A DNA stretch of 64,000 bases from positions 644,686 to 708,685 of the forward strand of contig CBDBDH010000001.1 in the NCBI GenBank assembly GCA_965203725.1, written 5' to 3'. This document shows positions 1 through 64,000 of this stretch, in pieces. This DNA comes from Gammaproteobacteria bacterium (lineage in GTDB: Bacteria > Pseudomonadota > Gammaproteobacteria > UBA4575). Position numbers and translations under genes: made by a program. Below the pieces are notes generated by a model that saw only the letters and a list, made by a program, of their open reading frames with translations, did no database searches and was not told the origin of the DNA. The stretch's first letter is position 1. Every line of letters starts with the position of its first letter.

Positions 1-1
1 C

Positions 2-1618
2 GACGCCATCGACGAGGGCAAGGAGACGTTCAAGCTGAAGCTCTCGAACCCGCAGGGGGTGTATCTGCGCAAGATGCACCGCGAGGCGAAGGGGGTCATC
101 AAGAACGACGATCCGCTGCAGGCGATGTGGCTGTCGCGCTTCGGGCGCACCATCGCCACGCAGGTCACGGAAGCGGTCTCGGAGCGCTTCGGCGGACTGG
201 CGCCGGGGGCCCACGCCACGCTGGCGGGGGTGGCGCTTGATCTCTCGGATACCGAAGACGGCGACGTGCTGGCGCAGGCCCTCACCGGCCTGGCGCAGGC
301 ATACGGCACGCCCGCTTCGAACGACGGGGATGACCTGTTCGCGCAGGCGCGCGGCTTTGGCGAGGCCCGCCACGGGGAACCCGTCACGTCTTCGCGCGAC
401 CTCGGTCCACGCGACCTGCTGCTCGGCAGCGCCTTCCACGTCGCCTCCGGGAGCCGCGCCTCGGGTCCGGGCCTGGCGGCCTGGGGCCGGGTGGCGCACG
501 GCGACTTCGACGGCGAGGACTCGACCGGTGACGGTGCGCTGCGCCTCGACGGCGAGGTGACCACCGGCATGCTCGGCATGGATGCCGAATGGGACCGCTG
601 GCTGGCGGGCGTGGCGGTGAGCCTGAGCGAGGGCGACGGCAGCTTCAACAACCCCGGGGTGGACTCCGGCGACCTGGAGAGCACCATGACCACGGTGAAC
701 CCCTATGCGAGGGTCCGGCTGAGCCCACGGGTCTCGGCCTGGGCACTGGCCGGCTGGGGCACCGGGTCGATGACCATGAAACAGGACGCACGCGGGGACC
801 GGGAACGGATCGAGACGAAGACCGACATCGACCTGCGCATGGCGGCCCTCGGGGCACGCGGTGCGCTGCTCGAACCCGGTGAGGCGGGCGGTGTGGATCT
901 CGCGCTCAAGGCCGATGCGTTCTTCGTGCGCACCGAGTGGGACCGTATCTCGGGCGAGTCGGATACCGAGACGGATGCCAGCCGCGTGCGCCTTGTGCTG
1001 GAGGGCGGTCGCAGCTACGACTTCGGCTCCGGTGCGACGCTGCGGCCGTCGCTGGAACTGGGCGTGCGCCATGACGGCGGCGACGCCGAGACCGGCACGG
1101 GCGGTGAGATCGGTGCAGGCCTGAACTATATGAACCCGGATACCGGCCTGTCGGTCGATGCGAAGGCGCGCATGCTGGTTGCGCACGCCGACTCGGATTA
1201 CGAGGAATGGGGCGCGAGCGCCTCGATCCTCCTGGATCCCGGCACCCACGGGCGCGGCCTGTCGTTCAGGCTGTCGCCCACCCTGGGAGTGGCATCGAGC
1301 ACGACGCAGCAGTTGTGGGGGGCACAGCGCCCGCACGGCTTCGTGACGGCGGGCGACGGCGGGTTCGAAGCGCAGCGAAGCCTGCACAGTGAGGTAGGCT
1401 ACGGCCTGCCCGCCTTCAACGGGCAGTTCACCGGCACGCCCAATGCCGGGCTCGAACTCTCGGATGACGTGCGCAACTACCGCCTCGGCTGGCGTCTGAA
1501 CTCCACCCAGCCGGGCGAATCCTTCGGGCTGCGCCTCGACGTGATCCGCCGCGAGAGCGCCGCATCCGACGTGCTGCCCGAGCATGCGCTGACGCTGCAG
1601 GGCCGCTACCACTGGTAG
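2..1618 (+). CDS. Autotransporter-type outer-membrane beta-barrel (translocator) domain; C-terminal part of a gene that continues upstream of the window
   Basis: Reading frame is open from nt 2 (DAIDEGKETFKLKLSNPQG...). The last ~300 aa have alternating-hydrophobic beta-strand character and end ...LQGRYHW with aromatic residues at -1/-3, typical of autotransporter/OMP barrels. GC-rich. Confidence 0.55.
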   Translation, partial: DAIDEGKETFKLKLSNPQGVYLRKMHREAKGVIKNDDPLQAMWLSRFGRTIATQVTEAVSERFGGLAPGAHATLAGVALDLSDTEDGDVLAQALTGLAQAYGTPASNDGDDLFAQARGFGEARHGEPVTSSRDLGPRDLLLGSAFHVASGSRASGPGLAAWGRVAHGDFDGEDSTGDGALRLDGEVTTGMLGMDAEWDRWLAGVAVSLSEGDGSFNNPGVDSGDLESTMTTVNPYARVRLSPRVSAWALAGWGTGSMTMKQDARGDRERIETKTDIDLRMAALGARGALLEPGEAGGVDLALKADAFFVRTEWDRISGESDTETDASRVRLVLEGGRSYDFGSGATLRPSLELGVRHDGGDAETGTGGEIGAGLNYMNPDTGLSVDAKARMLVAHADSDYEEWGASASILLDPGTHGRGLSFRLSPTLGVASSTTQQLWGAQRPHGFVTAGDGGFEAQRSLHSEVGYGLPAFNGQFTGTPNAGLELSDDVRNYRLGWRLNSTQPGESFGLRLDVIRRESAASDVLPEHALTLQGRYHW

Positions 1619-2001
1619 ACCGGCCTGCCGTGGCCTGTGCGGATCGTCCTCCCGGTCCGCACAGGGTGCGGGCACACACTGAGGGAGTTTTAGGCCATGT
1701 GAATCAGGGGTACTGGTGTACCCCTGACGTGCTGCCTTTGATCTGCCAGCGTGTCTCTCAATGCTCGTGCACGACCAGGAAGAGGCACAGAAGACAGGAT
1801 AGGATTCCCCAGGCTGGATTCTTGATGACTCGATCCGCTTTGCCGTTATAAGGAAGCATGTCAGCGTCCTGCAAGGCTTTTCCCGGTAATTTGTACAAGG
1901 CAGGATGGCCAGCTTCATGTCTGCGATCATGTCTCACTGTCACATGGCCTTCCTGTTTTCGAACTCCAAAGTTAGGGGCTTATATACGAAAGTTACCAAG
2001 A

Positions 2002-2298
2002 CTAATTGTCACGTCTAGAGTGCCACCAAGTAGTGGCACTTTTTGTCCCAGTAAGAACCCCTGTAATTACAAGCCAAGAAAATGCCGCCCAGAAAAATGT
2101 ATAAATTACAAAGCCAGAATATTTCATCCCTAAACAAATATTCATTATCTGCGACTCAGGTAAGTTAACATTGCCAGGCAGTTTGATAAGATCACCACAT
2201 TCATATACCCATATAGTGCCACTGCTCAAATCAGCACCACCAGCTACTGTAACGCCGATCATAAAGGAAATTAACAAAACTGGAATTTGTTTTTGCAT
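2002..2298 (-). CDS. Small hypothetical protein with N-terminal signal-peptide/TM segment
   Basis: ORF in low-GC stretch; N-terminus MQKQIPVLLISFMIGVTVAGG is hydrophobic. No family recognised. Confidence 0.3.
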   Translation of the reverse strand: MQKQIPVLLISFMIGVTVAGGADLSSGTIWVYECGDLIKLPGNVNLPESQIMNICLGMKYSGFVIYTFFWAAFSWLVITGVLTGTKSATTWWHSRRDN

Positions 2299-2419
2299 GG
2301 CTTCAAATAATGCAACATCATCAAAATAGGCTTACTTGGCTTTTCGCTTAACGGGCTTATCCATTTAAGAGAGTGCCATAGACTGTAACAGACCATCCCA
2401 TACAGAAAAAAGGCCGCGA

Positions 2420-2776
2420 TTATGGTACGTCAAGATATCCCTTGCAATGCTTTGTAACATGGCCTGCCATTTCTGAAAGTTGTTCAAGCATTTCACTAAG
2501 GGTTAGCCCCTTTGCTGGCTGCCATGTATACATCCTGCCTGCTGCTACTGTAAGCATTTCAGAAGCTGCCAAGCAATAACCTCTTATCGAAAAATTTACC
2601 GCTGCTGCAATTTTTGCATGGCTCCCAACAGTGCGTCCGGCTCTTGCTTTTCCTGTTTCACCTATAGTTCTAAAATAATCATTCATCCATGCTTCATCCG
2701 GGTTAGGCGGGTTTTCATTGGCATGACTGGATACGGCCAAGGCAAGCAATACAATTCCTAGTGTCCTGATAGTCAC
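2420..2776 (-). CDS. Hypothetical secreted protein
   Basis: N-terminal signal peptide (MTIRTLGIVLLALAVSSHA); 118 aa; low-GC region. Confidence 0.5.
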   Translation of the reverse strand: MTIRTLGIVLLALAVSSHANENPPNPDEAWMNDYFRTIGETGKARAGRTVGSHAKIAAAVNFSIRGYCLAASEMLTVAAGRMYTWQPAKGLTLSEMLEQLSEMAGHVTKHCKGYLDVP

Positions 2777-2879
2777 AATTCCTCCCCTTTTAATGTTTAT
2801 GTGTCTAACTAGGGTAACACTACAAAGGAGGCAATAAAGAGCTTGCTATAACCGAGCTTCACACAATGGAGAATGACAA

Positions 2880-3218
2880 ATGAACCGAATTACAAAGAGC
2901 ATTGCAGCAGCAGTATTTTTTGCATGTATCACACATACCCCGGCAAACACTCCAAAAATGAGTTTCGAAAAGGCAACAGAATTAGCCATAAATGATCCCG
3001 TATTTCTCGAACAATATTTGATGATTGGCAAGAGCCCGTGCGATGTTGATTTGCTTTTTGTTCTACTCAAAAAAGACTGGTATATCATTTGCCAAGGCTG
3101 CAGGGATTTTGAGCATATGGCAAAAGATTACTTGCCGCCTGAATTGATGCAGAAACTAAAATCCCCTGGACCTTGGTTATTCCAGGATTTGACTTATCAA
3201 GCGGGTATTTGTCCGTGA
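2880..3218 (+). CDS. Hypothetical secreted protein
   Basis: Signal peptide-like N-terminus (AAAVFFACITHTPA); RBS GGAGAATGACAAATG upstream; low GC. Confidence 0.5.
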   Translation: MNRITKSIAAAVFFACITHTPANTPKMSFEKATELAINDPVFLEQYLMIGKSPCDVDLLFVLLKKDWYIICQGCRDFEHMAKDYLPPELMQKLKSPGPWLFQDLTYQAGICP

Positions 3219-3249
3219 TTCTTCCAGTTATGAAAATGGAGACTAGCAA

Positions 3250-3651
3250 ATGAAAATCGCAATTCCTGGAATTGTCCTGCTACTGAGTGTGGGTACAGTT
3301 CAAGCGCATGGCATCGAAGTTGAACACGTAGAGCTTCTAACGAATAAGACGCTAGAACTCCATAACAGTCAGCACAAGCAAATACAAGAACTTAATGACG
3401 CTGTGAATGTATCTATGGATGTGATTAACAAAGCAATGGTTAACCTACACAACATGCAAGCTGTACTTATCTTAGAAACTCAACTTTCACATTTTCGCAA
3501 ACATGAAAAGGGGCTATGCCTAACTAATGACGAGTTTAATGAGATAATGATAGATATGGAAAACGTGCAATCTAAATCAGGAGTAGATGAAAACAAGATT
3601 GATGCCTTGCAAAAGGTATATAAAATGCTAACTAATATCTGTACAGAATGA
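3250..3651 (+). CDS. Hypothetical secreted coiled-coil protein
   Basis: Signal peptide MKIAIPGIVLLLSVGTVQA; RBS GGAGACTAGCAAATG; low GC. Confidence 0.5.
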   Translation: MKIAIPGIVLLLSVGTVQAHGIEVEHVELLTNKTLELHNSQHKQIQELNDAVNVSMDVINKAMVNLHNMQAVLILETQLSHFRKHEKGLCLTNDEFNEIMIDMENVQSKSGVDENKIDALQKVYKMLTNICTE

Positions 3652-3955
3652 CCAAACAAATCACATTCCTGCTAATGGCAAGCCTGTCTGTTTGCAGCTG
3701 CACCAAGAACCAGGATTTGCTAAAACAGATCACTACGAATCAAGATGCGTGGTGAAACAATCGGGAATTTCTCTACATCTAAGCAATCCATCCTGCTATA
3801 ACGGACCTAGTTCTCCTGTCGGCCGCAATACTCCACTGCCAACCTTCGCAGTTTGCCGCCCGTCGCGATTAGTATGTCATCATAGGTCCAGTAGGGATTG
3901 ACGCCGTTTCCCTTCACTAGTGGCTGCATGATGATCAGGTCGGTATCCTCGAATC

Positions 3956-4762
3956 TCACCCCACCATGCCAACAGCACTTGAGGATTGTGGCTTGCATCG
4001 ATCCAGTTTCTTTTTCGCTATACGCTCAATGCGACTTGCGACCTTCGCAACCGTGTCGAGTGAGACGTTGGCCGGTAAATGACCGTTGGGCAGGTACCTG
4101 GATATATAGCCTGCGCTGCCCCCCTGAAGTCCGAAACGGGTCGTTACGACATAGGCGACTGCTTCCGCTTCAATCTCTTTTGTACTTGTGTCCAAGTAAG
4201 CACGGCTTGGCCACCATTGATCCTGATCGCAGCCCAGATGACCCAAAAAGATGTGAGCGAGCTCATGACACAACACACCGAAACGGCTTGGTGGATCCAG
4301 ACCCTCATGAATCACAATATGCATCTTCCCGTCAGTCAGACGGTCATCGAACGTCGCAAATCCGCCATGGGTCGGTGAAAGTTCCTTGAAATCAACCCGA
4401 ACGCTGTCATGGCGGGCAGCATTGTTTACCATCCTCTTAAGCCATTTAGGGTTCCAATCCCCCTCAAAGTGTGCAAATCTTTTCAGCTCTTTGGGTAAGG
4501 TGTCGCCCTCAGTCTGATCCAGGTCATACACCAGAATGACCGGATGCATCGGGGCCAGAATGACCATAGGTCGGGTATCTTCCTTGAGCGTGTACCCGAA
4601 CCGGGCATACCAGGTCTTTTGAGTAGCAAAGAAACTGCAACTTGGGTTCTGGATTTTCACCAGCATGTTGTTGAAAGGGGAATACTGGCGAAAGCGGGCC
4701 ATGAAGCTGACCATCTCCTGAAACTTCTCTGTAGACCGATACACCCCACTGGCTCGCAGCAA
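3956..4762 (-). CDS. ArdC-like antirestriction-family protein (ssDNA-binding N-domain plus HExxH zincin peptidase domain); N-terminus possibly disrupted
   Basis: N-part YSPFNNMLVKIQ...ATQKTWYARFGYTLKEDTRPMVILAP matches the ArdC_N/DUF1738 pattern (YsGiNvllL...TfkQak.lGg.VrKGEk). C-part has HELAHIFLGH metal-binding motif. ORF track start is a TTG. Confidence 0.5.
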   Translation of the reverse strand: MLRASGVYRSTEKFQEMVSFMARFRQYSPFNNMLVKIQNPSCSFFATQKTWYARFGYTLKEDTRPMVILAPMHPVILVYDLDQTEGDTLPKELKRFAHFEGDWNPKWLKRMVNNAARHDSVRVDFKELSPTHGGFATFDDRLTDGKMHIVIHEGLDPPSRFGVLCHELAHIFLGHLGCDQDQWWPSRAYLDTSTKEIEAEAVAYVVTTRFGLQGGSAGYISRYLPNGHLPANVSLDTVAKVASRIERIAKKKLDRCKPQSSSAVGMVG

Positions 4763-5176
4763 TGCATCAATGCTCGACTCGACTTCCAGACGCGGGGGTG
4801 CTTCATGCTGGAGTGCAAAATACAGATCATCGGAACTGAGCAGCGATGTATGTATGATCGATGGTGGAGTCTCAGGGTCTTATCCCCTTCCAGCCTGTCC
4901 AGAACATCCTTAATAACCCAGCGTGACTTGAGCCCAACTTTCTGTTCTACCTGTTCAAGCAGTTCCCAAGGGGCAGGTTGTGCAGGCTGGTCTATCAACT
5001 CCAGTACCGCCTCTCTCACACGCTGGTTAAGCGGCTCCAACAGGCAGGCAGACAGGTCGATCTGTTCAGTCATGAACTCATAGTCAAGTTGGAGGTATCC
5101 TTATCTCTCGTGTGCATAGCACTCTCAACTCATGATGATTTGAATTTCTCAACGGATCGCTTGGAATCCTTGCGTT

Positions 5177-5366
5177 TTACTCGTCATGGGGCTTTGACGA
5201 CCGTGCCCCGGTGCCTGGCTTGTCCAAGTTGCGCCAAGACCAGATACCCCACGCGACAAAGGGAAATGCCCACCCCCAGCCGCCGGTCACCGAAGCCAGC
5301 CACATTGTGAAAAAGAGAAACATCACGATGCCCGCAATAATGAATATGGTCTGAAAGAATTCCTGC
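5177..5366 (-). CDS. Small membrane protein (two predicted TM helices)
   Basis: MQEFFQTIFIIAGIVMFLFFTMWLASVTGGWGWAFPFVAWGIWSW...; SD AGGGAG about 6 nt upstream of the internal ATG. An alternative frame (5184-5372) also exists. Confidence 0.3.
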
Positions 5367-5510
5367 ATCCATATCTCCCTAGATTTTTGTTTGTAGGGGC
5401 ACACATTCAATACAGTAGCCGGACCCAAGACTCCTGGAAGCTTGTCAAGGTCCGTTTTGCAATAGCAACACCCCTAGGGTAATACTTTCAAACCTTACAC
5501 TTCTCGGTCT

Positions 5511-5888
5511 TTACCCCGGTGCGAGCGCCGACCAGAGATCCTGAATCAGGTTTTCCGGTGTCATCGTCTCGTTCATCGCGTGTGACGGCATCACGCTCTG
5601 GTCCTCTGCCCACAGGAGGTTGTACAGTACCAGCACGTACTTCTCCAGACTTAGGGCTTCCAGCAGAAGACTCTCCGCGTTTTCCAGGGCGCTGTCCTAG
5701 CCTTCTGGATCCCGGTAGTTTGGTAGTTCCTGTTGCAGGTACGCCAGCGTCGACAGTGGTGTCTCCTCCGGGACCAGGGGCCGGAACTGTTTCTCGATCG
5801 CCATCTCCTTCCACGGATCCGCCTTTATCAGCTTCAGTTCCTTCTGCGGCAAGTGTGCCAGTTCGTCCAGGTAAAATCGTTCGCTCAT
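5511..5888 (-). pseudogene. Copy 1 of tandem paralog family (KELKLIKADPWKEMAIEKQFRPLVPEETP... family) interrupted by in-frame TAG
   Basis: ORF track gives 63 aa (5697-5888) ending ...YRDPEG. Reading through the TAG continues in frame as DSALENAESLLLEALSLEKYVLVLYNLLWAEDQSVMPSHAMNETMTPENLIQDLWSALAPG*, colinear with copies 2 and 3. Confidence 0.55.
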
Positions 5889-5890
5889 CT

Positions 5891-6118
5891 CTAACTCCTT
5901 TCAGTGCCCGCAGCAGATCCGGTATAGGGAGTGACCTCGAGTTGCGCATCGGACAGTGCGCCACTGGTAATGACTTCCTCAGGCAGGTTCGGCACGTAAT
6001 CGATATCGGGCGGATCCACTGACGCCATGGCGATGAATTCAACAAGGTCTACCGGGTGCGGCTTGGCGCCCTTGACGCTGATCTTGGGGTGGTATTTCGA
6101 GAACGCGGTACCTTCCAC
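5891..6118 (-). CDS. Small ORF upstream of copy 1 (75 aa; shares MEGTAF.KY start and EVITSGALSDA(Q/K)LE segment with an equivalent ORF upstream of copy 2)
   Basis: ORF stop abuts/overlaps start of main gene; the equivalent ORF in unit 2 (about 6528-6790, inside the 224-aa track ORF) has the same conserved ends but the middle is in a different frame. Confidence 0.3.
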   Translation of the reverse strand: MEGTAFSKYHPKISVKGAKPHPVDLVEFIAMASVDPPDIDYVPNLPEEVITSGALSDAQLEVTPYTGSAAGTERS

Positions 6119-6147
6119 TTCCTAGACGCCCTTGCGTTTTTTCGTCT

Positions 6148-6546
6148 TCAGTTGAAATGGGCTAACAGTTCCGCTATCAGTTGGTCCGGTGTCCTTAACG
6201 TCTCGTTCATTGCGACCGACGGCATCGTCTCCTCTGGGCCGCTCCACAGGATGTTGATCAGGGCTAGGAGATACCTCTCCAGACTGAGGGCTTCCATCAG
6301 GGCTTCTTCCGCCCGACTCATGGGTCCCATCATCTCGTTTGCTATCAGTCCCGGGCTGTCCAGCACCCATTTGTGTCCCTCCTCCTGGAGATACACCAGT
6401 GTCGCCGGGCCGTCCCACGGCGTCTCCTCCGGGACCAGGGGCCGGAACTGTTTCTCGATCGCCATCTCCTTCCAAGGGTCCGCCTTTATCAGCTTCAGCT
6501 CCTTCGGGGGCAGGTGTTCCGGTATCTCTAGGTAGTATTCGCCCAT
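6148..6546 (-). CDS. Copy 2 of tandem paralog family; hypothetical acidic cytoplasmic protein (132 aa)
   Basis: Shares PPKELKLIKADPWKEMAIEKQFRPLVPEETPW and YLLALINILWSGPEETMPS blocks with copy 3 (6806-7171) and the interrupted copy 1. Confidence 0.6.
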   Translation of the reverse strand: MGEYYLEIPEHLPPKELKLIKADPWKEMAIEKQFRPLVPEETPWDGPATLVYLQEEGHKWVLDSPGLIANEMMGPMSRAEEALMEALSLERYLLALINILWSGPEETMPSVAMNETLRTPDQLIAELLAHFN

Positions 6547-6805
6547 TTCGTGTACCCTCCAGTGCCCGCAGCAGGTCCGGCGCAGGTAATAGCCTCAAGC
6601 TTCGCATCGGACAGAGCACCGCTGGTGATTACCTCCCTTGGACAGGTTCGGCGCATAATCGGTGTCAGGCGGTTGTACCGAGGCCATGGCTGTGGATTCG
6701 ACCAAGTTGGCGGGGGGTGCCTTTGACCTTGATCGAGGAGCCGGTATTTTGCAAATGCCGTGCCTTCTTCCTCTTTCACACCTTCAGACTTGCTTTTCTG
6801 CGTTT

Positions 6806-7171
6806 TTACCTCGGTGCGAACTGGGCGCCCAGTTCCTGTATCAGGACCCCCGGCGGGCTCAGTGTCCGGCTCATCGCGTCCGACGGCATCGTCTCCTCTG
6901 GGCCGCTCCACAGGATGTTGATCAGGGCCAGGAGATACCTTCCCTGGTGTAGCCTTGCCAGAAGGTACTTTTCCGCGTCCGCCAGCCTTCCCTCCGGGTC
7001 TTCGTACTCCCCACTCTCCTGTTCCAGGTACGCGAGTGTCGCCGGCAACTCCCACGGCGTCTCCTCCGGGACCAGGGGCCGGAACTGTTTCTCGATCGCC
7101 ATCTCCTTCCAAGGGTCCGCCTTTATCAGCTTCAACTCCTTGGGCGGCAGAACTATCTTGTCGTCGCTCAT
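6806..7171 (-). CDS. Copy 3 of tandem paralog family; hypothetical acidic cytoplasmic protein (121 aa)
   Basis: See copy 2; SD AGGAAATG upstream. Confidence 0.6.
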   Translation of the reverse strand: MSDDKIVLPPKELKLIKADPWKEMAIEKQFRPLVPEETPWELPATLAYLEQESGEYEDPEGRLADAEKYLLARLHQGRYLLALINILWSGPEETMPSDAMSRTLSPPGVLIQELGAQFAPR

Positions 7172-7426
7172 TTCCTGTGCCCTGAATCAAATCAATCCGC
7201 AATCCGGTTATCCTGTTTGTGTCTCTTCCTGGCTCTTCTTCTCATATGGAGAGGCATCCTTCTTTCCTCGCACCCCTCCCACAGCAAATAAACCACCCGA
7301 AAACCGATGACCATCAGGATCATCCACATCAAAATATCGAAGACTTCCTTCCATTCTCTTGTGAGTGTGTTACGAAGCTCCCCGTGGCATACGTGAGACG
7401 TAATCCACCGTGACGCTCATGGGCGG

Positions 7427-7723
7427 TTACGGAATCCCCAAAAAGCAGGTTCGTTGTGCGGCCGGGCTTCCCTGGATCATGTTGCAGGCATTGATCGCAC
7501 GCTGGCGGTGGGCCTGGCTGGCCGAGGTCGCCTGGCGGGCATTCCTGCGCTCCTGGCGCTCAATGCGGTCCATCGATCGCTGCAGGGCACCGCTGGAATA
7601 GCTGCTGGCGTAGGGAGCGCCGCCCCGGTACGACTGGTACGGGCCTTCGTCCGCCCATGCCAGGTGAATAAATGCCATCAGGATGGAGGCGATCAGCACT
7701 GAAAGATATCTACGCTCGTACAC
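7427..7723 (-). CDS. Hypothetical small secreted protein
   Basis: Hydrophobic signal-like N-terminus (LSVLIASILMAFIHLAWA); follows the S74 fragment gene with a 14-nt overlap. Confidence 0.35.
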   Translation of the reverse strand: MYERRYLSVLIASILMAFIHLAWADEGPYQSYRGGAPYASSYSSGALQRSMDRIERQERRNARQATSASQAHRQRAINACNMIQGSPAAQRTCFLGIP

Positions 7724-8078
7724 GGTTTGTCTCCTTCCGCTTTCTGCGGTGTCCTATTTTTGAATAATCCACGACCTTGATACCGCTGGGCAGGACCTTC
7801 ACGGCATCAGGCTTCACTTTCTCGACATCCTGGGCCATCACGCCCATTTCGGTGGTCGGGTGTCCCTTGAACTTGTAGGTATACACGGCCAGGCCGTCCC
7901 GGGTCTCCCCCACCTTCTTGATGTCTTTCTTCACGCGCCGGTCACTCATGGCATAGGCCATGTAGCCAGCGACGCCCAACCCGCCCAGGTTCAGGAGGTT
8001 GTTGAAGCTGCTCTGCTTGGCGTTGGAACGGGCCTGTGCGACCCCGACCTCTCCGGCCCCAAGGGCGCTCGCCCCCAC
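7710..8078 (-). CDS. Peptidase S74 (intramolecular chaperone auto-processing) domain protein; probably the C-terminal remnant of a phage tail-fibre/spike gene
   Basis: AYAMSDRRVKKDIKKVGETRDGLAVYTYKFKGHPTTEMGVMAQDVEKVKPDAV matches the S74 domain signature (SDxRxKxxI ... Y.yk ... G.iAQeve...P.aV). Only 122 aa; no large upstream fibre ORF. Confidence 0.6.
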   Translation of the reverse strand: MGASALGAGEVGVAQARSNAKQSSFNNLLNLGGLGVAGYMAYAMSDRRVKKDIKKVGETRDGLAVYTYKFKGHPTTEMGVMAQDVEKVKPDAVKVLPSGIKVVDYSKIGHRRKRKETNRVRA

Positions 8079-8399
8079 GCCGAGCTGGTGGGCACCCCGG
8101 GCCGCAAAATGATTTCATACCGGATTCCTCCAGATTGCTGCAACTTCCGGCCAAGGTAAGGTGCCGGGCCATTGCAAACATTACTCAGTACGAGGAAGTC
8201 CCTGCCTATTCATCTTAAGTACAAGGAGCGACCCTGTACCGGTAATAAGACTGTCGTATTCAGCAGGTAACCCGACTTAGCGGGACTACTGAGATAATGT
8301 CTGCAGGTGCTAATATAGCAAGGTGGTTATAGATTCATCAACATTATGTGGTCATCTGGCACAGGTTCCAGACGAGGTTAAATTTAGGAAATTAAGGAA

Positions 8400-8531
8400 A
8401 TGCTTATTTTGATGAGGCGATCTGGAGAAAAAATCAGGATCGGTGACGAGATCAAAGTGGAGATACTGGGGATTCAGGGCAATCACGTACGGATTGGCAC
8501 TCACGCGCCCCGACATGTGAAAGTCCATTGA
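8400..8531 (+). CDS. CsrA/RsmA-family RNA-binding protein homologue, C-terminally truncated (43 aa)
   Basis: Translation [43 protein letters not shown] aligns residue-for-residue with E. coli CsrA 1-43 ([43 protein letters not shown]). Ends before the R44 equivalent. GGA-rich leader AGGAAATTAAGGAAATG. Below the track's size cut-off. Confidence 0.65.
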
Positions 8532-8673
8532 GCGAAGGTACACCAGAAATCCATGAAGAACAATCAATGTGAGCGATAAAGAAACTACAGCTCAAGCATT
8601 GGACGTGTTTGCTCATATCTCTTTGATTCAAAAAATTCTGCTAGCTAATTGCGAAGTTAAAACACGGGCTTGA

Positions 8674-8865
8674 GTGACTGACTGCCAGAAAACGAATGGG
8701 CAGAAAATTCACGTTGGCCTTGAAGATGGCAGAAGAATTAAGATCTGGCTGCCTGGACTCCGAACCCCTGTTGCAGAAAATCCGGAATTATCTCTAGTGA
8801 ACTCCAGCAGGCCAACTGCAATTCGGACATCAGTTCAGCACCTAAAGGCTCTTGGAGGGCAGTAG
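8674..8865 (+). CDS. Hypothetical protein (63 aa)
   Basis: ORF only; no motif. Confidence 0.2.
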   Translation: MTDCQKTNGQKIHVGLEDGRRIKIWLPGLRTPVAENPELSLVNSSRPTAIRTSVQHLKALGGQ

Positions 8866-9093
8866 CTTCGGATGCACCCGCGATAGCACCCTCAGGCCTG
8901 ACTTCGCTAATTGGAGATCTAATAATGAAGACTCCATTCTCTCATGGCTCCTCACACAACTTAATCGACTCTGTGTGTGATTTTTCGACACCATTCATTA
9001 CCGGGTAAAAACTGGTGTCCTAGGTGGCTAGAATCTGCCCAGTCAGACAAATGTGTCGTTGCGGCCTCCGACAACAAAAAAGGAGAACTTGAA

Positions 9094-9351
9094 ATGGTGG
9101 AGAACCAAGAGACCATAACTATGAGCAAGATTTTGGCGGAGTTTCCCGACCTTGAGATAATAGAGACCTTAGACGTTCGACACTTTCGCGAGGTATCCGA
9201 TAATGGAAAGACTTTTCAGTTTGTAGTAGTACATGGAAGTTGTCTGAATCCTTCTTCTTCGCCAAAGGGGTCTTTTGCTCTTGCCCTGGAGCTTCATCAT
9301 CTGGTGAATTTTGCGAGGGATATTCTTCGCAATTATGAGGATTACGTATAG
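9094..9351 (+). CDS. Hypothetical protein (85 aa)
   Basis: Strong RBS AAAAAAGGAGAACTTGAAATG; in frame with track ORF 8977-9351. Confidence 0.4.
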   Translation: MVENQETITMSKILAEFPDLEIIETLDVRHFREVSDNGKTFQFVVVHGSCLNPSSSPKGSFALALELHHLVNFARDILRNYEDYV

Positions 9352-9867
9352 CTTTGCTTTGACACACGACGACCTCCTGCACTAAAATTAAAAGTGCAGT
9401 GGCTGTAGTGTGTCCGAGGCTCAACTGCCACGAAAGCCTCTCCACACACCTGACCTTAACTGCATTCCCAGCCCGGCGCAACCGCCCTAGCTCCACACTC
9501 CGGATTCCCAAAAATTTCGGAAAATTTTTTTGAAAACCCACAATCCACTTCGTGGAAACCACCGGCAAGTCCCTCACCGGCCGAAATCGTCAATATCCGG
9601 GTAAATTTCAGCTCGTAGCAGACCGAAGCTACAGACAAGTGAGGCCTTCCGATCCCCCGTACGGGTGACCAGGACAGGCTTCCCCAGCACACCCCATCCT
9701 TAACCAAGCCCAAAGGCCAGGATATTCATTTCCGAGGAAAAATTTTTTTTTGGGGTTTCGAATGTACGGGTACTACCCTGTAAGTACTATGGGGCCGCCC
9801 CCTCATCCATGGCCGGGTATACCCCCGCGCGACCGCGAACATTAGGCGTACGATCCGCCTCCCGCCG

Positions 9868-9915
9868 GCTCCAAGTCCCAGCTCCAAGTCCCGGCTCCAA
9901 GTCCCGGCTCCAACT
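9868..9915. repeat. Short tandem repeat GCTCCAAGTCCC(A/G) x about 3.5
   Basis: ggctccaagtccca gctccaagtcccg gctccaagtcccg gctccaact read directly in the sequence; non-coding context. Confidence 0.8.
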
Positions 9916-10195
9916 CGCACGCCCACGCCGGCCCTGCTTGCAGGCCCTGATCGGTGGCGGCCGTGAATGGCTGTGAACGTCTGTGAATGGCCTCGGAAAC
10001 CTATTTGGTTGCTCCCATATCAACCGAACAGATATTCTAACTGACTGATATTATTGGATATAGATCAATTGCGGCAACAAAGTTGCCCCTACAGTTGCCC
10101 CTAACTACCGATTGAAAACCGCAATCACAGACCAAAGCCGGAAAGGGTTCGAGCGGGTAAGTAAGCCACTGCATCCAAGTTGGCATTTTTCATTT

Positions 10196-10549
10196 TCATG
10201 TGATCGGCCATTCCCAGTCATGACCCAGACACTGGTAGCGGATAATCCCGCAGATCCTGTCCGCAGACATGCCGAAATGCTGTCCCAATTGCCTCCAGCT
10301 CAGCCCTGCCCTGCGCAGGCGTACTGCTTCCGTTACCTGCTCGTGGCTAAGCGAATGGCTTGCAGGCCCATACATGGACCTGTACATACTGAGACCCAGA
10401 CAGCCTGCACGGTACAACTGTCCACGCACTACCGCTGGGCTGACGCCATGCCGCCTGGCTACCTGTTTGACAATTTGGCCTTCCTCGTAAATCTGGCGCT
10501 TCCATTCGTCTACAGGGTAATGATCGGCTCTGCCCATACGTGCCCCCAC
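10196..10549 (-). CDS. Small DNA-binding protein with two resolvase-type (HTH_7-like) helix-turn-helix motifs
   Basis: Segments QIVKQVARRHGVSPAVVRGQLYR and LSHEQVTEAVRLRRAGLSWRQLGQHFGMSADRICGIIR resemble recombinase/resolvase C-terminal HTH. The overlapping opposite-strand ORF 10112-10567 has no features and is considered spurious. Confidence 0.45.
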   Translation of the reverse strand: MGARMGRADHYPVDEWKRQIYEEGQIVKQVARRHGVSPAVVRGQLYRAGCLGLSMYRSMYGPASHSLSHEQVTEAVRLRRAGLSWRQLGQHFGMSADRICGIIRYQCLGHDWEWPIT

Positions 10550-10804
10550 TGGTTAGTAAGATCATGATCGTGCGGCCTTGGGCTGGTTCAAGAATAAACC
10601 GGCCTGATCCGCTCCGTCTTGGTCAAATCACTATGCCGAAATTCAGGGATTTATCAAGCCTGCAGAACCGAAAATAACTCCCGGTATAAACACGATCGAC
10701 GGCGGGCATCCATCGCTTGCCCAAAATGCCGGACAAGGCTCCAGTCGGGCAATGCCGGGAAGTCCTGGCCCTGAATGAGACTGCTGAAGGCTCACTTTGG
10801 GCTG

Positions 10805-11270
10805 CCCAGTCTCAACCCCGCCCCCGCAGTCTCAAAATCCTTTGGAGTAGTCTCACAAAAATGGCAAATCGTCTCACTGCTATCTCACAATAACAGTAAT
10901 ATATTCATGTAGTTACGCAGTTTCCGGCAATTTTTGCCCCGATAATTCTCCAGAAATTGAACGCATTTAATTTCCGCGCAGAGATATCTATGTGTAGTTG
11001 CCTTGGAAGACCCTCTTAACCGGCGTATTTGAGGGTATAGGTGATGACAGACTTTCTTGCTCGCACGCACGTATATATGTGTATATACCACATTGTCCTA
11101 ATAATAATAATAAATATCTTATAAGTATTTATATTATATAGGATTATGCATGAGATAATGGTGAGACTAAATCGCTATTTTGTGAGACTAAATCGCTATT
11201 TCCTGAGACTGGGAACACTTTTTCAACCCACATTGAGACAGATTCTTCACGATTGAGACCGTGAAAAATG
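10805..11270. promoter_or_regulatory. AT-rich core flanked by phased 6-mer iteron-like repeats (GTCTCA x4-5 on left, TGAGAC x5 on right, about 22-bp spacing) including two 21-bp perfect direct repeats
   Basis: Left: ...cagtctcaaaatcc...agtctcacaaaaatggcaaatcgtctcactgctatctcaca. Right: gtgagactaaatcgctatttt gtgagactaaatcgctatttc ctgagactggg...attgagacag...gattgagaccg. Centre has (TAA)n/AT-rich sequence. Lies in the 1-kb divergent gap between the HTH gene and the RadC-led operon. Confidence 0.55.
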
Positions 11271-11587
11271 TCACTAACGCCTGATCCTGATCGGTTCACG
11301 ATGCCGTTTCAGCTGGACCTCGCGTCGGCTGAGATTACCCCTGGCTATGTATCCAAGACACGCCCTGCGGCCGTGAAAAAGCTTCGGCTGCCCAAATTTG
11401 AGGGTTCAGACGGCCCCCAGCCCGACATGCTGACGCGCTGCTGCCGGCAATGATCTTGGCTGACTGACGCCTCGATCACTCGCATGACGATGCAGCTCTT
11501 TTCCTAAATCTCGATCCGCAAGAGAGGGTTTACATATAGGACATAATGTCCTATACTATGCAATACTAACCATGGGTCTGATCCCAC

Positions 11588-12076
11588 TTGAATGAGCAAG
11601 GAGAAACTCATATGAAAAAACTCTCAAGCATGACGAGCAAGCAAAAGGACGAGACCGTCCAGCTTGCCATCAAGATTCTCTCTTACCGACATCGCGCAGG
11701 CCAAACCCTTGGCAGTCCCGATGAAACCTGCAACTACCTTTGCCTTCGGATGGCCGAATACCGCAATGAAGTGTTTGGCGCACTGTACCTAGACAACCTT
11801 TGCCGCATCATCGCGATCAAGGAGCTTTTCCAAGGCACAGTCAACTCGGCATCCGTGCATCCCCGTGTCGTGGTGCAAGAGGCCATGGAAGCGAATGCGG
11901 CAGCCGTCGTGTTCTTCCATAACCATCCTTCGGGAGTCGCCGAACCATCCCGAGCCGATGAAATGATTACCCGCAGACTCAAGGAAGCCTTGGCATTGGT
12001 CGATGTTCGAGTACTCGACCATTTTGTCGTGAGTGCGGGCGAGTCCGTTTCATTCGCGGAACGGGGATTGCTCTGA
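11588..12076 (+). CDS. RadC-like JAB/MPN-domain protein (UPF0758 family)
   Basis: Motif FFHNHPSGVAEPSRADEMITRRL (ExnHxHPSG...PSxxD JAMM signature); likely true start at MKKLSSM (about 11612). Confidence 0.75.
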   Translation: MNEQGETHMKKLSSMTSKQKDETVQLAIKILSYRHRAGQTLGSPDETCNYLCLRMAEYRNEVFGALYLDNLCRIIAIKELFQGTVNSASVHPRVVVQEAMEANAAAVVFFHNHPSGVAEPSRADEMITRRLKEALALVDVRVLDHFVVSAGESVSFAERGLL

Positions 12077-12157
12077 GACTTCCCAAATGTGCAGCTTCCC
12101 CGCGAGGCTGCGCACTTGGGAGGCCACAGGGGCTGACCGCAACGAGAAGGAGACGAC

Positions 12158-12595
12158 ATGCCAGAAGAGTACACAAGCGAGTTTCACGAGCAGCTATGCG
12201 CGACCTGCGCCGAGGCGGACCCGGATCAGCCGATCACGACCGCCCGCGAGATCGTCGCTGCTGCCCGCCAGATGAGCTACACCGACGAGGAGATTCACTG
12301 GAATGCCGGGGACGTGTTCAAGAACGTGTCCCTGACCGCACAGGAGGCGCGAGTCTGCCTGTACGTGAAGAACATGACCAAGGGGGGCGCTGCCCCCCTG
12401 TCCGATGAACACCGCGACCGTGCGGACGTCATCGCCCGTGAGAACGTGGAATACACCACCGATGACAACGGTATCACGACCGGGTACGTGGCATGGGGGG
12501 CCGGAGGCTTCGAGGCTGCGGGCAGCAGCGAGGCCGAAGTGCTCAACCACCTTGCCGAACAGATCGCCATCGAACTGAGAGACACAGGGATATGA
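12158..12595 (+). CDS. Hypothetical protein (145 aa), first cassette-like gene after RadC-like gene
   Basis: RBS GAGAAGGAGACGACATG; no family recognised. Confidence 0.55.
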   Translation: MPEEYTSEFHEQLCATCAEADPDQPITTAREIVAAARQMSYTDEEIHWNAGDVFKNVSLTAQEARVCLYVKNMTKGGAAPLSDEHRDRADVIARENVEYTTDDNGITTGYVAWGAGGFEAAGSSEAEVLNHLAEQIAIELRDTGI

Positions 12596-12735
12596 GACAG
12601 GAACTCAAGCATGCCCTGATCCAGTTCGGGGGCGTGGTGTTTGCGATCTGCATCCACCTCGCGCCCATCGCGCTGATCTGGCTGTTCACGGGCGAATTGC
12701 CGCCCATCTTCCAATCACAGGAGACACAACCATGA
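12591..12735 (+). CDS. Small hydrophobic single-TM peptide (48 aa), translationally coupled on both sides
   Basis: MRQELKHALIQFGGVVFAICIHLAPIALIWLFTGELPPIFQSQETQP. Its ATG overlaps the preceding stop (ATGA) and its TGA overlaps the next ATG (ATGA). Confidence 0.35.
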
Positions 12736-13193
12736 CCACCGAATACAAAACCCTGCACGCAGGGACCATGACCTTTGACAATGTCGAACCGGCCCGCCTC
12801 GTCGAGTTCAAGTGCGACACCGACGCTGTGAGCTTCAGTGCCGTGGACGATACCGGGACCATCGAGAAGATCGAAAAGGAGATCCGCCTGATGGTCTCCA
12901 GCGCCCTGTGCGGTGCCAAGGACAGCGGAGCCTTCGACATGGCATTCCAGCGCGGCTTCTGGGGCACCGTCGAGGTGTTCGTGACATGGCGCGTCATGCC
13001 GTCCACCGACGAGGCGACGCCCGCCCCTGAAGAGGACCACCAACTCCAGCAACAGGTCTGTGAGGATCTGGAGAAGGTACTTGAAGTGCTTGAGTTCTTT
13101 ATCCAGCACGACATGACCCTGCGTCTGGTTCCGGCACAGGCCATCGTCTGGAAAAACGCGATCGAGACCGCGCACGACGTCCTGTTCAGCTAG
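12732..13193 (+). CDS. Hypothetical protein (153 aa)
   Basis: Conserved start context ACAGGAGACACAACCATGACC. Confidence 0.55.
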   Translation: MTTEYKTLHAGTMTFDNVEPARLVEFKCDTDAVSFSAVDDTGTIEKIEKEIRLMVSSALCGAKDSGAFDMAFQRGFWGTVEVFVTWRVMPSTDEATPAPEEDHQLQQQVCEDLEKVLEVLEFFIQHDMTLRLVPAQAIVWKNAIETAHDVLFS

Positions 13194-13198
13194 GCGGA

Positions 13199-13255
13199 TG
13201 CGGATATGCCCCTTCTCACGAGGGGGCATTCCGGATCGGCATCGGCCTATCCATA
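13199..13255 (+). repeat. Leader hairpin, type I (degenerate copy)
   Basis: cggatatgcccc ttctcacga gggggcattccg upstream of the 13277 gene. Confidence 0.5.
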
Positions 13256-13276
13256 ACGAAGACAGGAGACAGAACC

Positions 13277-13702
13277 ATGACCTATGAATTCACACCCGAC
13301 CAGCTTGCATGGATTGAGGCGCTGGAGTCCGGCAAGTACAAGCAGGGCACCGGCGTCCTGAAACAAAACGATCAGGACGGCACAGCATGCTACTGCTGTC
13401 TCGGACTGGCCTGCGAAATACTCGACCCCGCCGGCTTCACCCCGCAAGCCCAGACCATCCCGCTCAAGGATGGCAGCAAACGCGACGCCTATCCCTATGT
13501 CGGGCTCGCCAGCTTCCTCGATGAAAGCATGGTGACACGCCTGCAACTGAACGGCACCGCCGGGGACTGCCTGGACACCGACGGCAAGCAGGTCGAGGGC
13601 CGCGACCTGGCCCACCTGAACGACAACGGCAGCAGCTTCGCTGAAATCGCGCAGCTGCTGCGCCAGCGCCCGGAACGCTACTTCGACAAGGTCGTCAGCT
13701 AG
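13277..13702 (+). CDS. Hypothetical protein (141 aa)
   Basis: Start context ACAGGAGACAGAACCATGACC preceded by imperfect leader hairpin. Confidence 0.55.
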   Translation: MTYEFTPDQLAWIEALESGKYKQGTGVLKQNDQDGTACYCCLGLACEILDPAGFTPQAQTIPLKDGSKRDAYPYVGLASFLDESMVTRLQLNGTAGDCLDTDGKQVEGRDLAHLNDNGSSFAEIAQLLRQRPERYFDKVVS

Positions 13703-13709
13703 AAGCTGT

Positions 13710-13762
13710 CCGGATATGCCTGTCGCAAGGCAGGCATATCCGGCTGGACTTCAGCCGATAAC
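13710..13762 (+). repeat. Leader element, type I: perfect palindrome CCGGATATGCCTG-N8-CAGGCATATCCGG plus GGCTG-gactt-CAGCC-GATAAC
   Basis: Read directly; identical copy at 14139-14191, near-identical at 14653-14709, related at 15966-16017. Confidence 0.8.
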
Positions 13763-13780
13763 AAGACAGGAGACACAACC

Positions 13781-14131
13781 ATGACCACTTACTACCCCCC
13801 TCAACCGAGCATCCAGCACTCCCCATGGGGACGGGTGCAGAACGAGATCACGCTGGCCGAAGGCATCACCTTCGTCGATACCGCAAGCCATGGCGGGATC
13901 AAGCTTTCCGCCGAGCGCGTCGCCCAGATGCCCCGAGGCGCACGCAAGACGTCTGGCTGGTACGAGGAAGACTGTGAGTCTCTCTGGCCCCTGAGCAAGT
14001 TCTGGGACGAGCTTGACCACGCCGCTCTGTTCGGGGCTGACGAGAAGGCCATCCAGAAGGCCCATGACTCGATTCAGGCAGGACTTGACCACTACGACAA
14101 CGACTTCTCGCGGGTACGAATGCACACCTAG
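13781..14131 (+). CDS. Hypothetical protein (116 aa)
   Basis: Preceded by type-I leader hairpin and ACAGGAGACACAACCATGACC. Confidence 0.55.
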   Translation: MTTYYPPQPSIQHSPWGRVQNEITLAEGITFVDTASHGGIKLSAERVAQMPRGARKTSGWYEEDCESLWPLSKFWDELDHAALFGADEKAIQKAHDSIQAGLDHYDNDFSRVRMHT

Positions 14132-14138
14132 AGACTAC

Positions 14139-14191
14139 CCGGATATGCCTGTCGCAAGGCAGGCATATCCGGCTGGACTTCAGCCGATAAC
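14139..14191 (+). repeat. Leader element, type I (identical copy)
   Basis: ccggatatgcctgtcgcaaggcaggcatatccggctggacttcagccgataac. Confidence 0.8.
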
Positions 14192-14211
14192 TACACAGGA
14201 GATAGAAAACC

Positions 14212-14646
14212 ATGACAGACGCAAGAGACATTACGGAGCGAGGACAAGCCATTGACTGGGTCGAGTCCACGCTGGAAAGCAATGCCCACTACGAACACGG
14301 CAGCGAGTACCTGGAGAACTTCATCAAGCAGGTCGTGACAGGCATCAAGGCGCCTATGCACGACACCAACACGTTGCAGGCGATCGTCGAGGCCCTGGAC
14401 GATCCGAAGGTCGAGGCCAGTGAAATCGTATCCGAGCACAGCTGGGTGTTGCTGGCCGAAGCCCTCGACAACTACTCGGTGGACCAGCTCATCAATGACG
14501 CGCTGGAGAAAGGCGTGGACGCCTACCGGGCGCACCATGTGTGCAGCGCCGACGTCAGTGAGCAGATGGGCACGGAGCTCATGGGGCACGGGCGCACGGA
14601 CCTGGTCGCCGGCCGCGAGGTCAACATGCCGCGGGAGGACGACTGA
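14212..14646 (+). CDS. Hypothetical acidic protein (144 aa)
   Basis: Preceded by type-I leader hairpin and ACAGGAGATAGAAAACCATGACA. Confidence 0.55.
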   Translation: MTDARDITERGQAIDWVESTLESNAHYEHGSEYLENFIKQVVTGIKAPMHDTNTLQAIVEALDDPKVEASEIVSEHSWVLLAEALDNYSVDQLINDALEKGVDAYRAHHVCSADVSEQMGTELMGHGRTDLVAGREVNMPREDD

Positions 14647-14652
14647 GGCTGT

Positions 14653-14709
14653 CCGGCGATGCCTGTGCTGCAAGGGGCAGGCATCCCCGGCTGGACTTCA
14701 GCCGATACC
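14653..14709 (+). repeat. Leader element, type I (variant copy)
   Basis: ccggcgatgcctgtgctgcaaggggcaggcatccccggctggacttcagccgatacc. Confidence 0.75.
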
Positions 14710-14728
14710 AAGACAAGGAGACACCCTT

Positions 14729-14980
14729 ATGAAAATGAAAACGACCAAGATCGCCGGCGGGTTCCAGACCGTCATTGAACCGGACCGGCCCGCAGCTGCG
14801 GACGGCCAGCGCTACACGCTGCTGTACGAGACTGACACCGGATGCGCCGAGGCCGATACGCAGGCCCGCGGCATCAGTGAGGCCATCCGCAACTTTCGCC
14901 GCGACGTGCCCGATGAGTACCACGGCGCAGACGCCTATATCACGGACGAGGACGGCTGCGAATACCCCATGGACTGGTAA
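14729..14980 (+). CDS. Hypothetical protein (83 aa)
   Basis: In frame within track ORF 14420-14980; preceded by type-I hairpin and AAGGAGACACCCTTATG. Confidence 0.5.
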   Translation: MKMKTTKIAGGFQTVIEPDRPAAADGQRYTLLYETDTGCAEADTQARGISEAIRNFRRDVPDEYHGADAYITDEDGCEYPMDW

Positions 14981-15004
14981 CCCTTAACGAGACAGGAGTA
15001 AGCC

Positions 15005-15436
15005 ATGAATAAAGAGAGACTGATGGAGCTGGCAGACCACATCGAGGCCGTGGGATACCAGCGGATCGTCAAGCGCAAGGGCACCAACCCTGAAGCGCAG
15101 TTCGACATGCGCCAATGGGTGCACGAGTGCGGCGCACCTGGCTGCATCGCGGGCCATGGCGTGAACCACTTCGAGCCCGACACCTATCAGGAGTGCCTGA
15201 AGCTGCAGGAAGGTCCGGACGAGGACGTGAATGCCATGCAGACGGCGATATCCAGGGAAGCCCAGAGGATCCTGGACCTGGACTACCTGACCGCATGCCG
15301 CCTGTTCAATCCGCATGCCATTGATAACGTGTACGACAGCGGACCCGATAAGGCGGCGGATGTGCTGCGCAAGCTGGCCGCCGGCCAGGGCGTCACCTGG
15401 TTTTCCCCCAGGGTGCGGGCGGAATTCGGAGTTTGA
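15005..15436 (+). CDS. Hypothetical protein (143 aa)
   Basis: RBS CAGGAGTAAGCCATG. Confidence 0.55.
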   Translation: MNKERLMELADHIEAVGYQRIVKRKGTNPEAQFDMRQWVHECGAPGCIAGHGVNHFEPDTYQECLKLQEGPDEDVNAMQTAISREAQRILDLDYLTACRLFNPHAIDNVYDSGPDKAADVLRKLAAGQGVTWFSPRVRAEFGV

Positions 15437-15438
15437 CC

Positions 15439-15750
15439 ATGGCCCGCCGGAAATACACGATCAAGTCCAGCCCGAACATCCGCATGTTCGAGGTGCAGAT
15501 GCGCGACCGCTCGGAGCGGTTCGTGCTGGCCCGCATCGGCCACGCTAAGGTGCGGATCTGCACGCTCGGCATGTGGACGAAGCTTTACCACGACCGGCGC
15601 TTCTTCGAGCGCGTGGTGGTGCGCGAGCTCGAGCTGGACGCCGACATGCGGGCGCGGGTGCGCAAGGCCATGAGCCCGCACATGCGCCGGCACAAACCCA
15701 CCAGATTCACGGACCAGGTCATTGCGACCGTACAGGAGAACGCCGCATGA
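15439..15750 (+). CDS. Hypothetical basic protein (103 aa)
   Basis: ATG 3 nt after previous stop; in frame with track ORF 15433-15750. Confidence 0.5.
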   Translation: MARRKYTIKSSPNIRMFEVQMRDRSERFVLARIGHAKVRICTLGMWTKLYHDRRFFERVVVRELELDADMRARVRKAMSPHMRRHKPTRFTDQVIATVQENAA

Positions 15751-15959
15751 ACGACATCGACGCACGGATCACGCTCAGCAGCTCGAAATGCCGCATCGAG
15801 CCGGTATCGGATACCGCCAGGGACTGGCTGGAACAGCACGTGTTCCGCATGACCACCGGCTACGAGTTCGGCCCCGTGCAGGGCAAGCGCGTACACGACG
15901 ACATGCTCAAAGTCGGCATGACCCTGCATATCGTGGAGGTGACCCACCACTTCGAGTGA
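15747..15959 (+). CDS. Hypothetical protein (70 aa)
   Basis: ATGA start/stop overlap with preceding gene; ACAGGAGAACGCCGCATGA; in frame with track ORF 15573-15959. Confidence 0.45.
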   Translation: MNDIDARITLSSSKCRIEPVSDTARDWLEQHVFRMTTGYEFGPVQGKRVHDDMLKVGMTLHIVEVTHHFE

Positions 15960-15965
15960 GGCGCA

Positions 15966-16017
15966 CCGGCATAGCCTGTGCAGGCTGCAGGCTATCCCGG
16001 CCAGCTTCGGCCGAAAC
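15966..16017 (+). repeat. Leader element, type I-related
   Basis: ccggcatagcctgtgcaggctgcaggctatcccggccagcttcggccgaaac. Confidence 0.6.
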
Positions 16018-16045
16018 TGAGAAACCCAAAATACAGGAGAAAACC

Positions 16046-16486
16046 ATGACCAATACATCCACCACCCACCCGCAGCTCGAATCCGACTTCGGGCCCGTCA
16101 TTCACACGTATACACGCGCACAGGCCATCGAGGACGGTGTGCTCATCGATGTGTCCAAAACCGCACGAGAGGCCGGATTTACCCTGCCTGTGGCCATAAC
16201 CGCGGCTGCCTATGCCGACACCGTGGAATGGACGAAAGCGGATAGTGAGCGGCAACGCGTCTACCAAGACCAGAGCGGGCGCCTTTGGGATGCCCTTTAC
16301 ATGGCGGTTTTTGCAATACGAGCGCGAAGCGCCAGACCAAACGATACCACGATGGAATACGAGTTTTACCGAGTGCCGTGTGGCGGCAGGGCCACCAAGC
16401 CGCGTCGAGTCACTCTCAAGCTGGTGATCGGTCCGGGCGATGATGCAGAGCCGGTCGTCACAATCATGATGCCGGACGAGGACTGA
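16046..16486 (+). CDS. Hypothetical protein (146 aa)
   Basis: Preceded by leader hairpin and ACAGGAGAAAACCATGACC; in frame with track ORF 15722-16486. Confidence 0.55.
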   Translation: MTNTSTTHPQLESDFGPVIHTYTRAQAIEDGVLIDVSKTAREAGFTLPVAITAAAYADTVEWTKADSERQRVYQDQSGRLWDALYMAVFAIRARSARPNDTTMEYEFYRVPCGGRATKPRRVTLKLVIGPGDDAEPVVTIMMPDED

Positions 16487-16499
16487 CCGGGGCAGCCAG

Positions 16500-16545
16500 G
16501 GGCACAGGGATCGTGCCCGCCGTCTGCGGGTGTGTTTGCCCGTAC
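16500..16545 (+). repeat. Leader element, type II: GGGCACAGGGATCGTGCCC hairpin (GGA in loop) plus CGGGTGTGTTTGCCCG
   Basis: Read directly; homologous copy at 17669-17716. Confidence 0.7.
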
Positions 16546-16593
16546 CGATGAAGGGGGAACCCAGAAACGGCAACCAAAGAAGGAGACCAAACC

Positions 16594-16965
16594 ATGACCA
16601 CAGAAGACAAGTATTTCGACCTGCAGACGACCGGCGTGGGCTACCTGCGCAAGGTGGACGACCACGAGCCGCCGACGATCACCATCGCCGCCCTTCGCGG
16701 CAGAACCGGAGATGTCCAGTACACACACTTCGAGTGCGGGGTCGTGGGCAGCAAGGCACAGGCCACCGTTAAGGAGCTCCGGGGAGCCGTTGACGACGGA
16801 CTGAGAGTCCTGATCGGCTTCACGCTCAGCGATCTGCATCTGGAGCTCAGCACCTATCAGGGCGGCGAGCGCGACGGCCAGACCAAGGCTCGGCTGAAAG
16901 GACGCTTGCTGCGAATTTCCTATACGAAGGTGGAAGGACAACCATTCATCCCGAACGCCGCATAA
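16594..16965 (+). CDS. DUF3577-like protein (family typical of ICE/genomic-island cargo)
   Basis: YFDLQTTGVGYLRKV...ITIAALRG...YTHFECGVVG...KARLKGRLL resembles the DUF3577 signature as I recall it (YF.LhtrGiGYlnR...aL.G...Y..FdcrV.G). Preceded by type-II GGA-loop hairpin and AAGGAGACCAAACCATGACC. Confidence 0.55.
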   Translation: MTTEDKYFDLQTTGVGYLRKVDDHEPPTITIAALRGRTGDVQYTHFECGVVGSKAQATVKELRGAVDDGLRVLIGFTLSDLHLELSTYQGGERDGQTKARLKGRLLRISYTKVEGQPFIPNAA

Positions 16966-17035
16966 AGCAGCAGGAAACGGCCCTCTGGGATTCCAGGGGG
17001 CCCGGCACCAATCACAACACAGGAGAACCAAAACC

Positions 17036-17398
17036 ATGAGAACGATGAGCACACGGCTCGACGACCACAAAACCAGTGGCATGGTAAACACCACGCCATC
17101 TGACTGGTACACGAGTCACCTGACACACCAGCCCACCATAACCACGCACCTGAGCGCGGACGAGAAGGGCGTGGCGTTCAAGACCCTGCGGAACAACGAC
17201 GTGATCGAGGATGGCTACATTGCACTCGATGAGGTGAGGACGGCCGGCAAGCGCCGCAACCTGATCCGCCGCATGACCCGCGAGAGCAACCAGTTGCTGA
17301 TCGACGGTCCGGAATCCGAGCTAAAGCTGTTGGGCATCATGCAATCGGCCAAGAGCTGCCAGATCGGACTGAAGCGCCAACATGTAGTAGTGGTATAG
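17036..17398 (+). CDS. Hypothetical protein (120 aa)
   Basis: Preceded by hairpin GGCCCTCTGGGATTCCAGGGGGCC and ACAGGAGAACCAAAACCATG. Confidence 0.5.
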   Translation: MRTMSTRLDDHKTSGMVNTTPSDWYTSHLTHQPTITTHLSADEKGVAFKTLRNNDVIEDGYIALDEVRTAGKRRNLIRRMTRESNQLLIDGPESELKLLGIMQSAKSCQIGLKRQHVVVV

Positions 17399-17480
17399 GC
17401 CCAACGGGCCGGGCATCGCCGAGCCCCAGCTCAAACAGATTGCCCGGCCCCGAAGGCCATCAAACCTAATGGAGGTAAAC

Positions 17481-17648
17481 ATGCCCGATGACATCTATAC
17501 CCGAAACGGCTACCGCGACCGCCGCGACTACCTAGGCACCCTGGCTGACCAGTATGGCGTAGACTTCCATACCGTGGCGGCCATGGCCGAGATCCTGGGC
17601 AAGGACGAGGACTTTGATGGCTTGGTCACAGAACTGGAGAACTTCTAG
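17481..17648 (+). CDS. Small hypothetical protein (55 aa)
   Basis: RBS AATGGAGGTAAACATG; acidic peptide MPDDIYTRNGYRDRRDYLGTLADQYGVDFHTVAAMAEILGKDEDFDGLVTELENF. Confidence 0.35.
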   Translation: MPDDIYTRNGYRDRRDYLGTLADQYGVDFHTVAAMAEILGKDEDFDGLVTELENF

Positions 17649-17668
17649 GGCAGTCTTTGAACGGGACA

Positions 17669-17716
17669 CGGGGCACAGGGAAGTGCCCCGGCTATCTACG
17701 GGTGTGTTACCCGTAC
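17669..17716 (+). repeat. Leader element, type II: GGGGCACAGGGAAGTGCCCC plus ACGGGTGTGTTACCCGT
   Basis: Loop CACAGGGAAGUG resembles the high-affinity CsrA site RUACARGGAUGU. Confidence 0.7.
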
Positions 17717-18161
17717 TGATATAGGTGAAAGCCAGAAACAGGTAACGTAACGGAAGCCAACCATGAATGTGAATGACGACTCCACCAGCATAGAGCGGGT
17801 GAAGCTCTGCAAGGCGGTGAATTTCGCCACAAAGGAGGCACTCCACGTTATCCTGAATGACGAGTGCCACAAACCTTGGAAGGTGCCAAAATGGCTAAAT
17901 CATGCACATTAGCTAAAAAACGGCTTACGAGGATGGCCTGTAAGCGACGATCTCGACCTTGGCCGTATCCTAGTACCCCTGAAATCCGCATGGTTTTTGT
18001 ACAATTGGATGAGCGCAGGAACAGGGAATCCGATGCACACAGCCCTAACGTTCGGGCCTTTTTCCGGCCCTCAGTGGATCCCCATGGAAGCCATGTGCAA
18101 TGCTGTAACGCCGCTCGGGGAGTATGATGAGATCACACCACGAGCTTTAGGAATCTTCAGT

Positions 18162-18374
18162 ATGAAATCAACATCACGTATAAGGCCCTTGGACAGGGAA
18201 GAACTGAAGCGAATCCGAAAACGCACGGGGAAGTCCCTGGCCGAATTTGCTCCCCTGCTGGGCATGACTGGCCAAGGTGCCCGCCGTACTGTCCGCCGCT
18301 TTGAATCGGGAAAAGAACTTCCGCGTGATTCTGTTCTGGAGCGGTATCACGCGCTGCGTGAAGGAAAATTGTAA
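18162..18374 (+). CDS. Small HTH-type protein, paralogue 1 (70 aa)
   Basis: LDREELKRIRKRTGKSLAEFAPLLGMTGQGARRTVRRFESGKELPRDSVLERYHALREGKL, about 45 % identical to the next gene. Confidence 0.45.
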   Translation: MKSTSRIRPLDREELKRIRKRTGKSLAEFAPLLGMTGQGARRTVRRFESGKELPRDSVLERYHALREGKL

Positions 18375-18407
18375 CTGCGCGAGCTGTCCGAATTATCTGG
18401 AGTACAC

Positions 18408-18656
18408 ATGAAATCAGAACCAGACATTGAGCCCCTGACTACAGAGGAACTCCGCCAAATCAGAGAGGATTCAGGATTAACTAAAGCAGAGCTTGCCTGC
18501 CTGTTCGGTCTGTCGGACAGACGCGTCATCCGTCGCTATGAATCGGAATTGGGAGATTTCTGCCCGTCACGACCTGTGCAGAGACTGTACCATCTGTTGC
18601 GCGAAGGGAAACTGAATCATCTGGTGCGAAAAGTGAAGAAACTGCGCAAGGCGTAA
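18408..18656 (+). CDS. Small HTH-type protein, paralogue 2 (82 aa)
   Basis: LTTEELRQIREDSGLTKAELACLFGLSDRRVIRRYESELGDFCPSRPVQRLYHLLREGKL. Confidence 0.5.
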   Translation: MKSEPDIEPLTTEELRQIREDSGLTKAELACLFGLSDRRVIRRYESELGDFCPSRPVQRLYHLLREGKLNHLVRKVKKLRKA

Positions 18657-19599
18657 ATGGTAGGAACATGAGAAATGGAGATGATGCACCGTTTCTCGAT
18701 CAGGGTGATTGTGCCGTACAGCCACAGATTGACGCACAAATGATGAGTGACCTCGCCAAATTCTTTCATCCTGAATAATCTGCGTTGTACTGGCAGATCC
18801 GGTCTTGTCCATGAGTTGAAGACGCTGAGGTCTCCAACCTCAGACTTGCAGCATCCGAGATGTATGGTCAACTCAACGAGCAGCTAGTCATATCGGACTA
18901 GTCCAGACCTCGCTGCAGACGCAACGGATCATGTTGACAACCTTTTCCCGTTTCTAGTGCATGGATGCGTAACTCAGTGCCTTATCTGAAAAGTATCTGG
19001 TCCGCACGGAATTGGTTCGAACTAACCAAAATTTCATCAAGGAGAGTGGGGTTTTATGAAACGCTTTGAGCGGGACATAATTTTGCAACTGAACATACAT
19101 TTGCTGCAATACATCCGCTAATTCGAGTCCGAGATTAATGATCTTCGCTTGCAGGTGGATCGCATGCAGCGGGCACCCAGCCCACATTTCGATAACGGGG
19201 CAAGGCTGTAAATGGAAAACAGTCTGATAACCAAGCATGATACCAAGGACCTGGGCCTCAAGGCTGGTGAAAAAGGAGAGAATCCAGGCTGTATCCACGC
19301 TCGAATCATGCGTATGCTAGGGTATTCTGTGGAACGTCCTGATACCTCGTTGGATAGTTGACTGAAGACAGCCATAGCACTCACAGGGGCAACAATGGGG
19401 GCAACTGAGCAAACCACACAATAGTAAATTCATATATATTAGGTAGTTATTAACGCTATTCGGTGGTTACCGGGCCCATCAAATCCGTCACAAAATACCG
19501 CACGGCGGGCGCGCAGCGCACCATGGGCGCGACGGAATTCCGTTGGAGGCGACCGCCGGGCATTGTAGAGTAACAGCCTTTGATTTGCAGGTTGCGAGG

Positions 19600-20958
19600 A
19601 TGCCAAGGAAAATTGCAATTATCGGTGCGGGAGTCTCGGGGCTGGGCACGGCCTGGGCGCTGCATCACCACCCCGAGCGGTTCGATTTTCGAATCTACGA
19701 GGCCCAGTCGCGCATCGGCGGCAACGCCATCACGGTGGACATGCCGCAGGAGGACGGCAGCTCGATCCCGTTCGACATCTCCGTCACCGCCTGCATCCCC
19801 TCGGCCTACCACCATATCGTGCTGCTCATGCAGCAGTACGGCATCGACCTGGTCGACACCCGCTTCAGCTACAGCGTGAAGTACAAGGGCGGGGTCTACG
19901 CGCACGATTACGACTCCGACATCCGCCGACAGCTGCTGCCGGAGATCGAGAAATTCCAGAAGCTGCTGCGGCGCCTGCAGTGGTTCGGCCGGCTCAACCA
20001 CACGAAGTCCGCCCTGCTCAATGCGCTGAATCCGTTCAACTACGTCCGCATGGGCACGCTGCTCAACCTCGGGCGCTTCTCGGGCGACTTCCGCTACAAG
20101 ATCCTCAAGCCGATGTTCGTCAATTTCCTGATGGCCACCAACGTGTTCGACATGCCGGCCGCGCTGTTCTCCCGCTACCTGGAGTTCTTCGACATCGAGT
20201 CCGCCACGCCGATGCAGTCCTGGGACCAAGGCACGCGGCGCATCTACCAGAACCTGTCGGCGGAGTTCGAGGACAAGATCTACCTGGAGCGCCCGGTCCG
20301 CAAGGTGTACCGGCGCGAGAACGAGGTCGTGGTCGAGGACGAGAACGGTGAAAGAGAGGCCTACGACGACGTGGTGTTCGCATGCAACGCAAACCAGACC
20401 CTGATGATGCTGGACCAGCCCACCCTCCTGGAAACCTCGATGCTGTCCTCGGTCCGCTACGAGAGCGAACTGCACAACCACACGATCGTGCACTCGGACG
20501 CCTCGTTGCTGCCGGACACGGAGGTCCGGGAACTTGATACCCGCAGCAACCACATCGAGCAGTACGGGGTGCGCCCGGACAACTACGAGATCACCTACAT
20601 CATGCACAACCAGCAGCCCTGGGCGAAGCACTCCGACAAGCCCTGCCTGGTAACCTACAACCCGATCAGCCGCATCGACGAGGCCAAGGTCATCAAGAAG
20701 TGGTGGTTCCAGCACATCGTCCACGACGTACGCCAGGTGGCCCTGCTCGTTTTGATGTTCCGTTTCATCCAGGGCAAGAGGCGAACCTGGCACTGTGGCG
20801 CACACACGCTGATCAACAGCCAGGAGACCTGTTTCGTGACCGGCCTGGTGACCGCGAAACAACTCGGCGCCGACTATCCGTTCCAGGACAGCGAGGCGAG
20901 AAAGTGGTTCAACTTCTACGGGCGCATGATGTACGGCTGGCGTTTCAAGAAAGCCTGA
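19600..20958 (+). CDS. FAD/NAD(P)-binding oxidoreductase (amine-oxidase-like)
   Basis: N-terminal Rossmann motif KIAIIGAGVSGLGTAW; about 452 aa. Antisense ORF 19456-21051 rejected. Confidence 0.7.
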   Translation: MPRKIAIIGAGVSGLGTAWALHHHPERFDFRIYEAQSRIGGNAITVDMPQEDGSSIPFDISVTACIPSAYHHIVLLMQQYGIDLVDTRFSYSVKYKGGVYAHDYDSDIRRQLLPEIEKFQKLLRRLQWFGRLNHTKSALLNALNPFNYVRMGTLLNLGRFSGDFRYKILKPMFVNFLMATNVFDMPAALFSRYLEFFDIESATPMQSWDQGTRRIYQNLSAEFEDKIYLERPVRKVYRRENEVVVEDENGEREAYDDVVFACNANQTLMMLDQPTLLETSMLSSVRYESELHNHTIVHSDASLLPDTEVRELDTRSNHIEQYGVRPDNYEITYIMHNQQPWAKHSDKPCLVTYNPISRIDEAKVIKKWWFQHIVHDVRQVALLVLMFRFIQGKRRTWHCGAHTLINSQETCFVTGLVTAKQLGADYPFQDSEARKWFNFYGRMMYGWRFKKA

Positions 20959-21078
20959 ACCGGAACACGGCGGAGACTGCCGGTCACGGGCTCCGGACAG
21001 GCTGAGATTTCCCCCGAACCTGGCCATTCGGGCATGTCTGTCTGTGGGCAAGCCGGAAAATTCATGTAACTATAGGCC

Positions 21079-22215
21079 ATGGGCAGCACAAACACTCAAT
21101 CCTCCACGCGGCGTAAGCCCCTGGATACGATCCCGTCCGAACTGGCAGCACCGTGCGATTTCGAGCGGCTGGCCCCCGAATTCATCGAGGCCACAGCCTG
21201 GGCACATGTTGCCGGGGGCACCGGGGGCGAGCAATCCCTGCAGGCGAACATCCGGGCGCTGGCCAGCATTGAGCTGCACAGCCGCATCCTGCAAGATCTC
21301 GAGGCAGCCTCGACCCGGACCACGCTGCTGGGGCAGGCGTTTCGACACCCCGTGCTGCTCGCGCCGATGAATGCGCAGTCCCTGGTCCACCCGCAAGGTG
21401 AGCTTGCCACGGCTGCCGGTGCCGCAGCACAGGAAGCGTGCCTCGTCGTCAGCACCCAGGCCTCCAAGCCAATGGAGGAGATCGCCGCTCAAACCGATGC
21501 GCCGAAGTGGTTTCAACTCTACATCCAGCCCGAGCGCAAACACACCCGGGCATTGATCGAGCGTGCAGAAAACGCAGGCTTCGGCGCCCTCATGGTGACC
21601 CTGAACGTGCCCATCCTGGTCCCCGTCTACCGTGCAGTGAGAGCCGGCTTCGCCCTGCCCGATCATGCACGCCCGGCACACGTGTTCGGATCGCCCAAAC
21701 GAGCGCAGGCCGAGCTGAGGCCCGATCAAAGCCCGATCTTCCAGGGCAAGATGCGCGAGGCGCCGGACTGGGACGAGTTGGCCTGGGTGCTTGAACAGAC
21801 CTCGCTGCCTACGATTGCGAAGGGTGTGACGCATCCGGACGATGCCAGGCGCCTGATCGACATGGGCATCGACTGCATTGCCGTGTCCAACCACGGCGGT
21901 CGGGCCCTAGATGCCATGCCGGCCAGCATTCACTGCCTGCCCGGAATCCGGCAGGCGATCGGCGATGATTTCCCGCTGCTCATGGATGGCGGGATTCGAA
22001 GCGGGTATGACGTGTTCAAGGCCATCGCCATGGGCGCCGATGCCGTGATGATCGGCCGATTGCAACTCTATGCGCTGGCCGTCGCAGGCAGCCTGGGCGT
22101 GGCGCACCTCATCAAGCTGGTTCGCGAGGAACTGGAACTCGCCATGTCGTTCGCCGGCTGCACGTCGGTCGAGCGCATCAACCGGGATTGCCTGTTTGCG
22201 GGAACAGGTTCCTGA
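21079..22215 (+). CDS. FMN-dependent alpha-hydroxy-acid dehydrogenase/oxidase (L-lactate dehydrogenase LldD / glycolate oxidase family)
   Basis: VSNHGGR active-site motif; TIM-barrel FMN family features. Confidence 0.75.
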   Translation: MGSTNTQSSTRRKPLDTIPSELAAPCDFERLAPEFIEATAWAHVAGGTGGEQSLQANIRALASIELHSRILQDLEAASTRTTLLGQAFRHPVLLAPMNAQSLVHPQGELATAAGAAAQEACLVVSTQASKPMEEIAAQTDAPKWFQLYIQPERKHTRALIERAENAGFGALMVTLNVPILVPVYRAVRAGFALPDHARPAHVFGSPKRAQAELRPDQSPIFQGKMREAPDWDELAWVLEQTSLPTIAKGVTHPDDARRLIDMGIDCIAVSNHGGRALDAMPASIHCLPGIRQAIGDDFPLLMDGGIRSGYDVFKAIAMGADAVMIGRLQLYALAVAGSLGVAHLIKLVREELELAMSFAGCTSVERINRDCLFAGTGS

Positions 22216-22239
22216 AATTCTGAATCCAGCGGGCGATCC

Positions 22240-24129
22240 CTAGCTGCCCATCAACCGGTCCCCGTCATGGGAAATGGCCACGATGGCCGGTCGCGGCGGC
22301 ATGCCTCCATCGAAATCGGGCCACCGGGTTGAGGGGGCATCGAATCCCGACCCTTCACCGGGGTGCTGCACGCAACAGAACATCGTTTTGTAATCCGGAG
22401 TAAAACACGGACTGCAGATCTCCGCCCCGCGGGGAGTGCTCAGGAAGTGTCGCGGCAAGGCACGCTTGCTTCCCTGGGTGCCGCTGACCCAGATGCCGTC
22501 CGCGATGCCCTGTCTTCCGAAGCCGTCGGTGGCAATCCACAAATTGCCTGAGCGATCAAATGTGCCGTTGTCCGGACAGGAAAACCAGCCCGGTGCGCTG
22601 GTGTCCGGGTGGTAGCGAGCCTGGTCCACCGGGCTTTGCGGATCACCGGCCAGTATGAAGATCTCCCACGTGAATTGTGCAGCAGCGTGATCACCGCCGG
22701 GTGCAACGAACTCAAGGATATGACCATGGCGATTGAATCCTCTCGGGTTGGCAGGATTGTCTGACAGCGGCTCGCGCATGACGTTGTTCGTGAGGATCGC
22801 AAAGACATGGCCCGTGACCGGGTTGACCTTGATTTCCTCGGGCCGGTCCATCGGCGTCGCCCCTGCAAGATCGGCCGCGCCTCGCATGTCGATGACCACA
22901 TCCGCCTGGCTGGAAAAGCCGTTCGCCGGTGTACAGGCGCCCTGCCCCCACACCAGGGGGTGCCAGACGAGCATGCCCTGTTCGGTGAACTCGGCCACCG
23001 ACAGCTCACCTTCGTCCAGCAAGCTACGGTTATGCCCGGCATCCCCCGGGCGATAGCGCTGCCTGCTGACAAACCGGTAGATGTACTCGAAGGCCTGGTC
23101 ATCACCCATGTACACCACCACCCGTCCATCCGGGTTGATCACCACATCGCAGCCTTCGTGCTTGCAGCGCCCGAGCGCCGTTCGCTTCACCGGCACGGAG
23201 TTCGGATCGTACGGGTCGATCTCGACAATCCAGCCGGCGTGCATGCCCGCCTGCGGGTGCAGGTCCAGGTTCCAGGACTCGTGAAACATCCCCCAGGCCG
23301 AGCGGGCAACGTCGCTGCCGTGCATGCCAAAGCGCTTGTAGCTGGCCATCTCCTCCGTCAGCCTCGCCTCGCCCATGAAATAGGATTGCACGTTTTCCTC
23401 AGCCGTGAGCACCGTACCCCACGGCGTGACCTGCCCGGCGCAGTTGCCGAACGTACCCATGGACTTCACGCCCTCGGGGGAGAACGCGGTCTTGAGCCTG
23501 CGGTGCCCGCGGGCAGGGCCTGAGAATCGCATCCCGGTCCGCGGCGTGATGCGCCGGTTGTAGCCGGAGGCGAGGTGGGCCTTCCAGGTGCCCTCTCTGC
23601 GATGTACCTCGACGATGGACAGGCCGTGGGCCTGCATCTCGACATCGACCTGCTCGCGACTCAGCCCAAAGGGGTCCGGCGAGCCCGGGTGCATCATGGC
23701 GCTGCTCACATACTCGTGGTTGACCGCCAGCAGGCCGGACTCCGATAGGTGGGCGGCGCCCGGCAGGGGCAGCCAGCCGAGAAAATCGTTGTTGTAGCCG
23801 AACTGTCTGGCCTGGGCCCCTGGCGTTTGCCGGTACGGATCGAAGCCCGGGGCATCGGTGAACAAGGGGTCGCCCCAGGCGAGCACCACCTGCCAGGCAT
23901 AGCCTTGCGGCACGTGCAGGGTGTCATCGAGCCCGTGGGGCAACTCCTTGAACGCGGGCGGGGACGCTGGCGAGGCCAGCGCCGGGCCCATCCACATCGA
24001 CTGCGCGCCGGCGAGTGCGGAGCCTTTCAGGAAAGTGCGCCGGGCGATGCGGCGCTCGAGAATTTCGCCAAACGGGGTGGCGTGGTGTTCGCGCGGTGCC
24101 GGCAGATCATCTACATCCAGGCTGCTCAT
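22240..24129 (-). CDS. phoX: Alkaline phosphatase PhoX (DUF839), Tat-secreted
   Basis: Twin-arginine signal RRTFLKGSALAGA; 629 aa with PhoX-family blocks. Confidence 0.8.
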   Translation of the reverse strand: MSSLDVDDLPAPREHHATPFGEILERRIARRTFLKGSALAGAQSMWMGPALASPASPPAFKELPHGLDDTLHVPQGYAWQVVLAWGDPLFTDAPGFDPYRQTPGAQARQFGYNNDFLGWLPLPGAAHLSESGLLAVNHEYVSSAMMHPGSPDPFGLSREQVDVEMQAHGLSIVEVHRREGTWKAHLASGYNRRITPRTGMRFSGPARGHRRLKTAFSPEGVKSMGTFGNCAGQVTPWGTVLTAEENVQSYFMGEARLTEEMASYKRFGMHGSDVARSAWGMFHESWNLDLHPQAGMHAGWIVEIDPYDPNSVPVKRTALGRCKHEGCDVVINPDGRVVVYMGDDQAFEYIYRFVSRQRYRPGDAGHNRSLLDEGELSVAEFTEQGMLVWHPLVWGQGACTPANGFSSQADVVIDMRGAADLAGATPMDRPEEIKVNPVTGHVFAILTNNVMREPLSDNPANPRGFNRHGHILEFVAPGGDHAAAQFTWEIFILAGDPQSPVDQARYHPDTSAPGWFSCPDNGTFDRSGNLWIATDGFGRQGIADGIWVSGTQGSKRALPRHFLSTPRGAEICSPCFTPDYKTMFCCVQHPGEGSGFDAPSTRWPDFDGGMPPRPAIVAISHDGDRLMGS

Positions 24130-24228
24130 TGTCCGTCGAACCCCCGATCCTTACCCAGCGAAGTCGTGATCCGGAGTGTAGCAGGCCTTTGCTGCGGACC
24201 CGTGACAGGGCTGCCTGACCGATGGCCC

Positions 24229-25329
24229 TCAGGTCGAGCTCGGCAGGTCCGGGAAGGCACTGGCCACGCCCGCATGAGTGATCTGCCCGCCGTGGATGTT
24301 GAGCGCTTCTCGCACACCGGCCTCATGTTCGAGAAACGCCTCCAGACCCAGTCCGGCCAGCTTTCGGATATAGGGCAGCGTGGCGTTGCAGTAGGCCTGG
24401 GTGCTGGTGCGGCTGACCGCACCGGGCATGTTCGGCACGCAGTAGTGCACGATGTCGTCGACCAGGTACACCGGGTCACTGTGCGAGGTGCGCCGGCTGG
24501 TCTCGAAGCACCCGCCCTGGTCGATGGATACGTCCACGAGCACCGCACCCCGCTTCATCTCGGTGAGCATCGCGCGGTGGATCAGCCTCGGTGAGCGTGC
24601 CCCCGGGATCAGCAAGGCGCCGACGATCAGGTCGGAGCGTACGGCGAACTCGTGTACGGCGTGCGGATCGCAATAAATCGTCGTGACGTTGGCCGGCATG
24701 ACCTCATCGAGGCAGCGGAGCCTTTCGATGTCGATGTCCATGATCGTGACGTTGGCGCCGAGTCCTGCCGCCACCCGCGCGGCATTGGCGCCCACCACGC
24801 CGGCGCCGAGCACCAGCACGTTGGCCGGGGCCACCCCGGCCACCCCTCCGAGCAGGATGCCGCGCCCCTTCAGTGGCGTCTCCAGGCACTTCGCGCCTTC
24901 CTGGATCGCCATCTTGCCGGCCACCTCGCTCATGGGTTTCAAGAGCGGGCGCTCGCCCTTGGGATTGCCCAGCGTCTCGCAGGCCAGCGCCGAGATGTTT
25001 TTCTCGATACAGGCCTCGACCAGGGGCCTGGAGACCGCCAGGTGAAAGTAGCCGAAGACGATCATGGAATTCGCGTAGTCTCCGATCTCGTCCATCTGCG
25101 GCTCCTTGACCTTGAGTAGCAGCTCGCAGTCCGCATGGATGGCATCTGCCGAGTCGACGATGCGGGCGCCGGCCTTCTCGTATTCCTCATCCAGGTAGCC
25201 GCTGCCGTGACCGGCCTGGGCCTGCACCCACACCTCGTGGCCGTCCTCGACCAGCAACTGCGCGCCGACCGGCAACAGCGCTATGCGGTACTCGTCGACC
25301 ATCGTCTCCTTCGGTATTCCGATCTTCAT
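24229..25329 (-). CDS. ald: Alanine dehydrogenase
   Basis: MKIGIPKE...KVKEP, 366 aa; NAD Rossmann VLVLGAGVVG. Confidence 0.8.
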   Translation of the reverse strand: MKIGIPKETMVDEYRIALLPVGAQLLVEDGHEVWVQAQAGHGSGYLDEEYEKAGARIVDSADAIHADCELLLKVKEPQMDEIGDYANSMIVFGYFHLAVSRPLVEACIEKNISALACETLGNPKGERPLLKPMSEVAGKMAIQEGAKCLETPLKGRGILLGGVAGVAPANVLVLGAGVVGANAARVAAGLGANVTIMDIDIERLRCLDEVMPANVTTIYCDPHAVHEFAVRSDLIVGALLIPGARSPRLIHRAMLTEMKRGAVLVDVSIDQGGCFETSRRTSHSDPVYLVDDIVHYCVPNMPGAVSRTSTQAYCNATLPYIRKLAGLGLEAFLEHEAGVREALNIHGGQITHAGVASAFPDLPSST

Positions 25330-25337
25330 GATGGCGA

Positions 25338-26591
25338 TTATCCCAGAACCAGCTTCCAGATGTCTTCCAGTATAGCCTTCAGATGAAGACAGAAACGCGC
25401 GGCCTCAGCTCCATTGATGACCCTGTGATCATACGACAGCGACAGCGGCAGGAAATTCTGCCCGTTGCGCACGATCATGCGAGACAACCCCAGGATGGCC
25501 ACCTCGGGCGGGTTGATGATCGGCGTGAAGGCCTGCCCACCGATATGCCCGAGGCTGGTGACCGTCATGCTCGCACCGCCCATCTCGTCGGGCTTCAGCT
25601 TGCGCTCGCGGGCACGCTGGCCGAGATCCGCCACCCCGGCGGCCACTTCGGCCAGGGTCATCCTGTCCACATTGCGCAGCACCGGCACCAGCAGGCCGTG
25701 CGGGGTGTCCACGGCGATGCCGATGTGGAAGTACTTCTTCAGCACGATGCGCTCGCCCGCCGCGTCAAAGGAGGCATTGAAGCGCGGAAACTCGGCCAGG
25801 GTGCCGGCCAGGGCCTTGATGACGAAGATCGGGGGCGTGAGGCGCAGTCCGCGGGCTCCGGCCTCCTCGGCCAGCTGCGCACGATGGGTCTCGAGGGCGG
25901 TCACATCGGCACGCTCGAAATGGGTCACGTGCGGGATGGACTGCCAGGCCGAAAGCAGGTTCTCTGCCGTCAGGCGCTGGATCTTGGTCAGTGGCTCTTC
26001 CTCGGTGTCCCCGTACCTGGAAAAGTCCGGCAGGGGGACCGGGGTGGCTGCCGTGCGGGCGGGCGGAGCCTGCAGGCGGGTGCGCACATGCTGCTCGATA
26101 TCCTCCTTCAGCACCCGCAGTCCGCGCCCGCTGCCCTGCACGTGCTCGAGCGAGACCCCGAGTTCGCGGGCATAGCGGTACATCGCCGGGCTGGCGTACG
26201 CCTGGGTGCCCGACCCGGGTGGTGTCGATACGGGTTCGGGGTCCGATGAGGGTTCAGGAGCCAGCGTAGATTCAGGATCCGGTGTGGGGTCGCGGGATAC
26301 GGGAGCCGGCGCCTCCTCGGGTGTGTCCGACTTCGAATCCGGGGCGGACCCGGCAAGTTCCAGGGCAAGCAAGGCGTCGCCTTGCACCATCTGGTCGCCG
26401 GGCTGCACGTGAATCTTGCCCACCACCCCGGCATGCGGGGACGGGAACTCCACCAGGGCCTTGTCGGTCTCCAGCGTGGCCAGGGGCTGGTCGACCTCGA
26501 CGCGCTCGCCAGGCTGCACCAGGATCTCAACCACGTCCACCGGGGCATCGTCTTCGAGCTCGGCGATGCGAATGTCCCTGATCTCGGCCAT
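25338..26591 (-). CDS. aceF: Dihydrolipoyllysine-residue acetyltransferase, E2 of pyruvate dehydrogenase complex
   Basis: Lipoyl domain LETDKA, Ala/Pro-rich linkers, catalytic DHRVINGAEAARF. Confidence 0.85.
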   Translation of the reverse strand: MAEIRDIRIAELEDDAPVDVVEILVQPGERVEVDQPLATLETDKALVEFPSPHAGVVGKIHVQPGDQMVQGDALLALELAGSAPDSKSDTPEEAPAPVSRDPTPDPESTLAPEPSSDPEPVSTPPGSGTQAYASPAMYRYARELGVSLEHVQGSGRGLRVLKEDIEQHVRTRLQAPPARTAATPVPLPDFSRYGDTEEEPLTKIQRLTAENLLSAWQSIPHVTHFERADVTALETHRAQLAEEAGARGLRLTPPIFVIKALAGTLAEFPRFNASFDAAGERIVLKKYFHIGIAVDTPHGLLVPVLRNVDRMTLAEVAAGVADLGQRARERKLKPDEMGGASMTVTSLGHIGGQAFTPIINPPEVAILGLSRMIVRNGQNFLPLSLSYDHRVINGAEAARFCLHLKAILEDIWKLVLG

Positions 26592-26597
26592 CTGCGA

Positions 26598-29303
26598 TCA
26601 GTTGTGCACCGGGGGTGGTTTTTCGGGGTCCAGCCTGTACTTCTTCATGGCGGCCCCGATGTTCTTGCGCTCGATGACGCCCTGCTCGGCCAGCGTGTGC
26701 AGGGTCGCCACGGTGATGGACTCGGCATCGACCTCGAAGTAGCGGCGCAGGCTGCGGCGGGTGTCGCTTCGTCCGAACCCGTCGGTGCCCAGCACGGCAT
26801 AGGGGGCCTTCACGTAGGGGCGGATCTGGTCGGCGTAGATCTTCATGTAGTCGGTAGCCGCCACCACGGGCGCATCACAGCCGTCGAGGCATTGCTCGAC
26901 GTAGGACCTTCGCGCCTTTTTCCTCGGATGCAGCCGGTTCCAGCGCTCGCCCTCCATGCCTTCCCGGCGCAGCCGATTGAAGCTCGTCACGCTCCAGACC
27001 TCGGCGCCGACTCCGAAGTCCTCGGACAGCAGGTCCGCCGCGCGTAGGACTTCACGCAGGATCGCCCCGCTGCCGAGCAGTCGCACCTGCACCTCGCTTC
27101 CGGGAGCTTCCCGCAGGCGGTACATGCCCTGGATGATGCCGGACTCGCAGCCTTTCGGAAGCGCCGGGTGCTCATAGTTCTCGTTGGTCACCGTGATGTA
27201 GTAGTACCAGTCCTTCTGTTCCACGTACATGGCTTCGAGACCATGGTGGATGATGACGGCAAGCTCGTAGGCGAAGGCTGGATCGTAGGCGCGGCAGTTG
27301 GGGATGGTGGAGGCCAGCACGTGGCTGTGCCCGTCCTGGTGCTGCAGCCCTTCACCGGCCAGGGTGGTGCGCCCGGAGGTGCCGCCGATCAGAAAGCCGC
27401 GTGCCCGGCTGTCCCCGGCCGCCCAGGCCAGGTCGCCGACGCGCTGGAAGCCGAACATGGAGTAGAAGATGTAGAACGGGATCATCGGCATGTTGTGGAT
27501 GCAAAAGGAGGTCGCCGCGGCAATCCAGGAGGACATGGCGCCGGCCTCGGTAATGCCTTCCTCGAGGATCTGACCCGCGCGGTCCTCGCGGTAGACCAGC
27601 ACCTGGTCGGAATCCACCGGGTCGTACTGCTGGCCGCGGTGCGCGTAAATGCCGAGGCTTCGAAACAGGCCCTCCATGCCGAAGGTGCGCGCCTCGTCCG
27701 GCACGATCGGCACGATGTGGCGGGCCAGCGCCTCGTCGCGGACCAGGGTCAGCAGGATGCGAACGAAGGCCATGGTGGTGGAGTACGAGCGCCCCTTGCT
27801 GCCGTCCAGCAGTTCCTTGAAGGCCGCGAGCTTCGGAATCTTCAGCTCGATTGTCGGGCTCTCGCGCCGCGGCATCTCGCCGTGCAGTTTCTCGCGCAGG
27901 CGTTTCAGGTAGCGCATCTCGGGACTGTCCTCGGGCGGCTTGTAGAACGGCACGTCCTCGAGTTCGGCATCCGAGATCGGGATGCGGTAGCGGTCGCGAA
28001 ACGCGACCAGGGATTCGCGCGCCGGTTTTTTCAGTTGGTGGGCGATGTTCAGGCTCTCGCCGCTCTTGCCTAGGCCATAGCCCTTGACGGTCTTGGCGAG
28101 GATCACGGTCGGCTGGCCGGTGTGCGCCACGGCGCGCGCATACGCGGCATAGATCTTCTGCTGGTCGTGGCCGCCGCGGTTCAGCCGCCAGATGTCGTCG
28201 TCGGTCATGTGCTCGGTCATTTTCACCAGTTCCGGGTACTTGCCGAAGAAGTGCTCGCGCACGTAGGCGCCGCCCCTGGCGCGGTAGTTCTGGTAGTCGC
28301 CGTCGACCGCCTCTTCCATGCGCTTGCGGAGGATGCCCTCCTTGTCGCGGGCGAACAGCGGGTCCCAGTTGCCGCCCCACAGCACCTTGATGACGTTCCA
28401 GCCGGCGCCGCGGAAATTCCCCTCGAGTTCCTGGATGATCTTGCTGTTGCCGCGCACCGGGCCGTCCAGGCGCTGCAGGTTGCAGTTGATGACGAAGATC
28501 AGGTGGTCGAGTTCCTCGCGCGCGGCCAGCGAGATGGCGCCCAGCGATTCCGGCTCGTCCATCTCGCCGTCGCCGGTGAATACCCACACCTTGCGCGAGC
28601 CCTTGTCGATCAGGCCGCGGTCGTGCAGGTAGTTCATGAAGCGCGCCTGGTAGATGCCCATGATCGGGGCGAGGCCCATGGACACCGTCGGGAACTGCCA
28701 GAAGTCCGGCATCAGCCAGGGATGCGGATAGGAGGACAGGCCCTCGCCTTCGACCTCGCGGCGAAAGTTCACCAGTTGCGACTCGCTCAGGCGCCCGTCG
28801 AGGAAGGCGCGCGCATACACGCCGGGAGCGGCGTGGCCCTGGAAGTACACCAGGTCGCCGGCAAACTCGCCGTTGGCCGGACGAAAGAAGTGGTTGAAGC
28901 CGATGCTGATCAGGGTGGCCGCCGAGGCATAGGTGGAGATGTGCCCGCCGAGCTCGGGGTGTTTCAGGTTCGCCTTGACGACCATGGCGAGCGCGTTCCA
29001 GCGCTCCAGCGAGCGCACCCGGTGTTCCATGCGCGGATCGCCCGGCAGGCGCGCCTCCTCCTCGACTGGGATGGTGTTGACGTAGGCCGTGGTGTTTCGA
29101 AACGGCAGGTTCACGCCACGGATGCGCGCACTGTGGATGAGCTCCTCGATCAGGTGGTGGGCGCGCTCGGCCCCGTCCCGCTCGAGCACCGCATCGAGTG
29201 CCGCCAGCCATTCGCGGGTCTCCTGCGGGTCGATGTCCTGCCCGGAGGATTGCGCCTGCGAAGTGGGCGGGGTCTCGGGTTTTTGGGGGCGCGGCTCGGA
29301 CAT
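26598..29303 (-). CDS. aceE: Pyruvate dehydrogenase E1 component (homodimeric type)
   Basis: 901 aa, ThDP-binding blocks; immediately upstream of aceF. Confidence 0.9.
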   Translation of the reverse strand: MSEPRPQKPETPPTSQAQSSGQDIDPQETREWLAALDAVLERDGAERAHHLIEELIHSARIRGVNLPFRNTTAYVNTIPVEEEARLPGDPRMEHRVRSLERWNALAMVVKANLKHPELGGHISTYASAATLISIGFNHFFRPANGEFAGDLVYFQGHAAPGVYARAFLDGRLSESQLVNFRREVEGEGLSSYPHPWLMPDFWQFPTVSMGLAPIMGIYQARFMNYLHDRGLIDKGSRKVWVFTGDGEMDEPESLGAISLAAREELDHLIFVINCNLQRLDGPVRGNSKIIQELEGNFRGAGWNVIKVLWGGNWDPLFARDKEGILRKRMEEAVDGDYQNYRARGGAYVREHFFGKYPELVKMTEHMTDDDIWRLNRGGHDQQKIYAAYARAVAHTGQPTVILAKTVKGYGLGKSGESLNIAHQLKKPARESLVAFRDRYRIPISDAELEDVPFYKPPEDSPEMRYLKRLREKLHGEMPRRESPTIELKIPKLAAFKELLDGSKGRSYSTTMAFVRILLTLVRDEALARHIVPIVPDEARTFGMEGLFRSLGIYAHRGQQYDPVDSDQVLVYREDRAGQILEEGITEAGAMSSWIAAATSFCIHNMPMIPFYIFYSMFGFQRVGDLAWAAGDSRARGFLIGGTSGRTTLAGEGLQHQDGHSHVLASTIPNCRAYDPAFAYELAVIIHHGLEAMYVEQKDWYYYITVTNENYEHPALPKGCESGIIQGMYRLREAPGSEVQVRLLGSGAILREVLRAADLLSEDFGVGAEVWSVTSFNRLRREGMEGERWNRLHPRKKARRSYVEQCLDGCDAPVVAATDYMKIYADQIRPYVKAPYAVLGTDGFGRSDTRRSLRRYFEVDAESITVATLHTLAEQGVIERKNIGAAMKKYRLDPEKPPPVHN

Positions 29304-29436
29304 GGCGATACGGTATACTCGGGATTCAACGCTACTGTAATTGTAGACCGGATACGCGGCTCATGCGTACTTTGTCCGCAATCCCCCGAAGGCTGCGGAC
29401 GCGCACCGCACCGGTCCACCCAAACCAGGATGGGAC

Positions 29437-30594
29437 ATGCCAGATGCCACCCGCTCGCAGCTTGGCCTTGCAATGACCGGCGGCGGGGCCCGCGCCGCCT
29501 ACCAGGTCGGCGTGTTGCGCCAGATCTGCCGGCAGTTCGGGGATTTCCACCCGCCCATCCTGACCGGCGTATCGGCCGGCGCCCTCAATGCCGTGCACCT
29601 GGCCTCGCATCCGGGCAGCTTCGCCGAGGCGGTCGAGCACCTCGCCGGCATCTGGACGGACCTGGATGCGGACCAAGTCTTTCGCACCGACAGCCGCTAT
29701 TTCCTCGGCAACTTCCTGCGCTGGGGCCTGAGCCTGGTGCTCGGCGGGCGGCGCATCGGCACGGGCAGGCGAAGCCTGCTCGACAACGACCCGCTTCGCA
29801 GGCTGCTGGAGCGAAACCTCGGCACTCCCGCGGGACAGCCCATCGCCGGCATCCAGGAGAACATCGATCACGGCACGCTGCGCGTGCTCGGCATCACCGC
29901 CACGAACTACGGCACCGGGGTGTCCACCACCTGGGTCCAGGGGCACGTCGGCGAGCACTGGCGCAGGCCCCGCCGGCGCAGTGAAAACGCCTACATCACC
30001 ATCGAGCACGTGATGGCCTCGACGGCCCTGCCGCTGATCTTCCCGGCCATCCGGATCAACGACGGCTGGCACGGTGACGGCGGCATCCGCTCGATCGCCC
30101 CGCTGTCCCCGGCCATGCACCTCGGCGCCGAGCGCATCCTCGCCATCTCCACCCGCTTCCAGGACGCACACCGGGGTGTCGAGGAATCCATGATCCAGGG
30201 CTACGTGCCGGTCGCACAGATCATCGGCATCCTGCTGGACTCGATGTTCCTCGATCTGCTCGATTACGATGCCGCCAACATGAGCCGCATCAACGACGTC
30301 TACGAGCAGCTCGGTGAAGCCTCGCGCGCGCAGTACAAGAAGGTCCGGGTGCTGGTGCTTCGCCCGAGCGAGGACATCGGCAAGCTGGCCGGGCACTACG
30401 AGATCAACCTGCCGCAGCCCTTCCGGTATTTCACGCGCGGCTTCGGCACCAAGGACACGAAAAGCCCGGATTCGCTGTCCCTGCTGATGTTCCAGCCCGA
30501 CTACCTGCGCTACCTGGTCGAGCTCGGCGAGCGCGATGCGAGACGCCACGCCGGGGAAATCGAAAAATTCCTGCGCGCTCCCACCGCGCATTGA
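29437..30594 (+). CDS. Patatin-like phospholipase
   Basis: GGGARAAYQVGVL oxyanion motif and GVSAGALNA (GxSxG) nucleophile elbow. Confidence 0.75.
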   Translation: MPDATRSQLGLAMTGGGARAAYQVGVLRQICRQFGDFHPPILTGVSAGALNAVHLASHPGSFAEAVEHLAGIWTDLDADQVFRTDSRYFLGNFLRWGLSLVLGGRRIGTGRRSLLDNDPLRRLLERNLGTPAGQPIAGIQENIDHGTLRVLGITATNYGTGVSTTWVQGHVGEHWRRPRRRSENAYITIEHVMASTALPLIFPAIRINDGWHGDGGIRSIAPLSPAMHLGAERILAISTRFQDAHRGVEESMIQGYVPVAQIIGILLDSMFLDLLDYDAANMSRINDVYEQLGEASRAQYKKVRVLVLRPSEDIGKLAGHYEINLPQPFRYFTRGFGTKDTKSPDSLSLLMFQPDYLRYLVELGERDARRHAGEIEKFLRAPTAH

Positions 30595-31103
30595 ATGCGG
30601 GGCTTGCACGCGGGCGCGACTGCGCTAAGCTTGATGACCCCGCCACGATCAAGCCATCAGGCAGGACTCAGTACACAGACGACATGACAAGCGAGAACCC
30701 GGACAAAGCCGCAGGTCGACTGGTCGTGCAGATCAACGGCGAGCCCGTGCTCGAGTATGATCGCGCCCGGGCATTGAGTCCGAAGCAGCGCGCCTCGCTC
30801 ATGATGCTCGACGAGAAGCTCGATGGCGGCATCCTGCTGAACGGCGAGTTCATCACCTCCCCGAGCGAGCAGGAACGCGTGGAATTCATGGCGGGGCACC
30901 TGGTGTCGGCGCTGCTAGAGGACGATGAGGGGATCGCGGCGGCAAGCTGTGCCTACCTGGCCAAGGTGCTGCCCGAACTCAAGCAGGTGAAGGCCGGTGA
31001 AAAGGACGGGGTCGTATCGATCGAACTGGTCTTCGATCGCGATTACCAGGAAGAGTCACAGATGAAGTTCGTGCCGCTCGATGAACTTCGCTCACGGCAC
31101 TGA
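30591..31103 (+). CDS. Hypothetical protein
   Basis: TTG start overlapping patatin stop (alternative ATG about 30684); convergent with rho. Confidence 0.4.
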   Translation: MNAGLARGRDCAKLDDPATIKPSGRTQYTDDMTSENPDKAAGRLVVQINGEPVLEYDRARALSPKQRASLMMLDEKLDGGILLNGEFITSPSEQERVEFMAGHLVSALLEDDEGIAAASCAYLAKVLPELKQVKAGEKDGVVSIELVFDRDYQEESQMKFVPLDELRSRH

Positions 31104-31109
31104 GCACCC

Positions 31110-32366
<1,257 letters not shown>

Positions 32367-32582
32367 AGTCGTTCACACTCGTCGTGTTCAAAGGTTGCAG
32401 TGGGTTGTGCACGGGACGGACAGGGTCCGCCAGGACCGCGCAAAAAAATGTCGTTTACACCGGGATACAGCGCCGGCAGTATTCAGGGAGTTCGGATGTG
32501 ACTGGCCTGTATCGTCGTGTACTGTTTATTAAAGTTCGTGCGTTCTGATCGTGGTTGCCGGAGCCTGTGGGTATGGTTTTGT

Positions 32583-32908
32583 CTAGAGGCTCTGGTCAAT
32601 GAATGCAGTTAACTGTGATTTTGACAGCGCGCCGACCTTGGTCGCCTCGGCATTGCCGTTCTTGAAAATCATCAGTGTCGGTATTCCGCGCACCCCGTAC
32701 TTCGGGGGGGTGTCCGGGTTGTCGTCCACGTTAAGCTTGGCGACTTTCAGCTTGCCCTGGTATTCCACGGCGATTTCATCGAGGATCGGGGCCACCATCT
32801 TGCACGGGCCGCACCACTGCGCCCAGTAGTCCACCAGCACCGGTTCCTCGGAGCGCAGCACTTCCTGCTCGAAAGTACTGTCCGTTATGTGACTGATCGC
32901 CTCACTCA
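32583..32908 (-). CDS. trxA: Thioredoxin 1
   Basis: [19 protein letters not shown] active site; conserved trxA-rho linkage. Probable GTG start giving [10 protein letters not shown]. Confidence 0.8.
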
Positions 32909-33105
32909 CTCGACTGTTTCTCCCTATCCAAAAATAATAAAGTGATGTTCGTGAAGGCATGCGCACGGGACGGCGCATTCGGGATCCTGCAGACATTGCC
33001 TGCGCCCCTAATTTTATGCATTCCTGACAGGATTACAAGCCCGGACCTTCAATCCATGCGAACGGCCCGCTATCACGAGCGGTGCGATCCCATCCGGACG
33101 GTCGA

Positions 33106-33780
33106 CTAGATGGCTGTCACGGCCTCCGACGGCCAGTCCAGTTCGTCCTCCTCGACATGATGGGTTTCCTTCAGGGCCAGGCCGATCCACTCGCGAATGG
33201 AGGGACACTTGTCCATGGTGCGGCGGTAGTCGGTGGCAATGTCATCGAGTTCCACCTCGACGCTTCGAAAGCGCATCAGCGCCGGAGCGGACAGGGTGTC
33301 GGCGACCGTCGGTTTTCCGAACAGCCAGGGGCCGCCCTCGCCGAAATTCTCTCTGCAGTAGCGCCACACCTCCTGGATGCGGCGAACGTCCGCAAGGGCC
33401 GCCTCGCTAAGGGTATAGCCGGGAAACCGCTTGCGCAGGTTCATGGGCGCCTCGGCTCGCAATGCCTCGAAGCTGGAATGAAATTCCGCACATACGGAAC
33501 GTGCCACCGCACGGGCCTTGCGGTCCCCGGGCCAGGCGTGCGACTCGGGAAAGCGCTCACCCAGGTATTCCAGGATGGCCAGCGAATCCCAGACCTCGGT
33601 CTCCCCGTCGAGCAGGACCGGCACCTTGTCGCCGGAGAACCGCTTCGAGAGCACCTGGTTGAACTTGTCGCTGTTCAGGTCGTAGCACTTCACCTCGACC
33701 GGCAACTCGTGGCGGTGCACGAACAGCCAGGCAACCATCGACCAGGTGGAGTAGTTGTAGTTACCAATGATCAGCTTCAT
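33106..33780 (-). CDS. Glutathione S-transferase
   Basis: MKLIIGNYNYSTWS N-terminal thioredoxin-like GST fold; start moved to internal Met. Confidence 0.65.
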   Translation of the reverse strand: MKLIIGNYNYSTWSMVAWLFVHRHELPVEVKCYDLNSDKFNQVLSKRFSGDKVPVLLDGETEVWDSLAILEYLGERFPESHAWPGDRKARAVARSVCAEFHSSFEALRAEAPMNLRKRFPGYTLSEAALADVRRIQEVWRYCRENFGEGGPWLFGKPTVADTLSAPALMRFRSVEVELDDIATDYRRTMDKCPSIREWIGLALKETHHVEEDELDWPSEAVTAI

Positions 33781-33968
33781 AACGGGATGCAACCTGTACG
33801 GGAGTTCAGTCGGGGCACGGAGTGTACCCGTTTCGGGCCGGTCAATCACGGCCTGACCGATCTTTTTTTCGCACCCGGTTTTTCGCGCCTCGACGAGACC
33901 GGGAACAGCGCCTGAAGATTGGCTATAGTGGTGCCTATCCTCAAAGAAATCGCAAGGAGCCGACTGTC

Positions 33969-34277
33969 ATGCTTGAACTCAGACCGAACTGTGAAGTGTG
34001 CGACAGGGACCTGCCGCCCGCCTCGATGGATGCCCGCATCTGCTCCTATGAATGCACGTACTGCCGGGACTGTGCAGATCACGTACTCTATAACGTTTGC
34101 CCCAACTGCGGCGGCGGACTCGTGCCGCGCCCGATCCGGCCCGCCACGGCGCGAAGAAGCGGGGTCGGCCTCGCGCACCAGCCGGCCTCCACCCGCCGCG
34201 TGCATTCAAAATACAGTGCCGAAGAGATCCAGGACTTCACCGGCCCGATCCGGGACATCCGCCCCGAGGACCGCTAG
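33969..34277 (+). CDS. DUF1272 zinc-ribbon protein
   Basis: MLELRPNCEVCDRDLPP...CSYECTYCRDCA...CPNCGG matches the DUF1272 consensus; RBS CAAGGAGCCGACTGTCATG. Confidence 0.6.
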   Translation: MLELRPNCEVCDRDLPPASMDARICSYECTYCRDCADHVLYNVCPNCGGGLVPRPIRPATARRSGVGLAHQPASTRRVHSKYSAEEIQDFTGPIRDIRPEDR

Positions 34278-34373
34278 GCGCCTGAACTAGGGCCACTTGC
34301 GGGGCGGTTCTCCTTGCAGTATGTACTGATTAGTATATATTGTACTGTTTAGTACACTTAAAGGAGAATAAAG

Positions 34374-34844
34374 ATGTCAGAAGAACGCCCTCCCTTTCCC
34401 CCTTTTACCTATGAAGAGGCCGTACAGAAGGTGCGCGCGGCCGAAAACGCCTGGAACCTTCGCGACCCGGTGAAGATCTCGCTGGCCTATTCCAAGGACA
34501 GCCGCTGGCGCAACCGTGCCGAGTTTTTCCAGGGCCGCGAGGCGATCGTCGAGTTTCTGACGCGCAAGTGGGCACGTGAACTCGACTACCACCTGATCAA
34601 GGAGATCTGGACCCACCAGGACAACCGTATCGCGGTCCGTTTCCAGTACGAGTACCGCGACGACTCCGACAACTGGTTTCGTGCCCACGGCAATGAAAAC
34701 TGGGAATTCAACGAAAAGGGCCTGATGCAGCGGCGCGAAGCCAGCATCAACGATGTGCCGATCCAGAAATCGGACCGCAAGTTCCTCTGGGGCGAGGGGC
34801 CCCGCCCGGACGACTACCCCGGCCTGACCGAGCTCGGGCTGTAG
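34374..34844 (+). CDS. DUF1348 (NTF2-like) family protein
   Basis: [24 protein letters not shown]...[11 protein letters not shown]...[10 protein letters not shown]...[13 protein letters not shown]. Confidence 0.65.
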
Positions 34845-34848
34845 GCGC

Positions 34849-35412
34849 ATGCCACGGGAAGTCGCCGAGCGCCGCGATGCCATCGCCGAGGTGGCCGAGG
34901 TGTTCCGCGAACACGGCTATGCCGGCAGCTCGCTGGCCACCATCACGCAGCAGACCGGCCTCGGCAAGGGCAGCCTGTACCACTTTTTTCCGAACGGCAA
35001 GCAGGAGATGGCCGTGGCCGTGCTCAAGGACGTCAGCCGCTGGTTCGAGGAACACGTGTTCACGGCCCTGCGCGATGCCGGGGCGCCGGCCCGCAGCATC
35101 GAGCACATGTTCGAGGCCGTCGAGGCGTATTTCCAGTCCGGGGAGCGCATCTGCCTGCTCGGGGCCTTCGCGCTGGGGGACGGGCAGGAGGCGTTCGAGG
35201 GCGTGATCGACGGGTATTTCAGTGCCTGGACCGAGGCTCTGGCCGCCGCCCTGCAGCGCACCGGTTTCACGCCGCCGAAGGCGGCGGAGATGGCCGAGGA
35301 GGTGGTGGTCGGCATCCAGGGCGCGCTGGTGCTGGCCCGTTCCCGCCAGGACCCGCAGGTGTTTACCCGCACCCTGCAGCGCCTGAGAAGGCGCATCCCG
35401 ACCATCCAGTGA
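34849..35412 (+). CDS. TetR/AcrR-family transcriptional regulator
   Basis: N-terminal HTH SLATITQQTGLGKGSLYHFFPNGKQ. Confidence 0.75.
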   Translation: MPREVAERRDAIAEVAEVFREHGYAGSSLATITQQTGLGKGSLYHFFPNGKQEMAVAVLKDVSRWFEEHVFTALRDAGAPARSIEHMFEAVEAYFQSGERICLLGAFALGDGQEAFEGVIDGYFSAWTEALAAALQRTGFTPPKAAEMAEEVVVGIQGALVLARSRQDPQVFTRTLQRLRRRIPTIQ

Positions 35413-35533
35413 CCGGGCGGGCGGGACCGGCGCCCAAACCGGGTGGATGCTTCGACCCGAGGTCACGCACTCCTTATAATGGACACCATCCCAGGGCGCG
35501 GGCACAACCTGTGACGGCCGGGGCAGATGCAGC

Positions 35534-36988
35534 ATGATCCTCAACGATCCTTCATTACTGCGCACACAGGGCTATATCGACGGCACCTGGATGGATGCCG
35601 AAGACGGCGCCACGCTCGAGGTTCGCAACCCGGTGGACGACGACCTGCTCGGCACGGTGCCGCACATGGGGCGAGGCGAGACCCGCCGGGCCGTCGATGC
35701 GGCCCATGCGGCACAGCCCGCCTGGCGTGCACTGACCGCCAAGGCGCGGGCCGCGCAGCTGCGGGACTGGTTCGAGCGGATCCAGGCAAACCTCGAGGAC
35801 CTGTCCGTACTCATCACCATCGAGCAGGGTAAGCCGCTGGCCGAGTCGCGCGCCGAAATCGCCTACGGGGCCGCCTACATCGAGTGGTTCGCAGAGGAAG
35901 CCAGACGCATCTACGGCGAGACCATCGCCGCCAACCGGGCCGACCAGCGCATCATCGTGAGCCGCGAGCCGGTCGGTGTGGTGGCCGCGATCACGCCCTG
36001 GAACTTCCCGAACGCCATGCTCGCACGCAAGCTCGCCGCGGCACTTGCCGCCGGCTGCACGGTGGTGGCCAAGCCCTCGAGCCGGACCCCCTACTCCGCG
36101 CTCGCCCTGGCCAGACTGGCCGAGCAGGCCGGCCTGCCCAAGGGGGTGCTGAACATCGTCACCGGGCCCGGGCAGGAGATCGGGGCCGAGCTCGCCACGC
36201 ATGAGCGCGTTCGAAAACTCAGTTTCACCGGCTCCACGCGCACCGGCAAGCTACTGATGGAGCAGGGTGCCGGCACCGTCAAAAAGCTGGCGCTGGAACT
36301 CGGCGGCAACGCCCCGTTCATCGTTTTCGACGATGCCGATCTTGATGAGGCGGTGGCCGGCGCCATGCAGTCGAAGTTTCGAAATGCCGGCCAGACCTGC
36401 GTGTGCGCGAACCGCATCTTCGTGCAGGACGGCATCCACGATGCGTTCGTCGACCAGCTCGCCGGGGCCGTGCAGGCCCTCAGGGTGGGCCACGGGCTGG
36501 AGGCGGACACCGATATCGGGCCGCTGATCAGCCAGCCGGCGATCGAGAAGGTCGAGCGCCACATCGACGATGCGCTGGCCAGGGGGGCGCAGTTGCGCTG
36601 TGGCGGGGCGCGCCATGAAAAAGGCGGGAATTTCTTCCAGCCGACGGTGCTCACCGGGGTGCGCCCCGAGATGGCGGTGAACTCGGAGGAGACCTTCGGG
36701 CCGCTGGCCCCGATCTACCGTTTCGCCACGGACGAGGAGGTGATCGGCCTGGCCAACGACACCGAATCCGGACTGGCGTCCTACTTCTATACCCGGGATG
36801 CCAAGCGCATCTGGAAGCTTGCCGAGGCGCTGGAGTACGGCATGGTCGGCATCAACACCGGGCTCATCTCCACCGAGGTCGCCCCCTTCGGCGGTGTCAA
36901 GGAGTCCGGCACGGGCCGCGAGGGTTCGCGCCACGGCATCGAGGAATACCTTGAACTCAAGTACCTGTGCATGGGAGACATTACCTGA
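35534..36988 (+). CDS. gabD: Succinate-semialdehyde dehydrogenase [NAD(P)+]
   Basis: Aldehyde dehydrogenase family, catalytic ELGGNAP and FRNAGQTCVCANR; 484 aa. Confidence 0.8.
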   Translation: MILNDPSLLRTQGYIDGTWMDAEDGATLEVRNPVDDDLLGTVPHMGRGETRRAVDAAHAAQPAWRALTAKARAAQLRDWFERIQANLEDLSVLITIEQGKPLAESRAEIAYGAAYIEWFAEEARRIYGETIAANRADQRIIVSREPVGVVAAITPWNFPNAMLARKLAAALAAGCTVVAKPSSRTPYSALALARLAEQAGLPKGVLNIVTGPGQEIGAELATHERVRKLSFTGSTRTGKLLMEQGAGTVKKLALELGGNAPFIVFDDADLDEAVAGAMQSKFRNAGQTCVCANRIFVQDGIHDAFVDQLAGAVQALRVGHGLEADTDIGPLISQPAIEKVERHIDDALARGAQLRCGGARHEKGGNFFQPTVLTGVRPEMAVNSEETFGPLAPIYRFATDEEVIGLANDTESGLASYFYTRDAKRIWKLAEALEYGMVGINTGLISTEVAPFGGVKESGTGREGSRHGIEEYLELKYLCMGDIT

Positions 36989-37024
36989 CCCGGCCCGGCG
37001 ATCGGCACGGCACAGGGGTGCCGG

Positions 37025-37933
37025 TCAGAAGTGGTATCTGAGGCCGACCGACACGGCCCAGAAGCTTTGTCCGCGCGTTGAGATCCCGTAGTTCACCGGA
37101 GCCCCGCCCGGGGCCACCGTGGAGGCATGTCCACGCAGGCTGACCCAGGGATGGCCGTCATCGCGAAAATTCCCCAGCGTGCTTCCGTAGCGCAGCTTGG
37201 TGCTCAGTGTCCTGCGCTCGCCCAGGGCGTAATCCAGGCCCGCCATCAGCTGGTAGCCCCACAGCCAGTCCGACAGGGTCTTGTCCGCGATGGACGACTG
37301 GTTGGCGACCGCCGGGTGGCGCGGCGGGTTCAGGGCGGCCAGCGCGGCCGCGTCGCGGCGGGTGGAGATGCCCGAGTATTCGATCTCGATGCGCGAGAGC
37401 CCGATGCCGGCGCCCACGTAGGGGGACCATGAGGCGAACACCGGTTCCCTGAAATCGTAGTACAGGTTGGCGAACAGGCTGTCGGTGCGCAGCCGGTCGA
37501 TCTCCTCGTCGCGCACGGAGAACTCCTTTTGCTTGGGGTCACCCGGCACGGACAGATTGACCTTCTCGCCGCCGTGGCGGCGATGCCGGTACTCGGCCTC
37601 GACCCGGAACGGCCCAAGGCCCGCGTAACCGATCTGGACACCTGCCAGCCAGCCGGTGTCGAGATCGAACTTGCTGGTGCTCGCAGGCAGGGCGCGGGGC
37701 TGGCACTGGTCCGCCGGCAACGGCAGCTGCAGCCCGCCGAGGTTCACCGGCGGCAGCCACTGGTCGCAGTTGGTCGGGATGCCGACATTGGTGCGGGTGG
37801 ACTTGATCGATTCCGACTCGGCGGCACCGAGTTCAATGCCTGTGTAGAATCCGCGGTGGGTGTCCTGTGCGGTTGCAGTCAGTGCTGCCGTAAACAGCAC
37901 GGCGGCCGCAAAAGCGGGGAATATATAGCGCAT
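37025..37933 (-). CDS. Outer-membrane beta-barrel protein (MipA/OmpV-like?)
   Basis: Signal peptide MRYIFPAFAAAVLFTAALTATA; C-terminal ...VGLRYHF. Confidence 0.45.
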   Translation of the reverse strand: MRYIFPAFAAAVLFTAALTATAQDTHRGFYTGIELGAAESESIKSTRTNVGIPTNCDQWLPPVNLGGLQLPLPADQCQPRALPASTSKFDLDTGWLAGVQIGYAGLGPFRVEAEYRHRRHGGEKVNLSVPGDPKQKEFSVRDEEIDRLRTDSLFANLYYDFREPVFASWSPYVGAGIGLSRIEIEYSGISTRRDAAALAALNPPRHPAVANQSSIADKTLSDWLWGYQLMAGLDYALGERRTLSTKLRYGSTLGNFRDDGHPWVSLRGHASTVAPGGAPVNYGISTRGQSFWAVSVGLRYHF

Positions 37934-38149
37934 GGTTATCCTAGCCAATTCGCTGTGTATGGCACAAGGCATTCACGAGACCTCCCAAAAAGTGTCGTTA
38001 ATCTACATATCTCTGGATTCAAGCCACCTGAATGTGGCCTAACTAGAATCGACAGTGCAAAGTGAAGTCCGCTCACCATTGTATAGAGCCCAACCGAAAA
38101 CTCTGGCCAGACACTCTGTATCAAAACGGATACTTTAAAAATCTTGGGT

Positions 38150-38878
38150 TCAAGCTAAGGCCTCAAACTCCTTGTTCTTGCAAGGCAAAAAATTGGATGG
38201 CCACGGACTGACCAACTTACAAAGCAACTGGTATTGGACCGGTGCATATTTATTAACCTGCTCAACTGTTACTCTGACCTGATTTAAGTCTGTGGATTTG
38301 ATCAGCTGCGTGAATTCAGCAGAATAGTAGCGAGGGGCATAGCCAACAATGGTGATCGGATCGCCAGTACGCATCAGTAAAGCCATTTCATCTTGAGAGT
38401 TTTGCAAATCCTGCAACAAGTACAATCGTTCACCAACTTGCATTTGAAGTGCACGTTTCCTGTCTTCCTCATGTAGGTGCCGTAGTCCCCTACAAAAAAA
38501 GTGCACTTCGTAATTTTTCCATACTGTAGGTTCAGGACACGGAAACAGTTCCAGGGAATCCGTAGCACGCAATCCGCCTGTACGGGCAAGCTCTTCCAGC
38601 TCGTCATAGCGAGCCTCTGACAGCCCCAGCCAATAGAGATAATCCTTATATTCTGGACGATTCTTGGCCAAGATCCGACTAGTAAACATCGGAAAGAGTT
38701 CTTCGGATTCGTATACCTTGTACAAATCCTGCATACGCCCAAATCGGTGAGATTCAGGCATTTCCTCAGCACCTCGCGTGTAAACGAACTTGTAGAGATC
38801 GTCTTCCCTGGTAAGCCTTCCAACCGGTGCCCACTTCCTGGTCTTGGAATCCTGCCATGCGACAAATAGAGCTTTCAT
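38150..38878 (-). CDS. Protein with HipA N-terminal-subdomain-like (HipS-like) region; putative partner of the upstream kinase
   Basis: ALFVAWQDSKTRKWAPVGRLTREDDLYKFVYT...LFPMFTSRIL resembles the HipA N-terminus (LVTWMNNQRVGELT...FKY...FFDNLLPEG). Low GC; 25 nt downstream of the kinase gene. Confidence 0.45.
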   Translation of the reverse strand: MKALFVAWQDSKTRKWAPVGRLTREDDLYKFVYTRGAEEMPESHRFGRMQDLYKVYESEELFPMFTSRILAKNRPEYKDYLYWLGLSEARYDELEELARTGGLRATDSLELFPCPEPTVWKNYEVHFFCRGLRHLHEEDRKRALQMQVGERLYLLQDLQNSQDEMALLMRTGDPITIVGYAPRYYSAEFTQLIKSTDLNQVRVTVEQVNKYAPVQYQLLCKLVSPWPSNFLPCKNKEFEALA

Positions 38879-38902
38879 TGTGTCCGTCCTCTTTGCTAGA
38901 AA

Positions 38903-48330: not shown

Positions 48331-49629
48331 ATGAACGGCCTGTGTCGTGACTGCGGCGAGGTGTCGCTGGTCGAGGACGCCCGTGCGTGTCCTGCGTGCG
48401 GATCTGTGCGCCTGGTGCGCCATGCGGAACTGCATGAACTGGCCATCGCCCACCTCGACTGCGATGCTTTCTATGCCGCGATCGAAAAGCGTGACCATCC
48501 GCAGTGGCGCGACCAGCCGCTGATCGTCGGCGGCGCCCACCGCGGCGTGGTGGCGGCCTGCTGCTACCTGGCCCGCGCCCACGGCGTACGCTCGGCCATG
48601 CCCATGTTCCAGGCCCTGAAGGCCTGCCCGGACGCCATCGTGGTGCGCCCGGACATGAAACGCTACCGGCAGGTCAGCGAACAACTTCGCACCATGATGC
48701 TCGCGCTCACTCCCCTGGTGGAGCCCCTGTCGATCGATGAGGCCTACCTGGACTTGACCGGCACCACGGCCCTGCATGGCAAGAGCCCGGCAAAAAGTCT
48801 CACGGAACTGGTTCGCAAGGTGGAGAACGAACTGGAGATCACCGTGTCTATCGGCCTCAGCTACAACAAGTTCCTGGCCAAGATCGCCTCCGACCTGGAC
48901 AAGCCCCGCGGCTTCTCGATGATCGGGCGGGGCGAAGCGCAGGCCTTCCTCGCGGAGAAGCCGGTGGAGCTCTTGTGGGGCGTGGGCCGGGCCCTGCAGC
49001 AGCGGTTGGCGCACGACGGCATCACGCGGATCGGGCAGTTGGTCCCCCTGCAGGAGGCGGTGCTGGTGGCGCGCTACGGCAAGATCGGCCACTGGCTGTA
49101 CGGCTGCGCCCGCGGCCGGGATGCGCGCACCGTCAATCCCGAGCGCGAGGCGAAAAGCCTGTCCTCGGAGATCACGCTACAGCAGGATACCGCCGACCTC
49201 GAGACACTTCGCACTACCTTGTGGAAGCTCAGCGAGACCCTGTCGGGGCGCATGAAAAAGGCCGGCGTGATGGGCCGCGGCGTGATCCTGAAACTCAAGA
49301 CCGCGGACTTTCGCCTGTTGACCCGCTCCCGACGACTGGAAACCCCGAGCCACTCGCCCGAGTCCATGTTCCGCATCGCCGAGACCCTGCTCGAGCGCGA
49401 GGCCGACGGGCGCGCCTTTCGACTGATCGGCATCGGTGCCGCCCCGCTGATTGCGGCCGACCCGATGCACCAGGACGATCTTTTCGCGAAGGCCGAAGAG
49501 GGTGCGGGCGAGACCCCGGTCGACCAGGTCATGGATGCGATCGAGGAGAAGTTCGGCCCCCGGGCCGTGGTGCGCGGGCGCGGCTTCGGCGTGGAACTGA
49601 AACGCCAGGGGCCGAGCAAGGCCGAGTAG
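48331..49629 (+). CDS. dinB: DNA polymerase IV (Y-family) with N-terminal CxxC...CxxC zinc-ribbon extension
   Basis: LDCDAFYAAIE and SIDEAYLD catalytic blocks; N-terminal CRDCGEVSLVEDARACPACGS. Confidence 0.8.
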   Translation: MNGLCRDCGEVSLVEDARACPACGSVRLVRHAELHELAIAHLDCDAFYAAIEKRDHPQWRDQPLIVGGAHRGVVAACCYLARAHGVRSAMPMFQALKACPDAIVVRPDMKRYRQVSEQLRTMMLALTPLVEPLSIDEAYLDLTGTTALHGKSPAKSLTELVRKVENELEITVSIGLSYNKFLAKIASDLDKPRGFSMIGRGEAQAFLAEKPVELLWGVGRALQQRLAHDGITRIGQLVPLQEAVLVARYGKIGHWLYGCARGRDARTVNPEREAKSLSSEITLQQDTADLETLRTTLWKLSETLSGRMKKAGVMGRGVILKLKTADFRLLTRSRRLETPSHSPESMFRIAETLLEREADGRAFRLIGIGAAPLIAADPMHQDDLFAKAEEGAGETPVDQVMDAIEEKFGPRAVVRGRGFGVELKRQGPSKAE

Positions 49630-49749
49630 CGGATGGACACCCCCGGGGGTTTGCGTATGGCCCCTTCAGCGAGTAGATAGCCTTTGCCAAGCCCGAATTT
49701 GCGCTATGCTTGGCAGATGTCATTCGCACACCCTGGCCCTTCGGGCGCG

Positions 49750-50277
49750 ATGAAGTCGCCTTTGCTGAAATTCCTGCAGGACTGCAGGGTTCTGGTGATG
49801 GCCGGACTGGTAGCCTCGGCGTTTGCGGCACAAGCGGGCAGTCCCCTTGAGCTTTCACATCGAAACCTGTATTCCCTTTGTGCGCCGATGGATGCCGTGG
49901 TCGAACACATGACTGCGGGCCCGGCCAGGAAAATCGGCTTGGCAAGTTCTGCGATCGAAAACAAGCTCGAGTCGAAGCTTCGGGAGGCGCAGCTGCTGAA
50001 GGCCGAAACCAGCCAGTATCTCAGCATGCAAGTCAATCTCCTGGATCCCGGTGATTTTTACAGTGTCGAGCTGACCCTGAACCGGTACGTCGCGGACATG
50101 GGGTACGGGATCGGCGGATTCGTCTCGATATGGACGGCCCGTGACATGGGCAGGCATGGAGGAAAGAACGGGCCGGTCTTGACATCGGTCGAGGGACTGG
50201 TCGACGAATTTCTCGGCTATTATTTACAGGTGAATGAGGTGGAGTGCCAGGCCCGCAAGGACGCATCCGGGAACTGA
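49750..50277 (+). CDS. Hypothetical periplasmic protein
   Basis: Signal peptide MKSPLLKFLQDCRVLVMAGLVASAFAAQA from internal Met of track ORF. Confidence 0.4.
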   Translation: MKSPLLKFLQDCRVLVMAGLVASAFAAQAGSPLELSHRNLYSLCAPMDAVVEHMTAGPARKIGLASSAIENKLESKLREAQLLKAETSQYLSMQVNLLDPGDFYSVELTLNRYVADMGYGIGGFVSIWTARDMGRHGGKNGPVLTSVEGLVDEFLGYYLQVNEVECQARKDASGN

Positions 50278-50413
50278 GTCCCTGCCTTGCAGCTATGCGA
50301 ACGCCTGCTGTCTCCAGAGGCTTCCAGGGTGTACGGGCTGGTGCACCTCCCTTGGTTCTTTCAGGATGTCAAACCCTGCCGGTGCAGGCGGAAATTGCGG
50401 GATACGAGCCTTG

Positions 50414-50647
50414 ATGACACAGACCCATCGAATCGCAGGACTGTACCTGATGGCCGTCGCGTTGGCGGTTGCCGTCCAGTTTGTCCTGGAATCCACCTAC
50501 GCTTCGGCCTCCCTCACGCCCGCACAGGTCTGGCGAGTACTCGACTGGTTTTCGCTTGCCGGATTCGCACTTTGCTGCATTTTCAATTTCGCTTACATGC
50601 GCGCCATTGCCAAGGACGAGGTGGGGGGCGCATTGCCTCAAGCATAG
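50414..50647 (+). CDS. Small membrane protein (two TM helices)
   Basis: MTQTHRIAGLYLMAVALAVAVQFVL...WFSLAGFALCCIFNFAY. Confidence 0.3.
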   Translation: MTQTHRIAGLYLMAVALAVAVQFVLESTYASASLTPAQVWRVLDWFSLAGFALCCIFNFAYMRAIAKDEVGGALPQA

Positions 50648-50717
50648 CCTTTGGAGCACGGCTTTATCGAGGCTGACCGATCCTGAAGCTGTACGGGGAT
50701 CACGCAGAGCCTGCAAA

Positions 50718-50900
50718 ATGGTTTTATTGAGAATCAGGTATATCCACCAGCAGTTCTCCATCCAGAAAGTCGCCCACTACATCGGCATGAGCGTCAGCAC
50801 ACTGCAGCGCATCTTCAAGGGCTGTTCGGGTACCGCCAATTTCTCCATGGCGTTTCAGTGTGAATTCGGGTATCCGTCCTCTGCCTGTATGCGTAACTGA
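50718..50900 (+). pseudogene. Remnant of an AraC-family regulator gene (one HTH only)
   Basis: IQKVAHYIGMSVSTLQRIFKGCSGT... matches the first AraC-type HTH; too short for a complete domain. Lies at the GC-rich/AT-rich junction. Confidence 0.45.
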
Positions 50901-51335
50901 TCCGTCCCCGAAATTACATATGCATTCCTCATCAACCTTTAAGAAATTTTTTGCTAGAGCTGACGGCTTTGCAATCAGGCTGCTTACAGCTCGTACTTCA
51001 GTACACTATTGCTAACAGATCGTCTTCTATAATTTAAGTTGGCCAACGCAAGGTCTATAGAACACCTCTCCTGAAATTCTAAGTTTACAGTTAAAAGTGT
51101 TGTGTATAGGCCTTTCAGATACTCTCACCCTATCCCACCAACGCACCCAATTGAATGAAAGTACCGCCTGGAGTTCTGATAATTTTTGATAACCCATAGT
51201 AGATAGTGTAAGTTCACATCTTGCCTAGTAAGAGGAAGTCTCAGCTAAGCAATATTAGTTGTTCTCAAGCGCCGAGTCTGGACGGTGCGGGCACCACGAA
51301 GCTAGTGGCTAGCAGGGTCAGATAAAATAACAATA

Positions 51336-52637
51336 ATGAATCAGCAGTCCAGCACAGCGCAGCAATCAATCAGCCATTCGGATTTGAAGCAGTGGGCACA
51401 ACAAGATGCCCAAAACGATAACGCCAAAGGCAATAATTGTCATCAATCTTTCGAAGGGCGAATCCAACTAATTATGCAGCATTACACTGCTGATATTACG
51501 AAAAATTTTATCGGTGAATTCCAATCCCGGATAAAGGATATTCAAGATGACTTCTCGAAAATCGTAGGCCGCCTAGTAGACAATCCGGCACCCTACATCA
51601 AAGAGATTGAAACTCAAGTCAATGCAGCAATCGCCACAGCTGAAAAGCAATTTGCGCCCAAGATTAAGAATTTGCAAATGGAGCTTGCTGAATGGGAAGC
51701 TCGGTTCAAATCAGGCCTACACAACGGTATCTCAAACCCAAAAAATCAAAATCCTGTTTGGCACTGGGGTTTGATTCTTTTTCTTTTCGCTATAGAAGTC
51801 ATTCTCAACTCAAGGTTTTTTGCTGAAACAAGTGAATATGGATTATTGGGAGGGACTATGGCCGCAATCACCGTCTCGGTTGTGAATGTAGGCGTCCCAA
51901 TATTGTTAGGCTTCTTTGCACACAAACTGTATTACAGCAAAGGTGCTTTGCCGAATGCAGCTGGCATTGTAGTAATACTCTTGCTAGTAATTGTTGCAAG
52001 TGTTTTTAACTACCAAGTCGCCGAGTTTAGAGATCACATGCTGGGGGCTGCAGGTCATCCTCCTTCCCCATTTCCCGAATATTTTGCTTTGTTGACCATT
52101 GGGGGAGCAATCGCGATCATATCGTTTTGGAAAATGTTTAGTTACATGGACCCTTACGACAGACCGAGACGCTGTCATGAAAATAATGAACGAGCAATAA
52201 ATGACTATGAAAATACAGCACTGAAGCCAATCAGAGAGGCACAGAATGCTGTGAATGAGATTTTGAAAGAAATTCAAATTCAGTTGAATAAAACACAGGG
52301 TGTTATCGAAAGAGAAATAGCAGATTTTGACTATCGATGCACTGAAGCCATCAAAGATTCCAACAAAAGTGTCGATACCTATCACCACATTTATTGTCCC
52401 GTAAAAGCTGATCCAGATCCTCCAAAACCAGATTTCTCAGAGGAAGATTTTGATTTTTCGTCAGCCCAAAAATTTGTATCTAAAATAATAGGAAATTTGG
52501 AAGACAGTTGTCGTAAGGCAAAGGAAAATTGGCTGCCCCTCCACCAGAAGGTTAGACAAGACTTAGTGGATACTCACCAAAAATTTCAGGCAGTAGTTGT
52601 CGCGAATATTCAGGCAGCCATATCGCAGGCTAGCTAG
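51336..52637 (+). CDS. Hypothetical membrane protein (433 aa; N-terminal coiled-coil region, about four central TM helices, C-terminal cytoplasmic domain)
   Basis: About 40 % GC; TM segments WHWGLILFLFAIEVILNSRFF, AITVSVVNVGVPILLGFFAHKLYY, AAGIVVILLLVIVASVFNY, YFALLTIGGAIAIISFWKMF. Confidence 0.6.
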   Translation: MNQQSSTAQQSISHSDLKQWAQQDAQNDNAKGNNCHQSFEGRIQLIMQHYTADITKNFIGEFQSRIKDIQDDFSKIVGRLVDNPAPYIKEIETQVNAAIATAEKQFAPKIKNLQMELAEWEARFKSGLHNGISNPKNQNPVWHWGLILFLFAIEVILNSRFFAETSEYGLLGGTMAAITVSVVNVGVPILLGFFAHKLYYSKGALPNAAGIVVILLLVIVASVFNYQVAEFRDHMLGAAGHPPSPFPEYFALLTIGGAIAIISFWKMFSYMDPYDRPRRCHENNERAINDYENTALKPIREAQNAVNEILKEIQIQLNKTQGVIEREIADFDYRCTEAIKDSNKSVDTYHHIYCPVKADPDPPKPDFSEEDFDFSSAQKFVSKIIGNLEDSCRKAKENWLPLHQKVRQDLVDTHQKFQAVVVANIQAAISQAS

Positions 52638-52713
52638 CCGTTTCTGAAAACGTCATATACTGAAGTACCCCTCGACTGTATTCGACTTGTCAGATCGATA
52701 GTAAGGCATTTAC

Positions 52714-53532
52714 ATGAATGAAATGACCAAGACCTTGGCTGGAGTTGTGCTAGGTGCGATTGGTTTGACCGTAGTGGCTGGCTTCTTGTTTTATTCTGAG
52801 AAGGTTAAGGTAGAGCGCTCGCTTGTGAATCCGGTCTCACATTGCCCTGTTACGGAGTCAAAAACTGTTTGGAGCTTCTATAAGGTTCATCCACCCAGTA
52901 TCTTGAAGCGAACAGCCGTTCTGATTGATGCCACTGACCACATACCTGAGTCACACAGACACCAACTTGCTTCTTGGTTTGAGGAAGACTTCACGAATAC
53001 ACTTGTCCAATTTGAGCAGGTGGCAATTTACGAAGTAAGGCCTCAAAAAAATTCTGCGAACCCAGTGCTTGATGAACCCCACTTCAATCAATGCTCACCG
53101 CCAAGTGTGGCAAATAAATGGATAGAAAACCCAAGACTGGTGCGTATGAAATTCAAAGAGGAGTTTATGGAGAGAAAGCTGTCAGTTATTAGAGCACTTG
53201 CTTCTCAGGACGAAGCCAGATGGTCTCCTATCATGGAAATTGTAGAAATTTTGTTCAACGATTTTGACAGAATAGTCCTTGTTTCAGATCTGATGCAACA
53301 TACAACTAGTTGCTCTCTTTATAAGAGGAGAGATAGCAAAGGGAGTAAGAAGTTGGGCTGTCTAACAGATTCTCTGATGCCCCTAGACACTAAAAGTCTT
53401 GATGTAATCTTTCTCAAACGAAATAAGATAACCGCATTACAAGACAGCTCTCTGTTGAATTTTTGGCAAGAACACATCGAAGCGAGGCAGGGAACATTTT
53501 TAGTAAAAGCGCAATTGTCATCTATTGATTAG
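52714..53532 (+). CDS. Hypothetical N-terminally membrane-anchored protein (272 aa)
   Basis: TM TLAGVVLGAIGLTVVAGFLFY; low GC; 76 nt after the previous gene. Confidence 0.55.
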   Translation: MNEMTKTLAGVVLGAIGLTVVAGFLFYSEKVKVERSLVNPVSHCPVTESKTVWSFYKVHPPSILKRTAVLIDATDHIPESHRHQLASWFEEDFTNTLVQFEQVAIYEVRPQKNSANPVLDEPHFNQCSPPSVANKWIENPRLVRMKFKEEFMERKLSVIRALASQDEARWSPIMEIVEILFNDFDRIVLVSDLMQHTTSCSLYKRRDSKGSKKLGCLTDSLMPLDTKSLDVIFLKRNKITALQDSSLLNFWQEHIEARQGTFLVKAQLSSID

Positions 53533-53672
53533 ACTGATTCGTCGGGCACACACTTCACAGAACTTGAACTGGATTTTAGAGAAAGAATGTCTTTCTCCAT
53601 TACCTGACAATTTCTAGATTGAAGTTGACAAAATAGGACGTTAGTAGATTGCAGTCACTATGAGTGTGAAAG

Positions 53673-54182
53673 TCAATTTAGATAAACCCTTTTCCCATGC
53701 TTCCAATATTTAGGGTTGTAACTAATCTGGTTGCTCCATATTCCAAGTTTTTCTTCCTTAGCACAACGCTCTTGGCTTTTATATTGGTCGCTATACGCAG
53801 CTATGGCCAAGCCGTTTCTCACCATCCATTCACAAACATCCTTGCCGTCACAAAATACAATGCCCAAGGCACGATCAAATTTGTCGTAGCCTCGAATATC
53901 TACCTTTACGAATCGCCCACCAATCGCCTGTATTAATTCCCCTTTCGCCCACTTTCCCTGGTTGTACCATCGTCCATTCTTTTGGGCGAGTTGCCTATGT
54001 TCCGGTGCGTCCAACCCATACAAACGAATTTTGATTCCTTTCACTACAATATCGTCAGCATCAACTACAAAAGCCTTACCAGAAATAGTTTCCTCTTGTC
54101 TTGGGCTAAGTCTTGCCCAGACAAGTGGTAGTAACAAAGCCAAACAAATAATTAAAACTATGATTTCTATCACTGCTTCCAT
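53673..54182 (-). CDS. Membrane-anchored thermonuclease (staphylococcal-nuclease/SNase-like) protein
   Basis: N-terminal TM IEIIVLIICLALLLPLVWA; SNase signature FVVDADDIVVKGIKIRLYGLDAPEH. Confidence 0.65.
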   Translation of the reverse strand: MEAVIEIIVLIICLALLLPLVWARLSPRQEETISGKAFVVDADDIVVKGIKIRLYGLDAPEHRQLAQKNGRWYNQGKWAKGELIQAIGGRFVKVDIRGYDKFDRALGIVFCDGKDVCEWMVRNGLAIAAYSDQYKSQERCAKEEKLGIWSNQISYNPKYWKHGKRVYLN

Positions 54183-54704
54183 CTATTTTTGTCGTTTTAC
54201 ATTATCAAGGAGTAATACACAGTCTCGGTGGCAATCCGGATGACTATCCTCATAATCCATAAACTGTAGCAACTCCATGCTCTAGTGATGCTATTAAGCC
54301 AAGACGTCCTATAGCCTGACCGTCAAATATACTTGAAATGTCAGCTTTGCTATCACATTCAAATGTAATTTAGCCTTTATCAGATAGGCGGGCTATGTGT
54401 GGGGCTACGAAAAGACCATTGGTTCCATCCAATTGCTCCACAGAAGTCTCACATACTCACCATGGATTTATATGGCAACCAATTAAATGGCGAGAATTGC
54501 TAAAACCCGTAGCACGACAACGGGGTTCTATCCGTCCTATTTTGCGGTGAACTACTCTTTCCCTCTTTCTAGCCTTTAATGACAAATTTCTATTCTATTT
54601 ACTCAGGTGTAGCTTCAACTCCTATGTTTGAGTTTCTCCAATTAGACTTGCTTTTTTCTCTCATAATTTCTCTTTACTGTTCTCATCTCCGTAGCAAAAT
54701 GGAT

Positions 54705-56309
54705 TCATATAGCAGAATGAGTTTGTGCAGTCACGTGAGTGGCGAACCCTGAACCTGCCTCTGCATAGACGTTGAATACCGTCGATGCCCCGGCCTCTTT
54801 GAGCGGCTCGATCTCATCTGCAAACCGGGCAGTGGCCGCGACTTGACCCTTGAACTCGGCGTTCTTGAGCTCATCAAGCACGGCTAGGTTGGAAGTCAGG
54901 TTTGGCAGTGCCAACATTACTAGTTCAAGTGTGTGAGTGGCCTGCACACGATCCCAGAAGTCCGCATCGCTTGGGTCACCCAACAACACCGTGCGCCCGG
55001 TAGACTGCAGACGCTCGACCTTGACGGGGTTGGTATCCACGCCGACGACTGCCCCGCCGTGGCGCTTATGCATGTCATCATAGGCCCCGGTACCGACACG
55101 CCCCATGCCGATGATGGCGATCTTCGCACCACCAATATCGAGTGCATGGTCATCGGACAGTCGTTCCGGGCGCTGCAGGCGTTTCAGGAGTGCACCATGG
55201 CGGGTGTAGAGCGGGTGGGCCATGACATTGAGACCCGCGGCGATTGCGCATGACAGTGCCAATGCAATTGCGATGACGATCAGCCAGCTGCTGTCAATCC
55301 AGCCGTTTGCCGCACCGACTGCTGCGACGATTAGTCCGAACTCACTGAAGTTGGTCAAGTTCAGCGAGGCAAACAGCGAGGTCCGTGCGCGCAGCTTGTA
55401 GCCTGTCATCAGCACATAGAAAAGTGCCGTCTTGAGAAGCACGAACGGCGTGATTGCCACCCCGATGAGTACCGTCTGCAGTGTCAGCGGCCCGGACAGC
55501 CCGATGGACAGGAAGAAGCCGACCAGGAACAGGTTCTTGAAGCTGAGCATGGCCTTCGACATCTCAACGCCCTTGCTGTGGCTTGCGATCAACACGCCCA
55601 TGACCAGCGCACCCACGTAGCCCTTGAGCCCGATCAGCTCGAACAGTTGCGCCCCGCCCACGGCCAGCAAGAAACCGTACAGGACCAGAAGTTCCCCGTG
55701 CCCCACGCGGTCCAGGATGGCAGACAGTACTGGACGCAGGCCAATCAGCAGCACCAGGAGAATGGCCCACCCTGCCGGCCAATGGCCAGCCGATGCAGCA
55801 AGGAAGATGACGGCGGCCAGGTCCTGCACGAGGAGAATGCCGATGGCGATGCGCCCATGCAGGGAGGCCGTCTCCTCGCTGTCCTCCAGCGCCTTCACGG
55901 CGAACACGGTGCTCGAGAAGCTCAGGGCAAAGGCGATCAAAAGGGAGGTGGTGAAATCAAGATCTTCAAAGAGTGCCGCCCCTGCCAGCGCCAGCGCATA
56001 GATGAGCACCCCGAAAACCACCACGGTAATCGACATGTGCAGTCCCGTGACGGCCCACACCTGCGGGCGCGCGAAGGTGCGAAGGTTGAGCTTGAGGCCG
56101 ACGACGAACAGCAACAGGATGATGCCGAGTTCCGATAGTGCCTCGAGCATGGCGCCGCTGGTGACCCCGAACACGTTGAGCACGAAACCCGCAGCAAGGA
56201 AGCCGACCAGCGGCGGCAGGCCTGCGCTCCTCGACAAGAGACCGAACGCGAACGCAAGGCCGATCCAGGTGGCATCCCCCAGGGCGGTGGCGATGATGTC
56301 AAAACCCAT
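54705..56309 (-). CDS. Monovalent cation:proton antiporter-2 (CPA2, KefB/KefC-like) with C-terminal RCK/TrkA-N domain
   Basis: 12-13 TM Na_H exchanger core plus IAIIGMGRVGTG Rossmann. Confidence 0.8.
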   Translation of the reverse strand: MGFDIIATALGDATWIGLAFAFGLLSRSAGLPPLVGFLAAGFVLNVFGVTSGAMLEALSELGIILLLFVVGLKLNLRTFARPQVWAVTGLHMSITVVVFGVLIYALALAGAALFEDLDFTTSLLIAFALSFSSTVFAVKALEDSEETASLHGRIAIGILLVQDLAAVIFLAASAGHWPAGWAILLVLLIGLRPVLSAILDRVGHGELLVLYGFLLAVGGAQLFELIGLKGYVGALVMGVLIASHSKGVEMSKAMLSFKNLFLVGFFLSIGLSGPLTLQTVLIGVAITPFVLLKTALFYVLMTGYKLRARTSLFASLNLTNFSEFGLIVAAVGAANGWIDSSWLIVIAIALALSCAIAAGLNVMAHPLYTRHGALLKRLQRPERLSDDHALDIGGAKIAIIGMGRVGTGAYDDMHKRHGGAVVGVDTNPVKVERLQSTGRTVLLGDPSDADFWDRVQATHTLELVMLALPNLTSNLAVLDELKNAEFKGQVAATARFADEIEPLKEAGASTVFNVYAEAGSGFATHVTAQTHSAI

Positions 56310-56431
56310 GAAACTTATTGACTTTGATGTTGCACAATCCGGTTAACAGACGAACCGCACTACTATGCCATGGAAAGACGAGCCACCGTACCTTCCCATT
56401 GAGATGAGCGGCGCGTCTCAATCGAAAAATA

Positions 56432-57775
56432 TCAGGCTGCAGGATCCGGGTCGGGTGGCACAGATGTGCCCTTCGGCACGGACTTCAAATGCAGGTCTCT
56501 TTGCGGGTACGGAATCTGGATGCCGTGCTCGTGAAACAGGTTCCACACCCCCAGCAACACCAGGTTCTTGACGTTCGCACAGCCGTTCATCGGGTCCTTG
56601 ATCCAGATGCGGATCTCGAGGTCCACGGCACTGTCCCCGAATCCCTTCAAAAGACACGCCGGGGCGGGATCGGACAATACCCGCTCCACGCGGTTGGCGG
56701 CCTGCTTGCACAGCTCGATGGCCCGGTGCACGTCGCAGTCGTAGTGCACGCCAACCGGGATCTTCAGGCGCACGTTCTTGTGGCTGTACGACCAGTTCTC
56801 GACGCGGTTGGTGATCAGCTCCTCGTTCGGCACCAGGTGCTCGATGCCGTCACGCGTGATCACCGAGACATAGCGCGCCCCCAGGGTTTCGATCCTGCCG
56901 TACTCCCCGCCGATGTGCAGCGTGTCGCCGGGCTTGATGGACTTGTCGCTCAGCAGGATGAAGCCGGCCACGAGGTTCGAGAAGATCTTCTGCAGGCCGA
57001 ATCCCAGGCCGACGCCGATGGCCCCGCCGAAGACCACGAAGGCGGTGAGGTCGATGCCGACCGAGCCGAGCGCGAACAGGAAGGCGCCGACGATGATGAT
57101 GATCTTGAGGACCTTGGTGATCAGCACCTGGGCCGTTCTCGAGATCCCGGAACTGGCGTGGATGCGCGTCTCGATCATGCGGATGATCAGCAGCGCCAGC
57201 CACAGGAAGACGGCGACGGTGATGACCGAGGCCACCACGTCGAAGACACTGATCTCGGATTCTCCCAGGCGGAACTTCTTCGCATCCAGGAACTGCACCA
57301 GGGGGATCAGCCAGCCGAACACGTGCAGGGCCGCGATGCCCCAGACGAAGGTGGCGATGCTGCGGCTGATGGAAGTATCGGAGATGATCGAGGAGCCCAG
57401 GCGGATGATGGCCCAGGCCAAGGTCAGGATGATGGCCACCTCGATCAGCGCATGGGAGTGTCCGAGGATCACATACAGGCCCATGAAGGTGCCGAGCCAC
57501 ACCAACAACAATATCGGCACGGCGAACCGGTACAGCACGCCGGTGAGAAAGGACTGGATGCGGATGGACTCGAAGGGTTCGAGCTCGGCCAGCTTCCCGT
57601 TGATCTTCTTCGCGCCCACGAAGGTGATGAAGAGGCCTGCGCCGATGATCACAGCCTGGATGAAGTTGTCCAGGTTCAGGACATGCTGATCCACCCAGCC
57701 AAAAAGGCCCTGGAATACCCCGATCAGGCGCTCCGGGTACAGTACGTTCTCAACGAGTGATTGATTGTCTTCCAT
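56432..57775 (-). CDS. Mechanosensitive ion channel, MscS family
   Basis: Conserved MscS pore/beta-domain block LGFGLQKIFSNLVAGFILLSDKSIKPGDTLHIGGEYGRIE. Confidence 0.8.
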   Translation of the reverse strand: MEDNQSLVENVLYPERLIGVFQGLFGWVDQHVLNLDNFIQAVIIGAGLFITFVGAKKINGKLAELEPFESIRIQSFLTGVLYRFAVPILLLVWLGTFMGLYVILGHSHALIEVAIILTLAWAIIRLGSSIISDTSISRSIATFVWGIAALHVFGWLIPLVQFLDAKKFRLGESEISVFDVVASVITVAVFLWLALLIIRMIETRIHASSGISRTAQVLITKVLKIIIIVGAFLFALGSVGIDLTAFVVFGGAIGVGLGFGLQKIFSNLVAGFILLSDKSIKPGDTLHIGGEYGRIETLGARYVSVITRDGIEHLVPNEELITNRVENWSYSHKNVRLKIPVGVHYDCDVHRAIELCKQAANRVERVLSDPAPACLLKGFGDSAVDLEIRIWIKDPMNGCANVKNLVLLGVWNLFHEHGIQIPYPQRDLHLKSVPKGTSVPPDPDPAA

Positions 57776-57940
57776 CGTGCTCCAGGCTCACCGCCGCAAC
57801 CAATATACCATCGATCCAGCCCGGCATAGCTTCGGGGAACCACGAGAATCCGGAAACGGAAAAGCGGTCCGGGCACCCGGCGGAGACTCTCTCGTGCAGA
57901 CTTGCCTTTCGTCACAGTTGCAGCATAAAATTGTGTACGT

Positions 57941-59287
57941 TTGCATGGGGTCCGAGCACCATCACGAATCCGGTGCGCTCTGGCGGGCCCAAACATTCAA
58001 AAAAAGGCTGGCGGGACACGATTGACCTACGACCTTCGGACATTCAGGGGGGATCTCTTCGGGGGCATTACCGCTACGGTCGTGGTGTTTCCGGCGGCAC
58101 TCGCATTCGGCATGGCGTCGGGACTCGGGGCGCCCGCCGGCATTTACGGTTCGATCGCGGTCGGGTTCTTCGCCGCGGTGTTCGGCGGCACTCGCACGCA
58201 GATTTCAGGCCCGACCGGCCCGATGGCGGTCGTCACGGCGGTGATCGTCACAAGCCATGCCTCGACGCTTTCAGAGGCCCTGACGATTGTCGTGCTGGGC
58301 GGCCTGCTGCAGGCCGGGCTTGGGCTGACGCGAATCGGGCGCTACGTGGCATACACGCCGCATGTGGTGATCTCCGGGTTCATGTCCGGCATCGGCATCA
58401 TCATCATCCTGATCCAGCTGTTGCCCCTGCTGGGTGCACCCGCAGCGGGTGGGCCCATGGAGTCCGTCGGCGGGCTGGCGTCTGCGCTCGACAACATTAA
58501 TCTCAGTGCGGTTGCGATCGGCGTGCTCTCGCTCGCCATCGCCGCACTCTGGCCGCATCGGTTCTCGACCTACCTGCCGGGGCCGGTCGCAGCCCTCATC
58601 CTCGGCACGCTGCTGGGCGTGATGTGGCTGCACGATGCGCCGGTTCTGGGACCGGTCCCAATCGGTGTACCGGTGTTCGCCCTGGAGCTGCCGACGACCG
58701 GGTTTTTGCTGCACGCCCTGGAGCCGGCCCTGATCCTGGCGCTGCTGGGATCGGTGGACAGCCTGCTGACGTCGCTGATCGCGGATTCGGTCACCGGTAC
58801 GCGCCACGAACCGAACCGGGAGCTGGTGGGCCAAGGCATCGGCAACGTGGCGGCCGGACTGATCGGCGGCATGCCGGGCGCGGGGAACACGCTGGGCACG
58901 CTGACCAATATCCGCGCCGGCGGCACCACCCGGGTGTCCGGTGCGACCTATGCGGTCCTGATGCTGGTGCTGGTGCTCGGTTTGGGCGACTACGTCGAAC
59001 CGATCCCGCGCGCGGTGCTGGCGGGAGTGCTGATCAAGATCGGCCTGGACATCGTCGACTGGCAGATGCTCGCCCGTGTCCACCGGATGCGCCCGGAACA
59101 CGCGCTGGTCATGCTGGCGACGCTCGGCATCACGGTGTTCATCGACCTGGTGACCGCCGTGGCGGTCGGGCTGATCGTGGCGGGACTGACCCACGCGCGC
59201 CAGCTCGAGGACCTTGAACTCGACAGCGTCGTCTCGGTGCCGCTGCTGGATCGCAATTTCTTCGGTCTTGCGGGCGATGCGGGCTGA
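57941..59287 (+). CDS. SulP-family anion transporter, transmembrane domain only (reading frame ends in linker; STAS domain continues in another frame)
   Basis: Multi-TM SulP core; ORF stops at ...LLDRNFFGLAGDAG* within the linker. Confidence 0.6.
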   Translation: MHGVRAPSRIRCALAGPNIQKKAGGTRLTYDLRTFRGDLFGGITATVVVFPAALAFGMASGLGAPAGIYGSIAVGFFAAVFGGTRTQISGPTGPMAVVTAVIVTSHASTLSEALTIVVLGGLLQAGLGLTRIGRYVAYTPHVVISGFMSGIGIIIILIQLLPLLGAPAAGGPMESVGGLASALDNINLSAVAIGVLSLAIAALWPHRFSTYLPGPVAALILGTLLGVMWLHDAPVLGPVPIGVPVFALELPTTGFLLHALEPALILALLGSVDSLLTSLIADSVTGTRHEPNRELVGQGIGNVAAGLIGGMPGAGNTLGTLTNIRAGGTTRVSGATYAVLMLVLVLGLGDYVEPIPRAVLAGVLIKIGLDIVDWQMLARVHRMRPEHALVMLATLGITVFIDLVTAVAVGLIVAGLTHARQLEDLELDSVVSVPLLDRNFFGLAGDAG

Positions 59288-59310
59288 TCGCGCTGAAAGG
59301 GACGTTCACC

Positions 59311-59616
59311 GTGGCCTCGTCCCATCGCCTGGTCGGTGCGTACAGCATCGACGTCCAGAAGCACGAGGTGGTGATCTTCGACTTCTCCGACACCGTGCAT
59401 GTCGATGACAGCGCGGCCATGGTCATCGCGCAGCTCATGAGCGCGGCCCGCAAGGCCGGCACCGAACTGGTCGTGGTGGGCCTGTCCGGGCCGGTGCTGG
59501 AGATATTTCGCGCGCTCGATCTGCTGCGCAATGTGCCGCCGGGGCGCAACGTCGAGACCATGGACGAGGCCCGGGAGATTGCGCGGGCGTTGCTGAACGT
59601 TGGCGCAGACGATTGA
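59311..59616 (+). CDS. STAS domain (SulP C-terminal domain) in a different frame; frameshifted or split from the preceding gene
   Basis: Frame is open upstream (…GLIALKGTFTVASSHRLVGAYSIDV…) and overlaps the end of the TM ORF; typical STAS pattern. Confidence 0.5.
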   Translation: MASSHRLVGAYSIDVQKHEVVIFDFSDTVHVDDSAAMVIAQLMSAARKAGTELVVVGLSGPVLEIFRALDLLRNVPPGRNVETMDEAREIARALLNVGADD

Positions 59617-59961
59617 ACACGCAGGCCAGTCGCTACCTGTTAGCAAGGGAACTATGTGGGAGCAGTGAGGTTGCGCAATGCAACCTCACTCTCCCATGCG
59701 CCTTAGGCACGAACCAGAAATGCCCAGCTCTTATAACCATAATCATGGGCATCCAGATACCTGTTTGAGTTTTTTACCCTACGATATCGGGTATAGACCC
59801 AACGATAGCCTTTTGGTGCACTTTTTGAAGTGCGCATACACATACACCTCCTTTCCCAGAGGAGATTTTCTTTGCAATTAGTACGCACACATGCTAGATT
59901 TAGCATTGGAAATTGATAATAATTACAACGCGCTGCCCTCTGGGGAACAGCACATAATTTT

Positions 59962-59994
59962 AAAAGCGAACTGTAGAGAGTTCGTTTTTTTTTG
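59962..59994. terminator. Bidirectional Rho-independent terminator
   Basis: GCGAACT-gtagag-AGTTCGT followed by T9 on + strand; on the - strand the hairpin is followed by UUUUAAAAUU, directly after the immA stop. Confidence 0.55.
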
Positions 59995-59998
59995 CCAC

Positions 59999-60532
59999 TT
60001 AAATAATTTTTGCTTTCTTAAACTCTCCCCATTGTTTGGCAGCAGCTTCGTACGAAACACCAAATTTGCTGACGATATCCTCAGCACACTCACAGTCGCC
60101 AACATGATCAACAGAGACTAAAAGCTCTCCTCCAAAGCAGTTGGCTTGCCACTCACTACTTCTGAATGGAGGAATCTCTTCTCGAGAAATCCTGCGAGTA
60201 AGCGACAAATTCGAGTGAATAAAAAGATGTCCCAGTTCATGCGCTATTGTCATCCTGTCCCTCCCCCTACCCTCACACGCGCCATCATATACGTCGCGTC
60301 TTAACATTATTATGTTCTGATCAGGCATTGTCCTTCCATGGTCGGCACCCATCACAGCTTTCTCTTCAATTACAAGTGAGAAGGAATCATCCATGCTAGG
60401 CAATGCCAAATCAACAATGTCGACTACTGGGAAATATGCTTCATCCCAATGAAAAGCTTTTCGTACCTCTCTTGCGAAGTCACGAATATCGGCTCTGGAA
60501 AGAGGTGGCACCTCAATAGTCACATGGCTCAT
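59999..60532 (-). CDS. ImmA/IrrE-family (COG2856) zinc metallopeptidase
   Basis: HEXXH motif MTIAHELGHLFIH; about 40 % GC; 5 nt after the XRE gene. Confidence 0.7.
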   Translation of the reverse strand: MSHVTIEVPPLSRADIRDFAREVRKAFHWDEAYFPVVDIVDLALPSMDDSFSLVIEEKAVMGADHGRTMPDQNIIMLRRDVYDGACEGRGRDRMTIAHELGHLFIHSNLSLTRRISREEIPPFRSSEWQANCFGGELLVSVDHVGDCECAEDIVSKFGVSYEAAAKQWGEFKKAKII

Positions 60533-60537
60533 AGCTG

Positions 60538-60900
60538 TTACTCACGACAGTGTTTCTTCAAGATAGTCATCATTTTATCGATGTCCTCCTGTGAAAGTTC
60601 ATCAAATCTCCTTGCAAAAGTGGTCGCTAATTCTCGTTGGCCTTTATTAGTGTTATTTAATGATAGTTTTAGATTTTTCCTTGTGTCAGCAGCTAATGAT
60701 TCCAGCTTTTCTTGTTGTTCCTCACCAAGCTCAAAGTATTTTGCAATATTTACAACCAGCTTAGGTGGCACGGCCTTTTTCCCGGTTTCTAATCCTGATA
60801 CATATGCCGATGTGACTTTTAATTTTTCTGCCATGTCTTTCAGTCGAACACCTTTCTCGATTCTGAGCATACGTACAGCTTTACCAAATGGTGTTAACAT
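60538..60900 (-). CDS. XRE-family HTH transcriptional regulator (ImmR-like)
   Basis: HTH LKDMAEKLKVTSAYVSGLETGKK; paired with the ImmA-like gene. Confidence 0.65.
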   Translation of the reverse strand: MLTPFGKAVRMLRIEKGVRLKDMAEKLKVTSAYVSGLETGKKAVPPKLVVNIAKYFELGEEQQEKLESLAADTRKNLKLSLNNTNKGQRELATTFARRFDELSQEDIDKMMTILKKHCRE

Positions 60901-61448
60901 GTTTTATCCTCTGTTGATGTTTAAGTTGGCGATAAATCTCTCCCATAAAATTAGACAATCTTCAACCTACTAAGTTCAGTTAATTTCTATGAAATATCAT
61001 AAAATTTAACTTACTGGTTTAAATAGTAACCAATACTTCACCTTGTGTCAACTACCTGTTTGATTTGCTGTTTGATTTGTTTGATTTGGATGCACTGGAA
61101 ACTTGATGGCCCTTTGTCTGGTTTTGGAGACCGAAACACTCAGTACCATATGCATCTAGTGCAAATTATCAGGTAACCAGTATTAATCTTGCTGAGTAGC
61201 AAACTTCAGATGCTATAAAAGCCATCCAACAACAATTATTTCTTTCCGAAGCTCAGGAGTGGAGATAACTATACAATTCAAGATCTCATGCACCGACGCT
61301 TGTGGAGACACTCGTATGGCTATGTGCAGGGAAGGCACCGTGTTCACCTTGGATACAGACTTGTGGGTGTTCGCTTTAATACGACCTGAATGGGGCAAGC
61401 GCAAGTAACAGGAGTTTGTGCGCTCATTTTTCGAAACAACAATGCGAC

Positions 61449-62732
61449 TTAGCCTCTTTTTTTGACCCGCTTCGCGCTCGGCACGATCGTCTGGCGGTGC
61501 CCGCAGGGCTTCCAGGCCGGTGCGATCACGTTCGGCATGTCCGAGCGGTGCAGCAGGCTCGCGTGCATCACGGTGAATTCCCCGTAGCGGTCATTGACCG
61601 CGTCCATGGCCCGGTTCAGCCGGTCAAAGCGGCTCTCCTCCCCTGCGAACAGCTCCCGCTGTCCCCGGACCGGGCGCGGGTCCAGGGCCGTGACTTGCAC
61701 CTGGAACACCCCTTCTCCGCGCCAGTGCTCGCAGAGCATGCGTCGGCACAGCCCGATGATCGCCCGGCTGTCGTTGGTCGGGGTGTCCGTCCTGAAACGG
61801 TGGCTGCCGAGCCAGCCTTCCCGGGTGCGAAGGCCGATCAGGTAGCGCTGGGCGACCAGCGCGTGCTGGCGCATCCGCGCGCCCAGCTTCTCGGCCATGT
61901 GCACCAGGTACATGAGGATGATGTCGCGCCCGGTGGTGTCCGGGGGCATGATCTTGCCGTGCCCCAGGCTCTTGGGGGCGCCGACCCGGGTTTCCACCGG
62001 GGCCGGGTCCTCGCCGCGGCACATCTTCCAGATGCGCCGGCCCTGGTTGCCGAAGCGCTGCCCGAGCACGCTGATGGGCAAGCCTGCGACCTCCCCGCAG
62101 GTGAGGGCCCCGTGGCGGGCCAGGAACCCGGCGATGCCCCGGTTGACCCCGCACAGCTCGGTGACGGGCACATCCTTCAGCCGCTCGCGGGCCTCCCAGG
62201 GGGCGATGACGGCCAGACCATTCGGTTTTTTCCGCTTGGCGGCGTACTTGGCGGTGGTCTTGTCGCCGCTGATGCCGACGGTGCAGCCGAGCCCCGAGAC
62301 CTCGGCGACCTGCGCCTTGATCATCGCCCCGATGGCCTCGGGGGGCCGGTTCCAGTAGCCCTGGCAGTGGGTGAGGTCGAGGAACGCCTCATCGACGGAG
62401 AATACCTCCACGTCCGGGGTGATGTTTTGCAGGGCGGCCATGATGTCGGTGGAAACCTTGGCATAGCGCTCGGGGTGGGCCGGGACTTGGAGGATCTCCG
62501 GGCACACCTTCCGGGCCGCCCTCAGGCGCGTGCCGATGCCGATGCCGCAGGCCCTCGCCTCGTAGGAGCAGGTGATGAGGCAGGTGCCGGTCAGGCCGTT
62601 GGTGATGCCGATGGGGCGGCCCCGGTATTCGGGGTAGTCGCGCTGCTCGATGGAGGCGAAAAAGGCATCCATGTCGACGAAGGCGATCAGGCGGGGCCAG
62701 GGCTGGGGGTTGTCCGGCATAGGATCCTTCAT
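61449..62732 (-). CDS. Second Y-family DNA polymerase (DinB/DinP-like)
   Basis: LIAFVDMDAFFASIEQRDYPEYRGRPIGI and SVDEAFLD blocks; start placed at MKDPMPDN (track ORF starts further upstream). Confidence 0.7.
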   Translation of the reverse strand: MKDPMPDNPQPWPRLIAFVDMDAFFASIEQRDYPEYRGRPIGITNGLTGTCLITCSYEARACGIGIGTRLRAARKVCPEILQVPAHPERYAKVSTDIMAALQNITPDVEVFSVDEAFLDLTHCQGYWNRPPEAIGAMIKAQVAEVSGLGCTVGISGDKTTAKYAAKRKKPNGLAVIAPWEARERLKDVPVTELCGVNRGIAGFLARHGALTCGEVAGLPISVLGQRFGNQGRRIWKMCRGEDPAPVETRVGAPKSLGHGKIMPPDTTGRDIILMYLVHMAEKLGARMRQHALVAQRYLIGLRTREGWLGSHRFRTDTPTNDSRAIIGLCRRMLCEHWRGEGVFQVQVTALDPRPVRGQRELFAGEESRFDRLNRAMDAVNDRYGEFTVMHASLLHRSDMPNVIAPAWKPCGHRQTIVPSAKRVKKRG

Positions 62733-62986
62733 GCCGGGACCCCGGGCCGGGATCAAGCATAAAGCGAACCCTTGATTGCTTTGGTTTTGCTGCCCGGCGT
62801 ACAAGGCCTTTCTTAAGCGGTGCCTGTCCGGTAATGTGCACGCTGAAGGCAAGGTGCAGGAAGGATTCGATTTTGACTGCAGGGACTGCAACCAAATCCC
62901 CAGGGTCCTGTCTAAGAATCTGTTGGCCATCGAAGCACAGCCGTGCAGGCATGCCCAACGCACACCCATCAACAAGGAGATCAGAC

Positions 62987-63274
62987 ATGAAAAGACAAAC
63001 CCTACTTCGATCCACCATCGCGGGAATCTTTGCCGTCGGTACAGGCCTTGCGGCCGGCAACGCCCTGGCCGGTGTCCCGGACGCCCCGAAAAACTGGGAA
63101 AAATGTGCGGGGGTGTCCAAGGCGGGCATGAACGACTGCGGCTCGTTCGACGGCAAGCACGAGTGTGCGGGCCAGGCCACCGAGGACAACTCCGAGCATG
63201 AGTGGGTCTACCTGCCGGAAGGCACCTGCACCAAGATCGGCGGCATGGTCAAGGCCGTCAAGCCGGCCAAGTAA
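62987..63274 (+). CDS. bufA: DUF2282 bufferin-type RiPP precursor (BufA-like) with Sec signal peptide and four Cys
   Basis: MKRQTLLRSTIAGIFAVGTGLAAGNALA signal; core EKCAGVSKAGMNDCGSFDGKHECAGQ...GTCTKIGG matches DUF2282; followed by a DUF692 gene. Confidence 0.6.
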   Translation: MKRQTLLRSTIAGIFAVGTGLAAGNALAGVPDAPKNWEKCAGVSKAGMNDCGSFDGKHECAGQATEDNSEHEWVYLPEGTCTKIGGMVKAVKPAK

Positions 63275-63290
63275 CCGGACCTGTCCGGAC

Positions 63291-64000
63291 ATGGGAGGCG
63301 ACCCTTCACCGGATCCGGCAAGGCCGCCCACTCCAGGGACCGGAGTGGGGCTTCGCGCCCCCCATGTCGCGGAAATCCTCAACACCCGCCCGGACCTCGA
63401 TTTCTTTGAACTGCTGACCGACAACCACCTGTGCGCCGGGGGCTACGCCAGGCAGCAGGCCTACCTCGTGCGCGAGCACTACCCGGTCAGCCTGCACTGT
63501 GTCGGCATGTCCTTGGGCGGCACCGACCCCCTCGACTTCACCTACCTGGACAAGATCAAGACGCTCGCTAGGGAGCTCGAGCCCATGCACATCTCCGATC
63601 ACCTGTGCTGGACCTCGTGTCATTCCCACCACGCCCACGACCTGCTGCCCCTGCCCTACACCGAGGAGGCAGTGCGCCACGTCAGCCGGCGCATCCGCGA
63701 CATCCAGGATTACCTCGAGACCTCCCTGGTGGTGGAGAACGTCTCAAGCTACCTGGAGTTTGAAGCCTCGAGGATGAGCGAGTGGGAATTCCTGGCAGCC
63801 GTGGCAGGGGAGTCCGGCAGCCGGATCCTGCTGGACCTGAACAACATCCACGTGAGCCACTACAACAACGGCACCGATGCCGGGGAATACATCGAGCACA
63901 TCCCGCTCGACCGGGTGGCGGAAATCCACCTGGCGGGCTTCGAGCCCAAGGGCGAGTACCTGCTCGATGCGCACAACAACAAAGTGTCCGAGCCGGTCTG
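63291..64000 (+). CDS. bufB: DUF692/MNIO family (multinuclear non-haem iron oxidase, BufB-like), 5' part; continues beyond window
   Basis: GLRAPHVAEIL...FFELLTDNHL...HCVGMSLGGTDPLD...ISDHLCWTS...LLPLPYTEEA...VENVSSYLEF...LLDLNNIHVS...IHLAGF matches DUF692 throughout; no stop before window end. Confidence 0.7.
   Translation, partial: MGGDPSPDPARPPTPGTGVGLRAPHVAEILNTRPDLDFFELLTDNHLCAGGYARQQAYLVREHYPVSLHCVGMSLGGTDPLDFTYLDKIKTLARELEPMHISDHLCWTSCHSHHAHDLLPLPYTEEAVRHVSRRIRDIQDYLETSLVVENVSSYLEFEASRMSEWEFLAAVAGESGSRILLDLNNIHVSHYNNGTDAGEYIEHIPLDRVAEIHLAGFEPKGEYLLDAHNNKVSEPV

Follow-up and report, generated by a model that had tools for sequence, protein, structure and literature searches.

A low-GC islet encoding a conserved membrane-protein pair and a tethered nuclease is a candidate barrier to invading DNA at the cell envelope

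Could a short AT-rich islet with three genes for membrane proteins, set into a GC-rich gammaproteobacterial chromosome, be an as yet uncharacterised defence system? A sequence-only reading of a stretch of 64,000 nucleotides (hereafter, the window) had proposed as much. The answer that we prefer, with a probability of roughly 45%, is that the islet is the minimal mobile form of an envelope-embedded system, built on two adjacent proteins that we call A and B, and that it would act against invading DNA by the mechanism proposed below. Its fuller relatives also carry a Zorya-like proton motor, and the islet is thus a good candidate for a novel mechanism that would halt foreign DNA as it crosses the envelope.

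The GC content of the window drops to 0.38–0.46 across ~50.75–54.75 kb, as compared with 0.58–0.68 on either side, and the three open reading frames (ORFs) of 433, 272, and 169 aa were confirmed. In a relative that is 88–94% identical (locus L012), BLASTN synteny ended at 50697/50698 and resumed at 54721/54722, and these two breaks therefore delimit the foreign segment (Table 1). A small membrane-protein gene borders the islet on one side and a Kef-type antiporter gene, through its 3′ end, on the other, while L012 carries at the very same site an unrelated cargo of 6.2 kb that includes a PvuII restriction endonuclease, Mom, and an IS1595 transposase. Horizontal acquisition of the islet, within a variable hotspot, is thus supported. 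The two copies of an imperfect direct repeat near the breaks agree at 13 of 15 positions; when the sequences around both breakpoints were shuffled 2000 times, only 5 shuffles scored as high. The islet and its borders contain neither a tRNA nor an Rfam element, the promoter and terminator scans of the islet stayed at chance level, and a search of plasmids with the islet DNA returned no match.

Table 1. Positions of the islet and of its features within the window.
Feature	Position	Strand	Basis or remark
AT-rich foreign islet, ~4 kb, variable hotspot	50698..54721	.	GC drop and synteny break versus L012
Left copy of 15-nt imperfect direct repeat (GCAAAATGGTTTTAT), candidate att-like sequence or target duplication	50713..50727	+	repeat family D5
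Short helix-turn-helix fragment, possibly AraC-like	50718..50900	+	sub-threshold HTH matches, inside variable segment
Protein A, 433 aa: helices at the cytoplasmic N-terminus, four TM helices, long C-terminal helical hairpin	51336..52637	+	ORF and AlphaFold
Protein B, 272 aa: TM anchor at the N-terminus and vWA fold, predicted periplasmic	52714..53532	+	
Protein N, 169 aa: SNase-fold nuclease, N-terminal hydrophobic anchor, then basic linker	53673..54182	-	Pfam, PDB
Right copy of direct repeat (GCAAAATGGATTCAT), overlaps Kef-type gene stop codon	54694..54708	+	repeat family D5

The short helix-turn-helix fragment at the left end of the islet had been taken for an AraC-family gene that was truncated by the insertion, which our data do not bear out. 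Its Pfam matches to HTH_AraC (E = 0.17, 12.5 bits versus a cut-off of 26.6) and HTH_18 (E = 0.13, 13 bits versus 33.6) both stayed below threshold, so that an AraC/XylS identity is not established. NCBIfam FtrA matched at E = 0.11, the top match was a generic HTH_3 (E = 1.2e-3), and a tblastn search against plasmids returned nothing. Furthermore, the fragment lies within the variable segment and not in the conserved flank, and hence does not represent a resident gene that the insertion interrupted.

Protein A contains four hydrophobic helices (residues 139–164, 169–198, 201–231, and 246–269) and long helices at both its N- and C-termini, in agreement with the four central TM helices described before, and its AlphaFold model had a pLDDT of 82.9. 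An alignment of homologues revealed a conserved core of E154, N158, FFA, G169-LL-GG173, N184, R232, G256, and D272, and an invariant loop, E164-T-S-E167, is predicted on the periplasmic side. Neither A nor B is covered by a family in Pfam, NCBIfam, PADLOC-DB v2.0.0, or PHROGs v4; profile searches of the PDB found no relative of A, and Foldseek, which had been suggested as a check, returned nothing significant in the PDB for the AlphaFold model. The “GLLGG” motif may resemble that of the MotA/ExbB/TolQ proton-channel family, a likeness that we treat only as a lead. MotA, ExbB, TolQ, and ZorA were absent from the PDB profile matches, Pfam gave no match (PF01618 included), hhalign against the ZorA-like family yielded a probability of 25% over 11 columns, and the only PADLOC match was to the coiled coil of ZorA2 (2e-4). 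Membership of A in this channel family was rejected on the lack of Pfam or PDB profile homology and the hhalign result. Exact-sequence look-ups of protein A, P0001, and P0021 returned no contig record.

For protein B, a family can be named, contrary to the earlier view of the three proteins, because it has a vWA fold of the Rossmann-like alpha/beta type. It is anchored by a single TM helix at its N-terminus, as had been read from the sequence. A MIDAS-like site (D72-A-T74-D75, S171, D192) is laid out along the fold, with D72-A-T74-D75-x after strand beta-1, then S171/E175, and D192 past strand beta-4. Residues D72, T74, D75, S171, E175, and D192 are invariant, as are Cys44 and Cys127, while the second Ser position of the DxSxS MIDAS motif is variable. 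No VWA family was matched in Pfam at E ≤ 1, a PDB sequence profile search came back empty, and the TM helix showed no conserved His or Asp among 27 aligned members. The vWA domain is predicted to be periplasmic, because the N-terminal tails of distant members are rich in R/K, because the Cys pair is invariant, and because the homologue at locus L133 carries a lipobox.

The assignment of protein N as a TM-anchored SNase-fold protein was upheld. It matched the Pfam SNase family PF00565 at E = 6.9e-15 (55.9 bits versus a cut-off of 21, profile positions 1–107 of 107) and staphylococcal nuclease in the PDB at E = 1e-8. The catalytic residues are kept, with R53, D58, E61, and R104 aligning to R35, D40, E43, and R87 of the S. 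aureus nuclease, and D41 and D43 are present for its Ca-binding D19/D21. At the N-terminus, MEAVIE is followed by a hydrophobic helix and RLSPR, and in close homologues an acidic tip likewise precedes a TM helix and a K/R-rich linker; as judged from the positive-inside rule only, N has no cleavable signal peptide of the kind found in classical secreted thermonucleases. The basic linker past the TM helix indicates that the catalytic domain faces the cytoplasm, and N is accordingly predicted to be a membrane-tethered, cytoplasm-facing nuclease. Its gene is convergent with A-B, lies on the opposite strand 140 nt past B, and is not co-transcribed with the pair. A PADLOC search, likewise proposed earlier, was run against PADLOC-DB v2.0.0: N hit the SNc model C3a212, and none of the three proteins had a convincing match to any defence model.

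To what extent do these three genes belong together? Proteins A and B form a strictly conserved pair, as is supported by B following A in all 59 loci with enough downstream sequence, and in every locus of the window's subfamily. The gap between them was ≤10 nt in 62 of 69 pairs; start codons were taken from the longest ORF, so that overlap may be overstated. The family is large: at E ≤ 1e-3, the A profile matched at least 1414 clusters (50% identity), and its broad-family loci, gathered by means of a degenerate nucleotide pattern that encodes DDPYPGYG, are patchily distributed over hosts with a GC content of 0.27–0.75. The window's own A subfamily was found at a single locus among 185,579 GTDB species genomes and nowhere in IMG/VR and JGI metagenomes, and the A-B system as a whole on one IMG/VR contig only. 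In all seven distinct subfamily loci measured, the GC content of the A-B module was 11–24 points under that of the host. The pair lies among recombinase, transposase, or relaxase genes at two loci (L004 and L007), adjoins prophage genes at another (L005), and adjoins an AAA_15/AAA_21 ATPase (NsnB/AriA-like in PADLOC, 5e-24) and MazE/PIN genes at L009/L010. In the broad family, the flanking genes are mixed (PrsW, kinases, FHA, metabolic genes, with integrase or HsdM only occasional) and not mainly defence genes.

The nuclease is a recurrent companion of this pair. At least 10 metagenome loci, as well as L006 and L133, have an SNase gene next to an operon of the A-B type. At L133, a 70%-identical homologue of protein N sits beside an operon that also encodes ZorA-like and ZorB-like proteins (Z and Y below), even though its A and B are only 22–23% identical to those of the window. 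Among nine broad-family loci with both flanks visible, four had an adjoining SNase, which is far above chance if, by a rough estimate, a genome has about one SNase gene. The linkage is hence not a coincidence. The nuclease is also facultative, being present in 2 of ~7 window-subfamily loci, and the one at L006 has no detectable BLASTP similarity to N. Of the earlier proposal that the three genes act as one unit, the A-B part holds strictly and the SNase link is real and recurrent, but the nuclease is an optional member.

Most relatives carry additional genes. Gene Z was present in 24 of the 33 loci long enough to show it, and Z together with Y in 15 of 21. Z is a MotA/ExbB-like protein with a long coiled-coil tail that matched ZorA models of PADLOC at ~1e-5, while Y, a MotB-like protein whose TM segment carries an acidic residue, has an OmpA-like domain and matched ZorB1 at 2.5e-7 and OmpA at 2e-5; this resemblance to ZorA and ZorB stays below any calling threshold. 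When the islet, its non-coding parts included, was scanned with HMMs built for Z and Y, no ZorA/ZorB-like gene or remnant emerged, the sole match being the coiled coil of protein A (1.2e-4). ZorA and ZorB, the components that define Zorya, are thus both missing from the window, and PADLOC found no match to the effectors ZorC/D, ZorE, or ZorF/G among A, B, and N. With neither ZorA/ZorB nor a type-specific effector, the islet was rejected as a Zorya system. In the literature, we found no description of a Zorya type IV or of a vWA-MotAB-SNase operon.

How might such an islet act? In our preferred reading, the invariant core consists of A, with its four TM helices and large cytoplasmic helical bundle, and of the inner-membrane-anchored, predicted periplasm-facing B, to which most relatives add the ZorA-like/ZorB-like proton-motor pair and many an SNase. 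We infer that the MIDAS-like site of B detects a ligand or an envelope disturbance caused by the machinery of invading DNA, with phage tails, ejection proteins, or the conjugation apparatus as candidate triggers. The signal may then travel through the strongly conserved, periplasm-proximal TM core of A to its cytoplasmic bundle, upon which the tethered SNase would cut the DNA as it emerges on the membrane's inner face, much as Zorya recruits its nuclease locally. The earlier suggestion of a defence-like system stands in part: no known model fits, the element is mobile, and a nuclease is linked to it, but the defence phenotype itself we infer, and the flanks are not mainly those of defence genes. 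Several observations count against a defence reading, namely that no protein reaches a PADLOC defence model, that the likeness of Z and Y to ZorA and ZorB is sub-threshold and both are absent from the window, that IMG/VR yielded the system on a single contig, that the genes flanking the broad family are mixed, and that the nuclease is missing from most subfamily loci and is convergent where it occurs here. Moreover, several other operons encode SNases with a predicted periplasmic location (from signal peptides, or from an N-in anchor followed by a Cys-rich domain), so the compartment of the nuclease differs among versions, which weakens a single mechanism.

A broader version of this idea, which we put forward tentatively as somewhat unlikely, regards A-B as the sensor core of a widespread, hitherto unrecognised envelope immune family with interchangeable outputs, such as a Zorya-like motor, a PrsW protease, or a membrane-tethered or periplasmic SNase. 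An inner-membrane vWA/MIDAS receptor would sense phage or plasmid entry from the periplasm and signal through a new type of four-TM transducer, and the window would hold the smallest self-sufficient version, i.e., sensor, transducer, and nuclease without a motor. The pair may also not be immune at all. As a general envelope-sensing module, its periplasmic vWA protein would monitor the cell wall or outer membrane, and A would relay to varied outputs (a ZorAB-like motor, the PrsW intramembrane protease, kinases, FHA proteins), with the nuclease an accessory for the turnover of periplasmic or extracellular DNA. We consider this unlikely: loci of the window's subfamily are extremely rare, have a low GC content, and occupy mobile elements or a hotspot where a relative carries a restriction enzyme, a pattern unusual for housekeeping envelope sensors; the spread over hosts is patchy; and the SHLS/His motif and TM aspartate that define published vWA transducers are both missing from B. 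Abortive infection by membrane damage, in which A itself, as the effector, would open a helical pore or an ion leak upon triggering of B, with the nuclease dispensable or an enhancer, seems to us quite improbable. It is very improbable that a decaying islet merely carries the three genes along with no relation between them, with N a generic thermonuclease next to A-B by chance. Even though SNase genes are common on mobile elements and N lies on the opposite strand, is missing from 5 of ~7 subfamily loci, and has no detectable BLASTP similarity to the nuclease of L006, its 70%-identical homologue adjoins the divergent operon at L133, SNases lie next to broad-family operons far more often than the rough estimate predicts for chance, and all three ORFs are intact with their conserved motifs kept.

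If the preferred defence reading holds, then the islet would represent a new family of immune systems, modular and embedded in the membrane, in which Zorya-like motors are linked to a periplasmic vWA receptor, and it would offer a handle on how bacteria sense the entry of phages and plasmids from the periplasmic side. At ~3 kb, the three-gene form is small enough for direct cloning and for a test of the sensor pair and nuclease without a motor. Even if the system has no role in immunity, the A-B pair defines a large class of modules for signalling at the envelope that is as yet uncharacterised.

Among known systems, Zorya, which combines a ZorAB motor with ZorC/D, ZorE, or ZorF/G effectors, resembles the A-B system in being envelope-embedded and multi-gene and in having a nuclease partner. 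It has no vWA component, however, whereas the window encodes one in B, and the Y protein of the relatives carries Glu at the acidic TM position where MotB and ZorB have Asp. Staphylococcal-nuclease (SNase, PF00565) thermonucleases share with N the domain, the fold, and the catalytic Arg/Asp/Glu/Arg; the classical ones have a Sec signal peptide, unlike N with its acidic tip, TM helix, and K/R-rich linker, and the gene for N is set apart by its genomic linkage to A-B type operons. Kiwa, composed of the four-TM protein KwaA and of KwaB, is likewise a two-gene cassette with a small polytopic membrane protein, yet A and B had no PADLOC match to the KwaA/KwaB models, and the counterpart of the predicted periplasmic B is a cytoplasmic DUF4868 protein. 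Finally, TMH-tethered vWA force transducers coupled to TolQ-like motors have been described, defined by an SHLS/His motif or a proton-binding TM Asp (Mol Biol Evol 2025, PMC12204202). While B differs from these transducers in lacking both that motif and the TM aspartate, it is, like them, a single-TM anchored, predicted periplasmic vWA protein whose gene adjoins that of a polytopic membrane protein, and a 5:2-motor-like pair occurs both with these transducers and in the full A-B operons.

The 433-, 272- and 169-aa proteins, here called A, B and N, are encoded on an islet that is foreign to its surroundings and located in a hotspot. GC content falls to 0.38–0.46 across ~50.75–54.75 kb versus 0.58–0.68 in the flanks, which bears out the AT-rich islet that the sequence-only reading had proposed at ~50.7–54.7 kb, and ORF calling returned the three ORFs exactly where that reading had placed them. 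Among the close relatives of the flanking Kef-type antiporter is one encoded on a 1.97-Mb contig (L012) whose DNA is 88–94% identical to the window on either side of the islet. Homology between the two ends at window position 50697 and restarts at 54722, and between the same breakpoints L012 carries a 6.2-kb cargo unrelated to the islet, with four unknown ORFs, an IS1595 transposase, a Mom-like gene and a PvuII-type endonuclease. The islet (50698–54721) thus fills a variable hotspot, with a gene for a small membrane protein on one side and the antiporter gene's 3′ end on the other. Each breakpoint has a copy of a direct repeat, GCAAAATGGTTTTAT at 50713 and GCAAAATGGATTCAT at 54694; the copies agree at 13 of 15 positions, a match attained in only 5 of 2000 shuffles; a search of the islet for an integrase, a tRNA or an Rfam element found none. 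The fragment at 50718–50900 had been taken for an AraC-family gene truncated by the insertion, a claim that did not hold up: the fragment gave only sub-threshold helix-turn-helix (HTH) matches. Because it lies within the variable segment, it does not represent a resident gene cut by this insertion.

Coordinates of genes and segments in the window and in loci retrieved for comparison
Feature	Sequence	Position	Strand	Remark
A	window	51336-52637	+	433-aa ORF
B	window	52714-53532	+	272-aa ORF
N	window	53673-54182	-	169-aa ORF, SNase
HigA-like HTH gene	window	47965-48252		precedes first Y-family polymerase gene
Y-family (IMS/DinB-like) polymerase gene, first	window	48331-49629	+	adjoins variable islet
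ImmA/IrrE-like HExxH metalloprotease gene	window	59999-60532	-	in second islet
XRE-type HTH gene	window	60538-60900	-	in second islet
Y-family (IMS/DinB-like) polymerase gene, second	window	61449-62975	-	adjoins variable islet
Alternative cargo	L012	11589-17808		four unknown ORFs of 411, 121, 232 and 200 aa
579-aa AAA_15/AAA_21 ATPase	L009/L010 (Alphaproteobacteria MAG OZ242200.1)	2834-4573		~1 kb upstream of A-B
SNase P0227	L133	150-659		70% identical to N
165-aa TM-anchored protein	L133	869-1366		between SNase and A gene

Elsewhere in the window, a second AT-rich islet (59700–61440, GC ~0.41) holds an XRE HTH gene and an ImmA/IrrE-like metalloprotease gene, a regulator-protease pair typical of mobile elements, at the spot where L012 has a Fic gene. 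L012 also carries a PIN/FitA toxin-antitoxin pair, absent from the window, between its MscS and Kef genes. Low-GC segments (0.42–0.52) at 2000–4000, 8000–12000 and 38000–40000, in a genome of ~0.62–0.70 GC, suggest further acquired islets within the 64 kb.

The pairing of A with B is obligate. Neither protein matched any Pfam, NCBIfam or PADLOC model beyond coiled-coil noise, and protein searches found only 24 homologues of A among 5.8 billion proteins and 30 of B. The A subfamily was found at a single locus among 185,579 species genomes and at none in IMG/VR or the JGI metagenomes. At every retrievable subfamily locus (L001, L004, L005, L006, L007 and L009/L010), the B gene follows the A gene, with the kinship of both confirmed by BLASTP, and in all of them the module lies 11–24 GC points under the surrounding DNA. 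Its contexts include a mobile element with a serine recombinase, a Mu-like transposase and a ParB-methyltransferase (L004), an element bearing a relaxase (L007), a prophage-like block at the border (L005) and housekeeping neighbors (L001 and L006). The L009/L010 locus, with MazE-like and PIN genes downstream of A-B and an upstream ATPase that matches NsnB, AriA and GajA in PADLOC (5e-24), is possibly a small defence island.

A-B is part of a large and so far undescribed superfamily; its operons usually contain a ZorAB-like motor pair as well, and an SNase is a frequent further component. Searching 1.84 billion representatives with an A-subfamily profile gave 1414 clusters at E ≤ 1e-3, of which 554 reached E ≤ 1e-10, with lengths mostly of 460–490 aa; none of 42 sampled members matched any Pfam, PADLOC or NCBIfam family. 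Back-translating the members' DDPYPGYG motif to a DNA pattern recovered 120 loci from the metagenome collection, and the GC content of carrier loci ranges from 27% to 75%. The first added gene, Z, encodes a protein in which a long coiled-coil tail accompanies a MotA/ExbB-like “G.AL.TT..GL” motif, with sub-threshold matches (~1e-5) to PADLOC ZorA models; the product of the second, Y, combines a TM helix carrying an invariant Glu with a C-terminal OmpA-like domain and is likewise sub-threshold against ZorB1 (2.5e-7) and Pfam OmpA (2e-5). The only IMG/VR contig with the DNA pattern (L134, IMGVR_UViG_3300035703_002996) carries the full A-B-Z-Y operon (HMM E-values 1e-95, 2e-49, 1.5e-99 and 1e-72). 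In a variant operon (L055, L106, L112 and L123), the genes after A and a B of ~300–311 aa encode an intramembrane protease of the PrsW family, a Sel1-repeat protein and a ~195-aa protein, which take the place of the ZorAB-like pair. In L037, A-B precedes genes for a DUF3857/transglutaminase-like protein and an SNase. The window holds neither Z nor Y nor remnants of either and represents a minimal, motor-free form.

The link between the nuclease and A-B is genuine. N is a bona fide SNase, as first read: it matches Pfam PF00565 at E = 6.9e-15 (55.9 bits; cut-off 21) and S. aureus nuclease chains at 1e-8, with catalytic residues aligning at R53, D58, E61 and R104. An SNase-Excalibur protein follows A and B on the same strand in L006, which carries the most distant member of the subfamily, and in 10 metagenome loci jackhmmer found an SNase gene immediately before A or immediately after Y; of loci with both flanks visible, 4 of 9 have one. 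The closest relatives of N are 58–77% identical to it, and the most telling is P0227, the one that could be assigned to a locus, which is 70% identical and of the same length. In L133 it stands shortly ahead of an A(481)-B(273)-Z(439)-Y(287) operon (HMMs: 2e-82, 2e-27, 6e-46 and 9e-33), separated from A by one 165-aa ORF whose product had no match in PHROGs. The A and B of L133 are just 22–23% identical to those of the window; nucleases that are close relatives (70% identical) thus accompany A-B systems that have diverged deeply.

B is a vWA domain with a membrane anchor. Several signals would place this domain in the periplasm: 6–12 Lys/Arg ahead of the TM helix in the N-terminal tails of distant members, the invariant Cys44 and Cys127, a second Cys pair co-occurring in 16 of 27 members, and a lipobox (LLAS|C) with Asp at +2 in the L133 protein. 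Members of the nuclease subfamily of N, the L133 enzyme among them, begin with an acidic tip, followed by a hydrophobic helix and then a linker that is strongly basic (in some members, e.g., RPKPKQKK or RGRRKKR), and the positive-inside rule predicts a membrane-tethered, cytoplasm-facing nuclease. In contrast, other operon-linked SNases, with a signal peptide or an N-in anchor and a Cys-rich domain, are predicted to be periplasmic, as in L027, L053, L080 and L092 (Arg-rich N-tail, TM helix, Pro-rich linker, Cys-rich domain). The compartment therefore appears to vary among versions of the system, which limits any single mechanism.

We tentatively read the system as an envelope-embedded defence against incoming DNA (probability roughly 0.45). 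The MIDAS-like site of B would sense an entry-associated ligand or a disturbance in the periplasm, A would pass this signal across the membrane, and the tethered SNase would cut DNA at the site of entry, analogous to the local nuclease recruitment described for Zorya (PMC11946911; in the model as summarised in PMC12422006). Of the defence-like islet first suggested, the foreign origin and the pairing of the two membrane proteins stood. A, B and N matched no known defence model in PADLOC, and the broad-family flanks are not clearly defence islands. A non-immune envelope-sensing module, to which the partners PrsW, kinases and FHA proteins point, as does a published proposal that vWA force transducers are coupled to motors (PMC12204202), is unlikely; abortive infection in which A would form a pore is more doubtful still, and a chance gathering of unrelated genes is highly improbable.

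The islet does not encode a Zorya, because both ZorAB and the known Zorya effectors are missing from the window. Likewise, B stands outside the published vWA transducer classes because it lacks both the SHLS/His motif and the TM Asp, and A is outside every known family. The searchable literature, whose coverage is incomplete, yielded no description of an A-B-ZorAB-like-SNase operon. We rate the islet as a membrane-sensor and nuclease system, tied by gene context to Zorya-like motors, with a fair chance of representing a new class.

Follow-up and report, generated by a model that had tools for sequence, protein, structure and literature searches.

What does the end of this 64-kb window (the whole stretch of DNA analyzed here, positions 1-64000) encode, and what could switch it on? 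A gene for a small protein with four cysteines is followed there by a gene for an MNIO enzyme, the pairing from which the initial annotation had proposed the start of a bufferin operon. Bufferins are a class of peptides also named captophorins, and their operon type is also known as gig. They were described in 2024 by Leprevost et al. (PMC11626156); among more than 40,000 complete genomes, about 4,000 encode a DUF2282 precursor (PMC12452194). Our analysis agrees with the bufferin assignment on the basis of a BufA1 family match of the precursor, an orthologous enzyme that passes the BufB equivalog cut-off, and a DUF2063 gene (bufC) in relatives. We put at roughly 0.88 the probability that the window ends inside a bufferin operon of the Buf1 type (bufABC), of which it contains the promoter, the precursor gene and three quarters of the maturase gene, from its 5' end (Table 1).

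Table 1. Features of the window at and around the bufferin locus.
Feature	Position	Strand	Remarks
Low-GC blocks	2000-4000, 8000-12000, 38000-40000, 51000-54700		41-52% GC; background ~63-70%
DinB-like Y-family polymerase gene, other copy	~48331-49629	+	within 14 kb of the copy next to bufA
SulP/STAS gene, split	57941-59616		ORFs 57941-59287 and 59311-59616; 25-nt deletion near 59279/59280 relative to L001 and L003
Low-GC island	59627-61441		36-45% GC vs ~65%
IrrE/ImmA-type M78 peptidase	59999-60532	-	in low-GC island
XRE-family HTH protein (repressor)	60538-60900	-	in low-GC island
DinB-like Y-family polymerase gene	61449-62732	-	adjoins bufA spacer
Spacer upstream of bufA	62733-62986		254 nt
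ECF-type promoter GCAACC-N16-GTCT	62888-62913	+	~100 nt upstream of bufA
-35-like element TGCAACCAAA	62887-62896	+	core GCAACC 62888-62893
-10-like element TGTCTAA	62909-62915	+	GTC invariant in clade alignment
Ribosome-binding site AAGGAG	62974-62979	+	7 nt ahead of bufA ATG; read from sequence
bufA, 95 codons	62987-63274	+	ATG 62987, stop TAA 63272-63274; read from sequence
bufA, predicted signal-peptide part (residues 1-28)	62987-63070	+	MKRQTLLRSTIAGIFAVGTGLAAGNALA; by inspection and alignment
bufA, core part (67 aa, G29-K95, and stop)	63071-63274	+	Pfam match, alignment
Codon of C40	63104-63106	+	
Codon of C51	63137-63139	+	
Codon of C60	63164-63166	+	
Codon of C81	63227-63229	+	
bufB (MNIO enzyme), 5' part	63291-64000	+	236 of ~285 codons; ends at window edge

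The precursor gene, bufA, encodes the 95-amino-acid protein in which a Sec signal peptide and four cysteines in the DUF2282 arrangement had been noted. This description was borne out: the protein matches the Pfam family PF10048 (DUF2282, now BufA1) with 76.9 bits against a cut-off of 22.4, over residues 37-86 and profile positions 1-51 of 53, and its cysteines lie in the contexts EKCAG (C40), NDCG (C51), HECAG (C60) and GTCTK (C81). A database search returned 183 relatives, every one of them with a DUF2282/BufA1 domain. In an alignment of 29 of these, at 60-91% identity, C40, C51, C60 and C81 are invariant, together with H58, W37-E38, N49-D50 and A28; the cysteine pattern, whose absence from a proper alignment the initial annotation had counted against its own reading, is thus kept. 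An exact-sequence look-up found the identical 95-amino-acid BufA on two metagenome contigs (hereafter L001 and L002), whose DNA is ~95% identical to the window from position 62855/62872 to 64000.

The precursor reads MKRQTLLRSTIAGIFAVGTGLAAGNALA followed by GVPDAPKNWEKCAGVSKAGMNDCGSFDGKHECAGQATEDNSEHEWVYLPEGTCTKIGGMVKAVKPAK, with the predicted cleavage site between the two. Its N-terminus combines a basic region (K2, R3 and R8), a hydrophobic core and A-L-A ahead of that site; in the 29-sequence alignment the invariant A28 occupies position -1 and is followed by a conserved (G)VPD, with no lipobox cysteine. By inspection and alignment, we predict a Sec-type signal peptide. In an AlphaFold model, residues 1-25 have a pLDDT below 50, the signal-peptide segment being disordered, and the core, in which C40 falls within the first strand and C81 immediately precedes a short helix, is modeled with a pLDDT of 73-89; this agrees with the published description of the Buf1 fold (PMC11626156). 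BufA had no match among PDB sequences, and a Foldseek search of solved structures with the model gave no significant match.

The maturase gene, bufB, starts exactly 16 nt after the bufA stop codon, the spacing that had been annotated for a DUF692 gene. Its product, visible over 236 residues, matches Pfam MbnB_TglH_ChrH (PF05114, formerly DUF692) with 278 bits, over residues 17-236 and profile positions 2-221 of 263; the match had been claimed for the whole visible length, and only a 16-residue N-terminal extension falls outside the profile. We regard this extension as real coding sequence, since the start codon and frame of bufB are kept without indels in ten related loci, down to ~67% DNA identity. 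Among NCBIfam models, MNIO_BufB scored best against the partial protein (283 bits), followed by HvfB (199), ApyH, MbnB and ChrH, and the full-length ortholog on L001 (285 aa) reached 342 bits and passed the BufB equivalog cut-off of 310. Sequence matches in the PDB were the Histophilus somni DUF692 protein 3BWW (the closest), 8HCI and MbnB. Eight positions, H69, H104, E149, D182, N185, H213, D226 and H228, do not vary across 77 BufB sequences and represent putative iron ligands, which we take to correspond to H54, H90, E133, D163, N166, H192, D208 and H210 of MbnB. The last MNIO ligand is presumably the Glu of the LIEWD motif, positioned past the window end.

On both L001 and L002, a full-length bufB (285 aa) is followed 6 nt on by a bufC of 265-268 codons, whose product matches Pfam DUF2063 (68 and 65 bits, respectively; cut-off 27) and, weakly, the NCBIfam HvfC RRE model, with no match among PDB sequences. 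The operon had been expected to continue past the window with a DUF2063 partner, and in these relatives it does so; the bufferin reading stands because bufC is found there and the cysteine pattern is intact. The window itself stops 49 codons before the end of bufB and does not reach bufC; we infer the presence of both from three close relatives. A DoxX gene, for which the initial annotation had also suggested looking downstream, was not found within 8-9 kb past bufC on L001 or within the ~6 kb to the contig end on L002, and no DoxX-like family recurred around bufA across 80 related loci. This is no argument against membership, because in Caulobacter neither modification nor protection from copper requires the DoxX gene (bufD), and buf2 has none (PMC11626156).

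These 80 loci came from a scan of species-representative genomes, and all ORFs around bufA were clustered. Every locus carries bufA, 76 carry bufB and 74 bufC, and the order bufA-bufB-bufC is found in 74-76 of the 80. The closest relative surveyed is a chromosome of 1.97 Mb (OZ244850.1) with 98% BufA identity, and Candidatus Porisulfidus is also among them; judged from record names and two incidental mentions in the literature, the lineage looks like a sponge-associated gammaproteobacterial MAG. It should be noted that MNIO/DUF2063 clusters have already been reported in sponge-associated bacteria (PMC12538549). Two of the surveyed loci (L056, 7001-8635; L064, 7001-8630) have bufA followed by bufC and a sigma factor gene, with no MNIO bufB detectable ~7 kb either side, and another (L010, 1231-2151) has a tandem pair of bufA genes before a single bufB-bufC-sigma set. 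The 64-kb window contains no second buf locus.

By homology with Buf1 of Caulobacter vibrioides, BufA would be made as a 95-amino-acid precursor, in which the cytoplasmic multi-iron oxidase BufB and the DUF2063/RRE-like BufC would turn C51 and C60 into 5-thiooxazole rings. Sec export, with cleavage of the signal peptide after A28, and formation of a C40-C81 disulfide would follow, and the folded 67-residue BufA would then bind excess periplasmic copper. In bufferins, the central cysteines are the modified residues and the outer ones form a disulfide (PMC12452194), BufB and BufC are necessary and sufficient (PMC11626156), and the mature peptide is a periplasmic ligand of both Cu(I) and Cu(II) that guards the cell against too much copper (PMC11626156, PMC12452194).

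The likeness to Caulobacter buf1 (bufA1B1C1D1, CCNA_03363-03366) extends to the DUF2282 precursor with its four cysteines and its Sec signal peptide (here recognized by inspection), to the mature peptide (68 residues in Caulobacter, 67 predicted here), to the BufB-type MNIO gene directly downstream, and to the DUF2063 bufC gene that comes next, here seen in relatives. Unlike buf1, the locus has no DoxX gene (bufD), which is frequent in Buf1 clusters and not essential to them, and no nearby sigF-nrsF pair, linked ECF sigma/anti-sigma genes being a feature of a subset of Buf1 clusters. The gig (gold-induced genes) operons of Cupriavidus metallidurans and Legionella pneumophila are built from these gene families too and today count as Buf1 clusters (PMC11626156). 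Caulobacter buf1 has been characterized biochemically and the gig operons were described from their induction by gold and copper, whereas the locus described here is known from its sequence. It appears to be an ordinary, intact Buf1-type operon of minimal bufABC composition, one more example, from an uncultured lineage, of a very widespread form of periplasmic copper buffering, and it leaves that picture unchanged. Only three points are mildly new: how sigma factor and partner protein are arranged in this branch, its promoter motif, and the fact that the promoter is kept where no linked sigma factor is found.

The initial annotation had suggested that a CueR/CopR-type regulatory site might lie in the spacer upstream of bufA. 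No such site was found: the spacer contains just three long-range imperfect inverted repeats, none of them inside a promoter spacer, and no close-spaced MerR/CueR-like palindrome. The conserved element in it is instead an ECF-type promoter, GCAACC-N16-GTCT, the sole match to this motif in the 64-kb window. No sigma-70 promoter or terminator was detected in 62650-63350, and the predicted 5' leader is no more structured than shuffled sequences (MFE -14.6 kcal/mol, z = -0.27).

In an alignment of eight sequences of the window's clade, TGCAAC.AAA is invariant between variable flanking bases, and AAGGAGA at the ribosome-binding site is identical throughout. Apart from the -35 block, the GTC in the -10 element and the ribosome-binding site, no stretch of the diverged leader is invariant, which argues that the promoter is under selection and still used. 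Most likely, transcription of bufA starts at this ECF-sigma-type promoter. The surveyed relatives that carry a sigma factor gene have the motif in the form TGCAATCAAA-N-CGTCT (GCAATC-N16-CGTC), with CGTCT at the same spacing as the -10 element of the window. Across 81 loci, GCAAYYA-N-GTC occurs ~60-115 nt upstream of bufA in 36, against 0.28 expected from shuffles and none on the reverse complement, and the promoter motif is present in 23 of the 37 sigma-bearing loci. A similar layout is known from Caulobacter, where the sigmaF motif GTAACC-N16-CGAA, mapped by experiment, lies upstream of both buf operons and transcription of bufA1 starts 61 nt upstream of the gene (PMC3511200). The clear motif TGCAATCAAA-N-CGTCT might serve to predict which genes belong to the regulon.

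At 38 of the 80 related loci, a gene for an ECF sigma factor, identified by its Sigma70_r2 and r4_2 domain matches, directly follows bufC. In 37 of the 80, the sigma gene is followed by one for a conserved ~210-amino-acid single-pass membrane protein (e.g., L008, 9484-10116; L009, 9507-10130; L023, 9511-10155), which has a single hydrophobic segment and matches no Pfam family. It probably represents an unannotated family of anti-sigma factors; since it lacks a Pfam match, it differs from the NrsF/DUF1109 anti-sigma factor with which the Caulobacter sigma factor is paired. In this gammaproteobacterial branch, bufABC is usually accompanied by an ECF sigma gene and the gene for this unannotated protein, where Caulobacter has DoxX and NrsF.

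Searches of the 64-kb window and of the other members of its clade, L001-L007, gave no homolog of either the buf-linked sigma factor or the membrane protein paired with it. Since the clade keeps an ECF promoter with no sigma gene adjacent, control of the window operon by a sigma factor encoded elsewhere in the genome is suggested; none from the clade genomes was among the best 120 of 1033 profile-search matches. The -10 element of the clade is slightly altered (T/G-GTC-T/C-AA) and resembles the TCTAA/TCCAA boxes of sigmaE-type promoters. We tentatively offer a scenario that seems to us possible, if somewhat doubtful, in which the bufferin module was reduced to bufABC in a small-genome, probably sponge-associated lineage, DoxX and the ECF sigma/anti-sigma pair found in about half of the relatives were lost, and the operon, its promoter still under selection, came under the control of another ECF sigma factor encoded in trans, so that it would respond to a different stress signal. 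A promoter kept where its sigma factor is missing represents a small, testable case of regulatory rewiring.

In a rival reading, the operon does not serve copper defence. The same thiooxazole chemistry on BufA could have another role, the trigger being a different metal (Cd, Cr, Au) or else oxidative or hypochlorite stress, or the operon could be expressed only inside a host. In Caulobacter, chromium and cadmium induce the sigmaF regulon, to which both buf operons belong (PMC3511200), the gig operons respond to gold (PMC11626156), and the physiological trigger may differ here too, because a Microbulbifer MNIO/DUF2063 cluster was neither expressed nor induced by copper in culture (PMC12538549); the window's lineage has, in addition, lost the dedicated sigma/anti-sigma sensor pair seen in relatives (38 and 37 of the 80 loci). 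Nevertheless, we consider a role outside copper defence unlikely: copper binding and protection from copper stress are the sole functions shown experimentally for DUF2282 bufferins (PMC11626156), and nothing in the sequence points to another set of ligands, the same four cysteines and H58 being conserved.

We regard it as considerably less probable that the operon has fallen silent or is decaying, its promoter orphaned, in a genome reduced to ~2 Mb and rich in variable islands. Besides the lack of a nearby sigma/anti-sigma pair, such decay could be read from the neighboring SulP/STAS gene of the window, which is broken by a deletion, and from bufB, which differs from its L001 ortholog by 13 non-synonymous and 15 synonymous codon changes, several of them within the N-terminal extension. 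Against this, the reading frames are intact in the window and in L001-L007, every catalytic-type residue of BufB is conserved, and the promoter elements and ribosome-binding site are kept in the manner described above. Moreover, bufA shows no non-synonymous change relative to either L001 or L002; with seven synonymous changes against none non-synonymous in the comparison with L001, this gene is under purifying selection.

The operon shares broader traits with two other groups of MNIO systems. As in HvfABC/oxazolin of Haemophilus influenzae, fontiphorin and gonophorin, an MNIO enzyme is paired with a DUF2063 protein, copper-binding heterocycles are derived from cysteines and regulation is linked to stress (PMC11252979, PMC13097082); the precursors of these captophorins, unlike BufA, have EGKCG repeats and are not DUF2282 proteins. 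Methanobactin MbnABC likewise relies on an MNIO enzyme that acts on cysteines of a ribosomal peptide to form a copper ligand, but its precursor is short and depends on a leader, MbnC is the partner protein, export is dedicated, and the product serves to acquire copper. That the locus is an oxazolin/HvfABC-type or methanobactin-type cluster is very improbable, for although the HvfB and MbnB models also match the enzyme and its closest solved structure is the H. somni protein, the L001 ortholog fails the HvfB cut-off (236 vs 360 bits) and stays far below that of MbnB (61.6 vs 325 bits), BufA is a DUF2282 protein that lacks EGKCG repeats, and nothing like MbnA or MbnC is encoded nearby.

The Buf1-type bufABC block is chromosomal and lies between strain-variable segments. 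Upstream, homology of the window with L001, L002 and a third relative, L003, begins at 62855-62874, 15-30 nt before the -35 element. The initial annotation had placed the operon directly downstream of a second Y-family polymerase gene; a second DinB-like copy does exist in the window, but the gene next to bufA is divergent from it across the spacer and not upstream in the same direction. This polymerase gene is present in the window, L003 and L004 and missing in L001, and the spacer differs in L003. We therefore regard the adjacency of DinB and bufA as incidental, not as a conserved functional unit, and rejected a functional linkage between the two. On L001, a SulP/STAS transporter gene lies directly upstream of bufABC; on L003, a Fic protein is encoded between SulP and the polymerase and a HigA-like antitoxin between the polymerase and bufA; and the genes upstream on L002 are unrelated and include an OLD-like nuclease.

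Downstream, homology between L001 (11861-11975) and L002 (8368-8473), strains that elsewhere share ~95% identity, ends ~114 nt ahead of the bufC stop codon, and the BufC C-termini differ because of this break (268 vs 265 aa). L002 then carries ~5.9 kb of extra genes, including those for a KAP NTPase and a lipase, until homology with L001 resumes.

Neither tRNA genes nor Rfam families at gathering threshold were found in the window (1-64000). The SulP/STAS gene, which is a single gene of 539-623 codons on L001 and L003, is split in the window by the 25-nt deletion listed in Table 1 and may be a pseudogene or the product of an assembly error. The low-GC island between this gene and the polymerase is specific to the window, L003 having the Fic protein at this place and L001 nothing, and the further low-GC blocks along the window suggest several foreign islands.
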